DNA from: Candidatus Glassbacteria bacterium
Lineage (GTDB): Bacteria; Gemmatimonadota; Glassbacteria; GWA2-58-10
DNA: 64,000 nucleotides
Assembly: GCA_963752515.1 (NCBI GenBank)
Contig: CAVVYO010000007.1
Coordinates: 112,660-176,659 of the forward strand
Direction of reading: 5' to 3'
Each line of letters starts with the position of its first letter. Position 1 is the first letter of the stretch. Made by a program: the position numbers and the translations under genes. The notes under the pieces are model-generated. The model worked only from the letters and a program-made list of their open reading frames with translations. It ran no database searches and was not told where the DNA came from. Positions 1 through 64,000 of this stretch are shown one piece after another.

Positions 1-509
1 TCCCGGAGCTGGAGCGGCAGACCGGCCTGAGCTACCCCGAGCTGTCGCGGCGTTTCCTGCGGCTGTCGCTGCGGCTGATCCGCGAGCACCCGGGGCAGTA
101 CCTGCGGACAGTCGGACGGGCGGCGGTCTATTTCTGGCTCCCCACCTGGTACGATGGCCGGGGCGGATGGGTCGACCTGGTGAAACGGGGACAGTGGCGG
201 GAGCGCCTGCTGCTGGGAGTTTACGGCGCGTTGCACGCCGCCGCGATGCTGCTGTTCCTGGCCCTGCCGATCGCCGCCCTGCTGCGCCGCCCGCTGCGAA
301 AGCTGTTCACGCCCGGCGTGAGCCTGATCTACGCGGTGGTGCTGTCCGCCTGGGCGGTGCAGGCGCTCATGGAGTTCGGCGAGAACGCCCGCTACAAGCA
401 GTCCCTGGAGCCGCTGGTGATCGGAGTGGCCCTGCTCGGCGCGGCCCGGCTGTGGCGGCGGAGAGCCGAATCCCCCGCCCTGACCGCCGGCGAGGATTCC
501 GGCCGCTGA
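1..509 (+). CDS. Membrane protein, C-terminal fragment; the gene begins upstream of the window. Possibly an ArnT/PMT-like glycosyltransferase C-terminus.
   Basis: Open frame from window edge to TGA at 507-509; translation has hydrophobic TM-like segments (LLLGVYGALHAAAMLLFLALPIAALL, LIYAVVLSAWAVQAL). Confidence 0.45.
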   Translation, partial: PELERQTGLSYPELSRRFLRLSLRLIREHPGQYLRTVGRAAVYFWLPTWYDGRGGWVDLVKRGQWRERLLLGVYGALHAAAMLLFLALPIAALLRRPLRKLFTPGVSLIYAVVLSAWAVQALMEFGENARYKQSLEPLVIGVALLGAARLWRRRAESPALTAGEDSGR

Positions 510-510
510 G

Positions 511-553
511 GGCTTTCCCCCGGCTTCCCTTCCATTTTCCCAACCTCTTGCGC
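511..553. repeat. Partial copy of module A (flank and half-arm: CCCCCGGCTTCCCTTCCATTTTCCCAACCTCTT)
   Basis: Matches the CCGGACCCTCCTTCCTCTTTCCCAAACTTTTT flank seen at 16040 and 19100. Confidence 0.4.
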
Positions 554-696
554 TGTCTGATCCTTCCCGCCGGATGGCAAGTCGGGATGGGATTGCCCGC
601 GCACCATGGTCCGGAACCTTCTCCCGACCCGGTTTCACCTTTTCCCGCGCCACGGGGGCAACCCTTGTTTTTGGTGGATACCCGGCGCGAGTTGTG

Positions 697-708
697 ATAT
701 AATCCAAC
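697..708 (+). promoter_or_regulatory. Extended -10 like element TGTGATATAAT upstream of the histidine kinase gene
   Basis: TGnTATAAT match in an AT-richer patch about 130 nt upstream of the ATG at 837. Confidence 0.3.
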
Positions 709-836
709 ACCCGGATTTCCGGTAATTTTCCCAGGGAAACGCTTCGACACGAGGGGCCGGCCGCAATCGGCCCCGGGAGCAGCGGCGATGGCGAAAGCGA
801 TGGCGCGCGCGGCGGCGCTGACAGTGCTGGGGGCGG

Positions 837-3800
837 ATGCCGCCTGCCGTGAGGAGCTGGCGCGGGTATGGGAGCGCGGCCGGGCTGCGCCTGCTGGAGC
901 CGCCCGGCGATGAGGACCGCCTGGCCGGGTTCTGTCGGGAACGCGGGGTCGCGGTGCTGGTGGCCTCGCTCGCCGCGGGCGACCCGGCCGGGGCGGAGCG
1001 CTTCGGTCGCCTGCGGGCCGCGCTGCCTTCCCTGCCGCTGGTGGCGCTGGTGGCCCGGGGCGGAGAGCGCCTGGCGCGAGCGGCGGGGGCCCAGGGCTGG
1101 CTGGTGCGGGAGGAACTGGACCCGCGGCTGGCCCGGCTGGTGCTGGAGCAGGCCGCAGCTCAGCGCCCGATGCTTTGCGCCCTGGAGGAGGCCGAGCGCC
1201 AGCGCACCCTGTTCGAGAGCACCAACGATGCGATCTACATCCACGACCTGGAGGGACGTTTCCTGGAGGTCAACCGGGTGGCCTGCGAGCGGCTGGGCTA
1301 CAGCCGGGAGGAGTACCTGGCCATGACCCCCCGCGACATCGACACCGAGCGCTATGCCGCATTGACGCCCGGGCGGATGCAGCTGCTGATGGCGCGCGGC
1401 TCGGCGCTGTTCGAGGCCGAACACCGGTCGCGGGATGGCCGGGTGATCCCGATCGAGCTCAGCACCCGGCTGATCGAGTTCCGCGGGGCGCCGGCGCTGA
1501 TCAGCATCGCCCGCGACATCAGCGAGCGCAAGCTGGCCGAGCAGGCCCTGCGCGAGAGCGAGGCCAAGCTCCGGGAGGCGCACGCCATCGCCCGACTGGG
1601 ACGCTGGGAACTGGACCTGGCCGATGGGTGTCTGCAGTGGTCGGACACCATCTATCAGATCTTCGAGATCGATCCGCGGCAGTTCGACGCCTCCTACGAG
1701 GCTTTCCTGGCGGCGATTCACCCCGAGGACCGCGCGGCGGTCGACCGCACCTACCGGGAGTCGGTGCTGAGCCGGACCTCCTACGACATCACCCATCGGC
1801 TGCTGATGCCGGACGGGCGGGTCAAGTGGGTGAACGAGATCGGCCGGACCGACTATGATGCCCGGGGACAGGCGATCCGCTCGGTGGGGATCGTGCAGGA
1901 CATCAGCGAACGCATCCGGGCCGAGCAGGCCCTGCGCGAAAGCGAGGAGCGTTTCCGCCGGATCTTCGATCTCAGCCCGCTCGGCGTCGCGGTGATCGGA
2001 CTGGATTACCGTTACCAGCAGGTCAACGACCGGTTTTGCCAGATCACCGGCTACAGTGCCGAGGAGCTGCGGCACAAGACTCTGGAGCAGATCACCCACC
2101 CCGGGGACCGCGAGGCCGACCAGGAGGCGGCGCGCCAACTGCTGGCCGGGGCGATCGACAGCTACCAGGCCGACAAGCGTTACCTGCGCAAGGAGGGCGG
2201 CGCGGTGTGGGTCGGGGTTTCGGTGCGGCTGGTCCGCGACAGCCAGGGCCGGCCGCAGTACTTCCTGCCGCTGATCGAGGACATCACCGAGCGCAAGCGG
2301 GCCGAGGAAATCCTGCGGCGGGCCAACGATGAGCTGGAGGAGCGGGTCCACCGGCGCACCGAGGAACTCTCCCGGGCCAATGCCGAGTTGCGCCACAGCC
2401 GGGGGAAGCTGGCCCGCGCCCAGCGCATGGCGGGCCTGGGCAGTTGGGACTGGAACCTGGAAAACGATGCGGTGGAGTGGTCGGAGGAGGTCTTCCGCAT
2501 CCTGGGTTATCAGCCGGGGTCGTTTGTCCCGGCCATCGGATTCTACCGCTCCCACCTGCATCCGGCCGACCGCGAGCGGGTGGAGCAGGCGGTGCAGGCG
2601 GCCCTGGAGGGACGGGGCCGGTTCGACCTGGAGTACCGGATCATCCGGGCGGATGGCGAGGAGCGGGTGGTGTTCGGCACCGCCGAGGTGGAGTGCGGAC
2701 CGGAGGACCGCCCGCTACGGGTCACCGGCACGATCCAGGACATCACTCAGCTGCGGCGGGCCCAGCAGGCCCTGCTCGAGGAGCAGGCCAAGCTGGAGGC
2801 GATGCTGGAGCAGAAAAGCCTGCTGGCGGAGATCGCCTCCCGGCTCAACTCCACCGCGACTTTCCGCCAGACACTCTCTGTCATCCTGGACCAGATCGCC
2901 CTGGCGACCGGGATCGGCCGGGTCGGGATGTACACCCTCGATCCGGAGGATGGCCGGTCGGAACGGCTGGGCTACCAGCTCTCACCCGGCTGCGCGATCG
3001 AGCCGGACTCGGAGCATGAGCCCTGTTGGTTCAGGGTGCCCGGCCTGCGCGAGAAGCTGAGCGAGGAAGTGACCATGATCTCGCTGGCGCGCGGACAGTC
3101 GACCGGCATGGCCCGGGAGATCCTGGAGCGCCAGGGGCAGGAGGCCCTGGACATTTTTCCGATCCGGGTCCAGGACCGCACCCGCGGCTGCCTCTGCCTC
3201 TGCCAGCCTCTCGGCCGCAAAGCGATCCCGGGGGAGTTCGATCTGTTCCGCACCATCGCCAACATGCTGGCCAGCAACTGGGAGAAGGAGCGCCAGTTCC
3301 AGGCCCGGATCGAGGCCGAGGAGAAACAGACCGAGGCGGTGCGTCTGGCCGAGCGCGCCAGCCGCCTGGCCTCGATCGGCGAGATGGCCGCCGGGATCAC
3401 CCACGAGATCAACCAGCCGCTCAATGCGATCAAGGTGACAGTCGACAGCATCCTGTACTGGAGCCGCAACAACCCCGGCCAGCTTCCCGAGCTGTTCACC
3501 GGCAAGCTGGGCAAGATTTCGGATGGGGTGACCCGGATCGATGAGATCATCCGCCACATGCGCGCGTTCTGGACCCGCCGGAACGAGCCTCCGGCCGAGC
3601 TGCTGGAGCTGAACGAGCGGGTACGCAGCGCGCTCTCGCTCACCGAGCGCCAGCTCGAGAGTCACGGAATCGCGCTGGAGCTGGAGCCGTCCCCCGAGCC
3701 GTTGATGGTCCGAGGCAACCGGGTCCACCTCGAGCAGGTGGCCGGCAACCTGCTGGTCAACGCGGTCCAGGCGCTGGAAGAGCTGGGAGGTCGGCGACCG

Positions 3801-4091
3801 CCCCGGCTGCGGGTGGCCACTTTCACCGAGGATCTGAGCGCGGTGCTGGAAGTCTCCGACAATGGTCCCGGGCTGCCCGGCCAGCAGGGCGCGGATGTTT
3901 TCGACCCCTTCTTCACCACCAAGCGCGAGGGCGAGGGCACCGGGCTGGGGCTGGCGATTGTCCGGCGCTTTGTCGAGCGCTATGGTGGGACAGTCACCGC
4001 GCGGAACAACTCCGAGGGCGGGGCCACGTTCACGGTCCGCCTGCCCCTGGCGCAGTACGAGGGCCAGGCCACCGGCCACCCGGGTCGCTGA
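837..4091 (+). CDS. Multi-PAS sensor histidine kinase (degenerate receiver-like N-terminus, several PAS/PAC modules, HisKA H-box, HATPase_c)
   Basis: 1084-aa ORF; repeated PAS-like blocks; H-box IGEMAAGITHEINQPLNAI; ATP-binding G-box GTGLGLAIVRRFVERYGGTVTARNNSEGGATFTVRLP. Confidence 0.85.
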   Translation: MPPAVRSWRGYGSAAGLRLLEPPGDEDRLAGFCRERGVAVLVASLAAGDPAGAERFGRLRAALPSLPLVALVARGGERLARAAGAQGWLVREELDPRLARLVLEQAAAQRPMLCALEEAERQRTLFESTNDAIYIHDLEGRFLEVNRVACERLGYSREEYLAMTPRDIDTERYAALTPGRMQLLMARGSALFEAEHRSRDGRVIPIELSTRLIEFRGAPALISIARDISERKLAEQALRESEAKLREAHAIARLGRWELDLADGCLQWSDTIYQIFEIDPRQFDASYEAFLAAIHPEDRAAVDRTYRESVLSRTSYDITHRLLMPDGRVKWVNEIGRTDYDARGQAIRSVGIVQDISERIRAEQALRESEERFRRIFDLSPLGVAVIGLDYRYQQVNDRFCQITGYSAEELRHKTLEQITHPGDREADQEAARQLLAGAIDSYQADKRYLRKEGGAVWVGVSVRLVRDSQGRPQYFLPLIEDITERKRAEEILRRANDELEERVHRRTEELSRANAELRHSRGKLARAQRMAGLGSWDWNLENDAVEWSEEVFRILGYQPGSFVPAIGFYRSHLHPADRERVEQAVQAALEGRGRFDLEYRIIRADGEERVVFGTAEVECGPEDRPLRVTGTIQDITQLRRAQQALLEEQAKLEAMLEQKSLLAEIASRLNSTATFRQTLSVILDQIALATGIGRVGMYTLDPEDGRSERLGYQLSPGCAIEPDSEHEPCWFRVPGLREKLSEEVTMISLARGQSTGMAREILERQGQEALDIFPIRVQDRTRGCLCLCQPLGRKAIPGEFDLFRTIANMLASNWEKERQFQARIEAEEKQTEAVRLAERASRLASIGEMAAGITHEINQPLNAIKVTVDSILYWSRNNPGQLPELFTGKLGKISDGVTRIDEIIRHMRAFWTRRNEPPAELLELNERVRSALSLTERQLESHGIALELEPSPEPLMVRGNRVHLEQVAGNLLVNAVQALEELGGRRPPRLRVATFTEDLSAVLEVSDNGPGLPGQQGADVFDPFFTTKREGEGTGLGLAIVRRFVERYGGTVTARNNSEGGATFTVRLPLAQYEGQATGHPGR

Positions 4092-4145
4092 ATAAAACCG
4101 GCGCGCGGGCGATCCAACCCCCAGATTGCTGACCGAGATCCGGGG

Positions 4146-4253
4146 TTGAACCAGCGAAAAGTTTGGGAAAGTGGAAGGGGGGGTTGGGGGGAAGGCATCC
4201 CTGGGGGGAGGGAGGAAATCCACGATTGCCTCGGGATTTCCTCCCTCCCCCCC
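4146..4253. repeat. Module A full copy: conserved flank TGAACCAGCGAAAAGTTTGGGAAAGTGGAAGG plus long GC-rich palindrome GGGGGGAGGGAGGAAATCC...GGATTTCCTCCCTCCCCCC
   Basis: Near-identical to copy at 31478-31578; perfect long inverted repeat; compensatory variants in other copies. Confidence 0.75.
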
Positions 4254-4346
4254 GCCACAGCCGTAATTTTCTCATTCTGGTTGTCAAAGTCGGTACAAGG
4301 CGGTCCCACGGCCCGCGCGGGCCATGGCACGGAAGGAGTTCCCGCG

Positions 4347-5051
4347 ATGCGAGTCATCAATGCCCTGATCCTCGGCCTGGGGATGGTCCTGGCGGCCCTG
4401 GTCTTCGGCCTGTTCTTCCACTCGGCGCGCCACCAGGAGAGCACGATCACGGTGGTGGGCCAGGCCCGCAAGTCGTTCACCGCCGACCTGGTCAAGTGGC
4501 AGCTCGTTTTGGTCGCCAATGTCGAGGGCCGGGAGGTCGCGGCCGGTTATGCCGGTCTGCGGGAGGACCTGCAGCGGGTGCGGGAGCTGATCCTGGCCGC
4601 CGGCGTGCCCGAGTCGGCGGTCTCGGTCCAGCCGATGACCACCCAGCCGATGTACGGCAATCAGGGCCTCATCACCGGCTACCGGCTGATGCAGTCGCTG
4701 ATCGTGATCACGGAGAAATTCCAGGCGGTGGAGGAGCTGGCGCTCGATCCGACCGGGCTGCTGCGCCAGGGGGTGGTGATCGAGCAGTCGCAACTGGAGT
4801 ATTACTATTCGAAAGTGGATGAGCTGAAGCGGGAGCTGCTGGCCGAGGCGACCAAGGATGCCCGGCTGCGGGCCGAGGAGATCGCCGGCAGCGCGGGCGC
4901 GAAAGTGGGGGCGATCCGCAGCGCCCGGGCCGGGGTGTTTCAGATCACCGAGCCCTATTCGACCGAGGTCCAGTCCTATGGGATTTACAACACCAGCAGC
5001 CGGGAGAAGGACATCCGGGTGACCGTGCACGGGGATTTCGAGCTGAAGTGA
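4347..5051 (+). CDS. SIMPL-domain periplasmic protein (DUF541, 26 kDa periplasmic immunogenic protein family)
   Basis: RBS GGAAGGAG 8 nt upstream of ATG 4347; N-terminal TM/signal MRVINALILGLGMVLAALVFG; family recalled from sequence pattern. Confidence 0.7.
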   Translation: MRVINALILGLGMVLAALVFGLFFHSARHQESTITVVGQARKSFTADLVKWQLVLVANVEGREVAAGYAGLREDLQRVRELILAAGVPESAVSVQPMTTQPMYGNQGLITGYRLMQSLIVITEKFQAVEELALDPTGLLRQGVVIEQSQLEYYYSKVDELKRELLAEATKDARLRAEEIAGSAGAKVGAIRSARAGVFQITEPYSTEVQSYGIYNTSSREKDIRVTVHGDFELK

Positions 5052-5101
5052 GTGACTATTACCCTCATTGTGACCGTTGATGTATTCTGGATGAAAAGAG
5101 C

Positions 5102-5130
5102 TTGACAAAAGTATCCTTTTGGCCGATACT
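5102..5130 (+). promoter_or_regulatory. Sigma-70-like promoter TTGACA-17 nt-GATACT for the NYN gene
   Basis: TTGACA at 5102-5107, 17-nt spacer, GATACT at 5125-5130, in an AT-rich islet. Confidence 0.4.
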
Positions 5131-5227
5131 ACTGCATAGTGAGTGAAACAACCCCTCGCACGTCCTTCGGGAGTGCGATGCAGGGGCGTCCGTACGGGCG
5201 CCCCTCGCTTATTATAAGGAGTTTTTT

Positions 5228-5899
5228 ATGACAAAGCGGGCCATTGTTTATGTGGATGGATTTAATTTTTACTACGGCGTATATGTCAGAAACCCGCAGT
5301 CTGAAAAGCTTAAATGGCTGGATCTGGTAAGGTTCAGTGAACTATTGCTCAAAGATTTTCAAGTTATTAAGGTAAAGCACTTTACGGCGCGGGTAAGCGC
5401 CTTGGGTGATGACAGGCGGCCGATCCGTCAGCAGACCTGGTGGAGGGCCTTGAAGCAGGTCAACGGAGAGAGGATCGAGATCATCGAGGGCAAATTCCGG
5501 ACCGACCCCAGACACATGCCCATCGCCTATCATGCGAATGGGGCAAAGGACAATCAGCCGATCAGGCAGAGCATCTGGGTCATCAGAACTGAGGAGAAGG
5601 GTTCGGATGTGAATCTGGCGACCCACTTGGTCTTTGATGCCTGCAGCAATAAATACGACACCGCACTGGTGATCTCGAACGACTCGGATCTGACTGAAGC
5701 CGTAAGGATCGTCAAGTTTGAGCTGGGAAAGGAAGTAATCCTGGCTAATCCTTATTCTCTCAAGGGTAGAATGCTCGTCAAGGAATTACAGGAGATTGCG
5801 CCAAATATCAGGACAATCAGGTATGGTCAGCTTCAGGTCAGCCAGCTTCCAGATATTATCCCGGGGACCAGCATCCACAAGCCCACTGAATGGTGCTGA
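5228..5899 (+). CDS. NYN-domain (LabA-like PIN-fold) predicted ribonuclease
   Basis: RBS AAGGAG upstream; N-terminal VYVDGFNFYYGV motif typical of NYN/LabA domain; gene and flanks are markedly lower in GC than surroundings. Confidence 0.75.
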   Translation: MTKRAIVYVDGFNFYYGVYVRNPQSEKLKWLDLVRFSELLLKDFQVIKVKHFTARVSALGDDRRPIRQQTWWRALKQVNGERIEIIEGKFRTDPRHMPIAYHANGAKDNQPIRQSIWVIRTEEKGSDVNLATHLVFDACSNKYDTALVISNDSDLTEAVRIVKFELGKEVILANPYSLKGRMLVKELQEIAPNIRTIRYGQLQVSQLPDIIPGTSIHKPTEWC

Positions 5900-6016
5900 A
5901 CGGAGAGTATCGTCCCGGCAGGCGGCGCCGTTGTGACAGCATGGAAGATCGTACGCACCTTGTTTTAAGTTGTAGCCGCCCACTATTAAAAATTTTCTAT
6001 ATTAATTAATATAAAG

Positions 6017-6052
6017 ACCGGGCCAGCAGTTGCCCGGCCTTTTGCTTTTATC
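6017..6052 (+). terminator. Rho-independent terminator after NYN gene
   Basis: Hairpin CCGGGCCAGCAGTTGCCCGG followed by CCTTTTGCTTTT. Confidence 0.5.
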
Positions 6053-6081
6053 CTGCCTGCTGTCCAGCATCTGTCATTAAA

Positions 6082-6120
6082 CTATCGAAAAAGTTTTCTC
6101 CCTCCCCCCGGAGCAGTTGG
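6082..6120. repeat. Partial module A/F copy (CGAAAAAGTTTTCTCCCTCCCCCCGGAGCAGTTGG)
   Basis: Shares CCCTCCCCCCGGARCAGTTGGC with 59695-59720 and flank CGAAAAAGTTT with module A. Confidence 0.4.
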
Positions 6121-6129
6121 CCATTGTCG

Positions 6130-7094
6130 TCAGGTTTGGATCAGCTCCTGTCCTGTCGCGGCGGGGCACGGCTCGGGCCGCTCGGTGGTCCCGTTGCGGA
6201 AGTACGCCTGCGGGAATAGCCGGTTGACCAGGATCCAGGCCCGCGGCTCGGCCCGTTTCATGGCGTGGCTGACCACCGGGACAATGCAGCCGCAGGTGCG
6301 GCAATCCACTCCGCGGCCCAGCACGCAGGGCTCCTTGCGATGCAGGGCGGCATCCAGCGAGATGAAATTTCTTCCCCGGAAGAAGCAGTCGCGGGCGTGG
6401 GCCTTGTCGCGCATGGTGGCGATGATCCGGGGGGTGAGCAAGACCAGCTTCCGGTCGCGTTTCCAGGCCCGCCGCAGCCGCGCGGTCGTTTCCTCGAGCT
6501 GCGCCCCGGCCAGCAGCAGCGGGTCATCCTGGCCGCGGTGGGAGGTGTAGAGGCTAAAGGTGATCCCCGCCACTTTGGTTTCCCGGGCGATCTCCACCAG
6601 CTCCTCGATGCAGTCGCGGTTGACAGTGGAGAGGGTCGGCGAGAGGACCACCCGACTGTCGCCGCGGACATTGGCGATGATCCGGTCGAACACCCGGGCC
6701 CCGCGAATCCGGTCGTGGACCTCCCGCGGGCCATCCAGGCTGACAAAAATCCGGCGGCGGATGTGCTCCGCCACCCGCTCGATCCCGTTGGTGGCGATCG
6801 CCAGGCCCGGGAATGTCCGGTCGGCGGCCTCGATCACCGCCGGGCGTAAGGAGTCGGCTCTCCGCCGGTGAGGAACGCGAAGCTCACCCCCCGGGCGCGG
6901 TGGTCGCGGAACAGCTCGCGCCACTGGCTGTCGGTCAGCTCATCCCGCGAGGCGAGGGTCTTGCGCCAGTAGCAGTGGGAACAGCTCAGATTGCAGCGGG
7001 AGGTGATCTCGTAGTTGGCTACCCGCGGAAAGCCATTGGCCTGCTTGAAATCCCGAATGAACCGGACCAGACGCACCAGCTTGGAACTGCTCAT
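6130..7094 (-). pseudogene. Radical SAM / SPASM-type protein with an apparent 1-nt frameshift (two ORFs 6834-7094 and 6130-6924 in different frames)
   Basis: N-terminal ORF carries CNLSCSHCYW (CxxxCxxC) and FLTGGEP; downstream ORF continues radical-SAM core and a C-terminal Cys cluster CRTCGCI; frames differ by one nt near 6835-6925. Confidence 0.6.
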
Positions 7095-7255
7095 CCCCCA
7101 CCCTCCCTCCTCGATTCTCAGCCGGGCGCTCCGGCGGTACTGCCGGCGGCGGCATGAAAATAGCTCCCCGATAATATTAATATTCCGCGGCCGGCAGTGG
7201 AAGCTGTGGTGGCGATTATTTCTGTGCAGAGGATCGGAGCGGCAGGCGCGGGCGG

Positions 7256-8914
7256 CTAACGGGCGGCGATCAGGAAGTTGGCCTCCTCGCTCCCGGCGAA
7301 GCCCAGGCGGAACGCCCGGGCCCGCAGGGAGACCTCCCGTCGGAACTCCAGCGGCTCGCAGTAGAGCCGCCAGCGCGGCTGGTCTCCCCGGTCGGTGGTC
7401 CAGGCCAGCGAGGCCCCGGGGGTCGGGCAGGACAGCTCCACCCGGACCGGCTGATCGGGGCCGGAGTCCAGCCGATGGATCGACGGCGCGGCGGTGATCG
7501 GCTGGCTGCCGCCGGGCCAGATCATCTCCACCAGCCGTTCTTCCGGAATCTGTCCCAGGTCGCCGGTGCGGGCCACCCAGCGCTCCAGCTCCAGGCGCAG
7601 CCGCCGGAGGGTGTCGGCGTGATGCGGGTCCCCGGCCAGGTTGCGGATTTCGTGCGGGTCCTCCCGGCAGTCGTAGAGCTCCTCCGGGGGCTTGGAGTCC
7701 CGGAAGAACGCCGCCGGCGGGCCCTCCAGCCGGCCCTCCCCGGCCAGGCGTTGCCAGGCCTGCCAGGCGGGCAGCCGGTCGCGGGAGGCGATCGGCGATG
7801 AGTAGGGGAGCTCGGGCCGATAGTTGCGGATGTACTTGAAGCGGCCATCGCGGACCGCGCGGAGCAGGTCGCGGGCCTGGTCCAGCCGGTCGCGGGCGGC
7901 GAAGACATACTCGCGCCGGCCGCGGTCGTCCGGACCGAGGAACGCCTGGCCCTGCAGGTAGGAGGGCGGGCTGACTCCGGCCAGCGAGAGCACGGTCGGC
8001 GCCAGGTCGATCGCGCTCACCAGCCGCTCGCCGACTGTCCCGGGCTGGATCGCCCCCGGCCAGCGCACCAGCAACGGCACCCGCAGCCCCGAGTCGTAGA
8101 GCCAGCCCCTGGCCCGCGGCATCCCGCTGCCGTGGCCGCTCATGAAGAACACCACGGTCCGGTCGGCCAGTCCATCGGCCTCCAGGCGGGCCAGCAGTTC
8201 GCCCACCCGGGCATCCAGGCGCTCGATGCGGTCCAGGTAAAGGGCCTGGTCGCCGCGCACCGCCGGGTCATCCGGGTAGCAGGGCGGCAGGCTCACCTGG
8301 CGCGGGTCGTGGCGCGGCCCCGCCCCTTGCGGCTCCGGGCCTGGCAGCGCGCCGATCTCCCCGAAATCGACCACCGCGAAAAACGGCTGGCCGGGATCGC
8401 GCCCGGCCCAGTCCTGGTGCTGCTCGCCGCAGTGGTCCCAGGCGGTGAGCGGCGGGCTGAGCCGGCGATCGATGGGGGCGCGGCTGGTGCAGAAGTAGCC
8501 GGCCTCGCGCAGGTACTCGGTGAAACAGCGCACATAGGGCGGGGGCACCGGCTCATAGTCGAACCCGGCCGAGGGGCAATGGGTGGGCGTGTGCATCGCG
8601 CCGATCGCGGTCGGGTACATCCCGGTGAGGATGCCCTCGCGGTTGGGGTCGCCGACCGGGGCCACCGCGAAAGCGTTGGTGAGGCGCAGGCCCTGGCGGG
8701 CCAGCCGGTCGAGGTGGGGGGTGCGCACCTCCCGCGAGCCGTAGCAGCCCAGGTCCGGGCTAAGGTCCTCGCAGCCGATCCAGAGGATGTTCAGCCGCTG
8801 TCCCGGGGGGACCGGCCCCTGGCGGTCCTCCGGGCGCGAGCAGCTTAGGGCTCCGGCGGCCAGGCCGGTCCCGGCGAGCTTCAGGAACTGCCGGCGGGGG
8901 AGCTTGCCCCTCAT
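7256..8914 (-). CDS. Sulfatase-fold (alkaline phosphatase superfamily) protein with Tat signal; lacks the formylglycine-forming Cys/Ser
   Basis: RRQFLKLAGTG Tat motif; sulfatase N-terminal blocks NILWIGCEDL...DLGCYGS and TPHLDRLARQGLRLTNAF; signature position reads APVGDPNREGILTG instead of C/S-x-P-x-R. Confidence 0.75.
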   Translation of the reverse strand: MRGKLPRRQFLKLAGTGLAAGALSCSRPEDRQGPVPPGQRLNILWIGCEDLSPDLGCYGSREVRTPHLDRLARQGLRLTNAFAVAPVGDPNREGILTGMYPTAIGAMHTPTHCPSAGFDYEPVPPPYVRCFTEYLREAGYFCTSRAPIDRRLSPPLTAWDHCGEQHQDWAGRDPGQPFFAVVDFGEIGALPGPEPQGAGPRHDPRQVSLPPCYPDDPAVRGDQALYLDRIERLDARVGELLARLEADGLADRTVVFFMSGHGSGMPRARGWLYDSGLRVPLLVRWPGAIQPGTVGERLVSAIDLAPTVLSLAGVSPPSYLQGQAFLGPDDRGRREYVFAARDRLDQARDLLRAVRDGRFKYIRNYRPELPYSSPIASRDRLPAWQAWQRLAGEGRLEGPPAAFFRDSKPPEELYDCREDPHEIRNLAGDPHHADTLRRLRLELERWVARTGDLGQIPEERLVEMIWPGGSQPITAAPSIHRLDSGPDQPVRVELSCPTPGASLAWTTDRGDQPRWRLYCEPLEFRREVSLRARAFRLGFAGSEEANFLIAAR

Positions 8915-9271
8915 GGCGCGACCTCGAATTGGCCTGGAAAGGGAAGGGGTGGGGGGCGGAAAGTCGCCCTCGGGAAGATATCATTCTAATGCCTTAACAT
9001 CAACAAAGTTCCAATTTCCGGAAGGGTAGACCGGGATTGAAGCTGGAATCGATGCGGAGAAACTTCGGAGGGCGAAAAGCTTGTTCAGGAATTCATCAGC
9101 CAGATCATCAGGTTGAGGTCCCCGGCGGACTCGATCCGGCCTTAAACTAGCGAAAAAGTTTGGTTCATCCGGGAATTCCGGAGTGAGAGCTTCTGCCGAC
9201 CGGGGAGCCGTGACGAGACCCTTCCCGGGCTGGGGGACACAAATTCCCGGCGGTGCGGCTAACTCTTTGGT

Positions 9272-9340
9272 TATCATTATGTTTCTTCTGCTGTGACCAG
9301 CAGCAGCCAGAGTCTGGCGGCGCAAAACTTGCCGGCCACA
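9272..9340. repeat. Module C short copy (TTCTTCTGCTGTGACCAGCAGCAG hairpin plus GGCGGCGCAAAACTTGCCGGCC)
   Basis: Homologous to 31165-31235 and, reverse-complemented, to 16365-16400. Confidence 0.6.
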
Positions 9341-9370
9341 CCCCAACCTCTGGGGCGGCGTCTGGAGATT

Positions 9371-9520
9371 ACACCCCCCGGCGGCTGAGGCCGCCACCCC
9401 CCTCCAGGGGGGACTGTGTTTGCTCCGCCCGTGGATGTGGAGCAACTGGTTGGGTGTCCGGCTATGATTCCCCCCTGGAGGGGGGTGGCCCCGCTTGCAG
9501 CGGGGCCGGGGGGTGTCAGC
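9371..9520. repeat. Module B copy 1: ~150-bp palindromic element with terminal inverted repeats (T)TACACCCCCCGG ... CCGGGGGGTGTCA
   Basis: Internal hairpins GGCGGCTGAGGCCGCC, CCCCCCTCCAGGGGGG, GGCCCCGCTTGCAGCGGGGCC; copies at 16189 and 25884. Confidence 0.65.
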
Positions 9521-9552
9521 TTTTCCGGCCGCCTCAGCCGGCCCAGAGCTGG

Positions 9553-9586
9553 CCGCAGGGGCGTCCGGCCGGACGCCCCTACAGCC
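9553..9586. repeat. Module E: perfect palindrome GGGGCGTCCGGCCGGACGCCCCTAC
   Basis: Second copy at 29281-29308; partial at 16145-16165; related hairpin in NYN 5' UTR (5190-5212). Confidence 0.55.
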
Positions 9587-9639
9587 GTTTCCCGAGCTAT
9601 CTGGTTCGAATTACTTAACTTGCGGATGGGTAAGCGCAT

Positions 9640-9880
9640 TGTCTTGGGGAGCGTGGCGGAGTGGTCTTGCGGGCCGTGGCTGGAGGCAAGGGATAGCGGA
9701 GCCGTTGCCGCATAATTTCCATCGTGGCTACTGCTACGAAGCGAGAGAGCCCGGCAGGCCATCGCGTTGCAGCGCCAGGGATGGCGCGAAACGCGGCGAC
9801 CTCAAAAGGAGCGATTTACCTCCCGCAGGCACACCGCTGCCAATTGAAGAGCTGATTGATCCTTCAGCTTCGCGGCCTTG
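9640..9880. repeat. Module D copy 1: ~240-bp conserved non-coding element (candidate structured RNA or transposon end)
   Basis: About 85 percent identical by eye to reverse complement of 28925-29172, e.g. GGCAGGCCATCGCGTTGCAGCGCCAGGGATGGCGCGAAACGCGGCGACC in both; differences include indels not in multiples of three. Confidence 0.6.
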
Positions 9881-10018
9881 GCTTCACAAGACTCTTGCTA
9901 CTTCTGGTCACAGAAGTAGAAAAATCCGAAGGATTTACGGGATTAACAGAGAGTTGGAGATTGCCCTCCAGCCCTTTTTGGTCACAAAAAGAAGAACAGC
10001 CGTCAGGCTTCAGAAATT
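9866..10018. repeat. Module C long copy: hairpin TACTTCTGGTCACAGAAGTA, hairpin AAATCCGAAGGATTT, then GGTCACAAAAAGAAGAACAGCCGTCAGGCTTCAG
   Basis: Homologous to 16395-16535 and, reverse-complemented, to the tandem pair at 28745-28925. Confidence 0.65.
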
Positions 10019-10044
10019 GCCAAGCGATCCGCAGCCTCCGCCCC

Positions 10045-10344
10045 CTACTCCTCTTCCGCCCCCTCCAGCCAGTGCTGCAGCACCTCCACCAGCTTCCGGG
10101 CCTGGTCCGGGCTGGAGATGTTGAACTTGGACTGCTGGCGGTACTCCTCCCGGATCTTGCGGTAACGGCGGATGGTGTACATGTCCTTGCCGTACTCCTG
10201 CTTGCTGTTGTTCCACTGCTGGTAACGGAAGATCACGGTCGCCCAAGCGCCCTTGGTGAGGATCTCCTTGTCCAGCTCCTTGATCAGCTGGACCCCATCC
10301 TCCTCGTAATTGATCGTCAGGTCTTCCACATGGTCCGACATCAC
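10045..10344 (-). CDS. Small hypothetical protein (99 aa, K/E-rich), likely co-transcribed with upstream GH43-like gene
   Basis: AGGAGG 5 nt upstream of ATG 10344; non-repetitive diverse composition; lower GC codons. Confidence 0.5.
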   Translation of the reverse strand: MMSDHVEDLTINYEEDGVQLIKELDKEILTKGAWATVIFRYQQWNNSKQEYGKDMYTIRRYRKIREEYRQQSKFNISSPDQARKLVEVLQHWLEGAEEE

Positions 10345-10384
10345 CCCTCCTGTCTGTTTTTCTTTTCTATGGTTGTCCGGACCA

Positions 10385-11368
10385 TCAACGGCCGGTGTCG
10401 CCCGCCCCGAGCAGGGCTCGCAGCACCGGACGTGGGGCGCGGAACACGGTCCCGTGGCGCGCTCCGGGCGGGAAGCTCACCCGGTCGGAGCGGTCCTCCC
10501 AGTGCTCCAGGTCATCCGAGACCGCCGCGCCGTAACGGCCCTCCTGGTAACAGTCGTAATAGAGGTGCCAGCGGCCGCCGATCCGGATCACGGTCGGGCC
10601 CTCGGCCCAGCAGTCGCCGGTGATCGGCTCCGAGGCCGGCCCGAAGATCCCATCCGGCGCGGCGCCGAACGCCACCCGGATGTTCTTCTGCGGCGGTGTC
10701 AGGCGCTCATCCTTGAAGAACAGCGCCAGCCGGTCCGCGCTCACCCGCACCAGCGTCCCATCGATGCAGTTGAAGCCGGGATCGTAGAACAGCGCGGAGG
10801 GGGTGAGCATCCGGAAATCGCGGGTGGCGGTGAAAAAGAGACGGTGGTTGTAGCCTTCCTCGCTGGCGGTGCTGTCCGGGCAACTGCCCGTGACCGTGCT
10901 GGACCAGTAGAGGTAGAACAGCCCGCGCTCCTGGTCCAGGAACAGTTCCGGGGCCCAGCAGTTGCGGGCCTGGGGCTCGTGCATCATCACCGGCAGCTCG
11001 TGCTGGGCGCTCCAGTGCGCCAGGTCGGTCGAGCTGGCATAGCCGATCGCCCGGTCCTGCCCGGAGGTGGTCCAGACCAGGTGGAACGTCCCATCCGGCC
11101 CGGGCAGGATGCAGGGATCGCGCATCAGGCGCTCATTGCCGACCGTCGGGCGCAGGAACGGACCGCCCGGGACTTCCTCCCAGGCCAGGCCATCCTCGCT
11201 CCAGGCCAGGAACAGCCCCTCCTCGCCATTACCTCGAAAGAACGCGAACATCAGCACGCTGTCGGCGGGCGCAGCGGCTGCGGGGACAGAGCCGCCGCCT
11301 CCGCCGCAGCCGGCCGCAATCGCGATCAGCAGGCCGAGGGCCAGGACCGCCTGGTTCAGGTACCGCAT
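10385..11368 (-). CDS. GH43-superfamily five-bladed beta-propeller glycoside hydrolase, lipoprotein
   Basis: Lipobox LLIAIAAGC after MRYLNQAV; catalytic-base-like RDPCI, WAPELF, catalytic-acid-like EGP motif (GDCWAEGPTV); start chosen at ATG 11366-11368 within longer ORF. Confidence 0.7.
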   Translation of the reverse strand: MRYLNQAVLALGLLIAIAAGCGGGGGSVPAAAAPADSVLMFAFFRGNGEEGLFLAWSEDGLAWEEVPGGPFLRPTVGNERLMRDPCILPGPDGTFHLVWTTSGQDRAIGYASSTDLAHWSAQHELPVMMHEPQARNCWAPELFLDQERGLFYLYWSSTVTGSCPDSTASEEGYNHRLFFTATRDFRMLTPSALFYDPGFNCIDGTLVRVSADRLALFFKDERLTPPQKNIRVAFGAAPDGIFGPASEPITGDCWAEGPTVIRIGGRWHLYYDCYQEGRYGAAVSDDLEHWEDRSDRVSFPPGARHGTVFRAPRPVLRALLGAGDTGR

Positions 11369-11385
11369 CCGCCAACTCTCCGTGT

Positions 11386-11811
11386 TCAGTCCCGCGCCTG
11401 GTAGTCCACCACCAGCACCTGGTCCAGGTGCGGCATCAGCGCCTGGGCGAACTGCCGGTGCGCCGGGTGGGGCAGGTAGTTGTCCCGGGCGGCCGCATTG
11501 TCGAACGAGACCAGGAAGCAGTGGGTGTATCCCTGGGCGAGGTTTTCGACACTGACATTGGTGCCCCACTCGAAGTCGCGGATCAGCTCGATGCGCTCGC
11601 GCAGGGCGCGGAAGTCCTGCTCGATCCGGCGGACAGTGTCGGCCGGAGTGCCCGCCTTGAAGCGCAGCAGCACGACATGGCGCAGCGGCTGCCCCTGCTC
11701 GACACTAGCGGGGACCGCCGCGGGCACGGCTTGCGGCGCGGGGGTTTCCGATCCGCAGGAGGCGGAAAGCGCCGCCGCCAGGCCCAGGCTGACCAGGCTC
11801 ATCTTGAGCAT
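11386..11811 (-). CDS. Dabb-family stress-responsive dimeric alpha/beta-barrel protein, lipoprotein
   Basis: Signal/lipobox MLKMSLVSLGLAAALSASC; Dabb pattern HVVLLRFKAGTP...; start ATG 11809-11811. Confidence 0.65.
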   Translation of the reverse strand: MLKMSLVSLGLAAALSASCGSETPAPQAVPAAVPASVEQGQPLRHVVLLRFKAGTPADTVRRIEQDFRALRERIELIRDFEWGTNVSVENLAQGYTHCFLVSFDNAAARDNYLPHPAHRQFAQALMPHLDQVLVVDYQARD

Positions 11812-12175
11812 TGAACTTCCTCCGGGATGATGGAGCGGATTCGAGCCGGGGCGCGCGTGTCCCGGGCGCAACAGGCGGTCAGGGGGGAGCAGGTCGCGGC
11901 TCCCGCGGGACAACAGAAAGCGGGCGATGAACCCGGCCGTCGCGGCGGCCGATGCCCATCCTGCCCGCCAGGTTATTTAAGCAGGCCCGGTCCTGCTGTC
12001 AAGTGGGTTCATGCGGGAGGGAAAATTGTTTTGCTTCCATCGGCAAGGAGTTATATAGTTCAAGCCACCGGCGGCGACAGCGCCGGACAGCCTCCCCGAG
12101 CATGTTCGCAGCGCCGCGCGGTCCCTGTCCCAGCTGGGCGGAACCGCGCTCACCCGACCGCAAGGAGACCGAGGG

Positions 12176-14631
12176 ATGCGCACTCACAGGTTCGAGCGGC
12201 TTTTCGCCGCGGCCCTGCTGGTTTCGGCCGCCACCCTGGCCCTGTCCGGCTGCCGTGGGCCGGAGCCGCGCCGGGCCGGACGACCCGGCCGCGGCATGGG
12301 AGGTGATTGGTCCGGGCGGCGGCGGCTCCACTTTCAACCCGACCTACAACCCCCGGGACCCGCAGAAAATCATCATCCGCTGCGACATGACCGGGACCTA
12401 TGTCACGGTCGATGGCGGCCAGTCCTGGCGGATGCACAATTTCCCGGGCGGGATGCGCACTTTCGCCTGGGACCCCTCCCGCCCGGCGGTGGTTTATGCC
12501 GGCGGGGATGGCCTCTACCGCTCCCGCGATGACGGCCGGAACTGGGAGCTGGTGTTCCCCGCTCCGGACCGGGTCACCGCCACCCGTTACCTGGGCGATC
12601 ATGCCGACTTCGCGATCCTCTCCGCGGACAATTTCCCGGAAGGGGCCTCGGTCACCGCGATCGGAGTCGACCCCCAGGACCCGCGAAGGCTGCTGGTGGG
12701 GCTGACCCGCAGCTCCGGCGGCGGGCCTGGCGCGGGGCTGTTCCTGTCGGAGGATGAGGGCGCGAGCTGGCGCGAGGTGGCCTCGCCGGCCCAGCCGGTG
12801 CTGGCGATTGCCGCCGATCCCCGGCCGGATGGCGAGCTGCTGGTGTTCACCCCGCGCGAGCTGAAGGTTTTCGACCGCTCCGATGGCTCCCTTGCCGACC
12901 GCCCCTTGCCGGAGGGTGTCGAGCGGCTGCAGTCGGTTTCCTGCGGCACGGATGCGGCCGGGAAAGTGTTCCGGGTCTACGCCCTGGCGCCGGTGGGCTG
13001 GGATGGCAAGCGGCACACCGGCGGGCTGTTTATCTCCGATGACGGCGGCCAGAGCTGGCGGCAGGCCACCGCCGGCCTGACCGAGGGCCTCGCGCCCGGG
13101 TCGGGACGATGGGGGGCTGACCCTGGACAACATCGCCTGCGCCGCGCTGGAGAGCGAGGTCGCCTACCTGGTCTGCAGCCGGTTCGATGCCGTGAACCCG
13201 CGGGGGGAGGTCGGCCACTGGTACGGGATCCTCAAGACCGAGGATGCCGGCGCGAGCTGGCGCTGGGTCTACCGCGCCGGGGGCGGCTCTCCCGACTACA
13301 CCATCCGCGATGGCTGGGAGGCCGAGAACCTGCAGGACTCCTGGGTCCGGCAGGCGTTCGCCGGGGAATTCATCCTGGCCCTCACCGCCGGGGTCTACCC
13401 CGCCGATGGCGACATCGCCAGCTTTACCGACTGGTACCGCACGATGCAGACCACCGATGGCGGGGCGACCTGGCGGGAGGTCTACAGCCGCCCCAACCCG
13501 GACAGCACGGTCACCAGCCGCGGGATGGATGTCACCACCTGCTATGGGGTCCATTTCGACCCGTTCGATCCGCAGCACCTGGCGGTGAGCTACACCGACA
13601 TCGGCTACTTCCACTCGTTCGATGGCGGCAAGTCGTGGCTGCGGTCGGTGGAGGGGCTGCCATCGGCCTGGGACAATACCTGCTACTGGATGCAGTTCGA
13701 TCCGGAGGTGGAGGGACGGCTCTGGTCGGTGTGGTCCTCCTGGCACGACATCCCGCGGCTGAAGATGGTGCGCAGCCCGCGCTGGCGGGAGTTCGCGGTG
13801 GGCGGAGTCGGTGTCTCGGACGATGGCGGCCGGACGTGGCGGGTCTCCAGCGATGGGTTGCCGGAGAACGCTCCCACCACCAGCATCGTGCTCGACCCCG
13901 ACACCCCGGCCGGCAACCGCACTCTCTATGTGACGGTCTTCGGCCAGGGCGTGTTCCGCTCCACCGATGACGGCCGCAGCTGGGAGCTCAAGAACCGTGG
14001 GCTGGGCGATCAACCGGCGGCCTGGGAGCTGAGCCTGGCCCGGGATGGCAACCTCTACCTGGTGGTGACCCAGATCATCGACCACCCGGACCCCCAAAAT
14101 CCGCAACTGCTGGATGGCGCGCTCTACCGCTCGGGCGACCGCGGCGAGACCTGGGTGCGGTTGCCCCTGCCCGCCGGCGTGCGTTTCCCGAACTCCCTGA
14201 CTGTCGATCCGGACCAGCCCCAGCGTCTCTATCTTTCCTGCTGGGCCAGCCTGCGCCAGGGGGACTATACCCGGGAGGGCGAGCCGGGCGGGCTGGCGGA
14301 GGCCGCGGGCGGGGCCTGGCTCTCGGAGGATGGCGGCGCCACCTGGCGGAACATCTTCGACCCCGCGGTCTATGTCTACGGCCTGACAGTCGACAGCCGT
14401 CACCCGGGAAGGCTCTACCTCAACACCTTCCAGAACGCCGCCTGGCGCAGCGATGACCGGGGCGAGAGCTGGGGCCGGATCGCCGGCTATGATTTCGAGT
14501 GGGGCCACCGCGTGGTGCTCGATCCCCACGACCCGGAGCAGGTCTATCTCACCACGTTCGGCGGCAGCGTGTTCCACGGCCGCCCGAATCTGCGCCGGGG
14601 AGGCGTCCGCCACCGCTCCGGAGGCGGCCAA
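12176..14631 (+). pseudogene. BNR/Asp-box repeat beta-propeller lipoprotein (GH74/sialidase-like fold) with at least two frameshifts and no in-frame stop before the next gene
   Basis: AAGGAG RBS plus lipoprotein signal MRTHRFERLFAAALLVSAATLALSGC in frame 2; protein-like translation shifts to frame 0 near 12255-12290 (..AAAWEVIGPGGGGSTFNP..DGGQSW) and to frame 1 near 13095-13105 (..LTLDNIACAALESEV..); many S/T-x-D-x-G-x-x-W repeats. Confidence 0.55.
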
Positions 14632-15984
14632 ATGAGCGCTATAAAAATTATGATACTGCTGTTCCTGGCGCTGGCCGGGCTGCCTGACATCGCTCCGGCC
14701 CTTTCCCCGGACCCGGTCCGCCGGGCGGTGGAACAGGAGTACCTGCAGCGCGCGGCGGAGGGAGCGGAGAAGTACCGCCAAGGCCCGGCCGAGCTGGTGC
14801 TGAAGGATCGCGCGGGCCATCCGCTGGCCGGGGCCACTGTCCGGGTGGAGCAGTTGCGGCACGAGTTCCTGTTCGGCAGCATCATTTTCGACCAACTGCG
14901 GGGCCAGGGCGACCCCTCCCGCGAGCAGGCCTACAAGGCGGCTTTCGCGAAGATTTTCAATTTCGCGGTCTTCCCGTTCTACTGGAAAGGCTATGAGCCG
15001 GAGGAGGGCCGGCCGCAGTGGGAGGCGATGACCCCGCTGCTCGAGTGGTGCCGCTCCCGGGGGATCACCACCAAGGGCCATCCGCTGGTCTGGACCGCCC
15101 CCTCGGGTTGGCCGGACTGGCTGGACCGTTACCCGCCGCAGGAGACGGTCGAGCTGCTCCAGCGACGGGTGACCGCGGTCACCGCCGGCTTCCGGGACCG
15201 GATCGAGATCTGGGATGTCTACAACGAGCCGGTCAACACCACGGCCTGGGGCTACCAGGGGCGCGAGTTCTGGGTGGATGACCGCCCGCTGGAGGAGTCC
15301 TCGCCGCTGGTGGAGCAGGCCTTTCATTGGGCCGAGCGCGGCAACCCCTCGGCGCACCTGATCCTCAACGAGTTCTACACCATCACCAAGCCCAACACCC
15401 GCGAGCGCTTCCACGCCCTGGTCAAGGGTCTGCTGGAAAAGGGAACGCCGATCCGCGGGCTGGGAATCCAGGGCCATGAGCCGCGCCAGTACTGGTATGA
15501 CCCGCGGGAGGTCTGGGCGGATTTCGACCGGCTGGGGGAGTTCGGGCTGCCGCTGCACCTGACCGAGGTGACTTTCACCTCTTCCGGCGACACCCTGCGC
15601 GGCTGGCGCGCCGGCGAGGGGGTCTGGGATGAACAGACCCAGGCCGAGTGCATCGAGCATTTCCTGCGGCTGGCGTTCGGACACCCCGCGGTGGCCTCGT
15701 TCAATTTCTGGGGCTTTTCCGACCGGGCGGTCTGGCTGAAAAAGGGCGGGCTGGTGGATGAGAACTACCGTCCCAAGCCCGCCTATGAGCGGGTGGACAG
15801 CCTGGTCAACCGCGAGTGGCACACCAGCCTGGCGGGCCGCACCGATGGGCAGGGCAAGCTTTCCTTCCGCGGCTTCCACGGCGACTACCGGGTGGAGGTC
15901 ACCACCGCCGATGGCCGGGTGCGCCGCTGGGAGCTGCCCCTGCGCAGCGACCGGGAAAACCGCTGGGTGCTGCTGGTGAAATGA
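14632..15984 (+). CDS. GH10 family glycoside hydrolase (beta-1,4-xylanase-like) with signal peptide
   Basis: GGAGG 7 nt upstream of ATG 14632; signal MSAIKIMILLFLALAGLP; GH10 acid/base motif WDVYNEP and nucleophile region LHLTEVTF. Confidence 0.8.
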   Translation: MSAIKIMILLFLALAGLPDIAPALSPDPVRRAVEQEYLQRAAEGAEKYRQGPAELVLKDRAGHPLAGATVRVEQLRHEFLFGSIIFDQLRGQGDPSREQAYKAAFAKIFNFAVFPFYWKGYEPEEGRPQWEAMTPLLEWCRSRGITTKGHPLVWTAPSGWPDWLDRYPPQETVELLQRRVTAVTAGFRDRIEIWDVYNEPVNTTAWGYQGREFWVDDRPLEESSPLVEQAFHWAERGNPSAHLILNEFYTITKPNTRERFHALVKGLLEKGTPIRGLGIQGHEPRQYWYDPREVWADFDRLGEFGLPLHLTEVTFTSSGDTLRGWRAGEGVWDEQTQAECIEHFLRLAFGHPAVASFNFWGFSDRAVWLKKGGLVDENYRPKPAYERVDSLVNREWHTSLAGRTDGQGKLSFRGFHGDYRVEVTTADGRVRRWELPLRSDRENRWVLLVK

Positions 15985-15987
15985 TCA

Positions 15988-16105
15988 TTCCGGGAGAGGG
16001 AGGAAAACCTTTTGGAAAAGGTTTTCCTCCCTCTCCCCGGACCTCTCTCTCTCTTTTCCCAAACTTCTTCGCAAGTTTCACGCGGGAGAACCGGCAACTG
16101 GCTGG
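15988..16105 (+). terminator. Module A copy acting as terminator-like hairpin for GH10 gene (hairpin GGGAGAGGGAGGAAAACC..GGTTTTCCTCCCTCTCCC then CTCTCTCTCTTTTCCCAAAC)
   Basis: Starts 4 nt after GH10 stop; stem carries compensatory substitutions relative to other copies; U-rich tract follows on the + strand. Confidence 0.6.
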
Positions 16106-16188
16106 AAGTGGGTCGAATTTGTTCGCCACCAACCAGGAGCGTAGCGACCCGGCCGGACGCCCCGGCTGATGAGGCGGTGCCCGGGCAT

Positions 16189-16337
16189 GACACCCCCCGG
16201 CAGCTGAAGCTGCCACCCCCCTCCAGGGGGGAGTAACAACGCTACACCCAACCGGTTGCGGCAACTCGACAGGTGCAGCCGGCACGGTCCCCCCTGGAGG
16301 GGGGTGGCCCCGCGGCAAGCGGGGCCGGGGGTGTAAG
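16189..16337. repeat. Module B copy 2, flanked by direct repeat GCCCGGGCAT (16179-16188 and 16338-16347)
   Basis: TIRs TGACACCCCCCGG / CCGGGGGTGTAA; same internal hairpins as copy 1; flanking 9-10 bp direct repeat resembles a target-site duplication. Confidence 0.65.
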
Positions 16338-16364
16338 GCCCGGGCATCGCACCAGCGGACGGGA

Positions 16365-16535
16365 GGCGGCATGCGAGTTTTGCGCCGCAAAAACTTTTGG
16401 TCCTTCTGGTCACAGCAGGAGAAAAATCCGCAGGATTTAGGGGATAAAGAACAAGCTGAAGATTTCCCTCCAGCCCTTTTGGGTCACAAAAAGAAGAACA
16501 GCCTGTCAGGCTTCAGGGATTTTCAAGATAGCTGG
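16365..16535. repeat. Module C copy (reverse orientation relative to 9866-10018)
   Basis: GGCGGCATGCGAGTTTTGCGCCGC, CCTTCTGGTCACAGCAGGAG, AAATCCGCAGGATTT, GGGTCACAAAAAGAAGAACAGCCTGTCAGGCTTCAG. Confidence 0.6.
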
Positions 16536-16726
16536 GGCTCCCGCCCCGCCGTGGCTTCCCCGAATGTCCGGATGAGCCTTAATACAGGGGATTGTGTTTT
16601 TTCTGCATTTTCAACACTTATGTAACTGAGTGCTGTGCATCGTCCGACAGGATGCAGAAATGCAAGGGGCCGCATCCTGTTCGAGGTGCGGCCCCTCTTA
16701 GTTTCATTCCAGTATGCCGCTTGGCC

Positions 16727-17533
16727 TCAGCTCCAGCCGTAGGCCTCGTGCAGCGCCCGGGCGGTGGGGATCACCCGCACGGTCTCGATCTTCATCAGCC
16801 GCTCCAGCAGCCTTTCCAGGTAGGCCGCGCCGATCGGGCCCCAGCCCTCCTCATCCAGCCCGTGAGTGTTGTAGACCATCCAGCCGCTGGGACGAGCCAG
16901 CAACTGCTCGATGTTCTCATCGATCGAGGCCTCGCCATTGCCCGGGCCGAATCCTCCGGTGCCGATCTTGGTCATCCCGACATGGGGCAGGGGATTGAGC
17001 ATCTCCCCATGGCAACGGTAGGCCAGCACCTGCGAGGGCAGCCAGGCCTCAATCTCCGGGGTGGCGTCATTGTAGGGGAAATTGAACACCGCCCGGCTGG
17101 CCTGGAAGCCTTTCAGCTCGGCCTCGAAGATGCGCAGGCACTCGGTGATCAGCCCCTGGGCCTCCGCGTGGGGCAGGCGGTCCAGGTGCTCGTGGTGGTG
17201 GCCATGCGGCATCACCTCGTGGCCCCGGGCCTGGAGCTCGTTCCAGAGGACAAAATCCCCGAGCTGGCCGGGGTCGACGTAGTCATCGACCAGCGGGCTC
17301 TCGGGCCGGTTGCCGGCGGCGGTGACATTGAAGCAGGCCGACAACCCGAACTTCTCGTAGATCTCGGCCGTGCGGAGGAACGACTTGCGGAAGCCGTCAT
17401 CGAAGCTCAGGGTGACCAGGTGCGGTTTCGGCACAGCTTTCTCCGAGCAGGCCTGGGTGAGGCCGGCGGCCGCGACGCAACAGGGAAACAGGCCGGCGGT
17501 CTTGATGAATTCGCGACGAGTGGGCATCATCAT
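16727..17533 (-). CDS. Polysaccharide deacetylase (CE4, NodB homology domain) with Tat-like signal
   Basis: RREFIKTAG signal; NodB motif TLSFDDG; His-rich HGHHHEH; hairpin GGGGCCGCACCTCGAACAGGATGCGGCCCC just downstream. Confidence 0.8.
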   Translation of the reverse strand: MMMPTRREFIKTAGLFPCCVAAAGLTQACSEKAVPKPHLVTLSFDDGFRKSFLRTAEIYEKFGLSACFNVTAAGNRPESPLVDDYVDPGQLGDFVLWNELQARGHEVMPHGHHHEHLDRLPHAEAQGLITECLRIFEAELKGFQASRAVFNFPYNDATPEIEAWLPSQVLAYRCHGEMLNPLPHVGMTKIGTGGFGPGNGEASIDENIEQLLARPSGWMVYNTHGLDEEGWGPIGAAYLERLLERLMKIETVRVIPTARALHEAYGWS

Positions 17534-17548
17534 CTCCTGCGGTTGGAG

Positions 17549-19005
17549 TCACCGTTTCAGTCCCGGCCCGCGGGCATCTTCGGTGGCCGGGGCTTGCCGC
17601 CCGGACCGGGGCAGCCACATTTTCTCGATCTCCTCCAGCGACTTCTCCTTGGTCTCGGGCACGAACAGGATCACGAACAGCACGGTCACCGCGCACATCA
17701 CGGCATAGAGCCAGAACGGGAAGCCGTGGTGGAAGTGTTCCACCAGCCAGGGGTCCTCGTTGAGCATCGGGAAGCTCTGGGAGACCACGAAATTGGCCCC
17801 CCACAGGCAGAACGTGGCCAGCGCCATCGCCCGGCCGCGGATGATGGTCGGGAAAATCTCCGAGAGCACCACCCACGCCACCGGGCCCAGCGACAGGGCG
17901 AAGCAGGCGATGTAGCCCAGGGCGAACGGCAGCACCCACAACGCGGCCTCGCCCAGGTAGGCCGAGATCCCCAGGGCGGTCAGGCAGATTCCCATCCCCG
18001 CCGCGCCCCAGATCATCAGCGGGCGGCGGCCCAGGCGGTCCACCGTCGTAAAGGGCGAAGACCGTGAAGCCCAGGTTGACCACTCCGATCGCGATGGTCT
18101 GCAGCAGGGCGGTATCGGTGCCGGAGCCCAGGCCCTTGAAAATCTCCGGGGCATAGTACATGAAGACGTTGATCCCGGTCACCTGTTGCAGGATCGCCAG
18201 CACCACTCCGATCACCAGCACGATCCGCATCCCGGGATGAAAGAGCTGGGCGAGCGAGCCGCTCTCGTGCGACAGGGCCTCGCGGATCTCGCCCAGCTCC
18301 CGCCGGGCCTGGACTGTGCCGCCGGCGCGCTCCAGGATCGCCAGGGCCTCGTCCTCCCGCCCGCGGGCGCAGAGCCAGCGCGGGGACTCGGGGACAAAGA
18401 ACAGCAGCACCAGCAGCACCAGCGCCGGCAGGGCCTCCGAGCCGAACATCCAGCGCCAGCCCACCGCGACATTCCATTCCAGGCCGCCCAGCCCGGCGAT
18501 GAAGTAGTTGACGAAGTAGACCAGCAGGATTCCGATCACGATCGCGAACTGGTTGATGGTCACCATCCGGCCGCGCACCGGGGCCGGGCTGATCTCGGCG
18601 ATGTACATCGGCGACGGTCATCGAGGCCGCGCCGACCCCGATCCCGCCGATGATCCGGTAGATCACGAACCAGAAGATGTCCGGCGGCAGGGCGGTGCCG
18701 ACCGCCGAAATCAGGTAGAACACCGCCGCCAGCAGCAGCACTTTCTTGCGGCCCAGCCGGTCGCTCAGCACCCCGGCCCCGGCCACTCCCAGCATGCAGC
18801 CGACCAGGGCCGAGCTGGCCGCCCAGCCCACCCAGGCCGGGGAAAGCGCGAACCGCTGCTGCAGGAAGCCGATCGCCCCCGAGATCACCGCCGTGTCATA
18901 GCCGAACAGCAGCCCGCCCAGGGCCGCCACGATGCTCACCCCGGCCACATAGGCCAGGCTGCCCTCCCGCGCCCCGCCCGCTTGCCGCTGCCGCCGCTCT
19001 TCCAT
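17549..19005 (-). pseudogene. MFS sugar porter (XylE/GalP-like) interrupted by two apparent frameshifts
   Basis: Three consecutive minus-strand ORFs in different frames each translate to sugar-porter segments (GYDTAVISGAI, PMYIAEISPAPVRGRMVTINQF, PESPRWL, VLSEIFPTIIRGRAMALATF, PETKEKSLEEIEKMW); junctions near 18600 and 18060-18154. Confidence 0.6.
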
Positions 19006-19055
19006 CCGCTCGCTCCTCCATGATGGTTGTCGCCTCGCACCTGTTCTGCCGACTG

Positions 19056-19136
19056 ATCCGGGGGAGGGGAGAAATCCCGTTGGTCGGGATTTCCTCCCTC
19101 CCCCCGGACCCTCCTTCCTCTTTCCCAAACTTTTTA
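19056..19136. repeat. Module A copy (GGGGGAGGGGAGAAATCCC..GGGATTTCCTCCCTCCCCCC plus CCTCCTTCCTCTTTCCCAAACTTTTT)
   Basis: Palindrome with compensatory changes; conserved flank. Confidence 0.65.
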
Positions 19137-19167
19137 TCTATTAAATTCTTATGTAAATATGTCAGGA

Positions 19168-21768
19168 TCAATGCGCCGTCGTGTCCGCCGCCCCGGCCAT
19201 CCCGTTGGGGTCCGGCACGACAATCGTGGTCTGGTTGAGGCGCGGGGCGGTCGGCGGCCAGTAGAGGGTATCCCCGGCGGTGGTCACCGCCCGCAGGTAC
19301 CACTCCAGGTCCGCGCTCACGTTCTCCGGGGCCAGGGCGATCCCATACACCGCTCCGCTGACCGGCGCCAGCGGCTCGACCAGGTACTCGCCCTGGCCAA
19401 GGTTGCGGCGGTGGAGCTCCAGCGCGGCGGGCTCGGCCCCCAGCAGGGTCGCCTCCAGGTGCAGGCCCTCGCCCCGCAGCAGGCTGGGCCGCGCCACCGG
19501 GACCAGCAGCCGGGCCGGCCCGCGGTAGTCGCCCGCGAGCGGGGTGATCGCTGTCAGCGAGGAGTCGCCTAACAGGGCCGCCAGCTCGCGGGCGGGGTCG
19601 CTCAGCAGCAGCGGGATCACGTGCTGCTGCCAGTTGGTGACAGTGCCCAGCTCCCCGGTGGTGGTGACAGTCAGCAGCAGGTGGTCCAGCGCCTGGCGGA
19701 TCGCCCCGGCCAGATCCTCCCGCAACGGCAGCACCCGCTCCCGCAGCGCCAGGTTGCGGGCCGCGGTATCGGGCAGGGCCTTGGCGCTCTCCAGGGCGCG
19801 GCCGAAGAGGCCCCACAGGCAGCTCACCCGGCCCACCTCGCGCAGGTAGCGGAAGTTTTCCAGCCAGTAGTCGAAGCGTTCGAGAGAGCCGGGACCCACG
19901 ACCAGCGGCCGCAGGGCCTCCAGCTCCCCGACAAAGGCATAGTCGATCTGCCGCTCCTCCCAGGGCACGCTGTCGGGCCTGACCCCGCCGGGGCCGTCCA
20001 CCCAGTTGGAGGGCCGGGGCAGCTTGCCATCCAGCCGGGCGAACAGCTCCCCGGCGGGCTCGGCCAGGGAGGGTCCGAACTCGGCCGCGGCCCAGTCGCG
20101 GTAGAAATCCCCGGCCGGCAGGTGGCGCGGCAGAGAGGCTCGCCCGACGCTGTCGAGCGGAGTCGGCTCGGCCGGAGCCCAGTCCGACTGGTCCCAGGCG
20201 GCGTGGGCCAGGGCCAGCACGTTCGGGCCCAGGATGCGGGTACGCCAGTGAATGCCCAGCAGGCCCGTGCAGCCATAGCGCGGGCATCGAACGGCATCCC
20301 GGCGCATTCGTCCCGCCCAGAGCTGGGGGATGATCAGCGCCGGGTCATCCTCCAGCCAGGGGATCGCCCATTTCGGCCGACCCTGCACCGCGGCGAAAGC
20401 CGGCTCCACCGGCTCATGCCCCACCTCCCGGTTGATGCAGCTCACCGGCCAGCCCGGCGGCAGCACCCGGTCGAACAGGGCGCGGTCCGCGGGCGGGCCG
20501 AGCACCCAGCCGCAGGTGGCCAGCTGGAAAGGGGCCCCGGTGGCCTCGGCGGCGGCGCGGGCCAGCTCCAGGTCGCGCCAGGGTGGCCTCCACCTGCGGC
20601 CGGTGGGCCCATCCCAGGTCCAGCCCTCGGGGGTCCAGAACCAGTAGTAGTCCAGGGGGTGGGTCTGCATGATCCGGCGGAACGCCCCCTCGTAGACCCG
20701 CTGAGTGGTTTCCGGGCGGCCCGGGTCCAGCCCCAGCGATTCCAGGCGCGCGGCCAGCAGCGGCGGCAGGGTAAGCGGAGTCTCGGTGCCCAGGCCGGTC
20801 CGGATGCCGTGCAGCCCGGCGTAAGCGAAAGCCCCATTTAGCAGGTCGCCGAAACGCTCGAACATCTCGACCGCTTCCGCCGAATCCTCCGGCCAGGGCG
20901 CCATTCCGCGCATGTAGTCGGCGCCGTAGGCCTCGCGGCTGTAGAGGCCGGCCAGGCCGCAGCAGTAGTTGGAGGTGGAGTCCGGGCGGTAGCCCCAGGT
21001 CCCGCTGAGGGTGGTGAAGTGGCGCGCGGGGTAGGCGAATTTCACCTGCGGGCCCTGGCCCAGGTCCTGTTCCGGCCCGAGCCAGACCGCCGGCTCCGGG
21101 CCGGCGTGACCGTAAGGGTAGGTGTGCAGGCCGAAGAAGTTCATCCGCAGCTTGGGGAGCTGGGCCAGGATCGTCTTGTACTGCTCGAGGTTCCACCAGT
21201 CCGGCCCCTCGGGGAAATCATGGAACGGCTGGATCCCCCGCAGCTCGAACAGCGGGCGGCCCAGCTCGCTGACCTGGGGCAGCTCCGGCTCGATCAGCGA
21301 GTCCGGCAGCACATCTCCGTGCAGGTAGAAGCGCACCCCGAGGCGCTCGGCCAGGCGGTAGGCCCCGTAGAGCGCGCCCAGCTCATCCCCGCCGGCCACC
21401 AGCACCACCCGCCGTCCCTGCTGCTCCAGGGTCTGCAGCAGGTACTCGGCCGGTTGCAGGTTTGCCACCCGGTTCGCCAGGGCGCTGTCGGCCAGGAATG
21501 GCCGCAGGTGGGGCCGCTCCTTGCTCCCGAGCACGATCAGGTTGACAGTCGAGGAGGTGGCATCCGTCTCCCCGACCAACGCGGGCAGCTCGCCGGTGCG
21601 CAGGTAGAAATAACGGCGCAACTCGGCGGAGGCCAGTTGCTCGAGGTAGCCCGACTCGGACGAGCGGTAGATCCCCGCCGCCGGCGATGGTTCCTGGCGG
21701 CGGCGGCAGCCGGGAGACAGCAGCGACAGGCAGAGCAGGGCCGGCAGCAGGATGGCTTCCAGGCGCAT
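19168..21768 (-). CDS. Large secreted glycoside-hydrolase-like lipoprotein (alpha-glucuronidase-like N-terminal region; family uncertain)
   Basis: Lipoprotein signal MRLEAILLPALLCLSLLSPGC at internal ATG 21766-21768; motif GALYGAYRLAERLGVRFY and TIM-barrel-like region; intact 866-aa frame. Confidence 0.6.
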   Translation of the reverse strand: MRLEAILLPALLCLSLLSPGCRRRQEPSPAAGIYRSSESGYLEQLASAELRRYFYLRTGELPALVGETDATSSTVNLIVLGSKERPHLRPFLADSALANRVANLQPAEYLLQTLEQQGRRVVLVAGGDELGALYGAYRLAERLGVRFYLHGDVLPDSLIEPELPQVSELGRPLFELRGIQPFHDFPEGPDWWNLEQYKTILAQLPKLRMNFFGLHTYPYGHAGPEPAVWLGPEQDLGQGPQVKFAYPARHFTTLSGTWGYRPDSTSNYCCGLAGLYSREAYGADYMRGMAPWPEDSAEAVEMFERFGDLLNGAFAYAGLHGIRTGLGTETPLTLPPLLAARLESLGLDPGRPETTQRVYEGAFRRIMQTHPLDYYWFWTPEGWTWDGPTGRRWRPPWRDLELARAAAEATGAPFQLATCGWVLGPPADRALFDRVLPPGWPVSCINREVGHEPVEPAFAAVQGRPKWAIPWLEDDPALIIPQLWAGRMRRDAVRCPRYGCTGLLGIHWRTRILGPNVLALAHAAWDQSDWAPAEPTPLDSVGRASLPRHLPAGDFYRDWAAAEFGPSLAEPAGELFARLDGKLPRPSNWVDGPGGVRPDSVPWEERQIDYAFVGELEALRPLVVGPGSLERFDYWLENFRYLREVGRVSCLWGLFGRALESAKALPDTAARNLALRERVLPLREDLAGAIRQALDHLLLTVTTTGELGTVTNWQQHVIPLLLSDPARELAALLGDSSLTAITPLAGDYRGPARLLVPVARPSLLRGEGLHLEATLLGAEPAALELHRRNLGQGEYLVEPLAPVSGAVYGIALAPENVSADLEWYLRAVTTAGDTLYWPPTAPRLNQTTIVVPDPNGMAGAADTTAH

Positions 21769-21987
21769 GGGATGGCTCCCGGATAAGGAGATGGTGACTG
21801 GGGTGCGGGCGGCGCAAGGGCCGGCGCGGGGTCCATCAATAGTATTACGCCGTCCCCTGCCGGTCAAGCGGTTACAGCGGGAGTGGCCGGCCGCGGAAAC
21901 GACCGGCCCGCGGGGGAGCAGAAAAAACCGCCCCCGGAAGGCGGCAGCTCCCGGGGGCGGTCAAAAGGCCAATCATCGCGTTTCGGC

Positions 21988-22920
21988 TCAGAACCTCCGC
22001 AACAGGCCGGCAGCGGTGGTGTCATACGGGCCACCGGTGGTATCGCCCGGGACACTGGTGGTATCACCCGGGACACCGGTGGTATCGCCCGGCACGCCGG
22101 TGGTGTCACCCGGGACACCGGTGGTGTCACCCGGGACACCATCCAGCTCGATCTCGACCATCGTCTCCTCATCCTCGGTCACATCGGCCTCGACCTGGCC
22201 GACCACTGTCCCGGTGGTGTCGCGGACCAGGATCGTGAACGGGCCGGGCGGCAGGAAGCCGAGGGTGAACCCGCCATCCTCGCCGACAAAGGTCGAGGTG
22301 ACGGTGTCGGCGCCGCTGACAGCATAGACCACCGCCCCGCGCGGGGCATCCGGCAGCTCACCGCTGACCTTGCCGACGCTGTCGGCGGTGACCAGGCGCA
22401 AGGTGGGGTCGAAGTCGTAATTATCCGCCCCCTCCTGGGCCTGGACCGAGCGGGCGACATCGAAGTCCACCACCACCTCGGTGGTTTGGTCCTCCTCCAC
22501 CATGAAGCCATCCTGGTTCTCGACCATGGCGGCATTGCCGGGCACTGTCAGCTGATAGCTCTGGGTGTCGGCCGTCACCACGGTCGCCTGCCCGATGCTG
22601 ATCCGGACCGCATCGTAGAAACCGGTGTCGATCTCGGCCTCGGCCAGCAACTCGGACTCGCCGCCGGTGAGCTGCAGCAGGTCCAGGCTCACCGGCTGCT
22701 GGGAGAGGGTCACCCATTGGTCGTTGCGACGCGCCTCCACCCGGGTGATGGTCAGGTTGAACTGATCGAAAGCCGCCGGGGCATCGGCCAGGTAGATCGC
22801 CAGGGTGCCCTGCAGGCCGGTCCCCGGTCCGACCGGGGTCGTGTCATCATCATCGCAGGCCGCCGCCAGCGCGAGCAACGGCCAGGCCAATACTGTCAGA
22901 TACTTGAATGCGACTCGCAA
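21988..22920 (-). CDS. DUF4382-like lipoprotein with C-terminal tandem GVPGDTT heptad repeats
   Basis: AAGGAGG 6 nt upstream of TTG start at 22918-22920; lipobox LLALAAAC; body resembles DUF4382 (TLAIYLADAPAAFDQFNLTITRVEA). Confidence 0.6.
   Translation of the reverse strand: MRVAFKYLTVLAWPLLALAAACDDDDTTPVGPGTGLQGTLAIYLADAPAAFDQFNLTITRVEARRNDQWVTLSQQPVSLDLLQLTGGESELLAEAEIDTGFYDAVRISIGQATVVTADTQSYQLTVPGNAAMVENQDGFMVEEDQTTEVVVDFDVARSVQAQEGADNYDFDPTLRLVTADSVGKVSGELPDAPRGAVVYAVSGADTVTSTFVGEDGGFTLGFLPPGPFTILVRDTTGTVVGQVEADVTEDEETMVEIELDGVPGDTTGVPGDTTGVPGDTTGVPGDTTSVPGDTTGGPYDTTAAGLLRRF
22018..22143 (-). repeat. 21-nt tandem repeat (about 6 units, CCGGTGGTGTCACCCGGGACA-like) encoding GVPGDTT repeats
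   Basis: Direct inspection: near-identical 21-mers in tandem inside the DUF4382-like CDS. Confidence 0.7.
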
Positions 22921-23011
22921 CTTCCGCCTCCTTGATCCTGATTGTTCCGCACCTGGCCCCCGGCTTCCGTCCGGACCATGCCGGGGACTCTCCCCGCAAA
23001 CCCGCCCGAAC

Positions 23012-23051
23012 CTGTACCGATCTGGCACAACCCTGTGCCGGATCGGTACAG
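23012..23051. promoter_or_regulatory. 18-bp inverted repeat CTGTACCGATCTGGCACA-ACCC-TGTGCCGGATCGGTACAG upstream of DUF4382-like gene; contains TGGCAC-N5-TGTGC resembling a sigma-54 -24/-12 element
   Basis: Near-perfect palindrome (1 mismatch) about 95 nt upstream of TTG start; GG-to-GC spacing is 11 rather than the canonical 10. Confidence 0.35.
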
Positions 23052-23406
23052 GCGCGATGACCACCCTGTTCGGGCGGCCGGTGGGCGGGGCCGGAGGGAG
23101 GGGGCCTCCCTGCCCGCACTCCGACCGTGCGGCTCTCAGGTCTGCAAGGCGAATGCCACGCGGGGGGTGTTAGTGTGCTAACCTGCAAATTTACAAAGAA
23201 TTAGATGTTTCTGGCGGCGGGTGGTCCGGGGCGGGCGCGGCTTTGCGGGAAAAATGATAAAATGCTGAAAAAAAGGTATCAGCTTTTTAAAATATTGCTT
23301 ATCAAAGACCTGAAGCGATCGGGCGGCGGTAAAGCCGAGCTCAAGGAACCGGTTCCCGGGGCCGCGCGAAACATCTGATAGTCTTCACAGCGTTGTCAAA
23401 TCGGGA

Positions 23407-25644
23407 TCAAAGCTCGTGGGCCCCAATGTCGGGGGCCATGCCCCGGTAGTCATCGTTGAAGCCGCGCAGGAGTTGGCCCCGGTCACGGCAGGGGCTTTCC
23501 GGCCGTAAGCTGAAATCGCCCGTTGCCGCGCTGCCCGCCAGGGGGTAGCTTGTCAGCAGGTCCTCGGTGAAGCCTTTCCAGGGGATCGCCCCCAGGCCCG
23601 GGGTGCTGCGGAAAGCCGGGTCGGCGTACAGCCCGTGGGCTTCCTGCCCGGTGGCCCGCCGGAATTCCTCCAGTGTGAAGTAAGTCGCCCCGTTCCACTC
23701 GAACTTGCGCGGTTCCAGCCCCGGAGCGTGCCACCAGCAGTCGTGGTCCAGCCGGTTGTTGCCATCATAGCCGGTGCGCACCGCGCGGTCGGCGCCGATC
23801 AGCGCATTGTTGGCGAACCACTTGTTGCGGCAGATCGGTCCCCCGGAAGGTTCGCCGGTCAGCCCCACCGCCGCCATCCCATTGCCGGTGTTCAGCCCAT
23901 AGCCGGAGTTGTGGTAGACCAGGGTCCAGCCCTCGCTCCAACGGCTGCCGACATTGAATTTGAAGAACATGTTGAGGAAAGTGGCCTCGTTGCGGGTGAC
24001 ATAGACCGGCCCGCGCTCGACCGGGGCCAGCGAGATCGCCACCAGCGCGTTGCGGATGCGGTTGCCGTGGGCCCGCAGGTTGACCCCGCCGCCATCCAGC
24101 TCCAGGGCGTCATCGCCGATGTCGTGGATGAGGTTGAACATCACATCCGTGTCGCGGTGCAGGGCGAGCTGGTCGACCTGCTGCCAGCTGTCCACGACGA
24201 TCCCGTCGAACCAGCCGCTGAGCGTGTTGCGGCAGTAGGAGCCGCCCCGGCCGGTGGCATCGGCGGCGATCCCCTGGCGGGGGTACTCGCCGGCCTTGAT
24301 CGTGCTCCAGGGGATCTCCAGCAGGCCATCCTCGCTGATCTCGTTCTCCCAGACCGCATTGCCATGGGTGGCGGCGTGCTTGAGGAACACCCCCCAGGTG
24401 CAGTGGCGGATGGTGTTGCCGTAGACCACGCAGCCCTCGGCGCCTTCCGAGAGCCGCACCGCGGCCGATCCATAGTGCTGCAGCTCGAAACCGCGCACGA
24501 CCACATTGGCGCAGCCCGACAGGAAAAAGCCCCAGGCATGGCGCGCCAGGCGCCAGGCGGACAGGCCGGGCGCCGCTCCGCCGGCGGCGCGGACATACAG
24601 TCGGCCGCCGCCGCTGTCCCAGTACCAGCCGCGCGGGGCCGGGGGGTCATTGGCGGCCAGTGTCGCCAGGCTCTCGTAGCGGTGCACCCGCTTGCCATCC
24701 TGGGAGACGTAGCCATAGCCGGGGAGCTGGTAGCCGCCTCCCGGCGCGCGGTAGTAGATGCCGCTGCCATAGCTGTTCCAGCCGCTGTCCCCGATCGGGA
24801 ACTCCAGCGAGCTGTCCAGCAGCACCCGCTCGCCCGGGGCGGCGGCGAACACCACCGGAGCCTCGGGCTCGCCGCGCGGCTGCAGCAGCAGGTCGCCCTC
24901 GGCGTAAGTGCCGGCGTGGACCCAGACGATGTCCCCGGCCCGGGCCAGGCCCGCGGCGTGGCCGATGCTGCGCCAGGGGTGGAGGGCATCGCCGGGAGCG
25001 CTGTCGCTGCCGACAGGGGAGACATGGAAGCTGCGGCCGCCGGCGGGCTCGAGGACCATGGTCCGGGTGGCGGTGGTCCCTTGCGTTTCGACTGTCGCGC
25101 CGGAGGCCGGATCGTAATGCAGCGCCCGCACCTCCAGGCGCTCGCCCTGCTCCAGGGGGAAAATGCCGGCCCAGGCCAGCGCGCGGGCGCTGTCGACCAC
25201 CAGGTCCGGGCCGTTGCGCCAGACCGTCTCGCCCGCGCGGCGCCAGAGCAGGCGGAACGCGCCGCCGGCCGGGAGCGGGCCGGAAAAGCCCAGCTCGGCC
25301 CCGACCGCGCTCCAGGTGGGATACAGTTCCAGCGAGCCGAGGGCGACCGGGTTCCGGCCCAGCGGGGTGAGGTCACCGCGGGCCGCTCGCAGCAGCAGGA
25401 CCAGGGCATCGCTCACCGCGGCGCGGCCATCGCCATCCAGGTCCAGGCGGGGGTCGCCCGGGGCGGCGGCGCGCTCGCGCAGCAGGTAGAGGGCATCCCG
25501 CGGGTCGGCGCGGCCATCGCGGTTGAGGTCCTCGCGCCACTCTTGGGCGGAGAGCGGGGCGGCGAGGAGCAGAAGCAGGAGGATGGGATCAGCGAGCCTG
25601 GCAAGATTGCACGTCACAGATGCGTCCTTCTTGACAGGTAGCAA
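23407..25644 (-). CDS. Right-handed parallel beta-helix protein (pectate-lyase-like fold, probable polysaccharide lyase/hydrolase) with N-terminal dockerin-like Ca-binding repeat pair
   Basis: Signal peptide; DLNRDGRADPRDALYLL and DLDGDGRAAVSDALVLL dockerin-type repeats; later beta-helix repeats with NxxHDIGDDALELDGGG. Confidence 0.7.
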   Translation of the reverse strand: MLPVKKDASVTCNLARLADPILLLLLLAAPLSAQEWREDLNRDGRADPRDALYLLRERAAAPGDPRLDLDGDGRAAVSDALVLLLRAARGDLTPLGRNPVALGSLELYPTWSAVGAELGFSGPLPAGGAFRLLWRRAGETVWRNGPDLVVDSARALAWAGIFPLEQGERLEVRALHYDPASGATVETQGTTATRTMVLEPAGGRSFHVSPVGSDSAPGDALHPWRSIGHAAGLARAGDIVWVHAGTYAEGDLLLQPRGEPEAPVVFAAAPGERVLLDSSLEFPIGDSGWNSYGSGIYYRAPGGGYQLPGYGYVSQDGKRVHRYESLATLAANDPPAPRGWYWDSGGGRLYVRAAGGAAPGLSAWRLARHAWGFFLSGCANVVVRGFELQHYGSAAVRLSEGAEGCVVYGNTIRHCTWGVFLKHAATHGNAVWENEISEDGLLEIPWSTIKAGEYPRQGIAADATGRGGSYCRNTLSGWFDGIVVDSWQQVDQLALHRDTDVMFNLIHDIGDDALELDGGGVNLRAHGNRIRNALVAISLAPVERGPVYVTRNEATFLNMFFKFNVGSRWSEGWTLVYHNSGYGLNTGNGMAAVGLTGEPSGGPICRNKWFANNALIGADRAVRTGYDGNNRLDHDCWWHAPGLEPRKFEWNGATYFTLEEFRRATGQEAHGLYADPAFRSTPGLGAIPWKGFTEDLLTSYPLAGSAATGDFSLRPESPCRDRGQLLRGFNDDYRGMAPDIGAHEL

Positions 25645-25725
25645 GGGACAAGTAATTTTAAAGTTAATACCAAGCAGATCTGAATAACAAAGGACTCATC
25701 ACCGACTGAGCTTTGGCTCGCCGGT

Positions 25726-25757
25726 CCCCCTCGGGTCGCGACCCGGGGGTTTTTATT
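25726..25757 (+). terminator. Orphan terminator-like hairpin CCCCCTCGGGTCGCGACCCGGGGG plus TTTTTATTT on + strand, upstream of the beta-helix gene start
   Basis: GC stem followed by T-tract; no + strand CDS immediately upstream. Confidence 0.3.
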
Positions 25758-25883
25758 TGGTTCATCCTTTTGTTTTGGGAAAAGCAGTGAAGCTTTCGGG
25801 AAATCAGCATCGCTTATCTGACAGATGGGTGGCCGCCCGGATTGGCCTGACCCAATCCATTGGCGGAAGAAGGCACATCAGCT

Positions 25884-26036
25884 TGACACCCCCCGGCAGC
25901 TGAAGCTGCCACCCCCCTCCAGGGGGGAGCTTGCTTGCTTCGCCCGTGGAGTTGCTGCAACCGGTCGGGTGGCAGGCTGTCAAGTCCCCCCTGGAGGGGG
26001 GATGGTCCCGATTCTATCGGGACCAGGGGGGTGTGA
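25884..26036. repeat. Module B copy 3
   Basis: TGACACCCCCCGGCAGCTGAAGCTGCCACCCCCCTCCAGGGGGGAG ... CCCCCCTGGAGGGGGG..GGGACCAGGGGGGTGTGA. Confidence 0.65.
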
Positions 26037-26171
26037 TGGCTGTCATGGCGCCAACGGTCCGGAGGTGCCAACGGGTTCGCGGGACAGGAGTTGCCCCTTG
26101 GATTTCCCAAATGGACTAAAAGAAAGGGCCGCCCTTCCGGGACGGCCCTTTCCATTTCCCACCTGGATCGT

Positions 26172-27476
26172 TTACAGTTCCTTGATATAGATGTTGCCGA
26201 ACTCGATCGGGTCGCCGTGGTGCTGCAGGGCGATCGGCCCGGTGGCGGCCATCCCCGGCAACTGGGCGTTGTCGAGCACCTTCTGGCCGTTGAGCAGGAC
26301 GGTCACCCGGTCGCCGACCGCGGTGATCTCGAAACGGTTCCACTCGCCGATCGGCTTGTCGGCGTTGAGGATCGGGGTGACCCCGGCCCGCACCTCGGGC
26401 GGCATGGTCTCATCCATCCGGTAGCCGTAGACCTCGCCCGAGCCGACCGGCCAGTTCCAGATGTTGAATTGGTTCTTGGAGTCGCCGCGGATGTAGATCC
26501 CGCTGTCGCCGGCATCGTTGACCAGGGCCTTGATCTCGTTGCCCTGCTCGTCCTTGGCATGGGAGCCGTCCGGCAGCACCACCGGCACGCTGTCGACCTT
26601 GATCGCCTCGGGCGACAGCCGCCAGTCGACAATCATGGTGAAATCGCCGTAGTCTTTTTCGGACCAGAGGTTCTTGTCCTCGGCCGTGCTGCCGCCATCG
26701 TAGCTGATCTTCCAGTCATCGGCCTTCCAGTGGCCCTCATGGCCGGGGTCCTGCTTCCAGCCGCGCAGGTCGATGCCGTTGTAGAGGGCGACAAAGCCGC
26801 GGTCCTCGAGCGCGGTCACCGCCGCCGGCGGATTGGTGGCGGGCAGCTCGTTGATCCGGATGTTGCGGAAGTGGACCTCGCTGCCCTCGGACTCCAGGCA
26901 GATGTATCCCTTGCGCGGATTGGCGTTGAACACGCGGTTGACATGGGTCCCGTTGACCCACAGGTCGATCATCCCATTCCGGCACTCCACCCGGTACTGG
27001 TTCCACTGGCCGGTGGGCTTCATTGCATCGCTGGTGGGCAGGGAGCGCATCCAGCCCTGGGGGTGCGGCTGGAACGGCACCATCGTCGCGCCCTGGATGC
27101 CGAAGATGTCCCCGGCGTTGCCATCCATGATCTGGATCTCGACCGAGCGGGTGAACGGCTGGCCGGTCACCGGCAGGTCATCGGAGTGGACGAACAGTCC
27201 GGCGTTGCCCCCGGCCTGCATGTGGCGCCACTCCAGCTCCAGCACGTAGTTCTCGTACTGGCGGTCGGTGCGCAGCACGCCGATCGGCTTGCCGGTGCAG
27301 ACGATGATCTTGTCCTTGACCGTCCAGGTTTCCGGGGCGCAGTTGACATTGACCCAGCCGGTCAGGTCCTGGCCGTTGAACAGCGGCTTGAAGTCCCCGG
27401 CCGCGTTGGAGCGCGAGCAGGTGACCACCAGGTAGAGCGCCAGCACCGACAGGCAGAGCAGCAGGATTTTTTTCAT
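26172..27476 (-). CDS. Tandem DUF1080 (3-keto-disaccharide hydrolase-like, concanavalin-like fold) secreted protein
   Basis: AAGGAGAAGG RBS; signal MKKILLLCLSVLALYLVV; two repeats ending HFRNIRINEL and EFGNIYIKEL characteristic of DUF1080. Confidence 0.75.
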   Translation of the reverse strand: MKKILLLCLSVLALYLVVTCSRSNAAGDFKPLFNGQDLTGWVNVNCAPETWTVKDKIIVCTGKPIGVLRTDRQYENYVLELEWRHMQAGGNAGLFVHSDDLPVTGQPFTRSVEIQIMDGNAGDIFGIQGATMVPFQPHPQGWMRSLPTSDAMKPTGQWNQYRVECRNGMIDLWVNGTHVNRVFNANPRKGYICLESEGSEVHFRNIRINELPATNPPAAVTALEDRGFVALYNGIDLRGWKQDPGHEGHWKADDWKISYDGGSTAEDKNLWSEKDYGDFTMIVDWRLSPEAIKVDSVPVVLPDGSHAKDEQGNEIKALVNDAGDSGIYIRGDSKNQFNIWNWPVGSGEVYGYRMDETMPPEVRAGVTPILNADKPIGEWNRFEITAVGDRVTVLLNGQKVLDNAQLPGMAATGPIALQHHGDPIEFGNIYIKEL

Positions 27477-27751
27477 CGAGCCTTCTCCTTGGGGAAGAAT
27501 GGGGGAGAGCGGCGCCGGAAAGCCCCCGGGCGCTGCGGGACATGAAGGCGGAAGACAGCATCTTTTTTCAATATAATCAGCCGGCACGGGCGGCGACAGC
27601 CTTTTGGGCCGAGCGCACCCCTAACGGCTTGTGGAACGGGCCGCCGGGGAGTTATCTTCAAGGAGCCGCCGCGCGATGGGCCTTTTCCCTTGCGGCGGCG
27701 CGGGACCCTACCGTACGGGAGGACCGGATGGCCGAGCAAAGGAGGAACCGC

Positions 27752-28696
27752 ATGTCGCGAAGGGATTTCACCCGTCTGGCCGTCGCGGGAGCGGCGGCGC
27801 TGGCCGCCACCGGCGCGCTGGAGGAGAGCCTGGCCCTGGAAAGCCCCTCGCGGCGGCGATTGCGCCTGGGGGGGCCGGTCTTCGGCCGGCCCGACAGCCC
27901 GGAAAGCTGGGTGGCGGCCCTGCAAGAGGCGGGTTACCGCGCCGCCTATTGCCCGCTGGAGGCGACAGCCGATGACACGACCGTGCGGGCCTGGCGCGCG
28001 GCCGCCGACCGGGCCGACCTCGTGATCGCCGAGGTCGGGGCCTGGAGCAATCCGATCAGCCCGGACGAGGCCGAACGCCAGAAAGCCCTGCAGCTCTGCC
28101 GGGACCAGCTCGCCCTGGCCGAGCGCATCGGCGCCCGCTGCTGCGTCAACATCAGCGGCACCCGCCTGAGCGGCTTCAGCGGCCCCCACCCGGACAACCT
28201 CACCCGCGAGACGTTCGAGATGATTGTCGAAACCACCCGCGCGATCATCGATGCGGTCCGGCCCACCCGCACGTTCTATGCCCTGGAGACCATGCCCTAC
28301 GCTTACCCGGACTCGGCCGACTGCTACCTGGAGCTGATCCGGGCGATCGACCGTCCGGCGATGGCCGCCCACCTCGACCCGGTGAACCTGGTGTCGAGTC
28401 CCCAGCGCTATTTCCGCAACGGCGAGCTGATCCGGGAGTGCTTCGCCAAGCTGGGGCCGTACCTCAAAAGCTGCCACGCCAAGGATACCCTGCTGCGGCG
28501 GGAGCTGACCACCCATCTCGATGAGGTCCAGCCGGGGCTGGGCACCCTCGATTACGCGGTCTACCTGACCGAGCTGGCGAACCTTCCCGATCCGCCGCCG
28601 CTGATGCTGGAGCACCTCAAGACCGCGGAGGAGTACCGGGCCGGGGCGGAGCATATCCGCGGGGTGGCGCGGAAGGTGGGATTATCGTTCGAGTGA
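27752..28696 (+). CDS. Sugar phosphate isomerase/epimerase (xylose-isomerase-like TIM barrel) with Tat signal
   Basis: AAGGAGG 6 nt upstream of ATG 27752; MSRRDFTRLAVAGAAALAATGA Tat motif; TIM-barrel AP-endonuclease-2-like pattern. Confidence 0.75.
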   Translation: MSRRDFTRLAVAGAAALAATGALEESLALESPSRRRLRLGGPVFGRPDSPESWVAALQEAGYRAAYCPLEATADDTTVRAWRAAADRADLVIAEVGAWSNPISPDEAERQKALQLCRDQLALAERIGARCCVNISGTRLSGFSGPHPDNLTRETFEMIVETTRAIIDAVRPTRTFYALETMPYAYPDSADCYLELIRAIDRPAMAAHLDPVNLVSSPQRYFRNGELIRECFAKLGPYLKSCHAKDTLLRRELTTHLDEVQPGLGTLDYAVYLTELANLPDPPPLMLEHLKTAEEYRAGAEHIRGVARKVGLSFE

Positions 28697-28744
28697 GGCC
28701 GGCGGGCGGCCCGGGGTCGGGAGAGTCCCGGTTTCTTTGATATT

Positions 28745-28925
28745 CCCGTAAATCCGGCGGATTTTTCTCCTGCTGTGACCAAGTAGCAAGAGTCTTTAAC
28801 AGCAGGGCCGCGAAGGGGGAGGGAAAGCTCCAGCTTGTTCTTTATCCCGTAAATCCTTCGGATTTTTCTACTTCTGTGACCAGAAGTAGCAAGAGTCTTT
28901 AAAGGCCAAGGCCGCGAAGCTGAAA
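28745..28925. repeat. Two tandem module C units (about 100-bp period) in reverse orientation
   Basis: Each unit: CCCGTAAATCCnnnGGATTTTTCT + (C/A)CT(G/T)CTGTGACCA(A)GTAGCAAGAGTCTTTAA; loops differ (GGC vs TTCG) while stems are conserved. Confidence 0.65.
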
Positions 28926-29172
28926 TAGCAGTAAGGTTTTCAATCACCGGCGGTGTGCCTGCGGTAGTCAATCGCTCCTTCAGCGGTCGCCGCGTTTCGC
29001 GCCATCCCTGGCGCTGCAACGCCATGGCCTGCCGACCTCAAGCAGCTTCTTCTGTGCCGCGATGGAAATTGCGCGGCAATGACACCGCTTCCCTTTGCCT
29101 CCAGCCGCGGCCCGCAAGACCGCCCTATCCCGGAATCTTTCGTAGGGGCCGGCCCCCGTGCCGGCCCTGAAA
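28925..29172. repeat. Module D copy 2 (reverse complement of 9640-9880)
   Basis: Reverse complement contains GGTCTTGCGGGCCGCGGCTGGAGGCAAAGGGAAGCGG...GGCAGGCCATGGCGTTGCAGCGCCAGGGATGGCGCGAAACGCGGCGACC. Confidence 0.6.
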
Positions 29173-29280
29173 AACACAACCCCCTGTTTCCCCCTTTGCT
29201 AAGGGGGATCAACAGCACTGCCGCCCGACCGGTGTCATCAACACCAGGCCCGAGTGTCGGCAGCCGGCCCGGAGTTTGCT

Positions 29281-29308
29281 GTAGCGTCCGGCCGGACGCC
29301 CCTACCCT
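29281..29308. repeat. Module E copy 2 (GCGTCCGGCCGGACGCCCCTAC)
   Basis: Identical palindrome core to 9553-9586. Confidence 0.55.
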
Positions 29309-29446
29309 TTATCCCGATGATCCTGCATCTCCCAGGCTGCGGCTGGAAGCCCGTAATCACTTGTAGTGGCGGGTTTGAAACCCGCCGCTACGGCCAAATC
29401 CAAATCAAGTGGCTCGGATTCAGCCTGCGGCTGACGTACCCGAGAT

Positions 29447-29530
29447 CACAGCAAAAAGTTTGGGAAGGTGAGAGGGGGTCCGGGGGAGAGCGGAAACCTT
29501 TTTCAAAAGGTTTCCGCTCTCCCCCGGAAA
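29447..29530 (-). terminator. Module A copy positioned as terminator for the decarboxylase gene (on minus strand: hairpin then CCTTCCCAAACTTTTTGCTG)
   Basis: Palindrome GGGGGAGAGCGGAAACC..GGTTTCCGCTCTCCCCC (compensatory changes) 10 nt after the stop of the minus-strand CDS. Confidence 0.6.
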
Positions 29531-29540
29531 TGTTTGAGCA

Positions 29541-30932
29541 TCAAACAGGGCCGGCGGCGCTCTCGCGGCCTCCCAGCTCCAGGATCAGCTCCAGCAGCAG
29601 TTCCAGGTCCTCGCGGCGGCTGCGATGGTTGACGATGCAGACCCGCAGAGTGGTGCGGCCCTCCACCCGGGCCGGGGTGATAAACGCCCGGCCATCGCGC
29701 TCGATCCCGGTCAGGATTCGCTGCTGCAGGCGGTCGAGGGCCTCCGGCGGCCAGGCGGGGCCCGCGGGCAGGTAGCGGAAGCAGACAATCGACAGCCCCA
29801 CCGGGGCGCAGAGCTCCAGGCGCGGTTCCTCCTCCACCCGATGGGCCAGCTGACGGGCCAGCTCTAGGTTGCGCGCCACCATCCGCCCCAGTTTGTCCAG
29901 CCCGTAGGCGCGGAAAGCGAACCAGATCTTGAACGCCCGCGAGGCGCGGGTGAGCTGGATCGTGTAGTTCATCATGTCCCATTCGGTCTCGCGGCCGAGG
30001 TAGGAGGCGTGCAGGTGGAAGGTGTCGAACAGCGTTCGGCGGTCACGCACCAGGGTGAGGCCAGCTTCCACCGGGATGAAAAACCACTTGTGGGGGTCGG
30101 TGGCGATCGAGTCCGCCCGCTCGATCCCGCGCAGTTTTTCTCGGCCCTCGGCGGTAAGGATCGCCCCGCCGCCATAGGCCGCATCGACATGCAGCCAGAG
30201 GCTTTCCTGATGGCAGAACTCCGCCAGCTTCGGCAGGGGGTCCACCGCCCCGGTGGTCACCGCCCCGGCCTGGGCAACCACACAGAATGGCCGTAAGCCT
30301 GCCTGTCGATCCTCCGCCACCGCCCGGGCCAGCTCATCCATCCGCAGACGAAAGTTTCGGTCCACCGGGATTTTCCGCACGAACCGCGCCCCCAGTCCCA
30401 GCAGCCCCGCGCTACGCTCCACCGAGGCGTGGGCCTCGCTCGAGGCGTACAGCGTGAGCGGCTGCGCCAGCCCCTGCACTCCCTGCTCCAGTGAGCCCGG
30501 CAACGCCCACTCCCGGGCCGTGGCGAGTGCGTGCAGGTTGGCCATGGTCCCGCCCGAAACCAGCACCCCGCCGTGCTCCTCCACCGGCAGCCCGAACAGC
30601 CCGGCGAACCAGCCGGTCACCACCCGCTCCAGCACCGTCGTGACCGGGCTGGCCCGGAACAGGCCGGGAGTCTGGTTGAGGCCGACATTGATCAGCTCGC
30701 CCAGGGTTCCGGCCGGGGAGGGGCTGGAGAGGATCCAGGGCCAGAACCGCGGATGGCCGATCCGGGTCAGTCCCGGCAGGATTTTTTCCCTGGTTTCCGC
30801 CAGGACCTGAGCCACGCCCAGTTCCTCCCGCGGCAGGTCACCGGGGATTGTCTCCAGCAACTGCTCGGGAGTGAGCTGCGGCACCGCCGGCGTGTCGCCG
30901 ATCCCCCGCAGGTGCCCGGCGATCAGCTCCAT
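29541..30932 (-). CDS. PLP-dependent group II amino-acid decarboxylase (aromatic-L-amino-acid/DABA decarboxylase-like)
   Basis: PLP-lysine motif SIATDPHKW; conserved decarboxylase blocks; N-terminus uncertain: an ATG at 31013 with TATAAT/AGAGG upstream reads MEENRHREHETLDLDHLEAA in another frame, suggesting a possible frameshift near 30955. Confidence 0.75.
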   Translation of the reverse strand: MELIAGHLRGIGDTPAVPQLTPEQLLETIPGDLPREELGVAQVLAETREKILPGLTRIGHPRFWPWILSSPSPAGTLGELINVGLNQTPGLFRASPVTTVLERVVTGWFAGLFGLPVEEHGGVLVSGGTMANLHALATAREWALPGSLEQGVQGLAQPLTLYASSEAHASVERSAGLLGLGARFVRKIPVDRNFRLRMDELARAVAEDRQAGLRPFCVVAQAGAVTTGAVDPLPKLAEFCHQESLWLHVDAAYGGGAILTAEGREKLRGIERADSIATDPHKWFFIPVEAGLTLVRDRRTLFDTFHLHASYLGRETEWDMMNYTIQLTRASRAFKIWFAFRAYGLDKLGRMVARNLELARQLAHRVEEEPRLELCAPVGLSIVCFRYLPAGPAWPPEALDRLQQRILTGIERDGRAFITPARVEGRTTLRVCIVNHRSRREDLELLLELILELGGRESAAGPV

Positions 30933-31010
30933 CACCGCGGCCAGGTGCTGCTTCGAGGTGGTCCAGGTCCAGGGTTTCGTGCTCCCGGTGGCGGTTTTCT
31001 TCCATGTCGG

Positions 31011-31060
31011 CCTCTGTATAAATTATAATATAAAAATTAATATATTGGTAATCCGGCCAG
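31011..31060 (-). promoter_or_regulatory. AT-rich promoter-like region (TATAAT elements) upstream of decarboxylase gene
   Basis: GTATAAATTATAATATAAAAATTAATATATTGG in a GC-rich background. Confidence 0.3.
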
Positions 31061-31164
31061 CGGTGAACGAGGGCCTGATCCAAGATAAGCACATCCCGGC
31101 CGCGGGGGAAGAGCGGTCAGCCGCCCTGCCGGCGGAAAATTCCCAATTGAGCAGCGATCTCTTT

Positions 31165-31235
31165 GATTGTCATGATGTTTCATCTTCTGTGACCAGAAGA
31201 AGCGAGAGGCGGTGCGGCGCAAAACTTGCCGCCAG
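31165..31235. repeat. Module C short copy
   Basis: TTGTCATGATGTTTCATCTTCTGTGACCAGAAGAAGC..GGCGGTGCGGCGCAAAACTTGCCGCC, homologous to 9272-9340. Confidence 0.6.
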
Positions 31236-31477
31236 TGGTGGTCTTCAATTGGCCGTTTGTAATCGCTGGTTCTTTACGCTACCCGCCTGCGTGGGTAGCG
31301 CTGACGCGCATCTGCCAGTCAGTTTTTGCCTCCCCTGATGCCGAACATGGGATTGAGAGCAATGTAACCGCTGCTTTGCCGTGGCTCATATCCCGATTAC
31401 ATCGGGACTGCCGCGGTGGCGGCCAAAGGCCGCCTGAGGGTGAAAGGCAAAGACTTTGGAATGTCACCCATTAATCA

Positions 31478-31578
31478 ATAAAAAGTTTGGGAAAGTGGAA
31501 GGGGGGATTGGGGGGAAGGCATCCCTGGGGGGAGGGCGGAAAACCTTTTCCAAAAGGTTTCCGCCCTCCCCCCGGGAA
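31478..31578 (-). terminator. Module A full copy positioned as terminator for heparinase-like gene
   Basis: Near-identical to 4146-4253; on minus strand hairpin is followed by CCTTCCACTTTCCCAAACTTTTTATTG 15 nt after the CDS stop. Confidence 0.65.
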
Positions 31579-31592
31579 ACGCTGGCAATCAG

Positions 31593-33551
31593 CTACTCCA
31601 GCGCGACTCGGGTGCGAGCGCCGGGCGGGCCCTCCAGCACCAGGGTCGCCCCGGGCAGGCGCAGGCGCAGGCGGTCGGGCCCGGACTGCTCCAGCCGGGC
31701 TTCCGCCGGGGCGGCGTCCTGATCGGCCACATCGATCAGGTGGACAAACAGGTAGTCCGGGCTGTCGGCGGTGGGGAAGCTTTCCGCCCGGCCGGCCCCG
31801 AGGGCGGGGTTTTCGGGCCCGGGCGGGTAACGCTGGCCGGCCACCGTGAAAGCGGCGACCGTGTCGATCCGCGCCGCGGCGGGAGCGAGCAGGCTCACCA
31901 CCGCCCGGGCCCCGCTGTCGGCCACTGTGAACGAGCGCTCGGCGAGTTGGGAGGGCTTGACCGGGTAGTGCCAGAGCACCCGGGGCTGATACCGGCTGTC
32001 GGTCACCCGCACCTGGTCGACCACCACCAGGAAACGGCCATCGATCCAGGCCAGCTCGCGGCGGACCCGCTCGACCCTGCCGGCCGGGTAGGCGGCCCCG
32101 AAATCGGCGGCGAGGTAGGCCAGGCGCGGCTCATCGCGGTAGTCGATCACATCCCCATACTCGGCCTCGGGGGTGGCCAGGTACTCCTTGATCGTGCCCA
32201 TCCCCTGGTTGGCGTAGCTGCGCTGGCAGCCGGAGTCCTCGGGATCGGTGCGGTCCACTACCTGGATCGTGTTGTGGGCCACCGAGTTGTGGAAGTACTT
32301 CCGGTAGTGGTCGGTGTCGGTGCCGCCGCGGTAGGAGCCGGTCTCGATCAGCAGCGGGGCCCGGCGGAACACCTCGACATGCCCGGCATCGAAATGGCCG
32401 TGGTTGTCGAAATAGTCCCCGCACTTGAAGAACACGAAGCTGTCATCCGGGCCCCAGCCGGAGCGCCAGCAGGCCATCCCCACCCCTTCCGGGCCGAACA
32501 GCATCCGGGTGGGCAGGCTCGCCCGCGGCCGGGCGAGGCGGTCCGGGTCCCAGTAGAGCAGCACCTGGTACTCGGAGCCGATCTCCACCCCCGGGCGGGA
32601 GTCGCGGCCGGAGCTGTCGCGGTAGCGCTCGATCAGCTCATTGAGGTAGCCGAACCCCGCCGGCTCATCGTAGTAGAAAGCCCGCTCGGAGACCACCCGG
32701 AACGAGAAGTGGTCCGGCCTACGGTCGAAGCAGTCCCCGAAGCGGGCCAGCAGCCCCCGCGGCTCCTGGGCGGCGATCACGAACAGCGCCTCGCGCCAGG
32801 CCCAGTCTTCCTGCTCGCGACGGATCGGGTCCCAGAAATCCTCCCCGGTGGCGGTGTACCAGGCGGCCAGGAAGTGCCCGACCAGCCACATCGTGTACTT
32901 GCGGCCATAGGCCAGCGAGCTGTGGACCGCCCCGCCCTGGAGCTGCCGGGCCGGGAACAGGTCCTCGGTCCAGAGACGGCGGGCCCACTCCAGTTGCTCC
33001 TGGGCCTCCTCGCAGTGGCCGGCCAGGGCCAGGGCGGCGATCGCCACCCCGGCCGGATAGCCGTACATCCGGGTGTGGAAGACATGGGTGCCCTGGGAGT
33101 AGTAGATCTCCCGGCAATGCTTCATCCCGCGGACCAGGTCCGCAATCACGATCTTTTTCGACTGTTCGCCGAACTCCGGACGGCTGTAGAGCCAGTCGAA
33201 AGCCATCGCTTTCCACATCAGCACCCGGCCATCATCGGTGGTGCTGTCGAACCGCAGCGGCTGCTCCAGCTCCTCGATCGCCGCTCGCACCGCCGCGGGA
33301 TCATCCAGCAGCAGGGCGTGCAGGGCGCGGTTGGGCAGCCCGCGCCCGCGGCCCATCCGCTCCAGGTAAAGCTGATAGCGGCTGTCGGCGGCCCGCTGCC
33401 GCAACTCGGCCAGGGTGATCGAGCGCGGCCCGTAGCTCTCGGCGCGGAAGAACAGCCGGGGGTGCTCCGGGAACACCTCCACCGCGGCGGAGGCTGCCGG
33501 GACAGCCGCCAGCAGCAGGGTGGTCAGCAGCAGGAGGGCCAGTCGGTGCAT
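31593..33551 (-). CDS. Heparinase II/III-like polysaccharide lyase family protein (alginate-lyase-like N-domain)
   Basis: AAGGAG RBS; signal MHRLALLLLTTLLLAAVPAASA; His-rich block DNHGHFDAGHVEVF typical of heparinase II/III C-terminal domain. Confidence 0.65.
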   Translation of the reverse strand: MHRLALLLLTTLLLAAVPAASAAVEVFPEHPRLFFRAESYGPRSITLAELRQRAADSRYQLYLERMGRGRGLPNRALHALLLDDPAAVRAAIEELEQPLRFDSTTDDGRVLMWKAMAFDWLYSRPEFGEQSKKIVIADLVRGMKHCREIYYSQGTHVFHTRMYGYPAGVAIAALALAGHCEEAQEQLEWARRLWTEDLFPARQLQGGAVHSSLAYGRKYTMWLVGHFLAAWYTATGEDFWDPIRREQEDWAWREALFVIAAQEPRGLLARFGDCFDRRPDHFSFRVVSERAFYYDEPAGFGYLNELIERYRDSSGRDSRPGVEIGSEYQVLLYWDPDRLARPRASLPTRMLFGPEGVGMACWRSGWGPDDSFVFFKCGDYFDNHGHFDAGHVEVFRRAPLLIETGSYRGGTDTDHYRKYFHNSVAHNTIQVVDRTDPEDSGCQRSYANQGMGTIKEYLATPEAEYGDVIDYRDEPRLAYLAADFGAAYPAGRVERVRRELAWIDGRFLVVVDQVRVTDSRYQPRVLWHYPVKPSQLAERSFTVADSGARAVVSLLAPAAARIDTVAAFTVAGQRYPPGPENPALGAGRAESFPTADSPDYLFVHLIDVADQDAAPAEARLEQSGPDRLRLRLPGATLVLEGPPGARTRVALE

Positions 33552-33601
33552 CTTACGCTCCTTGCTTGAGGTGGCGAAAGGCACGGATCAAGACACCAGG
33601 C

Positions 33602-36364
33602 TCACTCGATCACCACGGTCGCGATCCGTTTGGCCGGCAGGGTGAGCCGGACCAGCCCGCCCTCGACCGCGGCCGCGGTCCGGGAATCCGGCTCCCCGGC
33701 CAGGGTGACACAGCGGACAGCGGCAGGGGCCTGGAGGGTACGCAAGGCGATCCGCTCCGTGGTTGCACCGGGATTGAACAGCCGCACCGTCAGGGCGTTG
33801 CCCTCGTACTGGATGCTGGTCACGACCGCATTGCCCTCCAGCGCCAGGAACGACTGCTCGCGGGGGAGAACCGGGCCGCCCTCCCGCCACGCCAGGTCGC
33901 GGGCGAGCACATCCGCGGTACGGACCGCGCCGCTCACCTGTCGCGCCGCCAGGAACAGGCGTCGGGCCGGGACTTTCCCGGCGAACGGCGCCAGCTCGTA
34001 ATGGAAGGTGTGGGTGCCCTGGATCTGGCCGCCGGGGTTGCGGTCGATCCCGGCGAGCACCGCCCGTCGGAACGAGCGCAGCAGAGTCAGGGCCACCGGC
34101 CGCTCGGGAGAGTCGATCACCGTGCACTCGGGCAGGCCGCGGGCCACCACCGCCAGTCCGGCCGCGCTATCGCCGAACGCGGTCCAGCTCTCCTGGGCGC
34201 TGGTCTCCACCGGCAGCTCATCGCGGAGGTCGGTATCCTCCGGCAGGGCCACTTTCCGCTCGGCCACATCGAACGCCGAGCTGCTGAAATAGCGGTCACC
34301 CGCCAGGCCGGTCGGGAACAGCACCCGCAGCCGGTGGTCCTTGACATTGTTCTCGACCGTGGTGGTCACCTCCAGCCGGTCCGAGCCGTGTCGCAGGGTC
34401 AGCTCGGAGACAATCCGCAACGGGGCTTCGCGCTCGGCGCGGACCATCCGGCGGAAGTCGAACTCCGCGGGCAGGTTCATGGTCAAGGCCAGGCGCAGGG
34501 TGGCTTTGGCGAAGCCATCGGTCACCACGGACAAATCCGCCCCGCCGGCGGTGGAGAGGTGGACCCGGTCATTGACCGCCGGCCCGTGGAACCAGCCATC
34601 CCCGATGTCGGCCCGGTCCTCGAAGGTGAGCAGGTTGTCGAAACGCTTGCCGGTGCGCTTGTCGGTGAGGGCGATGGTCCCGTCGGGCTGGGCCTCGACC
34701 TTGAGGAACTCATTCTCGATCACGTTGTGGGCGGTCATCAGGCTTCCCGAATGGCGGGTCGGGCGATCCGCCGGTTCCACCAGCAGGGTGGTGTAGCCCA
34801 GGGCCGGGATGGCGAGCGGGACAGTCACCCGCACCACCTGGCGGGTGTCGCCCTCGGGGGTGTGGCCCCAGGTGCGCCAGAAGCCCTCGACATCGCGCTC
34901 CTGGGAGACGAGCTGCCAGGGCAGCTCCTTGCCGTCCGGCCCGGTCAGCCGGAAGGCGAACTTTTCCTCGTAGCCGAAGAACTCCTGGAAACGGGAGGGC
35001 CAGTCATCGGGGAGCGGGATGTCCAGGTCCACCGGCTCGGCCAGCGGCTCCGGGGTGGGATTGAACACCGCCAGCAGCATCGCGCCGTGCTCCAGCTCCG
35101 GCGCGGCGGCCAGCGCCAGCGCGGTCAAAGCCTCCCGCGACTGCCGGGCCGCGATCTGGCGCGACTGGTCGAAGCGGTAGAGCATGTCCTGGTGCACCTG
35201 GTCGATCGAGCAGCCGCACATGCTGTCGTGGGGGTGGTTCTCGATCAGGTGACGCCAGGCGGCGCGGAAGTAGCCGCGAGGGTACTCGCGCCCCAGGGCC
35301 TGGGCGGCGAAAGCGCAGAAGGGCTCGGCCCAGCCGAGGAGCTCATCCTCGCAGGCGGCGTTCATCTGCTTGAGGTGAATCCGGCTGGAGTAGACCCCCG
35401 GGATCAGGTGGCCATCGCTGCTGTCGCGGCGGGAGACCCGCATCTCGCCGCTGAAAGTCTGCAACTTGGTCCGGTCCAGCGCGGCCAGCAGCTCCTGCTG
35501 GTAGCCGGCCGGATCGCTGTGGACCACCCGCACCCCCTGGGCCGCCAGCTCGCTTTCCGCCAGCCGGAACAGCTCGCCGATCCGCGGCTCGATCTCGGTG
35601 TGGTCGCGGCCATCATAGAGCAGGATCGGCAGGCCCGGGGTGCGCGCGCCCTCGGCCCGCATGTACTCCGTCAGCCGGGGGACCGCTTTGGCCGGGTCGA
35701 ACGGCTCGATGAGCGGAGTGTTGCGCACCATCTGGTGGAAAGTGGTGTAGCCATGCTCGGCAAAGCGATAGGTGGGGATGGTGGTGCCATCCGGGGCGCG
35801 CCAGAGGAAGATCCCGGTGCCGGCGCGGGGCTCCAGCCCCCGCCAGGCGTAGGCCAGCGGGATCCCGCACTGGTCCAGCAACTGGGGGATCTGGCCGACA
35901 TGCCCGAACTGGTCATTGCAGAAGCCCGGGAACTGTCCCTGAAAACCGAGCTCGCGGGAGAGCTCCATCCCGAGCTGGAGGTTGCGCACCAGCGACTCGC
36001 CGCTGACCAGCCACTGGTCCGGGACCACGTACCACGGGCCCGGGGCCAGCCGACCCTCCCGGCAGTAACGCTCGACCAGCTCCCGCCGCTCGGGGCGGAT
36101 CTCCAGGTAGTCGAACAGCGGGATCGCCTGGCCATCCACCGTGAAGCAGCGGAAGCCCGGATCGCGCTCCAGGGTGGCCAACACCTCGTCCAGCAGGCTC
36201 ACCAGCCGGTAGCGGTAGTTCTGGAACGACTCGTACCACTCGCGGTCCCAGTGGGTGCTGGCGATGTAGTGGGCGGTGCGGGGCTCGGCGCCCCGGACCG
36301 CGGGAGCGAGCGGCAGGGCCAGCAGCAGGACCGACAGCAAGGCAGTGCGAAAGGCGTGGCGCAT
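33602..36364 (-). CDS. GH38 alpha-mannosidase with signal peptide
   Basis: N-terminal HYIASTHWDREWYESFQNYRYRLVSLLDEVL matches the GH38 HSHWDREW block; 920 aa intact. Confidence 0.8.
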   Translation of the reverse strand: MRHAFRTALLSVLLLALPLAPAVRGAEPRTAHYIASTHWDREWYESFQNYRYRLVSLLDEVLATLERDPGFRCFTVDGQAIPLFDYLEIRPERRELVERYCREGRLAPGPWYVVPDQWLVSGESLVRNLQLGMELSRELGFQGQFPGFCNDQFGHVGQIPQLLDQCGIPLAYAWRGLEPRAGTGIFLWRAPDGTTIPTYRFAEHGYTTFHQMVRNTPLIEPFDPAKAVPRLTEYMRAEGARTPGLPILLYDGRDHTEIEPRIGELFRLAESELAAQGVRVVHSDPAGYQQELLAALDRTKLQTFSGEMRVSRRDSSDGHLIPGVYSSRIHLKQMNAACEDELLGWAEPFCAFAAQALGREYPRGYFRAAWRHLIENHPHDSMCGCSIDQVHQDMLYRFDQSRQIAARQSREALTALALAAAPELEHGAMLLAVFNPTPEPLAEPVDLDIPLPDDWPSRFQEFFGYEEKFAFRLTGPDGKELPWQLVSQERDVEGFWRTWGHTPEGDTRQVVRVTVPLAIPALGYTTLLVEPADRPTRHSGSLMTAHNVIENEFLKVEAQPDGTIALTDKRTGKRFDNLLTFEDRADIGDGWFHGPAVNDRVHLSTAGGADLSVVTDGFAKATLRLALTMNLPAEFDFRRMVRAEREAPLRIVSELTLRHGSDRLEVTTTVENNVKDHRLRVLFPTGLAGDRYFSSSAFDVAERKVALPEDTDLRDELPVETSAQESWTAFGDSAAGLAVVARGLPECTVIDSPERPVALTLLRSFRRAVLAGIDRNPGGQIQGTHTFHYELAPFAGKVPARRLFLAARQVSGAVRTADVLARDLAWREGGPVLPREQSFLALEGNAVVTSIQYEGNALTVRLFNPGATTERIALRTLQAPAAVRCVTLAGEPDSRTAAAVEGGLVRLTLPAKRIATVVIE

Positions 36365-36751
36365 GGACAGACCTCCGTGGGTGGCGCGGAAGAATGGGGC
36401 AGGGTGTATCAGGTAGCTTGGCGATGATAATAAGCGATTTCTTCCCTTGCGGCCACGATTACGAGTGATAAGTTAGGCAGGACGATCCCCGGCGGCCCCG
36501 CCGACTCATCCGGCGGCAGGCCCGCCGCTGCCCGGCTTCCGCCTCGGACTGCCGCTTAAGCCCGCTGTGACCGCTGCCGGGCGATCAGGCTCGACCCGGC
36601 CGCGGGGATGCTCCGCGGCGCTTGCGATCCCCGCCGCGAGGGCGGCGCTTGCGGCGGCTGAAACGGCTGTAACAAAACTCCGCCCACCGGAGTGTATGAG
36701 TCAGGTCCACCGCTCTGGGCGGCGAGGGCCGCGAAACGGCGGTCTTTCTTG

Positions 36752-36780
36752 ACAATTCGGGCGGCGCAAGTATAATAAGT
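36752..36780 (+). promoter_or_regulatory. Consensus sigma-70 promoter TTGACA-17 nt-TATAAT upstream of hybrid sensor kinase gene
   Basis: TTGACAATTCGGGCGGCGCAAGTATAAT; about 165-nt leader before ATG 36949. Confidence 0.5.
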
Positions 36781-36948
36781 ATCGTTCTGTGAAATGGTTT
36801 CGGTTATCTGACAGAAAATTGGAGGAACAGCCAGCGGCGCTAAGTTGTCGATCCGCTGCCGGGAGTCGCTTCCCGACAGCATAGGCAAGATGCAAGTCCA
36901 TCGTCCGGCGCTTCACAGCGTGATCCGCCGGCGAAGAAAGTCCGACAG

Positions 36949-39900
36949 ATGTTCCTGCGCGGGATTTCCCCCCATGGTTCCGGGCGCAGGGAGGCTGGCG
37001 CGGCAGGATTTTGTGCCGTCTTCCTGGGCCGGATAAAGCGTATTGTCGGCACACCGGTCCTTCCGGCGCTGGTGGGCTTTTCGCTCCTGTTTTCCTCCCC
37101 GCTCCATCCCCAGACCTACCCTTTCCAGACCTACACCGGCAGCCAGGGCTTCCCCCGGACCTCGATCCTCAGCCTGTTCCAGGACTCGCGGGGCTACCTC
37201 TGGTTCGGCACCTGGAACGGCCTGTACCGTTTCGACGGCGCCGAGCTGGCGGCTTTCGAGAAGCAGGACGGGCTGGGCCACAACTCGGTCTGCTCGATCG
37301 GCGAGGACCGCCGCGGCCGGATGTGGTTCGGCACGGTCGGCGGCGGGGTGAGCTGCCTCGAGGCGGGCCGCTGGCAAACCTTCACCACCCGGGATGGGCT
37401 GGCCAGCAATCATGTCCAGTGCATCGTCCAGGACCGTCGCGGCCGGCTCTGGTTCGGCCACTACGAGCAGGGGCTGAGCTGCCTGGAGGACGGGCGCTGG
37501 AGCACGATCACCACCGCCGGCCCGCAGGGTCCGCCCATCAAGGATGTCCGTTCGATGCTGGAGGACAGCCGGGGCAACCTCTGGATCGGCACCGCCGGCG
37601 AGGGAGTGTTGCGCTACGATGGCAGCCGCTGGCAGGTGTTCACCACGGCGGATGGCCTGGCCGGCAACCATGTGATGCACCTGTCGGAGGATCGCCGCGG
37701 CCGGATCTGGTTCGGCACGGATGCCGGGTCGAGCTACTACGACAACGGGCGCTGGCGCAGTTTCACCTGCCGGGATGGGATGGTGGACTGCCGGGTCGAT
37801 TGCATCATCGAGGACCGGGACGGCAACCTCTGGTTCGGCACCCGTCGCGGCGTGACGCGTTACGATGGCCAGGGATTCAGGACTTTCACCCGTGAGGATG
37901 GGTTGGCTCGGGACCACGTCCGCACCATGCTCCAGGATGCCGAGGGCAACCTCTGGTTCGGCACGGTCGGCGGCGGGCTGTCCCGGCTGGGCCCCTCGCC
38001 GTTTCTCAACTATACCAAGCGCGATGGGCTCGGGGATGACATGGTGATCACTGTCCTCGAGGACCGCCAGGGCAACCTCTGGGTCGGCACCTACGGCGGG
38101 GGGCTGAGCCGGATGACCCCGAATGGCCGCTGGACCACTTTTACCGAGCGCGATGGGCTGGCCAGCAACTACATCCGCTCCCTGTACGAGGACAGCCAGG
38201 GACGGCTCTGGTATGGGACCTACCAGTTCGGGGCCGGCTTCTTCGACGGGGGCGGCTGGAAGCTGGCCGGGCCCGGCAACGGCATGGAGTACCAGGACGT
38301 GGTCTGCATCTTCGAGGATCGGGAACGCCGGCTGTGGTTCGGGACCTCCCGCGGAGCGTTCTGCCTGGATCAAGGTCGCTGGAGTACCCTCACCACCCGG
38401 GAGGGTCTGGCCCACAACACGGTTTATTCGATCCGGCAGGACAGTGCCGGCGCCCTCTGGTTCGGCACTTTCGGCGGAGGGGTGAGCATCCGGGAGGGTG
38501 ACCGCTGGCGCCACCTCACGGAGCAGGATGGCCTGCTCAGCGACTTTGTCCAGGTGCTCTTCCAGGCGCGCGACGGCAGCCTCTGGATCGGCGGCGAGGG
38601 CGGGGTCTCCCACTACACCACCGATGGCCGCTTCGTCAACTACACCGCCCGCGAGGGATTTGTCGGCAACACCTGCAGCGCGATTGTCGCCGATGACTAT
38701 TACCTCTATTTCGCCAGCAACCTCGGGGTCAACCGCTGGGATGGCGAGAGCTTCAAGAGCTTCTCCAGCCGGGATGGCCTGGCGGGAGATGAGCTCAACA
38801 AGGGCTCCTGTTTCCACGACAGCCGCGACCGGTTGTGGTTCGCCACCTCGACCGGCCTGTCCTGCTTCGAGCCCGAGCGCTACCGGCCCAACCTCATTCC
38901 GCCGCCGGTTTACATCAACCGGGTCAGCGGCCCGGAAGGCCAGGGCTACGGCCCCTCCAGCCGCCTCGGCCACCGTCGTAACGACCTGACGTTCGATTAC
39001 TCCGCGGTCTGCTTCACCTCCCCGGGGGCGCTGGTCTACCATTACCGGCTCCAGGGCCACGACCCGGACTGGCAGACCACCCGCGCCCGGAGCATCCGTT
39101 ACGCCAGCCTGCCCGGCGGAGAGTACCGCTTCCAGGTCCGGGCGGTCAACACCGATGGGGTCTGGAGCAGCGCCGCGGCCGAGTTCGATTTCTACATCGA
39201 GCCCCCGTTCTGGGAAAGCTGGTGGTTCCTGCTCTGCGGCGGATCGCTGCTGGTGGGTCTGGTGTTCGCCGGGGCCGGCCAGTGGTACCGCCGCCATAAC
39301 CGGCACCACCTCCAGGAAAAGGAGGAGGAGCTGACCCACATCCGCCTGGACAACCTGGAGCGCCGCCGCTCCGAGGCCGCCCTGCTCGAGGAGCGCGGCA
39401 AGCTGAGCCTGCTGCTCCAGCACGAGCGCCTGCTGTCGCGCATCGCCGCCCGGCTCAACTCGGCCGGCTCGTTCGGGGATATCCTGCAGGAACTGCTGGA
39501 GGAACTGGGACGCACGGTCTCGGCTGAGCACCTGAGCTTCTTCGAGCTGGCCGGCCGGCCCTCCGGAGAGCGGCGGCTGGCGCGGCTGGCCTGCTGGTGC
39601 CCGGGCAATGGCTGCCGCTGCCCGATCGAGCTCGATCCGCCGGCGGCCGGCCGCCTGCTCGAGCGGCTCCGCGCCAGCGGCTATGCGGTGCTGGTCGAGG
39701 AGCCGAGCACCAATGGCGGCCGGGGGCTGATCGGCTGCGAGGTCGGCGACCGCTGGGGACTGGTGGCCCCGCTGGCCCTGGATGGCGACCTGCGCGGGCT
39801 GTTCTGCTGCTGCCGCCCCGGACGCCTGGCCTGGAGCGAGAACGAGCTCGAGCTCTGGCGGACGGTCTCACACCTGATCCTCGGCGCCTGGGAGCGCCAG

Positions 39901-40695
39901 CTCCAGTTCCAGGCCCTGCTGGAGGCCGAGAAGAATCGGGCCGAGGCGATCCAGCTGGCCGAGCAGGCCGGGCGTCTGGCCTCGATCGGCGAGCTGGCGG
40001 CCGGGATCACCCACGAGATCCTCCAGCCGCTGACCACGATCAATTTCGCGGTCAACCGCCTGATCTACTGGCACAAGAGCAACGAGGGGGTGCTGCCGGA
40101 GGCTTTCGCCGGCCGGCTGCAGAAGATCTCTTTCGGCGTGGAGCGCATCGACCACATCATCCAGCACATGCGCTCGTTCTGGGATTCCCCGGGCCAGGAG
40201 CCGGATCGGCCGACCGATCTCAACCAGGCGGTCGAGGCCGCGCTGTCGCTGATCGGCCGCCAGCTCTACGCCCACGGGGTGAACCTGCAGGTGAGCCTGT
40301 CCCCCGCCCCGCTGACTGTCGACAGCCAGTCGATCCGGCTCGAGCAGGTGGTGATCAACCTGACGGTCAATGCCATGCACTCGCTGGATTCCCGGGGCGG
40401 GTCGCAGGAGAAGCGGCTGGAGATTTCCACCTTTATCGAGGAGGGCCAGGCGGTGCTCGAGATGCGCGACAACGGGACCGGGGTGCCGGCCGAGGCCCTG
40501 CCCCGGATTTTCGATGCCTTTTTTACCACCAAGCGGCCGGGCGAGGGCACCGGCCTGGGCCTGGCGATCGTCCGGCGCTTTGTCGAGAAGTGCGCCGGGA
40601 CTATCGCCGTGGCCAACAACGAGAGCGGAGGCGCCGTCTTCACCGTGCGCCTCCCGATCGCCGCCGCGGTGCGGCCCCACTCGGACCGGGGGTGA
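36949..40695 (+). CDS. Ligand-binding sensor histidine kinase with two-component regulator propeller (Reg_prop repeats, Y_Y_Y), TM, GAF-like segment, HisKA, HATPase_c
   Basis: About 12 repeats of the RGxLWFGTxxGG type; TM WWFLLCGGSLLVGLVFAG; H-box GELAAGITHEILQPLTTI; ATPase GTGLGLAIVRRFVEKCAGTIAVANNESGGAVFTVRLP (paralogous to C-terminus of 837-4091). Confidence 0.85.
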   Translation: MFLRGISPHGSGRREAGAAGFCAVFLGRIKRIVGTPVLPALVGFSLLFSSPLHPQTYPFQTYTGSQGFPRTSILSLFQDSRGYLWFGTWNGLYRFDGAELAAFEKQDGLGHNSVCSIGEDRRGRMWFGTVGGGVSCLEAGRWQTFTTRDGLASNHVQCIVQDRRGRLWFGHYEQGLSCLEDGRWSTITTAGPQGPPIKDVRSMLEDSRGNLWIGTAGEGVLRYDGSRWQVFTTADGLAGNHVMHLSEDRRGRIWFGTDAGSSYYDNGRWRSFTCRDGMVDCRVDCIIEDRDGNLWFGTRRGVTRYDGQGFRTFTREDGLARDHVRTMLQDAEGNLWFGTVGGGLSRLGPSPFLNYTKRDGLGDDMVITVLEDRQGNLWVGTYGGGLSRMTPNGRWTTFTERDGLASNYIRSLYEDSQGRLWYGTYQFGAGFFDGGGWKLAGPGNGMEYQDVVCIFEDRERRLWFGTSRGAFCLDQGRWSTLTTREGLAHNTVYSIRQDSAGALWFGTFGGGVSIREGDRWRHLTEQDGLLSDFVQVLFQARDGSLWIGGEGGVSHYTTDGRFVNYTAREGFVGNTCSAIVADDYYLYFASNLGVNRWDGESFKSFSSRDGLAGDELNKGSCFHDSRDRLWFATSTGLSCFEPERYRPNLIPPPVYINRVSGPEGQGYGPSSRLGHRRNDLTFDYSAVCFTSPGALVYHYRLQGHDPDWQTTRARSIRYASLPGGEYRFQVRAVNTDGVWSSAAAEFDFYIEPPFWESWWFLLCGGSLLVGLVFAGAGQWYRRHNRHHLQEKEEELTHIRLDNLERRRSEAALLEERGKLSLLLQHERLLSRIAARLNSAGSFGDILQELLEELGRTVSAEHLSFFELAGRPSGERRLARLACWCPGNGCRCPIELDPPAAGRLLERLRASGYAVLVEEPSTNGGRGLIGCEVGDRWGLVAPLALDGDLRGLFCCCRPGRLAWSENELELWRTVSHLILGAWERQLQFQALLEAEKNRAEAIQLAEQAGRLASIGELAAGITHEILQPLTTINFAVNRLIYWHKSNEGVLPEAFAGRLQKISFGVERIDHIIQHMRSFWDSPGQEPDRPTDLNQAVEAALSLIGRQLYAHGVNLQVSLSPAPLTVDSQSIRLEQVVINLTVNAMHSLDSRGGSQEKRLEISTFIEEGQAVLEMRDNGTGVPAEALPRIFDAFFTTKRPGEGTGLGLAIVRRFVEKCAGTIAVANNESGGAVFTVRLPIAAAVRPHSDRG

Positions 40696-40698
40696 TGC

Positions 40699-42165
<1,467 letters not shown>

Positions 42166-42465
42166 GCGGATTCCCGCCACCGCTGACCGCAGCGCGACGC
42201 CCCGGCCCCCCGGGGCGTCGGCGTTTGGGCTCCCGCCGCAGCTGGCTGGTTCTGCACGTTGGTTGAAAATATTTGGTTGAAATTATCCAATTGGTTATTG
42301 ACAACCACTTCCCTCCGCTCGAATGAACCGCGTAAATCCATCCGCAGCACGTAATTGCAGGGGTGTTGCTTCCTGGCATCATTATTGGATAAGAAAATAG
42401 CGACTGCAACAGGGTTCTCCCCCCCTGCCGGGCAGAATTGCGCCCGGAGGACTACGGCGGATGCG

Positions 42466-42858
42466 ATGCCTAATCGACTGAATGTGATGCTGATCGAGGA
42501 TGACCAGGAAGTGCTGGAGAGTCTGGATTTCACGCTCGACTCTCTGGGGTTTCGCACCGCGGCGTTTCTGGACCCGCGCGAGGCGATCCGCGCTTATTTC
42601 CGCAACCATTACGACCTGGTGATCACCGACTTGAAGATGCCCCAGCTCGATGGTCTGGGGGTGTTGTGCGCGTTGCGCGGGGGCGATCCCCAGGCGCGGG
42701 TGATCATCATCAGCGGGGCGCTGGAGAGCGGGAGCCGGGAGAAAGCCCGCCAGGCCGGGGCGGTGTGTTTCCTGCGCAAGCCATTGTTGGATATCGAGGC
42801 TTTTGTCGACCTGTTGGCCGGGATCGAGCAGGCGGTCAACCAGGCGGCCGAAGCTTGA
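42466..42858 (+). CDS. Standalone CheY-like receiver domain protein
   Basis: MPNRLNVMLIEDD...VITDLKMPQLDG; 130 aa. Confidence 0.7.
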   Translation: MPNRLNVMLIEDDQEVLESLDFTLDSLGFRTAAFLDPREAIRAYFRNHYDLVITDLKMPQLDGLGVLCALRGGDPQARVIIISGALESGSREKARQAGAVCFLRKPLLDIEAFVDLLAGIEQAVNQAAEA

Positions 42859-43212
42859 CTGGAAAGCTCCCCGAACGGAACGCAGCGTCCTCCCTGAAGT
42901 TGGGTTTTCGTACGGGGTCGGGAAAAGGCGAAAGGAAGGCAGGCCCAAGCCGGCCAATTGAAGCCTGACCGATTAGCCTTTTCCCACTTTTTGTGATTTG
43001 AGGCGGCCGGGAAGCGGTTGCCTGAGCGGTTTTGGCATGGGGGAGCGGAGCAGGCTCCCCATCACCCGCACGCGAGGGAGGGCCGGCGATGGCGTGAACC
43101 GATTCAGGAGTTGCTGCACTTCCGTTCCACAGCGATTCGGAGGTCACGGGAACATAATTGCCAAGTCTGATTCGTCTTTTTTTGGTTGCCAAGCAGATCC
43201 TTGGGAGGATCT

Positions 43213-46200
43213 ATGTCCAAGTTTGTTAAATTGTTAGGTTTGATGGCCCTGGTTGTGGCCTTGTGGGCCACGGCGGCCCTTGCCCAGCTTTCCACCTCCA
43301 AGATCGAGGGCACGGTCCGCGACAAGGACACCGGCCAGCCGCTGGCCGGCGTACAGGTGGTGGTCGAGGGCACGCGGCTGGGTAATGTCACCAATGATGA
43401 TGGTTATTATTTCATTCTGAACGTCCCGCCGGGACGGCGTGGGATCACTTTGACCTTTACCGGCTATCAGAAGACCACCATTTCTGATCAGCTGATCCTG
43501 GCCGGCCAGACCGCGACGGTCAACGCCACCCTCAGCTCGACCATTGTCGAGTTGCAGGGGATCACCGTGGCGGCGACCGCCGAGCCGATGGTGCCGCGTG
43601 ACAACACGGTGACCAAGGCTCGTCTGACCACCGACCAGATGGCGGAGATTCCGGCCACGCGGCTGGAGGACATGCTGACGCTCGAGGCCGGCGTGCAGTT
43701 GGGCGGCCCCGGCGCGATGGCCCGCGGGCTGCGCATTCGCGGCGGCCGGTTGGGCGAGGAGGCGATGGTGGTGGACGGGGTGACGGTGCGCAACTACAGC
43801 GCCGACCCGTTCCGCAGCGGCCTGGGCTGGGTCTGGGAGCAGGAGGAGGGCTCGCTCAGTCAGGATGCCACTCCGCTGGAGTTCTCCACGGCCGGCGTGG
43901 AAGAGGTCGACATCATCACCGGCGGCTTCCAGGCCGAGTATGGCAACGCCCAGTCGGGCATTGTCAATGTCGTCACCAAGGAGGGCTCGGCCCGCTACGA
44001 GGGCAACGTGCGCCTGATCAGCGACCAGCTCAACCCACGCACCTCGGACTTCGGCTACAACCAGCTGCAGACCTCGGTGGGCGGGCCGGTGCCGCTGATC
44101 AAGAACTTCTACTTCAATGTTTCGGGCGAGCTTCAGGGCGAGGCCGACCGCACCCCGACCCATGCCGATGCGGGCTTCCGCGGGATCAACCAGACCTTTG
44201 TCGACCGGCTCAACAATGCGGTGCGCAACGACCCGGTCTTCGGCAACCAGATGCCGGCCTTCACGCTGGAGCAGTTCCAGCTGGGGCGTGAGTTCTACGC
44301 CAGCAAGACCGGGGCCAGCGCCGCGCTGTGGCAGCCGGGCAACCCGGTGCGCCAGCCCGACAACTGGGCCGATCGCACCATTACCACCGGCAAGCTGACC
44401 TACTACCCGTTCCAGGGCCTCAAGCTGCTGAGCTCGATCAACTTCTCGCGCAGCCAGAACGCCTACCCGACACGCAGCAACGGCGATTATTTCTGGACCG
44501 GGCAGATCGATGAGAGCACCCTGCCCAGCCGCGATTTTGCCGAGTGGAAGGGCGACTATATCGGCGAGGACGGGCTCTGGCACGGCTACATCCCGCAGAC
44601 CTACGGGCGGCGGGTGCGCACCAGCAACATGCTGGTCGGCGCCGACTGGGACTTTCTGCAGAGCGCCGAACGCAGCGCCACCCTGCAGTTCCGTTTCAGC
44701 CGGATGAAGACCCAGGAAATCGGCAGCTCGAGCCTGAAGGACAACTATGTCCGCTCGGACAAGACGCTGGGCTCCTGGTCGGCTCACGACATCCCGTTCG
44801 AGCTCGACGTTTTCCCGAACAAGGACCTGCCGCTGGACAACACCCCGGAAGCCGAGCTCTATTTCCCCAACGGTGAGGGTCCCTGGCAGCGCAGCTGGGA
44901 CATCGAGTATCCCTTCAAGCTGATGCGCGACAACGACCTGTACTGGCTGAGCTACTTCTATACCCGGGAGTGGCAGGACAACTACAAGGCCGATGTCGAC
45001 TTCCAGTGGAACCGCTTCAACCGCGCCAAGACCGGCGTGCAGTACTCGGACTTCGCGAACAACCGCTATGAGTTGCATAACATGGTCCGTCGGCGTGACC
45101 TGAACAACGAGTTCCGGTACCAGCCGACCATCCTGTCGGGCTACCTGCAGAACCGCACCGATCTGGGCGACTTCGTCTTCAACTACGGGTTGCGCTTCGA
45201 CCGCTTCGACCCGGTCGACAACTGGGGCCTGCGCAGCGGCGACCAGTGGGGGGAGAATTTCTTCCCGACCGTGCTCAACGAGTGGAGCCCGCGGTTCGAT
45301 GTGGGCTTCCCGGTGACCGACAAGGCGCAGATGCGCTTCAGCTATGGAGTGTTCAGCCAGCTGCCGAGCTTCAGCTTCATCTTTGACGGCAGCAACCCCG
45401 GCGGGCTGGAGTACAGCCGCACCGACGCTTTCGAGGCCGGGATGAGCTACATGCTGAGCGACGACATGGTGCTGGACCTGGTGACCTACTACCGCGATGT
45501 CGATGGCAACGTGGCCAGCAAGGAGTTCTTCCGCGACTACCAGCAGTGGCACGAGGAGCGGCGGGTTCGCGACTGGACCACCGGTTACAGCAACAAGGAC
45601 AACGGCAACATCAAGGGGATGGACCTGACCCTGCGGCGCCGTTTTGCCAACAATTTCGCCTTCAGCATGATCTACACCCTGCAGTTTTCGCGCACGACCG
45701 GCAGCCAGTACGGCACGACCTCGCAGTGGAACGTGTTCATCGACCCGGCCACGGGCGAGACGTTCACTCCGCCGGATGAGCTGCGGCCGATCGATGGCGA
45801 CCGCACCCACGTGCTGAGCACCAACCTGAACTACATTTTCCCGGCGGATTTCCAGGCCGGGACGATGACCAACACGATCCTGCGCAACGTCGGGGTGACC
45901 GGGGTGTTCCGGTTGTTGAGCGGCCAGCCGGCTTATGACCGCATCGTCAACAGCGGCTCGACCTATCATCTGAACGCCTTCGAGGACGTCACCTACCTGA
46001 CGCGCCGCGATGGGCGTCCGATCGGCGGAGTCAACTACTTCCGCGGCCGTTGGGACTACAACCTGGACCTGCGGCTCACCAAGCGTCTGCAGGTGGGCGG
46101 CACGCGGCAGGTGTCGGTCTTCAGCGAGATCGCCAATGTCTTCAACAAGAAGTACCCGACGCCTTATCCATCGGGCTACAACTACGAGGGTTACTTCCGC

Positions 46201-46413
46201 GGTCCGGGCGGCGGTCAGGAGCTGGTCTGGAGCGATGCGCTGAGCCCGGAGCAGAAGGTTTACTTCAATGGCGACTTCAACCAGGACGGCCGGCTGTCGC
46301 TGGAGGAGCAGGCCAAGGTGGTGATGGCCCAGTCGATGCTGACCGGCACGATGGACAAGAGCCAGTACGGCATCGCCCGGCACGTGCGGATGGGGTTGGA
46401 GTTCAGTTTCTGA
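43213..46413 (+). CDS. SusC/RagA-like TonB-dependent outer-membrane receptor (carboxypeptidase-regulatory-like domain + plug + barrel)
   Basis: GGGAGG RBS; signal MSKFVKLLGLMALVVALWATAALA; CarbopepD_reg-like N-domain (KIEGTVRDKDTGQPLAGVQVVVEG..NDDGYYFI); C-terminal aromatic terminus ..RMGLEFSF. Confidence 0.85.
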   Translation: MSKFVKLLGLMALVVALWATAALAQLSTSKIEGTVRDKDTGQPLAGVQVVVEGTRLGNVTNDDGYYFILNVPPGRRGITLTFTGYQKTTISDQLILAGQTATVNATLSSTIVELQGITVAATAEPMVPRDNTVTKARLTTDQMAEIPATRLEDMLTLEAGVQLGGPGAMARGLRIRGGRLGEEAMVVDGVTVRNYSADPFRSGLGWVWEQEEGSLSQDATPLEFSTAGVEEVDIITGGFQAEYGNAQSGIVNVVTKEGSARYEGNVRLISDQLNPRTSDFGYNQLQTSVGGPVPLIKNFYFNVSGELQGEADRTPTHADAGFRGINQTFVDRLNNAVRNDPVFGNQMPAFTLEQFQLGREFYASKTGASAALWQPGNPVRQPDNWADRTITTGKLTYYPFQGLKLLSSINFSRSQNAYPTRSNGDYFWTGQIDESTLPSRDFAEWKGDYIGEDGLWHGYIPQTYGRRVRTSNMLVGADWDFLQSAERSATLQFRFSRMKTQEIGSSSLKDNYVRSDKTLGSWSAHDIPFELDVFPNKDLPLDNTPEAELYFPNGEGPWQRSWDIEYPFKLMRDNDLYWLSYFYTREWQDNYKADVDFQWNRFNRAKTGVQYSDFANNRYELHNMVRRRDLNNEFRYQPTILSGYLQNRTDLGDFVFNYGLRFDRFDPVDNWGLRSGDQWGENFFPTVLNEWSPRFDVGFPVTDKAQMRFSYGVFSQLPSFSFIFDGSNPGGLEYSRTDAFEAGMSYMLSDDMVLDLVTYYRDVDGNVASKEFFRDYQQWHEERRVRDWTTGYSNKDNGNIKGMDLTLRRRFANNFAFSMIYTLQFSRTTGSQYGTTSQWNVFIDPATGETFTPPDELRPIDGDRTHVLSTNLNYIFPADFQAGTMTNTILRNVGVTGVFRLLSGQPAYDRIVNSGSTYHLNAFEDVTYLTRRDGRPIGGVNYFRGRWDYNLDLRLTKRLQVGGTRQVSVFSEIANVFNKKYPTPYPSGYNYEGYFRGPGGGQELVWSDALSPEQKVYFNGDFNQDGRLSLEEQAKVVMAQSMLTGTMDKSQYGIARHVRMGLEFSF

Positions 46414-46494
46414 GGACCGCCGTGCCGGTGGCAATGTTTTCATGATCCGGCGATGCGGTTATTCTCTCAGCAGGCATCATACAGGAGTAACCAC

Positions 46495-49400
46495 ATGCTC
46501 GACAGACAGTTTTTGATCAAGCTGATGGTTGTAGCCCTGCTGGTGGCGGTCGCCCAACCCGCCCGGGCGGAGTTGAAGAGCCACGTGTCATCCAAGGGCA
46601 ACAACATCGGGTTTGCGGTCCGCGTCGGTTTCGGCGGCCCGTTCAATACTTATGATGACAGTCATCAGTTTCCGCGCGGCTCGGGGAACATGTACACCTA
46701 CGGCCGCTGGCAGTGGGGCGTGAACGTGGCGCGTGACCTCGACGGCGATGGGACGCCCGAGGACACGATGACCAACCGTTCCCGTAACGGCACGTGGGAG
46801 GGCCAGCGCCAGTCGCTGGAGTTCGGCGATGAGCTGGCCGCGGCCGCGGCCGCCGGCGAGCGCATGAGTGAGTTTTCCGGCCGGATCACCAGCAACCGGG
46901 TCTGGACCTCGACCGACGCCGACGATCTGGCCGACTGGCCGGTGGAGTTCCGCGCGGGCCGGAGCCCGAGCGGCGAGCCGATCCTGCACGGGGCCGAGAC
47001 GATCGTCTGCATGCTGGGCAACGCCTTTACCGAGAGCCAGGATGCGGTGGGCGCCTCGATCGAGGTTCGGGCGCATTTCCTGAACTTTGCCGAGTCGAAC
47101 AACATGGTGTACGCGCACGTGTTCTTCCAGAACATGTCGGAGTACATCAAGTGGAACTTCAACCAGGACGTGCGCGCCCTGGTGGCCAACACCCCGGACG
47201 GGCAGGTCTGGCAAGGGGTGCAGATGGTCTACGGCTATGGCAACGGCTGCTATTCCGGCAGCGGCAACGACGAGGCCTGGCTGTACTACTACCCGATGGG
47301 AATCATCGCCCACTGCGATGCCAACGGAGTGGAGAGTTCCTTCACCACTAACCCGGCGGCGGTGGCGGCGATGCACTTCGAGAACCCGAAGTGGAACGGC
47401 CAGGAGATGAAGTTCACCAACGCCATGGCCCACCGCTGGAACTCGGAGTTCGGCGGCCCGACCCCGCTCGAGGTGCTCGAGGGCGGCCACAATACCGGTG
47501 TGGGCTACCGCTACGGCAACGGTAAGTACGATCCCTACGCTCCATCGGCGTTTTTGGTGGGTTACACCAGCCCCTGGACCGGTGGCACGCTTTACGGTTG
47601 GCCGGGAGTGCTGGAGCCGGGTGACCCGCGCTACAATCAGTGGATCTGGGGCACCAAGAACAACCAGAACTCCTACAACTTCTGGAGCGAGTTCAAGGAC
47701 TTCGCCCCGCGCGACAGCTTCAGCGTGGACTGGGTGGCCGCTTTCGTCATGCCGGCCAGCCCGCCGTATGCTTTCCCGCAGTCGGTGATCGCTGAGATCG
47801 ACAATCCCAGCGTGCAGACCCAGATGCAGCCGATCATCGACTACATGAACGTGGCGCGGATCGTGCGCGATGGCGGCTTCATCCTGCCGGAGACGCCGAC
47901 CCCGCCGCCGTTGACGATCATCCCCGGTGACAAGCAGGTGACGATCACCTGGAGCGATGTCAACCTCAACACCCCGGATGCCTACTATGGCTTCCTGCAG
48001 CAGTATCCGGAGCTGGATCCCGATGGGCGTTACCGCCAGTACGACTTCGAGGGCTACCGGCTTTACCGCAGCTTTGTCGGGCCCAGCGACTCGCACAGCA
48101 AGCTGCTCTGGGAAGGCAGCCTGAGTGGCGAAAACCTCCAGTTCTACTATATCGACACCCAGGCCAAGGACGAGCCCTACTACCGGATGCAGAACGGGAT
48201 GCACGTCTGGTATGCCCTGGTGGCGTATGACCGGAACGTGGACCCGGTCACCCAAGTGGAGTTCAGCCTGCCGGATGCCACCAGCGGCAAGACCTGGAAC
48301 CGCCCGGCGAGCGCTCCGCTGTTTACGGTGGAGGCCCGCAGCAATGCCAGCAACTTCCGTGCGGCCACTTTTGGCAGCGTGCCTACACCCCCTTCCACGG
48401 CGGCACCCTGACCGAGGGCGCCAGTACCGAGCTTCGCGGCGACGGCAGCGGCAAGCTGCTCGATGCCCCGAAACTGCTGGCCCCGATGTTGAGTTTCGAG
48501 CTGGATGCGATCACCAGCGAGAAAATCATGCGGACCAGACCGTGATGCTGGTTTGCACCGGGATGGAAAGCTTCGACTTCGGCGGCTGGAACTGGCCGAC
48601 CGGGACCCGCGGCTTCGAGCTGCAGACCAGCAGCGGCGCAGGATCAGCAATCCCGCCGCTGGTGCGGGGCATTCACCAGGAACGGTGGCGCTGCCAGCAG
48701 TGAGCTGGTGGTCCACGGCCCGGTGGACACGCCGAGGGTGCGGCCTATGCGCTGAAGACCACGATCGAGGGCCTGGCCCATGGCGATGCCGAGGCCAACC
48801 TGTACAATGACGTCAACGCCGGCGGCTACGCCGGGGCGACGATCGCTCCGGCTCGCTACCGCTGCGGCGCGCAACTGGCTCGGCGCCCCGAGACAACATG
48901 GGCTGGGTCACCAGCGCGCAGTTCAGCCTGACCTGGGGCACCGCCAATGGCGAACTGACCGTGGCGGTCAAAAACCTCACCACCGGGCCGTGCCGTTCGG
49001 CCAGTACCCCGATGACTTAGGCTGGGGCATCGCTCCCGGCGCGATCATCGGCACCCTGGGGTTCGGCCGAGCAACATCTATAACGAGCTGTCCCTGCCGC
49101 AGGCGGACCGTACCTTAAGCTGGTGCAGAGCCTGCCCGCGGACAACACCGAGGGATTCGGGATCTGGGTCAACGGCATCTTCTGGGTGTTCAGCGACCTG
49201 ACCGCGATGCCGGCGCCGGCACGGTGATCACCATCGCCACCGTCTGGGGCAGCTGGAACGGCGGACCAGACCATCTTCACCCAGGAACCCGATCCGCCGT
49301 TCACTGGCGACAAGTGGACCATCCAGATCAAACCACGACTCTGAATGCCGAGGATGCCGACCTCAGCCAGATCAGGGTGGTGCCGAATCCCTACATGGCC

Positions 49401-49739
49401 AGCTCGTTCCTGGACCTGTCGCCGGAAAGCCGCCGCATCGAGTTCGTCAACCTGCCGGACCAGTGCACGATCCGCATCTACTCGATGGGCGGGAACCTGG
49501 TCAACGTGCTCAACCATATCGGCGCCAACCGGATGGGCTGGGGCGACTACACCGACTGGGACCGGCTGGACAACAACAGCCAGCCGAAGGAGTTTACCGG
49601 TTACGACAACCACAGCGGCACCGAGCCGTGGAACCTGCGCAACCGTTTCGGCCAGACCGTGGCCAGCGGCCTGTATTTCTTCCACGTGACTGACTCTCGG
49701 GGAGAGACCCATACCGGGAAGTTCTACATCATCAACTGA
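46495..49739 (+). pseudogene. Large secreted protein with FN3-like segment and a T9SS C-terminal sorting domain; intact to 48411, then protein-like translation hops frames about 8 times before an in-frame T9SS CTD
   Basis: AGGAG RBS; signal MLDRQFLIKLMVVALLVAVAQPARA; after 48411 good peptide segments appear in alternating frames (AYTPFHGGTLTEGASTELRGDGSGKLLDAP; MLVCTGMESFDFGGWNWPTG; DNMGWVTSAQFSLTWGTANGELTVAVKN; YLKLVQSLPADNTEGFGIWVNGIFWVF; QTIFTQEPDPPFTGDKWTIQIKP); C-terminal IRVVPNPYMAS..RIEFVNLPDQCTIRIYSMGGNLVNVL..SGLYFFHVTD..GKFYIIN matches the T9SS CTD. Confidence 0.55.
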
Positions 49740-49798
49740 TGATCGATGCAGACGGATTGCCGGTATGTCAACTTTCCCGACGATAATGGAGGTAGAAC

Positions 49799-51011
49799 AT
49801 GTTGAAGAAGATGGCCACAAGGGCTTTGCTGATCGCTGGCCTGCTGCTGTCGTTCGTCGCTTTCCCGGCCCTGGCCCAGGGTGTGGCGCGGCAGGAGTAC
49901 AGCGGCCTGGACAAATACCCCGAGCAGGGGCGGCCGGATGAACTCCTCGTTTGTCGGAGTCAGGGCGGCCGAGTTTCTGAAATCCCGGTCGGTGCTCGCG
50001 GCATCGGCATGGGCAGTTCCTTTTCGGCCGTCACCGACGACATCAGCTCGATGTGGTGGAACCCGGCCGGTCTGGGCTTCCTGCAGCAGAAGGAAGTGAT
50101 GTTCAATGTCGTTGACTACACCATGGACCTGACCTACAGCTACCTGGCCGCCGCCGCTCCGATGGCCGATGGGCGGGTGGTGGTGGGCGGGTTCTTCGGT
50201 TATCTCGACATCCCGGACATGCAGATCACCACGGTCGGCTCTCCCGCAGGGCACGGGCCGCACTTTTTCCGCCTATGACTTCCAGATGGGCGGCTCGTTG
50301 GCCTACACCCTGTCGGACCGCTTTATCGCCGGGATGAACTTCAAGTACATCCACCAGGACATGTTCAACAACATCGGCGGCGACGCTTTCGCTATCGATG
50401 CCGGTGCGATCTACCACACCGAGCTGGCCGACCGCGAGGTCCGTTTCGCGTTCGCGATCCAGAACCTGGGCACCAACATCACCATGCGCGGCCCGAACCT
50501 GCTGTACGAGGTCGGTCCGGAAGATGGCAGCGGGTTGCTGCCCTACGGGTACCAGGATTACACGAACTACGTTTACGCCCTGCCGCGGCGCAGCAACCGC
50601 TGGGCCTACCGGCAGACGCACACCTACCGGTTGCCGACGATTGTCAAGCTGGCGCTGTCCTACAACCTGTACACCGGTGAGAGCGCCAACTGGCTGGCCT
50701 CGGCCGAGCTGTGGCGCAACAGCAGCACGCCGATCAGCTATGCCACCGGCACCGAGATGAACTACAACTTCACGCCGTTTTTGTCCGGGGCGATTCGCGC
50801 CGGCTGGTTGATCCAGACCGACGAGTTCACCAATGACACGGACGAATTCGGCTACTCCTACTGGGGCGATGACCCGACCTTCCGGGGCGTAAGCTTCGGC
50901 GGCGGGATCAAGCGCACCTTCGGCGGCCGGGCGATCGACTTCAACTACGCCTACCGCAACAAGGGCCGCCTGACGGCGGATAACTTCTTCACGGTTTCGT
51001 TCGGCTTCTGA
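49799..51011 (+). CDS. PorV/PorQ-family (T9SS-associated) outer-membrane beta-barrel protein; one apparent frameshift near 50240
   Basis: GGAGG RBS; signal MLKKMATRALLIAGLLLSFVAFPALAQG; GARGIGMGSSFSAVTDDISSMWWNPAGLGFL resembles the PorV N-terminal block; C-terminal ..NFFTVSFGF ends in Phe; frame switches from 49799 frame to 50169 frame around TTTTT at 50255. Confidence 0.65.
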
Positions 51012-51054
51012 GTTTCAACCAGACGGTAAATTGAGCCGAAGAACCGTCCAATCG

Positions 51055-51096
51055 CCCCTCGGCCCGGCCTGACAGGTCGGGCCGGGGGCTTTTTAT
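51055..51096 (+). terminator. Rho-independent terminator after PorV-like gene
   Basis: GGCCCGGCCTGACAGGTCGGGCCGGG hairpin followed by GGCTTTTTAT. Confidence 0.55.
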
Positions 51097-51216
51097 CCCA
51101 GTCGGCTCTTGCCTGGCCGGGCCGCACAGGCTAAATAGAATAAAAACCACCAATCGCCAGCTCCGAAATCCGTACTCACGGCACCCCCGCAGTTCCACTC
51201 AGGCCAGGAGGGACCG

Positions 51217-53722
51217 ATGTCCCGTCTGCTGAATCTCACGCGGCAACCCGCATCGCTTCTCACCCTGGGCCTGCTGCTGGCCCTGCTGCTTCCGCTTTCC
51301 CGGGTTCGGGCCGAGGAGTCTCCCGCCGGGACGCTGCTGCTGGAGGGTTTCGAGGAGCAGGACGCGCTGGAGCGCTGGTACTTCCAGGAGGCCGCCGGCC
51401 AGCTTGCCACCGCCCGCGCCACCGAGGGAGTCCGCTCGGCCCGGATCAGCTTTGGAGCCGAGGGCCGGAAGGGGCCGGAACTCGCGATGCGCCTGCCCCT
51501 GGATCAGCATTACCTGCCGGGCAACGACTACCTGCCCTTTGACCGCCTGGCGTTCGATGTCTACAACGAGACCGGCAAGGTGATCGAGCTGCGGGCCGGG
51601 CTGCGGGATACCCTCGGCAACCAGCTCTCCTACCGCACCTTCTCCATCCCGCCCCGCAGCGGCATGACCTGCGAGCTGCCCATCGCCCATCTCTTCAAGC
51701 ACGTGCCGCAGGTTTTCGGCAGCCGGGGGGAGAAGGAAGAGCAGCCGCCGAAGATCCTTTCTTTCTACCTGCTGCTGGTCGAGCGGAACGAGCTCTACCT
51801 GGACAACCTGCGGCTGGTGGCGAGTCCGCTCGAGGTCAGAGAGGCCGGGTTGGGGCTCGACCCGTTCCAGGCCGGCCGGGTACTGGCCGGTTGCCGGCTC
51901 AATCGCGCCGCGGCCTGCGACCTGAGGATCATGGACGATCAGGGCCGCATCGTGGCCCGCCACTACCAGCTCACCGACCTGTTCCGCTGGAGCTGGGAGA
52001 GCGAGACCGACCGCTCGACCCTCGCTCCCGGCAGCTATACCGCCCGGCTGACTGTCGCCGATGTCCGCTGGAATCCCGACCGGCCGATCGTGCGCGAGCT
52101 GGGGAGCTTCCAGGTGGCTCCGGAGCGGGAGCGGCCGGAGCTGGTGGCCTGGCACGAGCCCACCACCCGCCAGGTGATGCTTTCCGACCGCCCGCAGGCC
52201 GGCCAGCCCGTGCTGACCTGGGAGGAGATCGCCGCGGAGAAGCCGGAGCTGGCCCCGCTGCGGATCGAGATGGCCCGGGGCGAGGTCGAGGGCGCCCAGC
52301 TGGTGTTCCTCACCCGCTCGCGCACCGCCCGCCTGGGCTTCGCGATCGAGGGCCTGAGTCACACCCGCGGCGGGATGCCTTTCCCGCTGGAGGGCGGCGA
52401 AATCCTGCAGGTGGGCTATGTCCTGACCCGCGACCCGCTCTACTACGAGGTGGACCACATCGGCTGGTGGCCGGATGCCCTGCTGCCGAATGCGCAGATG
52501 TATGCCGAGCCCCAGGAGTGCATGCCGGTCTGGGTGAACCTCCGCTCCGACCGGGAAACTGTCCCCGGGCTCTATCGCGGCCGGCTGGCGATCACCCTCA
52601 ACGGCGAGCGGGCCGGGTCGATCCCGCTGGAGGTGACGGTCCATCCGCCGGTGCTGCCGGAATCAGACTACGATCCGCACCGCGTTCACCACCTCCGATG
52701 AGCTGATCGCCGAGGTCCACGGCGGCAAGCTGCCACCGGGGATGCTGCGCCGCTACCACCAGTTTGTCGCCGACCATCGTCTGAACCCGGACAACATCTA
52801 CCGCAGCCGCCCGCCGGAGCTGGAGACGGTCGAGTACTTCGCCGGCAAGGACCAGCTCAACGCCTTCAACCTGAAGTACATCGGCGGCCGGGTGGAGATG
52901 ATCGACCAGATCGACAACGAGGCCTACCTGCAGGAGCTGGCCGATGAGCTCGACCCTTACGTGGCCGAGCTGCGCCGTCGCGGGCTGGCCGACAAGGCCT
53001 ATTTCTATGGCTTCGATGAAATCGGCGGCGAGATGTACGAGGTGGTCCGGCGCACTTTCGGCTTCCTGAAAAAACGCTACCCGGAAATCCCCACCATGAC
53101 TACCGGCCGCGATGCCAGCTTCGGGATCGACTCCGGCCTGGAGGACGAGGTGGACATCTGGGTGCCGCTCACCCCGGTCTATGATCTTCAGCGGGCCGAG
53201 GCCACCCGCAAGCGGGGCAAAGAGGTCTGGTGGTACATCTGCATCAGCCCGCCCCACCCTTACGCCAACTGGTTCGTCGAGTACCCGGCGCTGGAGCCCC
53301 GCCTGCTGTGGTGGATGACCTGGCAGCAGCGGGTCCCGGGCTTCCTCTACTACCTGACCAACCTGCGCCACGGCCAGGAAGAGCTGATGCGGCTGGACGG
53401 CCACAACAAGACCAACTGGAACCCGGCCTCGTGGCGCACGGCCAACGGGGATGGCTGCTTCATCTACAGCGGGCCCGAGGGACCGATCAGCACGATCCGC
53501 TTCGAGAACATCCGCGACGGGTTGGAGGACAGCGAGCTGCTGTTCCTGCTGGAGCGGCGCCTGAAGGATGGCGGCCGGGCCGGACAGGCGCTCTGCGGCG
53601 AGCTGATCCGCTCGCTGACCGACTACTGCCGGGACCCGGCGCAGTTCGCCGAGGTGCGGCGGCGGCTGCTGCAGCAGGCCGGAGGCCGGACGGTCACGCG
53701 GGCTGTCGGCGGGGGGGAATGA
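51217..53722 (+). pseudogene. Secreted DUF4091-like putative glycoside hydrolase; single apparent frameshift near 52690-52745
   Basis: AGGAGG RBS; signal MSRLLNLTRQPASLLTLGLLLALLLPLSRVRA; upstream ORF ends HRVHHLR* while the next frame reads TAFTTSDELIAEVHGGKLPPGMLRRYHQFVADHRLNP continuous with the 52742 ORF; GWWPDALLPN block. Confidence 0.5.
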
Positions 53723-53765
53723 GCCGGAGCGAATCGGGTTTGGCTTGACACCGGTGGGGGCGAGC

Positions 53766-53810
53766 CCTCAAGTTGAAGGGAGGCTCGCCCCCCTTTTTTA
53801 CGCTCCGGGG
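53766..53810 (+). terminator. Rho-independent terminator after DUF4091-like gene
   Basis: GGGGGCGAGCCCTCAAGTTGAAGGGAGGCTCGCCCCC then TTTTTTAC. Confidence 0.6.
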
Positions 53811-53875
53811 GGAAGGCGGAAACCTTTGGGGAATGGTTTCCGTCCTCTGCCCGGAACAACTGGTCGTCTTTTCGG
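53811..53875. repeat. Module A-like imperfect hairpin (GGGGGGAAGGCGGAAACC..GGTTTCCGTCCTCTGCCC) with F-type flank CCGGAACAACTGGTCGTCTTTTCGG
   Basis: Degenerate palindrome related to module A; flank shared with 59695-59735. Confidence 0.45.
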
Positions 53876-53914
53876 TGTTGTCGTCAAATTGGCATCATGG
53901 GCGGGAGGATCGGA

Positions 53915-54328
53915 ATGGATTCCAGGGCGAGAGACCGGCAACGGCAGCCGCGCTCCTTCCCGGCCCGGGTGGCCCGGGTGGTGGACCCGCGGACAGTGAT
54001 CATCGACCGGGGAAGGCGGGATGGCGTGCAGCCGGGCCAGCTCTTCCAGCTCTACAGCCTGGCCGAGGCCGACTGGCGCCAGCGCCGGGAGGGCGGGAGC
54101 CAGGAACAGTTGCGGGTGATCCGCGGCACGGGCGAGGTGATCGCCGCCGGGGAGGGCCGGGCGGTGCTGCGTTCCACCCGCAGCCAGGGTCCGTTGATTG
54201 TCACCCGCCCCAGCCCGTTACGGTTCCTCGGAGTGGGGCCGGAACTGGTGGTTGCTCCCGATTCATCTGCGGACCGGGCCCCGTTCGATGACCCGGTGGC
54301 CGGCGACCTGGCGCTCCCGCTGGATTAG
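53915..54328 (+). CDS. Hypothetical Arg-rich small protein
   Basis: GGGAGG RBS 6 nt upstream of ATG 53915; no recognisable domain; could be spurious in GC-rich DNA. Confidence 0.3.
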   Translation: MDSRARDRQRQPRSFPARVARVVDPRTVIIDRGRRDGVQPGQLFQLYSLAEADWRQRREGGSQEQLRVIRGTGEVIAAGEGRAVLRSTRSQGPLIVTRPSPLRFLGVGPELVVAPDSSADRAPFDDPVAGDLALPLD

Positions 54329-55434
54329 CTCCCTGCGCTCCAGAGCAGCTCGATGGTCAGTCCCCCCACCGGCTCGGTGTCGATGTAGGCGAAACGGCCC
54401 TCGATGCTCTCCCGGCCCCAGGCCCCATCCTGCGAGACCGGCGCCCCGCACTTGTCGAACAGCGCCGTGGCCTCGTCCATGTCCTCCACCTCGAAAGCGA
54501 TGTGGTGGAAGCCCTCGCCGTGCTTCTCCAGGAACTCCTTGTAGATGCTGCGTCCCCAGGTGGGCTGGATCACCTCCAGGCTGGTCCGGCCGAATTGCCC
54601 CCAGCCCATGTGCATCCGCAGGTCCTCAGCCTCGCCCCGGTAACGGCGGAGCAGCCCCTGGTTGTCCCGGTCCACCCGCTGCATCGGGAAGCCCAGTCCG
54701 CGGTAGTAGTCCATCACCCGGTCGACATCCGGCACGACAGTCGCATACTGGACGATCGGGCCGAACGGGTACTGGTGGTCCTCCCGCGCGGACGCCCCCG
54801 GGCGGTGGTTGGGGTCGAAGACCAGCTCGAAACAAACCCCGCCCACCGGCTCGGTGTCCAGGTAGGCAAAGGTCCCCTGGCCGCCGGCGTTGGTGAAGTG
54901 GCCGCGCTGGACCACTCCCACCCCCTGCCGCTCCAGCAGCTCCACCCGCCGCTCCAGCGCTTCCGGGCTCTCCTGGCGGAAAGCCACGTGCTGGATCCCC
55001 TCCCGGTGCTTTTCCAGGAACTCATCGTAGACACTGTAGCCCTCGGCCGGCTCGAACAGCTCCAGCCCCACCCCGCCGAGGGTGGTCCAGCCCCAGCGGG
55101 TCACCAGGTCCACCTGGCGGCCCCGGTACCAGACTCCGGGCGAGCGGTGGGCCTCCTCGGTGTAGATCGAGCCCAGCCCGAGCTGGCGCCAGTACTCGAC
55201 TGTCCGCTGCAGGTCGCGCACCACCCAGCCCAGGTGGGCCACCTCGCCGAACGGCGATGGGTCCGGCAGGCTCTCCGCCGGGGCCTCCCCGGTTGCGGCC
55301 GCGGCCTGCGGGAGCGTGGCGGCGAGCAGATCCTGCGGCAGCAGGGGCGCGGCCAGTCCCGCGCCGGTGAGCGCCAGGAACTGCCGTCGGCCCAAGGGTT
55401 CCTGTTCCTGCGGCATCGGTTCCTCCTGTGACAC
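54325..55434 (-). CDS. VOC (glyoxalase/bleomycin-resistance/dioxygenase) superfamily protein with tandem domains and Tat signal
   Basis: RRQFLALTGAGLAAPLL; two repeats of the G(L/V)xHxAFxV..E pattern (IQHVAFRQES, FHHIAFEVED) and FAYLDTEPVGG / FAYIDTEPVGG duplicates. Confidence 0.7.
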   Translation of the reverse strand: MSQEEPMPQEQEPLGRRQFLALTGAGLAAPLLPQDLLAATLPQAAAATGEAPAESLPDPSPFGEVAHLGWVVRDLQRTVEYWRQLGLGSIYTEEAHRSPGVWYRGRQVDLVTRWGWTTLGGVGLELFEPAEGYSVYDEFLEKHREGIQHVAFRQESPEALERRVELLERQGVGVVQRGHFTNAGGQGTFAYLDTEPVGGVCFELVFDPNHRPGASAREDHQYPFGPIVQYATVVPDVDRVMDYYRGLGFPMQRVDRDNQGLLRRYRGEAEDLRMHMGWGQFGRTSLEVIQPTWGRSIYKEFLEKHGEGFHHIAFEVEDMDEATALFDKCGAPVSQDGAWGRESIEGRFAYIDTEPVGGLTIELLWSAGS

Positions 55435-55457
55435 AAGTTAAAGCCAAACCGTCTGTT

Positions 55458-55512
55458 CCGGGGGGAGGGCGGGAACCTTTTCCACCTTCCAAAACTTTTT
55501 CGCTGGTTCGAT
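55458..55512. repeat. Truncated module A (left arm CCGGGGGGAGGGCGGGAACC + TTCCAAAACTTTTTCGCTGGTTCG)
   Basis: Internal-deletion derivative of the full element. Confidence 0.55.
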
Positions 55513-55626
55513 GCTGCTACCGGACGGTGAGTCGGGATGAATGATGTCCGCCGGTCTGGTGTCGCTTTCCTGATAAGCATAGCACGAGCCACGGAGGACA
55601 GTCAAGCGCCATGGCCCGGCAACCGC

Positions 55627-56505
55627 TCATTTGCCGCCGGATTGGCTATCCGCCCGCTCGACCCGGTACAGGTAGTCCCGGCGGCTCCAGAGGATCCCGC
55701 GCAGCGGCCGGGTCGGATCGACCACGGCGGTGATCAGCTCCTCGCGGTCCTGGTTGCTCTCGGCGTGCAGCAGGCCATCCGGGTCGATCACATAGCTCTT
55801 GCCCGCCTGGACCGGGCCGGCGCAGTTGCAGGAGACCACCCAGATCCCATTCTCGGCCGCCCGGCTGCGCAGGTGTCCCTCCCAGACCGGAATTTTCCAG
55901 GAATCCCCGCCCGCGGCGTGGGAGATGTGCAGCATCACGCTGACCCCCTCCAGGGCCAGCAAGCGCCAGGGCTCCGGGAAACGGGCATCGTAGCAGATTT
56001 GCAGCCCGCACTTGAGGCCCTCCAGCTCCACCGGCCGGAAGCTCCTCCCGGCGGCGTAGACCGCTCCCCCGGTGCCGTGCAGCTTGTCGAACGTGGCCAG
56101 GATCGCCCCATCGCGGCCCAGCAGGTGGGCGGTGTTGTAGAGGCTGTCCCCGCGCCAGTCCGAGGTGCCGATCACCACGAAGATTCCCGCCCGGGCGGTC
56201 TCCTCCCGCACCCGCGCCAGGGCCTGCTCCAACTCCTCCCGCGCGGGGAAGGGCTTGTCCTGGAAATGCAGGGGCCGGTAGCCGGAGAGCGCGGTCTCGG
56301 GGAACAGCAGCAGCTCCACCCCCAGGCTGTCGGCCCGGCGGATGAAGCGCACCGCCCGTTCCAGGTTGTCGGCGACCCGGTCGGTGACTGTCATCTGGGC
56401 GCAGCCGGCCAGGAAGGGCCGCTCCCCCAGCCCGGGCCGGGCCGCGAGCGGGGCGGCCGCCAGGCCAAGGGCCAGCAGGGTCGGGATGAGTGGTGCGACT
56501 GGCAT
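55627..56505 (-). CDS. Carbon-nitrogen hydrolase (nitrilase superfamily) with signal peptide
   Basis: Catalytic Glu in LLLFPETALSGY; nitrilase-superfamily E-K-C triad pattern inferred. Confidence 0.7.
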   Translation of the reverse strand: MPVAPLIPTLLALGLAAAPLAARPGLGERPFLAGCAQMTVTDRVADNLERAVRFIRRADSLGVELLLFPETALSGYRPLHFQDKPFPAREELEQALARVREETARAGIFVVIGTSDWRGDSLYNTAHLLGRDGAILATFDKLHGTGGAVYAAGRSFRPVELEGLKCGLQICYDARFPEPWRLLALEGVSVMLHISHAAGGDSWKIPVWEGHLRSRAAENGIWVVSCNCAGPVQAGKSYVIDPDGLLHAESNQDREELITAVVDPTRPLRGILWSRRDYLYRVERADSQSGGK

Positions 56506-56676
56506 CGGGGTTCCTCCGGTTTGAGGTGCGTGGCGGATCGGGCTCGGGTGGCGCCGGGCTTATTGTAGCGACTTTCTTGCCGCCGCGCCATCCCCGTGGG
56601 TCAATCTCATTTCTGAGAATGGCGACTGCGATTATGAGACACCGCGGAAACCCTCGCGGAGAATTCTCCTTGCGGG

Positions 56677-57831
56677 ATGCGGATTTGCCGATCCACCGGT
56701 TCTGGTATCCCTTTTGCATTCTTTCGCCAGGCAACAAACCAAACGCGCCTGCCGGTGCCGCGATGGCGACCGGCCGCGCTTTCCTCGATCACAGGGGACA
56801 CTCCGGTGAGAGACGACTACCAGCGCCCGGCCTCCGAAAATGTCTATCGGCTGCTGCAACTGCCCAAGATCGACGGGCATACGCATCTGGGCTGGCACTG
56901 CCGGGGCGAGGCGCTCTACCGCCTGCTGGACTCGGTCAATTTCCGCTGGATCACCATCTGCTACGGCGGCACCCGCTGGCAAAACCTGCAACTGATGATC
57001 GACACCGCCGGCCGGATGCACCGGGACTATCCCGACCGTTTCTCCTGGGTGACCTCGTTCAACCTGGACAACTGGGGAAGCGGGCGCTGGGAGCAGGACA
57101 CCCTGGACCTGTTGCAGCGCAGCTTCGAGGCCGGCGCGGTGGGGGTCAAGGTCTGGAAAGAGATCGGGATGGCGCTGAAAGATGCCGACTCCAGCTACGT
57201 GATGGTCGACGATGACCGGTTCGCTCCGCTGTTCGAGACCCTGCGGGAGCATGGGCGCACCCTGGTGGCCCACATCGGCGAGCCCCTGAGCTGCTGGCTG
57301 CCGTTGGACCAGATCCATGTTCCCGGCGACCTGGCCTACTACAGCGCCCACCCGGCGGAGCACTGCCACTGCCGGAAGGATGTGCCGTTCCATCAGTGCC
57401 ACATCCAGGCGATGGACCGGGTGCTGGCGCGCTACCCCGGGCTGCGGGTGGTCTGGTGCCACCTGGCCAGCCTGGAGACCGACCTGGAGCAGATCTCGGC
57501 CCGGCTGGAGCGCTATCCCAACCTGGCGGTGGACCTGGCGGCCCGGGTGGGCCACCTCCAGTTCCAGGACAGCGGGCTGGTGCGCGAGTTCTTTCTCCGC
57601 CACCAGGACCGCATCATCTACGGCACCGACACCGAGCTGGAAGCGGCCGAGCCGGGCGCGGCCGAGGATGAGCTGCGCGCCGCCCGCGAGGTCTACATCC
57701 AGGACCTGATCTATTTCGCCACCGACTGGGAGATCTCGGTCAATGGCCGCCATCGCGGGCTGGCCCTGCCGGATGAGGTCCTGGAGAAGATTTTCCGCAC
57801 CAATGCCGAGAAGTGGTATTCCCCGGACTGA
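56677..57831 (+). CDS. Amidohydrolase-2 family metal-dependent TIM-barrel hydrolase
   Basis: IDGHTHLGWH metal-binding motif; start uncertain (ATG 56677 vs GTG about 56803). Confidence 0.65.
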   Translation: MRICRSTGSGIPFAFFRQATNQTRLPVPRWRPAALSSITGDTPVRDDYQRPASENVYRLLQLPKIDGHTHLGWHCRGEALYRLLDSVNFRWITICYGGTRWQNLQLMIDTAGRMHRDYPDRFSWVTSFNLDNWGSGRWEQDTLDLLQRSFEAGAVGVKVWKEIGMALKDADSSYVMVDDDRFAPLFETLREHGRTLVAHIGEPLSCWLPLDQIHVPGDLAYYSAHPAEHCHCRKDVPFHQCHIQAMDRVLARYPGLRVVWCHLASLETDLEQISARLERYPNLAVDLAARVGHLQFQDSGLVREFFLRHQDRIIYGTDTELEAAEPGAAEDELRAAREVYIQDLIYFATDWEISVNGRHRGLALPDEVLEKIFRTNAEKWYSPD

Positions 57832-57926
57832 GCGGGCAGCGAGGGACACCGGGGGATCCAGCGCGAAGGCCGCAGGTTCGTGAGAGCCTGCGGCCTTCCG
57901 ATTTTGTCGCCTGCTCTGAGGCAAGG

Positions 57927-59441
57927 CTACTTCACGCTGTTCTCCCGCACGGTGATTTTGCCCAGCCGGTACCAGCCATCGGGCTGCAGCCCCTCGATCG
58001 CCAGCTTGACATGGGGCCGGCGGGTGCGCGGCTCGACAATCGCGATCTCCAGGTCATACTCGCCCTCGGGCATGTCCACCGGCAGGTAAATCGCGCTGTC
58101 GTAGATCATGTCCCCGGGCATCCAGGTGCGGATGTCGGCCTCGGTGGGGAAGAACTCGGTGCGCTGGGCATTGGTGAGCCGGATCGCCAGCGGCCACTGA
58201 CGGTAGGCCGGGGCGACGCCCTTGTTCTCCCACCAGGAGCGGAAGGCCAGCTTGCCGTGGGGCCGCACCTCGACCGGGTAGCTGAACTTGCGCAGCACGA
58301 ACCGGTAGCCCATCTTCTTGAGCCACTCGTCCACCAAGGGCCGCCACTCGTCGGGCACCGCGCTGCTTTTGGCGTTGAAAGTGCTGACATGCCATTTCAG
58401 CGCCTGGTCGAAGATGTACTTGACCACTTCCTCGTTGTAGCCCTGCCGCTGCTTCCAGCTCAGGAACGTGCCGCAGATCTCGTGGGCGATCGGGGCTTTC
58501 TTCCAGGCGTCCATCATCCCGGCGCGCATGATGTCCTGGGGGTAGAGGTCGTACATGTGGCACCAGTCGCCCTGGGTGTCGCGCCAGAAGCCCATGTCGC
58601 CGATGCAGTCGCCGCGCCAGCCGAGGTGGCGGGTCTGCGAGCCCGCCTCATTGCTGGCGCCGTCCGGCCAGTAGGCGGCGATCGGGGTGCCGCGCACCAG
58701 CAGGCCCGGCTCCGGGGAATCGCCGTTGAGCGGCTGGAAGATCAGGTGGGTCTGCTTGAAGCTGTCCAGGTAGGAGTTGAGCAGGGCGATTCGGGTCTGG
58801 TCGCTCAGCCGGTGGGTGCCATCGCCCTCGCCCCAGAAGCCGACAATCGAGATGTCGATCCACTCCAGGTCCGGGTGCCCATCGTAGCGCTCGCCCATCG
58901 CGCGGATCATCCCGCCGAAATACTTGAGATAGTCGGGGTTTTCCGGGTCGGTGCGCCACTTGTCGCTGGTCAGGTTCTTCTCCGGGCCGACCATTTTCCG
59001 GTACCAGGCCGGGACATCCTCGTTCTCGCCCCCGCCATAGGTGGCGATCCGCAGGCAGAGGGTCTGGCCGCGCTCGGCGGCGGTCTTGAGGGCCTTGTCG
59101 AGCATCGCCCAGTTGTACTGCTCCCGCTCGGGCTCGAGGTAGCGCCAGTAGACCCGGAAGTAGGCGGTGGTGGTGGCGGGATGGTCGGGGTTGGTCAGGT
59201 CGCCATCGAATTCCTGGTACTCGATCGGATGGCCCTCGGTCCAGTGGATCCCGCCGTTGAGGGTGTCGCCGTTGAAGCGCTGGAAGGTGTGGAAGCCGAT
59301 CCCGGGGTTGTTGAGGACCGCGTCGATCTCTTTCGGGCGGACGATCACCTGCTCGACTGTCGGCTTGGGGATGCCGAGCTGGGCCAGGGCGGGCAGGGCG
59401 CCGACCAGCAGCAGGGTCAGCACGGACAGCAGTTGGCGCAT
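57927..59441 (-). CDS. Secreted DUF4874/DUF4832-like putative glycoside hydrolase (TIM-barrel-like)
   Basis: AAGGGAGG RBS; signal MRQLLSVLTLLLVGALPALAQ; family assignment from recalled pattern only. Confidence 0.6.
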   Translation of the reverse strand: MRQLLSVLTLLLVGALPALAQLGIPKPTVEQVIVRPKEIDAVLNNPGIGFHTFQRFNGDTLNGGIHWTEGHPIEYQEFDGDLTNPDHPATTTAYFRVYWRYLEPEREQYNWAMLDKALKTAAERGQTLCLRIATYGGGENEDVPAWYRKMVGPEKNLTSDKWRTDPENPDYLKYFGGMIRAMGERYDGHPDLEWIDISIVGFWGEGDGTHRLSDQTRIALLNSYLDSFKQTHLIFQPLNGDSPEPGLLVRGTPIAAYWPDGASNEAGSQTRHLGWRGDCIGDMGFWRDTQGDWCHMYDLYPQDIMRAGMMDAWKKAPIAHEICGTFLSWKQRQGYNEEVVKYIFDQALKWHVSTFNAKSSAVPDEWRPLVDEWLKKMGYRFVLRKFSYPVEVRPHGKLAFRSWWENKGVAPAYRQWPLAIRLTNAQRTEFFPTEADIRTWMPGDMIYDSAIYLPVDMPEGEYDLEIAIVEPRTRRPHVKLAIEGLQPDGWYRLGKITVRENSVK

Positions 59442-59694
59442 GGGTAATCCTCCCTTGAGTTGAGGGGCTGAAACCGCCGGAGACAGTGGCAAAGCGCTGA
59501 GGGAAGGGTAATCGCCGCGGGGACGCCAGTCAAGGGGATCGGGGCGGGGGATCGCCCTCCCTCCGCTTTTCCCTTGCCTTCCCGCCCGCGCTTCATAAAT
59601 TGGCCTTTACCGCCACCTGTTTCCTTAAGCCCCATTCCCGTGAGGGGGTTGAATGCGCCGGCAGCTCGCGCTCGGGCGGCCGGCCCGGCGCTCT

Positions 59695-59735
59695 GCGCCC
59701 TCCCCCCGGAACAGTTGGCTTTTGCAGTCGAATTG
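59695..59735. repeat. Module F fragment GCCCTCCCCCCGGAACAGTTGGCTTTTGCAGTCG
   Basis: Shared with 6095-6125 and 53850-53875. Confidence 0.4.
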
Positions 59736-59873
59736 GTACGATGTCGCTGACCACGGAATTTGGAACCTTCCGCCGCGCCGGGCGGTCCCAGAGGGTGAAC
59801 GATGGTCGGGCGGGCGCGCTGCTTTTCCCGGCCTTGACTGTAACCGGCATCCTCGAGCAAGGGGGTCCTCACG

Positions 59874-60815
59874 ATGTTCGAGCGCGTGGTTCAAGCGCTG
59901 CGCAAGGCGGCGCTGGTGATTTTCCGCAACCTCTGGCTGTTCCTGTTCGCGACGATCTACGCCCTGCTGGGCCCGCTGCTGGTGCTGGGCGGGACCGGCC
60001 TGCCGGTGCTGCTGTGGTGGGTCGCCGGAAGGCCGCTGCATCCCGCGCTGCTGGCGACCGACCCCCTGGCGTTCCTGCTCCGGCACTGGCAGTTGATTCT
60101 CTACGCCCTGCTGGGCGGGATGCTCGGCTACGCGCTCTACCTGGTGATCACGATCTTCTACCGCGGGGCGCTGACCGGCACGGTCGCCCGGGCGGTCCAG
60201 ACCGGCCGGGATGGTTCGGAGACGCGGCGCCTGCCCGCCGCGACTTTCCTGCGCGAGGGCCGGGACAATTTCGCCGGCAGCCTGGGGACCGCGACCCTGG
60301 CCTACCTGCTGCCGTTGCCGGTCCTGCTGCCGCTGCTGGGGCTGCTGACCCTGGGGGCGTTGCGCCTGCCGAAGCTGCTGTCCACTGCGTTCCTGGCCGG
60401 GGGGCTGCCGGAGCTGACCGCTCCGCTGATCATCCTGGCTGCGGCCGGGGTGCTGCTGCTGCTGCTGACCGTTCTCCTCACCGCCCTGGCCGGGCTGTGG
60501 TACCGTTACGCCCTGGCCGCCCTCTGCGCCGAGGGCCTGCCCGCCTCCCGGGCGATGGGGGCCGCGCTGGAGTTCTTCCGCCGGCGTTGGCGGCTGGTGC
60601 TGATCCTGATGCTGTTCTGGCTGGTGCTGGGGCTGGCGTTCGGCGCGGCCTCCTGGCCGTTCGGCTTCCTGGTGGACCAGCTCAGCGGGCTGGCCCGGGG
60701 GATCGTCCGCGGCTTCCTGCTGCTGATCGCCCCGGCGACAGTCGCCCTGGGCTTTTTCCTGGAACTGTGGATGAGCACGGCGATGGTGGTGCTCTATCTG
60801 GACAATCGTCCGTAG
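59874..60815 (+). CDS. Polytopic membrane protein of unknown function
   Basis: AAGGGGG RBS; about 8 hydrophobic helices; stop abuts rimO. Confidence 0.55.
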   Translation: MFERVVQALRKAALVIFRNLWLFLFATIYALLGPLLVLGGTGLPVLLWWVAGRPLHPALLATDPLAFLLRHWQLILYALLGGMLGYALYLVITIFYRGALTGTVARAVQTGRDGSETRRLPAATFLREGRDNFAGSLGTATLAYLLPLPVLLPLLGLLTLGALRLPKLLSTAFLAGGLPELTAPLIILAAAGVLLLLLTVLLTALAGLWYRYALAALCAEGLPASRAMGAALEFFRRRWRLVLILMLFWLVLGLAFGAASWPFGFLVDQLSGLARGIVRGFLLLIAPATVALGFFLELWMSTAMVVLYLDNRP

Positions 60816-60866
60816 GAAAGGTGGTTAGCGCTGATCGGTCCGAACGAGCATTCCGAACGCCTGCCG

Positions 60867-62207
60867 GTGGGAGTGATCACCCTCGGCTGCGCCAAGAACC
60901 AGGTCGACAGCGAGTACCTGCTGGCCGACCTCGAGCGCTGGGGTTTCGAGCCCACCGCGCAACTGGAGCGCGCCGCGGCGATCGTGATCAACACCTGCGC
61001 TTTCATCCGGCCCGCCAAGGAGGAGTCGATCGAGACCATCCTCGAGGCGGCCCGTTACCGTGAAAGCGGGGCGCTGCAAGTGCTGGCGGTGGTGGGCTGC
61101 CTGGCCCAGCGCTACCGGGAGGAGCTGGAGCGGGAGCTGCCGGAGGTGGACCTGTTCCTGGGAGTGGGCGCCGAGCAGCGCAGCCTGGGCGAGGCGCTCT
61201 ACCATCGCCTGCGGCCGGGCCAGGCCCCGCCGGGAGAGTTCTCCGGCCTGGCGACCCGCGCGGCGCTCACCGCCGGCCAGGGCTGGGCCTACCTCAAGCT
61301 CTCCGAGGGCTGCGACAACCGTTGCAGCTACTGCGCCATTCCGCTGATCCGTGGCAACCTGGAGAGCCGCGACCCCGCGGAGCTGGTCGCCGAGGCCCGG
61401 CGGCTGGAGGCGGCCGGGGTGCGGGAGCTGAACCTGATCGCCCAGGACCTCACCGCCTACGGGCTCGACCGGGGAGCCGGGCATCCCCGGCTGGAGGGGC
61501 TGCTGGAACGGCTGCTGGCCGAGACCACCATCCCCTGGCTGCGCCTGCTGTACGCTCACCCGGCCCACCTGCGGCCCGAGTTGCTGGAGCTGATGTCCCG
61601 CGAATCCAGAATCCTGCCCTACCTCGACCTGCCGATCCAGCACGCCTCCGACCGGGTGCTGGAGCGGATGGGTCGCCGCTATACCAGGGCCCGGCTGGAG
61701 GAGTCGATCGCCCGCGCCCGCGAGCTGCTGCCGGAGCTGGTGCTGCGCACGACCGTGCTGGTGGGGTTCCCCGGGGAGCGGGAACGGGATTTCCAGGAGC
61801 TGCTGGAGTTTATCGCCCGGGTACGGTTCGACCGGCTGGGAGGCTTCGAGTACTCGGCCGAGGAGGGTACCGCGGCCCATGGCCTTTCCGGCAAGGTCAG
61901 CCGCGCGGTGCGGGAGCGAAGGCTGGCCGCGGTGCTGGAGCTGCAGCGGGAGGTGAGCGCCGAGCTTTCCGCCGCGCGGGTCGGCCGGGTGCTGCCGGTG
62001 CTGGTCGAGCGCGAGCTGGCGGCCGATGAGGCCCCATCCCCGGAGTACCATTGGCTGGCCCGCTCGAAAGCCCATGCTCCGGAGGTGGATGGCTGGGTCT
62101 ACCTGGAGGATCGCCCCGGGCTGGCCCCGGGACTGATTGTCCCGGCGCGGGTGCTCGAAGCCGGGGATTTCGACCTGTTCGCCGCGCCGCTAAAGCAGGA
62201 GGGGTGA
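60867..62207 (+). CDS. rimO: Ribosomal protein S12 methylthiotransferase RimO (MiaB-family radical SAM, TRAM C-terminus)
   Basis: MTTase N-domain VITLGCAKNQVDSE; radical SAM LSEGCDNRCSYCAIP; start codon GTG uncertain by a few codons. Confidence 0.8.
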   Translation: MGVITLGCAKNQVDSEYLLADLERWGFEPTAQLERAAAIVINTCAFIRPAKEESIETILEAARYRESGALQVLAVVGCLAQRYREELERELPEVDLFLGVGAEQRSLGEALYHRLRPGQAPPGEFSGLATRAALTAGQGWAYLKLSEGCDNRCSYCAIPLIRGNLESRDPAELVAEARRLEAAGVRELNLIAQDLTAYGLDRGAGHPRLEGLLERLLAETTIPWLRLLYAHPAHLRPELLELMSRESRILPYLDLPIQHASDRVLERMGRRYTRARLEESIARARELLPELVLRTTVLVGFPGERERDFQELLEFIARVRFDRLGGFEYSAEEGTAAHGLSGKVSRAVRERRLAAVLELQREVSAELSAARVGRVLPVLVERELAADEAPSPEYHWLARSKAHAPEVDGWVYLEDRPGLAPGLIVPARVLEAGDFDLFAAPLKQEG

Positions 62208-62337
62208 TTTTTCGGAATTCTTGTATTCTCAGTCGGAAGTTGTTACAATAATGCTGATTCGGCCGGCGATGCCGGTGCGATGGGGGCGGCGGGTCTCACT
62301 CGGGGAGCGGGATCGCCGCCCTTGCTGCATCCGGCTG

Positions 62338-62390
62338 TTCCGGGGGGAGGGGAACTCTTCCTCTTTCCAAAACTTTTTCGCTGGTTCATT
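62338..62390. repeat. Truncated module A (CCGGGGGGAGGGGAACTCTTCCTCTTTCCAAAACTTTTTCGCTGGTTCA)
   Basis: Same flank as 55458-55512. Confidence 0.55.
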
Positions 62391-62442
62391 GCTGGATGTC
62401 GGGCCGCGAGTCAGCCTGACCCCACCGCCGGGGGTGCCCCCT

Positions 62443-64000
62443 TTGAAGCGCCTGCTGACCAGCCTGGCCATCCTAATTCCGCTGCTCGCCACGGCCCTGC
62501 CCGCGCGGGCCCAGGACCTGCCGGCGGTGATCTCCCAGGTCCGGGTCCAGCCCTCGCCGTTCTCTCCCAACCGCGATGGGCTCGATGAAACCACCACCTT
62601 CTCGTTCTTCCTCAGCGAGCGCTCCCGGGTCACGGTCGAGATCCTGTTTTTCGCGTTCGAGACCACGATCGGCGGGGTCAACCTGCACTATGGCCCCCTG
62701 ACCGATACCCTGCTGCTGGGCGGCCGCAGGGTGCCGTTTGCCTCCGACACCGTCAAGCTCTACAGCGATGCTTCCGCCGGCCTGAATGAGTTCTCCTGGG
62801 ATGGCCGAATCCGCCACAAGATCCTCCAGCGGTACATCACCCTCCCGGACAGCGAGTATACCTACCTGATCCGCGCCGAGGACCTGGATGCGGACGACTC
62901 CTACCGCAGCCTGCCGATCACCGGTAGGGTCCGGGTCGATGCCCACCCGCCGGTGATCAGCGGTGTCTCGGCCGAGCCCAACCCCTTCAGCCCGGACAAC
63001 GATAGGATCAACGACCTGGCGCGGATCGGCTTCACCCTGGATGGGATGCCCGCCAATGCCGTGCTGGGTAACCTGGTGTTCACGGTCAATGTCGATCCCG
63101 ATGGCAACCGCAGCTTTGTCCTCGACAACTCCGGCACCACCCCGGCCCTGCGGCTGCTAACTCCCCTGAACGTGCCCCATGCCCCGATCGCCCTGCAGTT
63201 CATCAAGACCACCCAGAACAACAACGCGATCAGCCTGCAGTTCCAGGGCGGGCGGATCCTCGACTCCGGCGACACGGTCCAGGTCAACACCGGCCAGATC
63301 ACCATCGCCCCCGATGATCCGCTCGGGACAGTCTACCGGGATGACACCCGTTTCAGCTACCTCAACCGGCTGATCTACAATGGCGGCACCGGGACCGTCG
63401 AAACCAGCCGGATCGAGCTGCGCACCTCCGCCGGCTGGCTGGCGGTCAAGCTGCTCCAGGGAAACCAGGTGATATTCGCCGAAACCTGCCGGTCGATCCG
63501 CCCTTTACCGGGGATGGCAGCTACAGCGCCACCCTCAATCCGGGCCAGTTGCCCGATGGCGACTACACCTACCTGATCTCCGCGGTGGATGAGGGCGGCA
63601 ACACCACCGAATTTACCGGCATGCTCACCGCCAGCAGCAGCCGGCTGGGAGTGGCCGACCTGGTCGCCGAGCCGGCCCGGATCAGCCCGGCCGACACCAA
63701 CCACCAGTTCGACCTGACCACGATCCGTTACCGGCTGAGCAAGACGGCCAAGGTCACGATCCAAGTCTTCCGCGACAGCACTGCCCTGGTGGCCGCCAAC
63801 CTGGTCGATACCCTGCTGACCGCCGATCCCCAGGCCGCGGGCGGGCACACCATCACCTGGGATGGCCGCGACCGGCTGGCCCGGCCGGTCAGTCCCGGCC
63901 AGGAGCGCCGTTACCGGATCGTGGTCTCGGCGTTCGATGAACAGAGCGGCGAAACCAGCCAGTCCTCGACCACGGTGATGGTGGACAACCGCCCGCCGCA
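62443..64000 (+). CDS. Cell-surface protein with repeated FlgD-Ig-like / Ig-like domains (NPFSPNxDG motifs); continues beyond window; apparent frameshift near 63480
   Basis: TTG start with signal MKRLLTSLAILIPLLATALPARAQ; repeats VQPSPFSPNRDG, AEPNPFSPDNDRIND; after 63480 the protein-like reading (PVDPPFTGDGSYSATLNPGQLPDGDYTYLISAVDEGGN...) is in another frame. Confidence 0.55.

Follow-up and report, generated by a model that had tools for sequence, protein, structure and literature searches.

A locus in a genome of Candidatus Glassbacteria raises the question of what a large TonB-dependent receptor does with the two proteins encoded just behind it: a secreted protein of about 1,080 residues and an outer-membrane barrel. 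A sequence-only reading of the window, the whole stretch of 64,000 nucleotides analysed here, had proposed a surface glycan-capture module in which a T9SS cargo protein takes the place of the SusD lipoprotein and the barrel acts as its shuttle, under the control of a propeller kinase and a sigma-54 regulator. The features of the locus, in window positions, are the following.

33602..36364, minus strand: GH38 alpha-mannosidase-like gene (Glyco_hydro_38N, Alpha-mann_mid, Glyco_hydro_38C), divergent from the kinase gene, in CAZyme-rich surroundings
36749..36776, plus strand: sigma-70-type promoter TTGACA-16-TATAAT, 12/12 consensus matches, 173 nt upstream of the kinase ATG
36949..40695, plus strand: sensor histidine kinase (Reg_prop, 236 bits in 10 stretches; Y_Y_Y, GAF, HisKA, HATPase_c)
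40699..42165, plus strand: NtrC-type sigma-54 enhancer-binding response regulator (Sigma54_activat 200.7 bits, Response_reg 91 bits, HTH_8)
42195..42220, plus strand: GC-rich hairpin with an 11-bp perfect stem and a weak T run, an inverted repeat just 3' of the regulator gene
42259..42307, plus strand: AT-rich repeats found by repeat search, TTGGTTGAAAWTAT twice in tandem and inverted TGGTT...AACCA
42374..42389, plus strand: sigma-54-type -24/-12 promoter TGGCAT-CATTA-TTGGA, 92 nt upstream of the receiver gene ATG
42466..42858, plus strand: single-domain response regulator, receiver only (Response_reg 75 bits)
43213..46413, plus strand: TonB-dependent receptor, 1066 aa (CarboxypepD_reg and Plug)
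46495..49739, plus strand: the "middle" protein, 1081 codons, open reading frame unbroken only to 48411 (46495-48411, 638 aa)
46495-46569, plus strand: its Sec signal peptide, cleavage site ARA/E
46570-47892, plus strand: its beta-supersandwich N-domain, from fold matches and predicted structure
about 47893-48300, plus strand: its FN3-like domain, from the predicted fold
about 48380-49334, plus strand: its variable region
49335-49739, plus strand: its divergent T9SS-like C-terminal domain (CTD)
49799..51011, plus strand: PorV/PorQ-family (FadL-like) outer-membrane barrel, 403 aa after correction (raw ORFs 49799-50278 and 50169-51011)
51056..51088, plus strand: intrinsic terminator, a 15-bp stem with 12 G-C pairs followed by CTTTTTAT, ending the structural operon
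51217..53722, plus strand: GH123-like glycoside hydrolase, with a frameshift near 52670 that yields ORFs 51217-52701 and 52637-53722

The gene order described by the sequence-only reading is the one we find, and the same order recurs in all informative related loci. The gap that had been noted between the receptor and the large secreted protein measures 81 nt to the next ATG at 46495, and the regulator gene does begin 4 nt past the end of the kinase stop codon. Receptor, middle protein and barrel form a conserved three-gene outer-membrane module: among loci from Glassbacteria (Gemmatimonadota) MAGs, the receptor lies upstream of the middle protein in 38/38 informative cases and the barrel downstream in 47/47, so that the three genes can be treated as the unit they had been taken for. 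The receptor orthologs and paralogs found upstream of every cargo homolog are 51-68% identical, and the barrels are 53-78% identical to the window copy. Single MAGs hold at least 9-11 copies of the triad, and one locus, L017, consists of two triads in tandem. More distant triads, with the same order and 20-40% identity, are found in Ignavibacteria, Melioribacteraceae (Melioribacter), Zixibacteria, Calditrichota and KSB1; in these the barrel is adjacent in 29/31 loci and the receptor in 25/25 informative ones. The middle proteins of the Glassbacteria-type and of the distant loci make up two families, which hhalign matches over their whole length (probability 100%, E 2e-47, 879 columns); their superfamily counts 3,950 representatives (50% clustering, E<=1e-3), whose named members are all labelled "hypothetical". 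Our literature search found no paper describing the triad, which is apparently an undescribed conserved module.

The surroundings are rich in CAZymes, in line with the supposed link to glycans. The CAZyme neighbours within the window are the GH38 gene, a heparinase II/III-like gene and the GH123-like gene, whose first ORF carries the GH123 N-terminal domain and whose second carries GH123_cat positions 126-323. A related Glassbacteria-type locus (L001) has AXE1, GH123, pectate-lyase-like and RGL11 neighbours; the distant triads also usually adjoin CAZymes, and the Melioribacter locus carries GH16 with malectin, two GH3, a CBM9 protein and an MFS sugar transporter. The neighbours of 36 triads also include peptidases and beta-lactamase-fold proteins, and a glycan specificity therefore need not hold for every triad.

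In sugar-degrading clusters of several phyla related to Bacteroidota, the triad occupies the position of SusC/SusD, and the comparison with that pair (RagA/RagB) of Bacteroidota PULs is a natural one. In both cases a large TonB-dependent receptor with a carboxypeptidase-regulatory-like extension is followed by the gene of a large exported partner, the pair is present in many copies per genome, and it is set among CAZymes, sugar transporters and a dedicated sensor and regulator. The receptor of the window consists of a signal peptide, the carboxypeptidase-regulatory-like N-terminal extension, a plug and a large barrel. It had been called SusC-like, a label that it loses: against the SusC/RagA model TIGR04056 it scores 56.9 bits where the cutoff is 368, with a match limited to the N-terminal extension and plug, and such a score, far below the cutoff, places it outside the family. 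A PDB sequence search with the receptor returned no relative at E 1e-3. The partner differs as well. It has no Pfam SusD match, in agreement with the claim that the unit lacks a SusD-like gene, its fold is beta-rich, its signal peptide has no lipobox Cys, and a T9SS-like CTD stands in place of the lipid anchor. Finally, unlike SusC/SusD, the triad has a third obligatory gene, the PorV/PorQ-family barrel.

Single-base indels break two of the three triad genes in this assembly. About 12 of them fall between 48.38 and 50.25 kb: some nine frame changes in the middle protein gene, between 48382 and 49335, and three in the barrel gene, near 49939, 49978 and 50246. The expected large secreted protein with a signal peptide and a CTD, in its T9SS-like and divergent form, is thus present, but as a continuous ORF only over 46495-48411; the barrel is likewise not one continuous ORF. 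The frame-stitched proteins are full-length and well conserved. The family profile spans positions 4-1078 of the middle protein continuously across the frames, its 1081 codons match the length of intact homologs (1054-1108 aa), and correction of the barrel gene restores a conserved sequence.

It could be argued that the frameshifts are real and that the window holds a decaying cluster of pseudogenes, non-functional in this organism. About 13 indels, counting the one in the GH123-like gene, are indeed clustered from 48.38 to 52.67 kb, and the preceding 11 kb are intact; the deposited record annotates the shortened 638-aa ORF (P0001), and a protein about 93% identical to it, in another, related assembly, ends about 10 residues away. 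However, the two assemblies break at different positions, all profile positions are present after frame correction, the invariant motifs are kept, and the C-terminal part is 70% identical to its homolog P0002, more than the 61% of the intact N-terminal part. Similar splits affect genes in other parts of the window, such as an XylE-like MFS transporter at 17397-19128, and they indicate a widespread indel problem of the kind usual in long-read assemblies. We thus consider decay rather improbable, and the indels of the window copy most likely to be assembly errors.

The model of the N-domain of the middle protein reaches pLDDT 96 and pTM 0.94, and the AF2 model of a homolog, P0007, pLDDT 83.8. 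In a fold search the N-domain comes closest to the supersandwich domains at the N-terminus of GH94, GH116 and related enzymes; these matches are weak (TM <= 0.35, about 9% identity), and the model therefore only suggests that the domain may bind glycan.

The motifs of the CTD are VVPNPY, CTIRIY, GLYFYHV and GKFxII(K/N), and with a mean pairwise identity of 76% it is, together with the barrel, the most conserved part of the triad. The assignment of a T9SS CTD by HMM holds in part: the type A model TIGR04183 gives 16.4 bits for a cutoff of 23, neither a home-made type A profile nor the type B models matched the CTD of the window, and kinship to type A appears only at the remote range of profile-profile comparison (hhalign probability 90.8-93.5%, E 1e-6 to 2e-7). 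Judged by these profiles, the CTD is a distinct class, remotely related to T9SS CTDs. Among solved structures the CTD of PorZ comes closest to it: PorZ is its only PDB sequence match, the C-terminal end of the PorZ model is the only NCBIfam match for the region, and PorZ also heads the fold matches of the full-length model (5m11, E 1.6e-6, probability 0.97).

This result brings in the barrel, which had been described as PorV-like and does belong to the PorV/PorQ family: its pieces score 57.5 and 70.3 bits against NF033709, and intact homologs 142.9 and 227.7 bits, where the cutoff is 90. In its role as a dedicated shuttle, the barrel would carry the cargo from translocon to attachment complex, the CTD would be cleaved, and the protein would be fixed otherwise or released. 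The best solved relative of the barrel is indeed the shuttle PorV of F. johnsoniae (6h3i_F, E 9e-7), and the CTD is remotely homologous to the cleavable type A CTDs. However, the PorQ model outscores the PorV model on the barrel (72.7 vs 54.4 and 111.7 vs 82.2 bits), and the CTD resembles the retained CTD of PorZ rather than type A. Moreover, a recyclable carrier is not needed once per cargo gene, yet each triad, in MAGs with at least 9-11 of them, has its own barrel. Given one barrel gene per cargo gene, and the strongest conservation in CTD and barrel, both of which carry Glassbacteria-specific insertions, a stoichiometric anchor like that of PorZ-PorQ fits better, and we regard the shuttle as unlikely.

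A permanent anchor has known counterparts. PorZ keeps its CTD, which PorQ binds, and cognate PorP-like barrels anchor type B cargo (review PMC10202324; PMC11285876). In the T9SS attachment complex of Porphyromonas gingivalis, PorZ is a surface protein with an uncleaved CTD, held by a PorV-family barrel, as we propose here. Whereas PorZ and PorQ, T9SS components that deliver A-LPS, occur as single copies, the pair of the triad is duplicated many times and linked to a TonB-dependent receptor and CAZymes; both its proteins fall far under the PorZ and PorQ equivalog cutoffs, and the bodies are unrelated, a supersandwich and FN3-like domain here against two beta-propellers in PorZ. The second counterpart is type B cargo such as SprB-SprF of Flavobacterium johnsoniae, where the cargo gene is also followed by that of its own outer-membrane barrel. 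Unlike those barrels, the one studied here is of the PorV/PorQ and not the PorP/SprF family, and its partner CTD matches no type B model. Type B pairs are not known to be linked with a TonB-dependent receptor. The cognate barrel of a type B cargo is described as required for secretion of the cargo and as its surface anchor (Gorasia et al. 2022, as cited in PMC10994853; PMC10202324).

The barrel might also be a FadL-type channel, its likeness to PorV reflecting common ancestry only, in a locus that imports a hydrophobic or amphipathic compound. PorV is a FadL homologue (PMC12578637), and the barrel has a weak match to the FadL model Toluene_X, 22.6 bits. That score is below the cutoff of 29.7, in contrast to the PorV/PorQ family model, whose cutoff the barrel clearly exceeds; the barrel is always paired with a CTD-bearing protein, and the genes around it encode glycoside hydrolases and sugar transporters: we consider such a channel very improbable.

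Does the anchor reading need a T9SS at all? The type A profile finds 42 proteins in 31 Ignavibacteria-type loci and none in the window and 0.84 Mb of Glassbacteria loci; the latter may thus have few canonical T9SS cargo proteins or none. Barrel and CTD could then be a self-contained pair, the barrel aiding arrival or insertion at the outer membrane, or the protein could be periplasmic and assist the TonB-dependent transporter from a docking place beneath barrel and receptor. The distinct class of the CTD, with its Glassbacteria-specific insertion of about 28 aa matched by lineage-specific insertions in the barrel, is in line with this, and FadL-like barrels can hold partners outside T9SS. In BamG-BamH of the Bacteroidota BAM complex, a 14-stranded FadL/PorV-like barrel lies against a larger barrel and its extracellular loops hold a surface-exposed protein (PMC12578637). 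The geometry proposed for the triad is similar; BamG-BamH differs in being a single-copy essential complex with another function, outer-membrane protein assembly. On the other hand, Ignavibacteria-type triads adjoin genuine Por_Secre_tail enzymes, so that T9SS is present there; the CTD can be recognised as a homolog of T9SS CTDs and of PorZ; and T9SS genes are reported as possibly present in Gemmatimonadetes (PMC11285876). A module free of T9SS is, in our estimate, also unlikely.

We now turn to regulation, where the proposed coupling to a propeller kinase and a sigma-54 activator holds for a subset of triad loci. The kinase has a periplasmic sensor of about 700 aa, two propellers and Y_Y_Y, between a membrane anchor near residue 32 and a transmembrane segment at 757-778, followed by GAF, HisKA and HATPase_c. 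The propeller sensor is as described; the term hybrid must be dropped, because a domain search of the kinase finds neither a receiver nor a DNA-binding domain. The same type of sensor is found in the HTCS of Bacteroides PULs; unlike in HTCS, neither a receiver nor an AraC-type DNA-binding domain is fused to the kinase, and the signal passes to a separate NtrC-type activator, a REC, AAA+ and Fis-type HTH protein with its Walker A motif GETGTGKE at residue 199 and GAFTGA at 248. An additional single-domain receiver, the solitary CheY-like protein of the earlier reading, heads the target operon, the presumed sigma-54 transcription unit. Its position is kept: REC matches lie upstream of the receptor in L009, L015, L025, L028, L041 and L045.

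The consensus promoter noted ahead of the kinase is perfect, with a chance expectation, estimated from base composition, of about 6e-4 in the whole window; it lies in the divergent intergenic region common to the kinase and the minus-strand GH38 gene. A search for sigma-54 promoters had been suggested upstream of both 42466 and 43213: the first has a conserved one, and none was found directly upstream of the second. Of 25 occurrences of TGGYAY-N5-TTG in 843 kb, counted on both strands, 7 fall in the intervals that separate the regulator from the receptor gene in 10 related loci; these intervals add up to roughly 8 kb, for which the expected number is 0.12. The activator may bind at the AT-rich repeats, a candidate UAS that lies 67-115 nt ahead of the -24 element, and each paralogous NtrC-linked locus has its own repeat at the equivalent relative position. 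The hairpin at 42195-42220 is a possible terminator or attenuator between the regulatory and structural transcription units; the terminator announced after the barrel gene is a strong one.

Assembled, these elements suggest the following course. The sigma-70 promoter would drive the sensor kinase and the NtrC-type activator, which would act on the promoter at 42374 to express the operon of receiver, receptor, surface protein and barrel. The middle protein, with a cleavable signal peptide and no lipid anchor, would be exported by Sec, cross the outer membrane by means of its T9SS-like beta-sandwich, and remain on the cell surface because its CTD is not removed; the barrel encoded directly downstream would hold that CTD 1:1, as PorQ holds PorZ and PorP/SprF-like barrels hold type B cargo. 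The variable N-terminal supersandwich and middle domains would bind the substrate and pass it to the co-encoded receptor, the role that SusD and surface glycan-binding lipoproteins play for SusC. It is thus our conjecture, held with about even confidence, that the locus is one copy of a SusD-independent, three-protein outer-membrane module for the capture and import of a nutrient, most likely a glycan, in which the barrel would be a permanent anchor.

A TonB-dependent receptor, a middle protein that ends in a C-terminal domain (CTD) and a barrel of the PorV/PorQ family form a conserved module in utilisation-type loci without SusD. This is the firm result of the analysis, and we call such a set of three genes a triad. 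In the window, its parts are located as follows.

43213-46413, plus strand: TonB-dependent receptor, 1066 aa, whose N-terminal extension is carboxypeptidase-regulatory-like and is followed by a plug
46495-49739: middle protein, whose open reading frame starts 81 nt after the receptor gene
49335-49739: CTD of the middle protein
49799, plus strand: start of the PorV-like gene, which is followed by a strong terminator at 51056-51088

The sequence-only reading had called the receptor SusC-like. The N-terminal layout is that of the SusC/RagA type, with CarbopepD_reg_2 at 57.3 bits (residues 31-119) and Plug at 35.9 bits (residues 130-249). The SusC label itself has to be dropped: the receptor scores 56.9 bits on TIGR04056, against a cutoff of 368.25, and the match involves only model positions 2-207, that is, the extension and the plug, leaving the barrel uncovered. 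Its homologs score 52.1 and 55.1 bits on the same model, and it has no relative in the PDB at E 1e-3. The second part of that reading, the absence of SusD at the partner position, is borne out, as the gene 81 nt downstream has no SusD match in Pfam or NCBIfam and its predicted fold is rich in beta strands. The features of the SusD/RagB family are missing from the middle protein: no Pfam family, SusD or any other, is found in it, it consists mainly of beta strands where a SusD would have a TPR-like fold of alpha helices, and its Sec signal peptide, ending in AQPARA/ELK, contains neither a cysteine nor a lipobox.

In this assembly the open reading frame of the middle protein ends at 48411, after 638 residues. 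A profile of 87 full-length homologs covers positions 4-1078 without a gap across frames: the match changes frame at about 48382, 48530 and 48882, and from there to 49335 it switches back and forth between two frames. The interval 46495-49739 amounts to 1081 codons, and intact homologs have between 1054 and 1108 residues. Comparison of the PorV-like gene with four orthologs locates three single-base indels, near 49939, 49978 and 50246, whose correction regains the conserved SFVGVRAAEFLEIPVGARGIGMGS stretch and a protein of 403 residues. A GH123-like gene, which comes next, is split near 52670, judging from Pfam coverage and frames; tblastn of the GH123-like gene of L001/L003, two related Glassbacteria-type loci, found no match in the window. 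There are about 13 single-base indels between 48382 and 52675, across the middle-protein, barrel and GH123-like genes, and the 11.5 kb upstream are clean. On the minus strand, a XylE-like MFS sugar transporter (17397-19128) is split into the frames 18016-19128 and 17397-18608.

These indels are most likely errors of the assembly, of the kind that long-read consensus sequences contain locally: the corrected genes keep their conserved motifs, identity to the homolog P0002 is higher in the C-terminal part (70%) than in the intact N-terminal part (61%), and other genes of the window are split likewise. Less probably, this copy is really inactivated: the deposited record carries the indels too, its protein P0001 being the identical 638-aa frame on a 318-kb contig, and P0099, an ortholog about 93% identical on a 1.16-Mb contig of a second assembly, ends at 647 residues, about 10 residues from the break in the window without coinciding with it. 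The two proteins break off where the variable middle region begins. Programmed or otherwise biological frameshifting is unlikely, because the shifts are irregular and involve one base each, affect the two genes alongside as well, and are also seen in window genes unrelated to these.

Two predicted structures describe the middle protein: an AlphaFold2 model of its homolog P0007 (pLDDT 83.8), and a model of the N-domain of the window protein (pLDDT 96, pTM 0.94). The N-domain is a beta-supersandwich, followed by an FN3-like domain, a variable beta-rich region and a C-terminal beta-sandwich. Whole-chain fold searches are dominated by domain-orientation noise (TM about 0.1-0.17). Searched by itself, the N-domain has its best PDB matches in the N-terminal domains of GH94 phosphorylases, a dextran dextrinase and GH116; these matches (E 2e-4, TM at most 0.35) are too weak for us to name a carbohydrate-binding family. 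Among 87 family members, pairwise identity averages 0.40 in the N-domain, 0.65 in the FN3-like domain, 0.32-0.43 in the middle region and 0.76 in the CTD. Four shorter relatives, P0049 (810 aa), P0096 (846 aa), P0232 (806 aa) and P0234 (970 aa), match the profile from position 1 to about 530-580, keeping all or most of the N-domain and FN3-like part. P0049 and P0096 have a FlgD_ig-type C-terminal domain and dockerin type I repeats in place of the rest, which shows a modular exchange of the C-terminal half.

[quoted passage not shown] What fails is membership in the canonical type A class: the score on TIGR04183 is 16.4 bits against a cutoff of 23, and the intact homologs match neither of the type A models TIGR04183 (cutoff 23 bits) and PF18962 (cutoff 27 bits). 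What stands is a remote homology to the T9SS CTD superfamily. Alignment by hhalign of the CTD with our own type A profile, built up from two Por_Secre_tail domains that Pfam verifies, gives probabilities of 90.8% (E 1e-6) and 93.5% (E 2e-7); the motifs VVPNPY, CTIRIY, GLYFYHV and GKFxII(K/N) are laid out as in T9SS CTDs; the predicted domain has 7-9 strands. Detectable homology, common motifs and a position at the very C-terminal end of a protein exported by Sec are thus all present, as in members of that superfamily. The nearest characterised relative of the CTD is the CTD of PorZ; PorZ is the top fold match of the full middle-protein model (5m11, E 1.6e-6), the sole PDB sequence match of the CTD profile (E 0.19) and its sole NCBIfam match. 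The CTD of PorZ stays uncleaved, bound by PorQ, and that of PorU remains on PorV; type B cargo is anchored by cognate PorP/SprF-like barrels (PMC10202324; PMC11285876; Gorasia 2022, cited in PMC10994853). The Glassbacteria versions of the CTD contain an insertion of about 28 residues that is absent from the Ignavibacteria-type versions (loci L051-L081).

The same type A profile matches 42 proteins in the 31 Ignavibacteria-type loci, no triad protein among them, and has zero matches in about 0.84 Mb of Glassbacteria loci (L003-L050) and the window; canonical type A CTDs may not serve the secreted CAZymes of Glassbacteria. This lack of canonical type A cargo in 0.84 Mb of Glassbacteria loci is a weak point of a T9SS-based reading and keeps alive, as a less likely rival, a pairing of barrel and CTD that is independent of T9SS. 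No T9SS core gene was found among the about 40 open reading frames of the window that were scanned; T9SS is possibly present in Gemmatimonadetes (PMC11285876).

For the third member of the triad, the PorV-like assignment holds at the level of the family. An intact ortholog, in locus L001, scores 142.9 bits on the PorV/PorQ family model NF033709 (model positions 2-326), whose cutoff is 90, the barrel of Melioribacter scores 227.7 bits, and the two fragments of the window barrel score 57.5 and 70.3 bits, on model positions 8-103 and 103-326. On the specific models the scores are 54.4 and 82.2 bits for PorV (NF033710, cutoff 250) and 72.7 and 111.7 bits for PorQ (NF033711, cutoff 220). The barrel is thus under the equivalog cutoffs of PorV, PorQ and also PorV2, with PorQ scoring higher than PorV; among solved structures, PorV of F. 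johnsoniae is closest to it (E 9e-7). It is a separate clade of the PorV/PorQ family. Matches to FadL/OMPP1/TodX (PF03349) are short, N-terminal only, and at 22.6 and 25.3 bits stay under the gathering cutoff of 29.7. The barrels of Glassbacteria have three insertions (about 16-20 residues after the signal peptide, about 20 and about 19) that are absent from L051-L081. Insertions in CTD and barrel are correlated, both being present in the Glassbacteria versions and neither in the Ignavibacteria-type versions.

The homologs of the middle protein are "hypothetical proteins" of about 1,080 residues without a Pfam domain, found in Candidatus Glassbacteria, which GTDB places as a class of Gemmatimonadota (PMC11316326), in metagenome-assembled genomes (MAGs) labelled "Gemmatimonadales", and in one MAG labelled "archaeon" with closely Glassbacteria-like triads. 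Synteny, evaluated by tblastn of the window proteins against 49 Glassbacteria-type loci, upholds the gene order: the receptor is upstream in 38/38 informative loci, and the barrel, intact with 403 residues, is downstream in 47/47. Locus L017 (1414-17915) contains two complete triads head to tail on one contig, so that the module must have been duplicated as a unit, and single MAGs have at least 9-11 triads. The "archaeon isolate SMAG_U14205" (DATKXY01) has at least 11 triads that closely resemble the Glassbacteria ones (L006, L007, L010, L012, L013, L018, L030, L035, L044, L046 and L049), and its archaeal label is almost certainly wrong.

Farther away, the same three-gene order is found, at 20-40% identity, in 31 Ignavibacteria-type loci from Ignavibacteria, Melioribacteraceae (including a Melioribacter roseus MAG), Zixibacteria, Calditrichota, KSB1 and MAGs labelled Cytophagia/Bacteroidetes. 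The middle proteins of the two types are full-length homologs (hhalign probability 100%, E 2e-47, 879 columns). A profile search of 1.84 billion cluster representatives yields 3,950 relatives at E<=1e-3, of which 1,368 also pass E<=1e-10; a search with the Melioribacter protein yields at least 4,741 proteins at E<=1e-5 among 8,000 candidates scored. All named proteins among the matches listed, including those of Ignavibacterium album, are labelled hypothetical. The triad is present in two species with cultured strains, Melioribacter roseus and Ignavibacterium album, the sequences being those of MAGs and database entries under these names.

We now turn to the genes and sites that precede the triad in the window, which as a whole has a G+C content of about 67%.

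36749-36776, plus strand: perfect match to the sigma-70 consensus TTGACA-16-TATAAT
36949-40695, plus strand: sensor kinase, 1248 aa, with Pfam domains Reg_prop (10 copies), Y_Y_Y, GAF, HisKA and HATPase_c
40699-42165, plus strand: NtrC-type activator, with REC, Sigma54_activat and HTH_8, and GAFTGA at residue 248
42195-42220: hairpin directly after the activator gene
42259-42307: AT-rich direct and inverted repeats, 67-115 nt upstream of the -24 element
42374-42389, plus strand: sigma-54-type site TGGCAT-CATTA-TTGGA, between the activator and receiver genes
42466-42858, plus strand: single-domain receiver

The kinase, with membrane segments near residue 32 and at residues 757-778, had been described as a hybrid. 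The description is not upheld: Pfam finds only the listed domains, with neither the fused receiver (Response_reg) of a hybrid histidine kinase nor the AraC-type HTH (HTH_AraC) that an HTCS would have in addition. The activator, for its part, has the receiver, the AAA+ domain with GAFTGA, the Fis-type HTH and the -24/-12 promoter at its presumed target that characterise NtrC-type sigma-54 enhancer-binding proteins. The pair formed by propeller kinase and NtrC-type activator accompanies some triads only: seven have activators about 47-51% identical, and other triads have different regulators.

The sequence-only reading proposed to look for a -24/-12 promoter upstream of the receiver gene at 42466 and of the receptor gene at 43213; a site of this type is found upstream of the first, at 42374, and no convincing one upstream of the second. 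There, the best candidate, CGGGAA-N5-TTGC at 43147, has only 7/11 matches and no conservation in related loci, and we favour the site at 42374. In 843 kb, both strands included, there are 25 matches to the strict pattern TGGYAY-N5-TTG, and 7 of these 25 sites lie within the equivalent 8 kb or so of ten related loci, where 0.12 are expected, in most cases with the receiver gene about 90-120 nt downstream. Equivalents of the promoter are seen in L009, L020, L025, L028, L032 and L045, with near-matches in L015 and L041. The canonical -12 element of sigma-54 promoters is TTGC; in this lineage it is mostly TTGT(C), and the window copy is TTGG. The split propeller-kinase/sigma-54 circuit, with TTGT(C) as its -12 element in most loci, is an added regulatory variant.

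Within the repeats of the window, TTGGTTGAAAWTAT occurs twice. In each of the loci L015, L020, L028, L032, L041 and L045, a direct or inverted AT-rich repeat peculiar to that locus lies about 70-110 nt before the -24 element, for example GGCTAA...TTAGCC in L028 and TGATAAA...TTTATCA in L015. That the repeats differ from locus to locus suggests candidate binding sites for the activators, one set per paralogous NtrC-linked locus.

The surroundings of the triads are rich in CAZymes. The window has a GH38 gene divergent from the kinase, heparinase II/III-like, GH10 with BNR, sulfatase, GH67N-like, 3-keto-disaccharide hydrolase, GH42/DUF4832 and GH123-like genes. The triad of one Glassbacteria genome has a ROK regulator before it and AXE1, GH123-like, GFO/IDH/MocA, AP_endonuc_2 and pectate-lyase-like genes after it. 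The Melioribacter triad has on one side a CBM9 protein with a Por_Secre_tail and on the other a GH16+malectin protein also with a Por_Secre_tail, two GH3 genes and, between these, an MFS transporter: this is a beta-glucan locus. The neighbours of 36 triads belong to 108 families in all, among them GFO/IDH/MocA (6), AXE1 (5), Peptidase_S9 (4), melibiase (3) and GH123 (2). Elsewhere in the window, 837-4091 encodes a second large sensor kinase (1084 aa; multiple PAS, HisKA and HATPase_c) that has no relation to the propeller kinase. At 21988-23064 on the minus strand, a DUF4382 protein in which a carboxypeptidase-regulatory-like domain is weakly matched adjoins a 745-aa frame without a Pfam or NCBIfam match (23407-25644) and a GH67N-like protein of 899 residues, another uncharacterised exported set in this CAZyme-rich region.

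How might the three proteins work together? The middle protein would be displayed on the surface, its retained CTD would hold it on the barrel, and it would capture substrate for the receptor. The sequence-only reading had the barrel as a shuttle; we prefer to see it as an anchor, because each cargo gene has its own barrel gene, because the CTD and the barrel are the most conserved parts, and because both have lineage-specific insertions. Taking the barrel as an anchor, we conjecture that several phyla related to Bacteroidota (Gemmatimonadota, with its class Glassbacteria, Ignavibacteriota, Zixibacteria, Calditrichota and KSB1) have SusD-independent nutrient-utilisation loci, in which each receptor is paired with a large T9SS-exported surface protein whose retained CTD, of a new class, docks it permanently on a PorQ-like barrel of its own. 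The conjecture as a whole is tentative, and we would wager slightly against it rather than for it.

All the parts come from known superfamilies, and both a cargo with a cognate barrel and a receptor with a surface partner are known ideas. No description of the triad was found in the literature searched (PorV/PorQ with TonB-dependent, Melioribacter, Glassbacteria), a coverage mostly outside subscription journals, and the Melioribacter and Caldithrix genome papers make no mention of it.

Polysaccharide capture in Bacteroidota is explained by SusC/SusD complexes. The triad, which is conserved, multi-copy and located within CAZyme loci, is a testable candidate for the supply of polymers to TonB-dependent receptors in those relatives of Bacteroidota that have few or no SusD genes. 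If the conjecture is true, it would be a third route, besides lipidation and A-LPS attachment, to an outer-membrane substrate-capture device, one found in thousands of loci for which annotation has to date given no more than "hypothetical protein". Besides PorZ/PorQ and type B/PorP there would then be a third CTD class that has a cognate barrel. The conjecture would also extend the biology of T9SS beyond enzymes and adhesins to transporter accessories, and make the triad a marker for utilisation loci where SusD-based PUL prediction fails.
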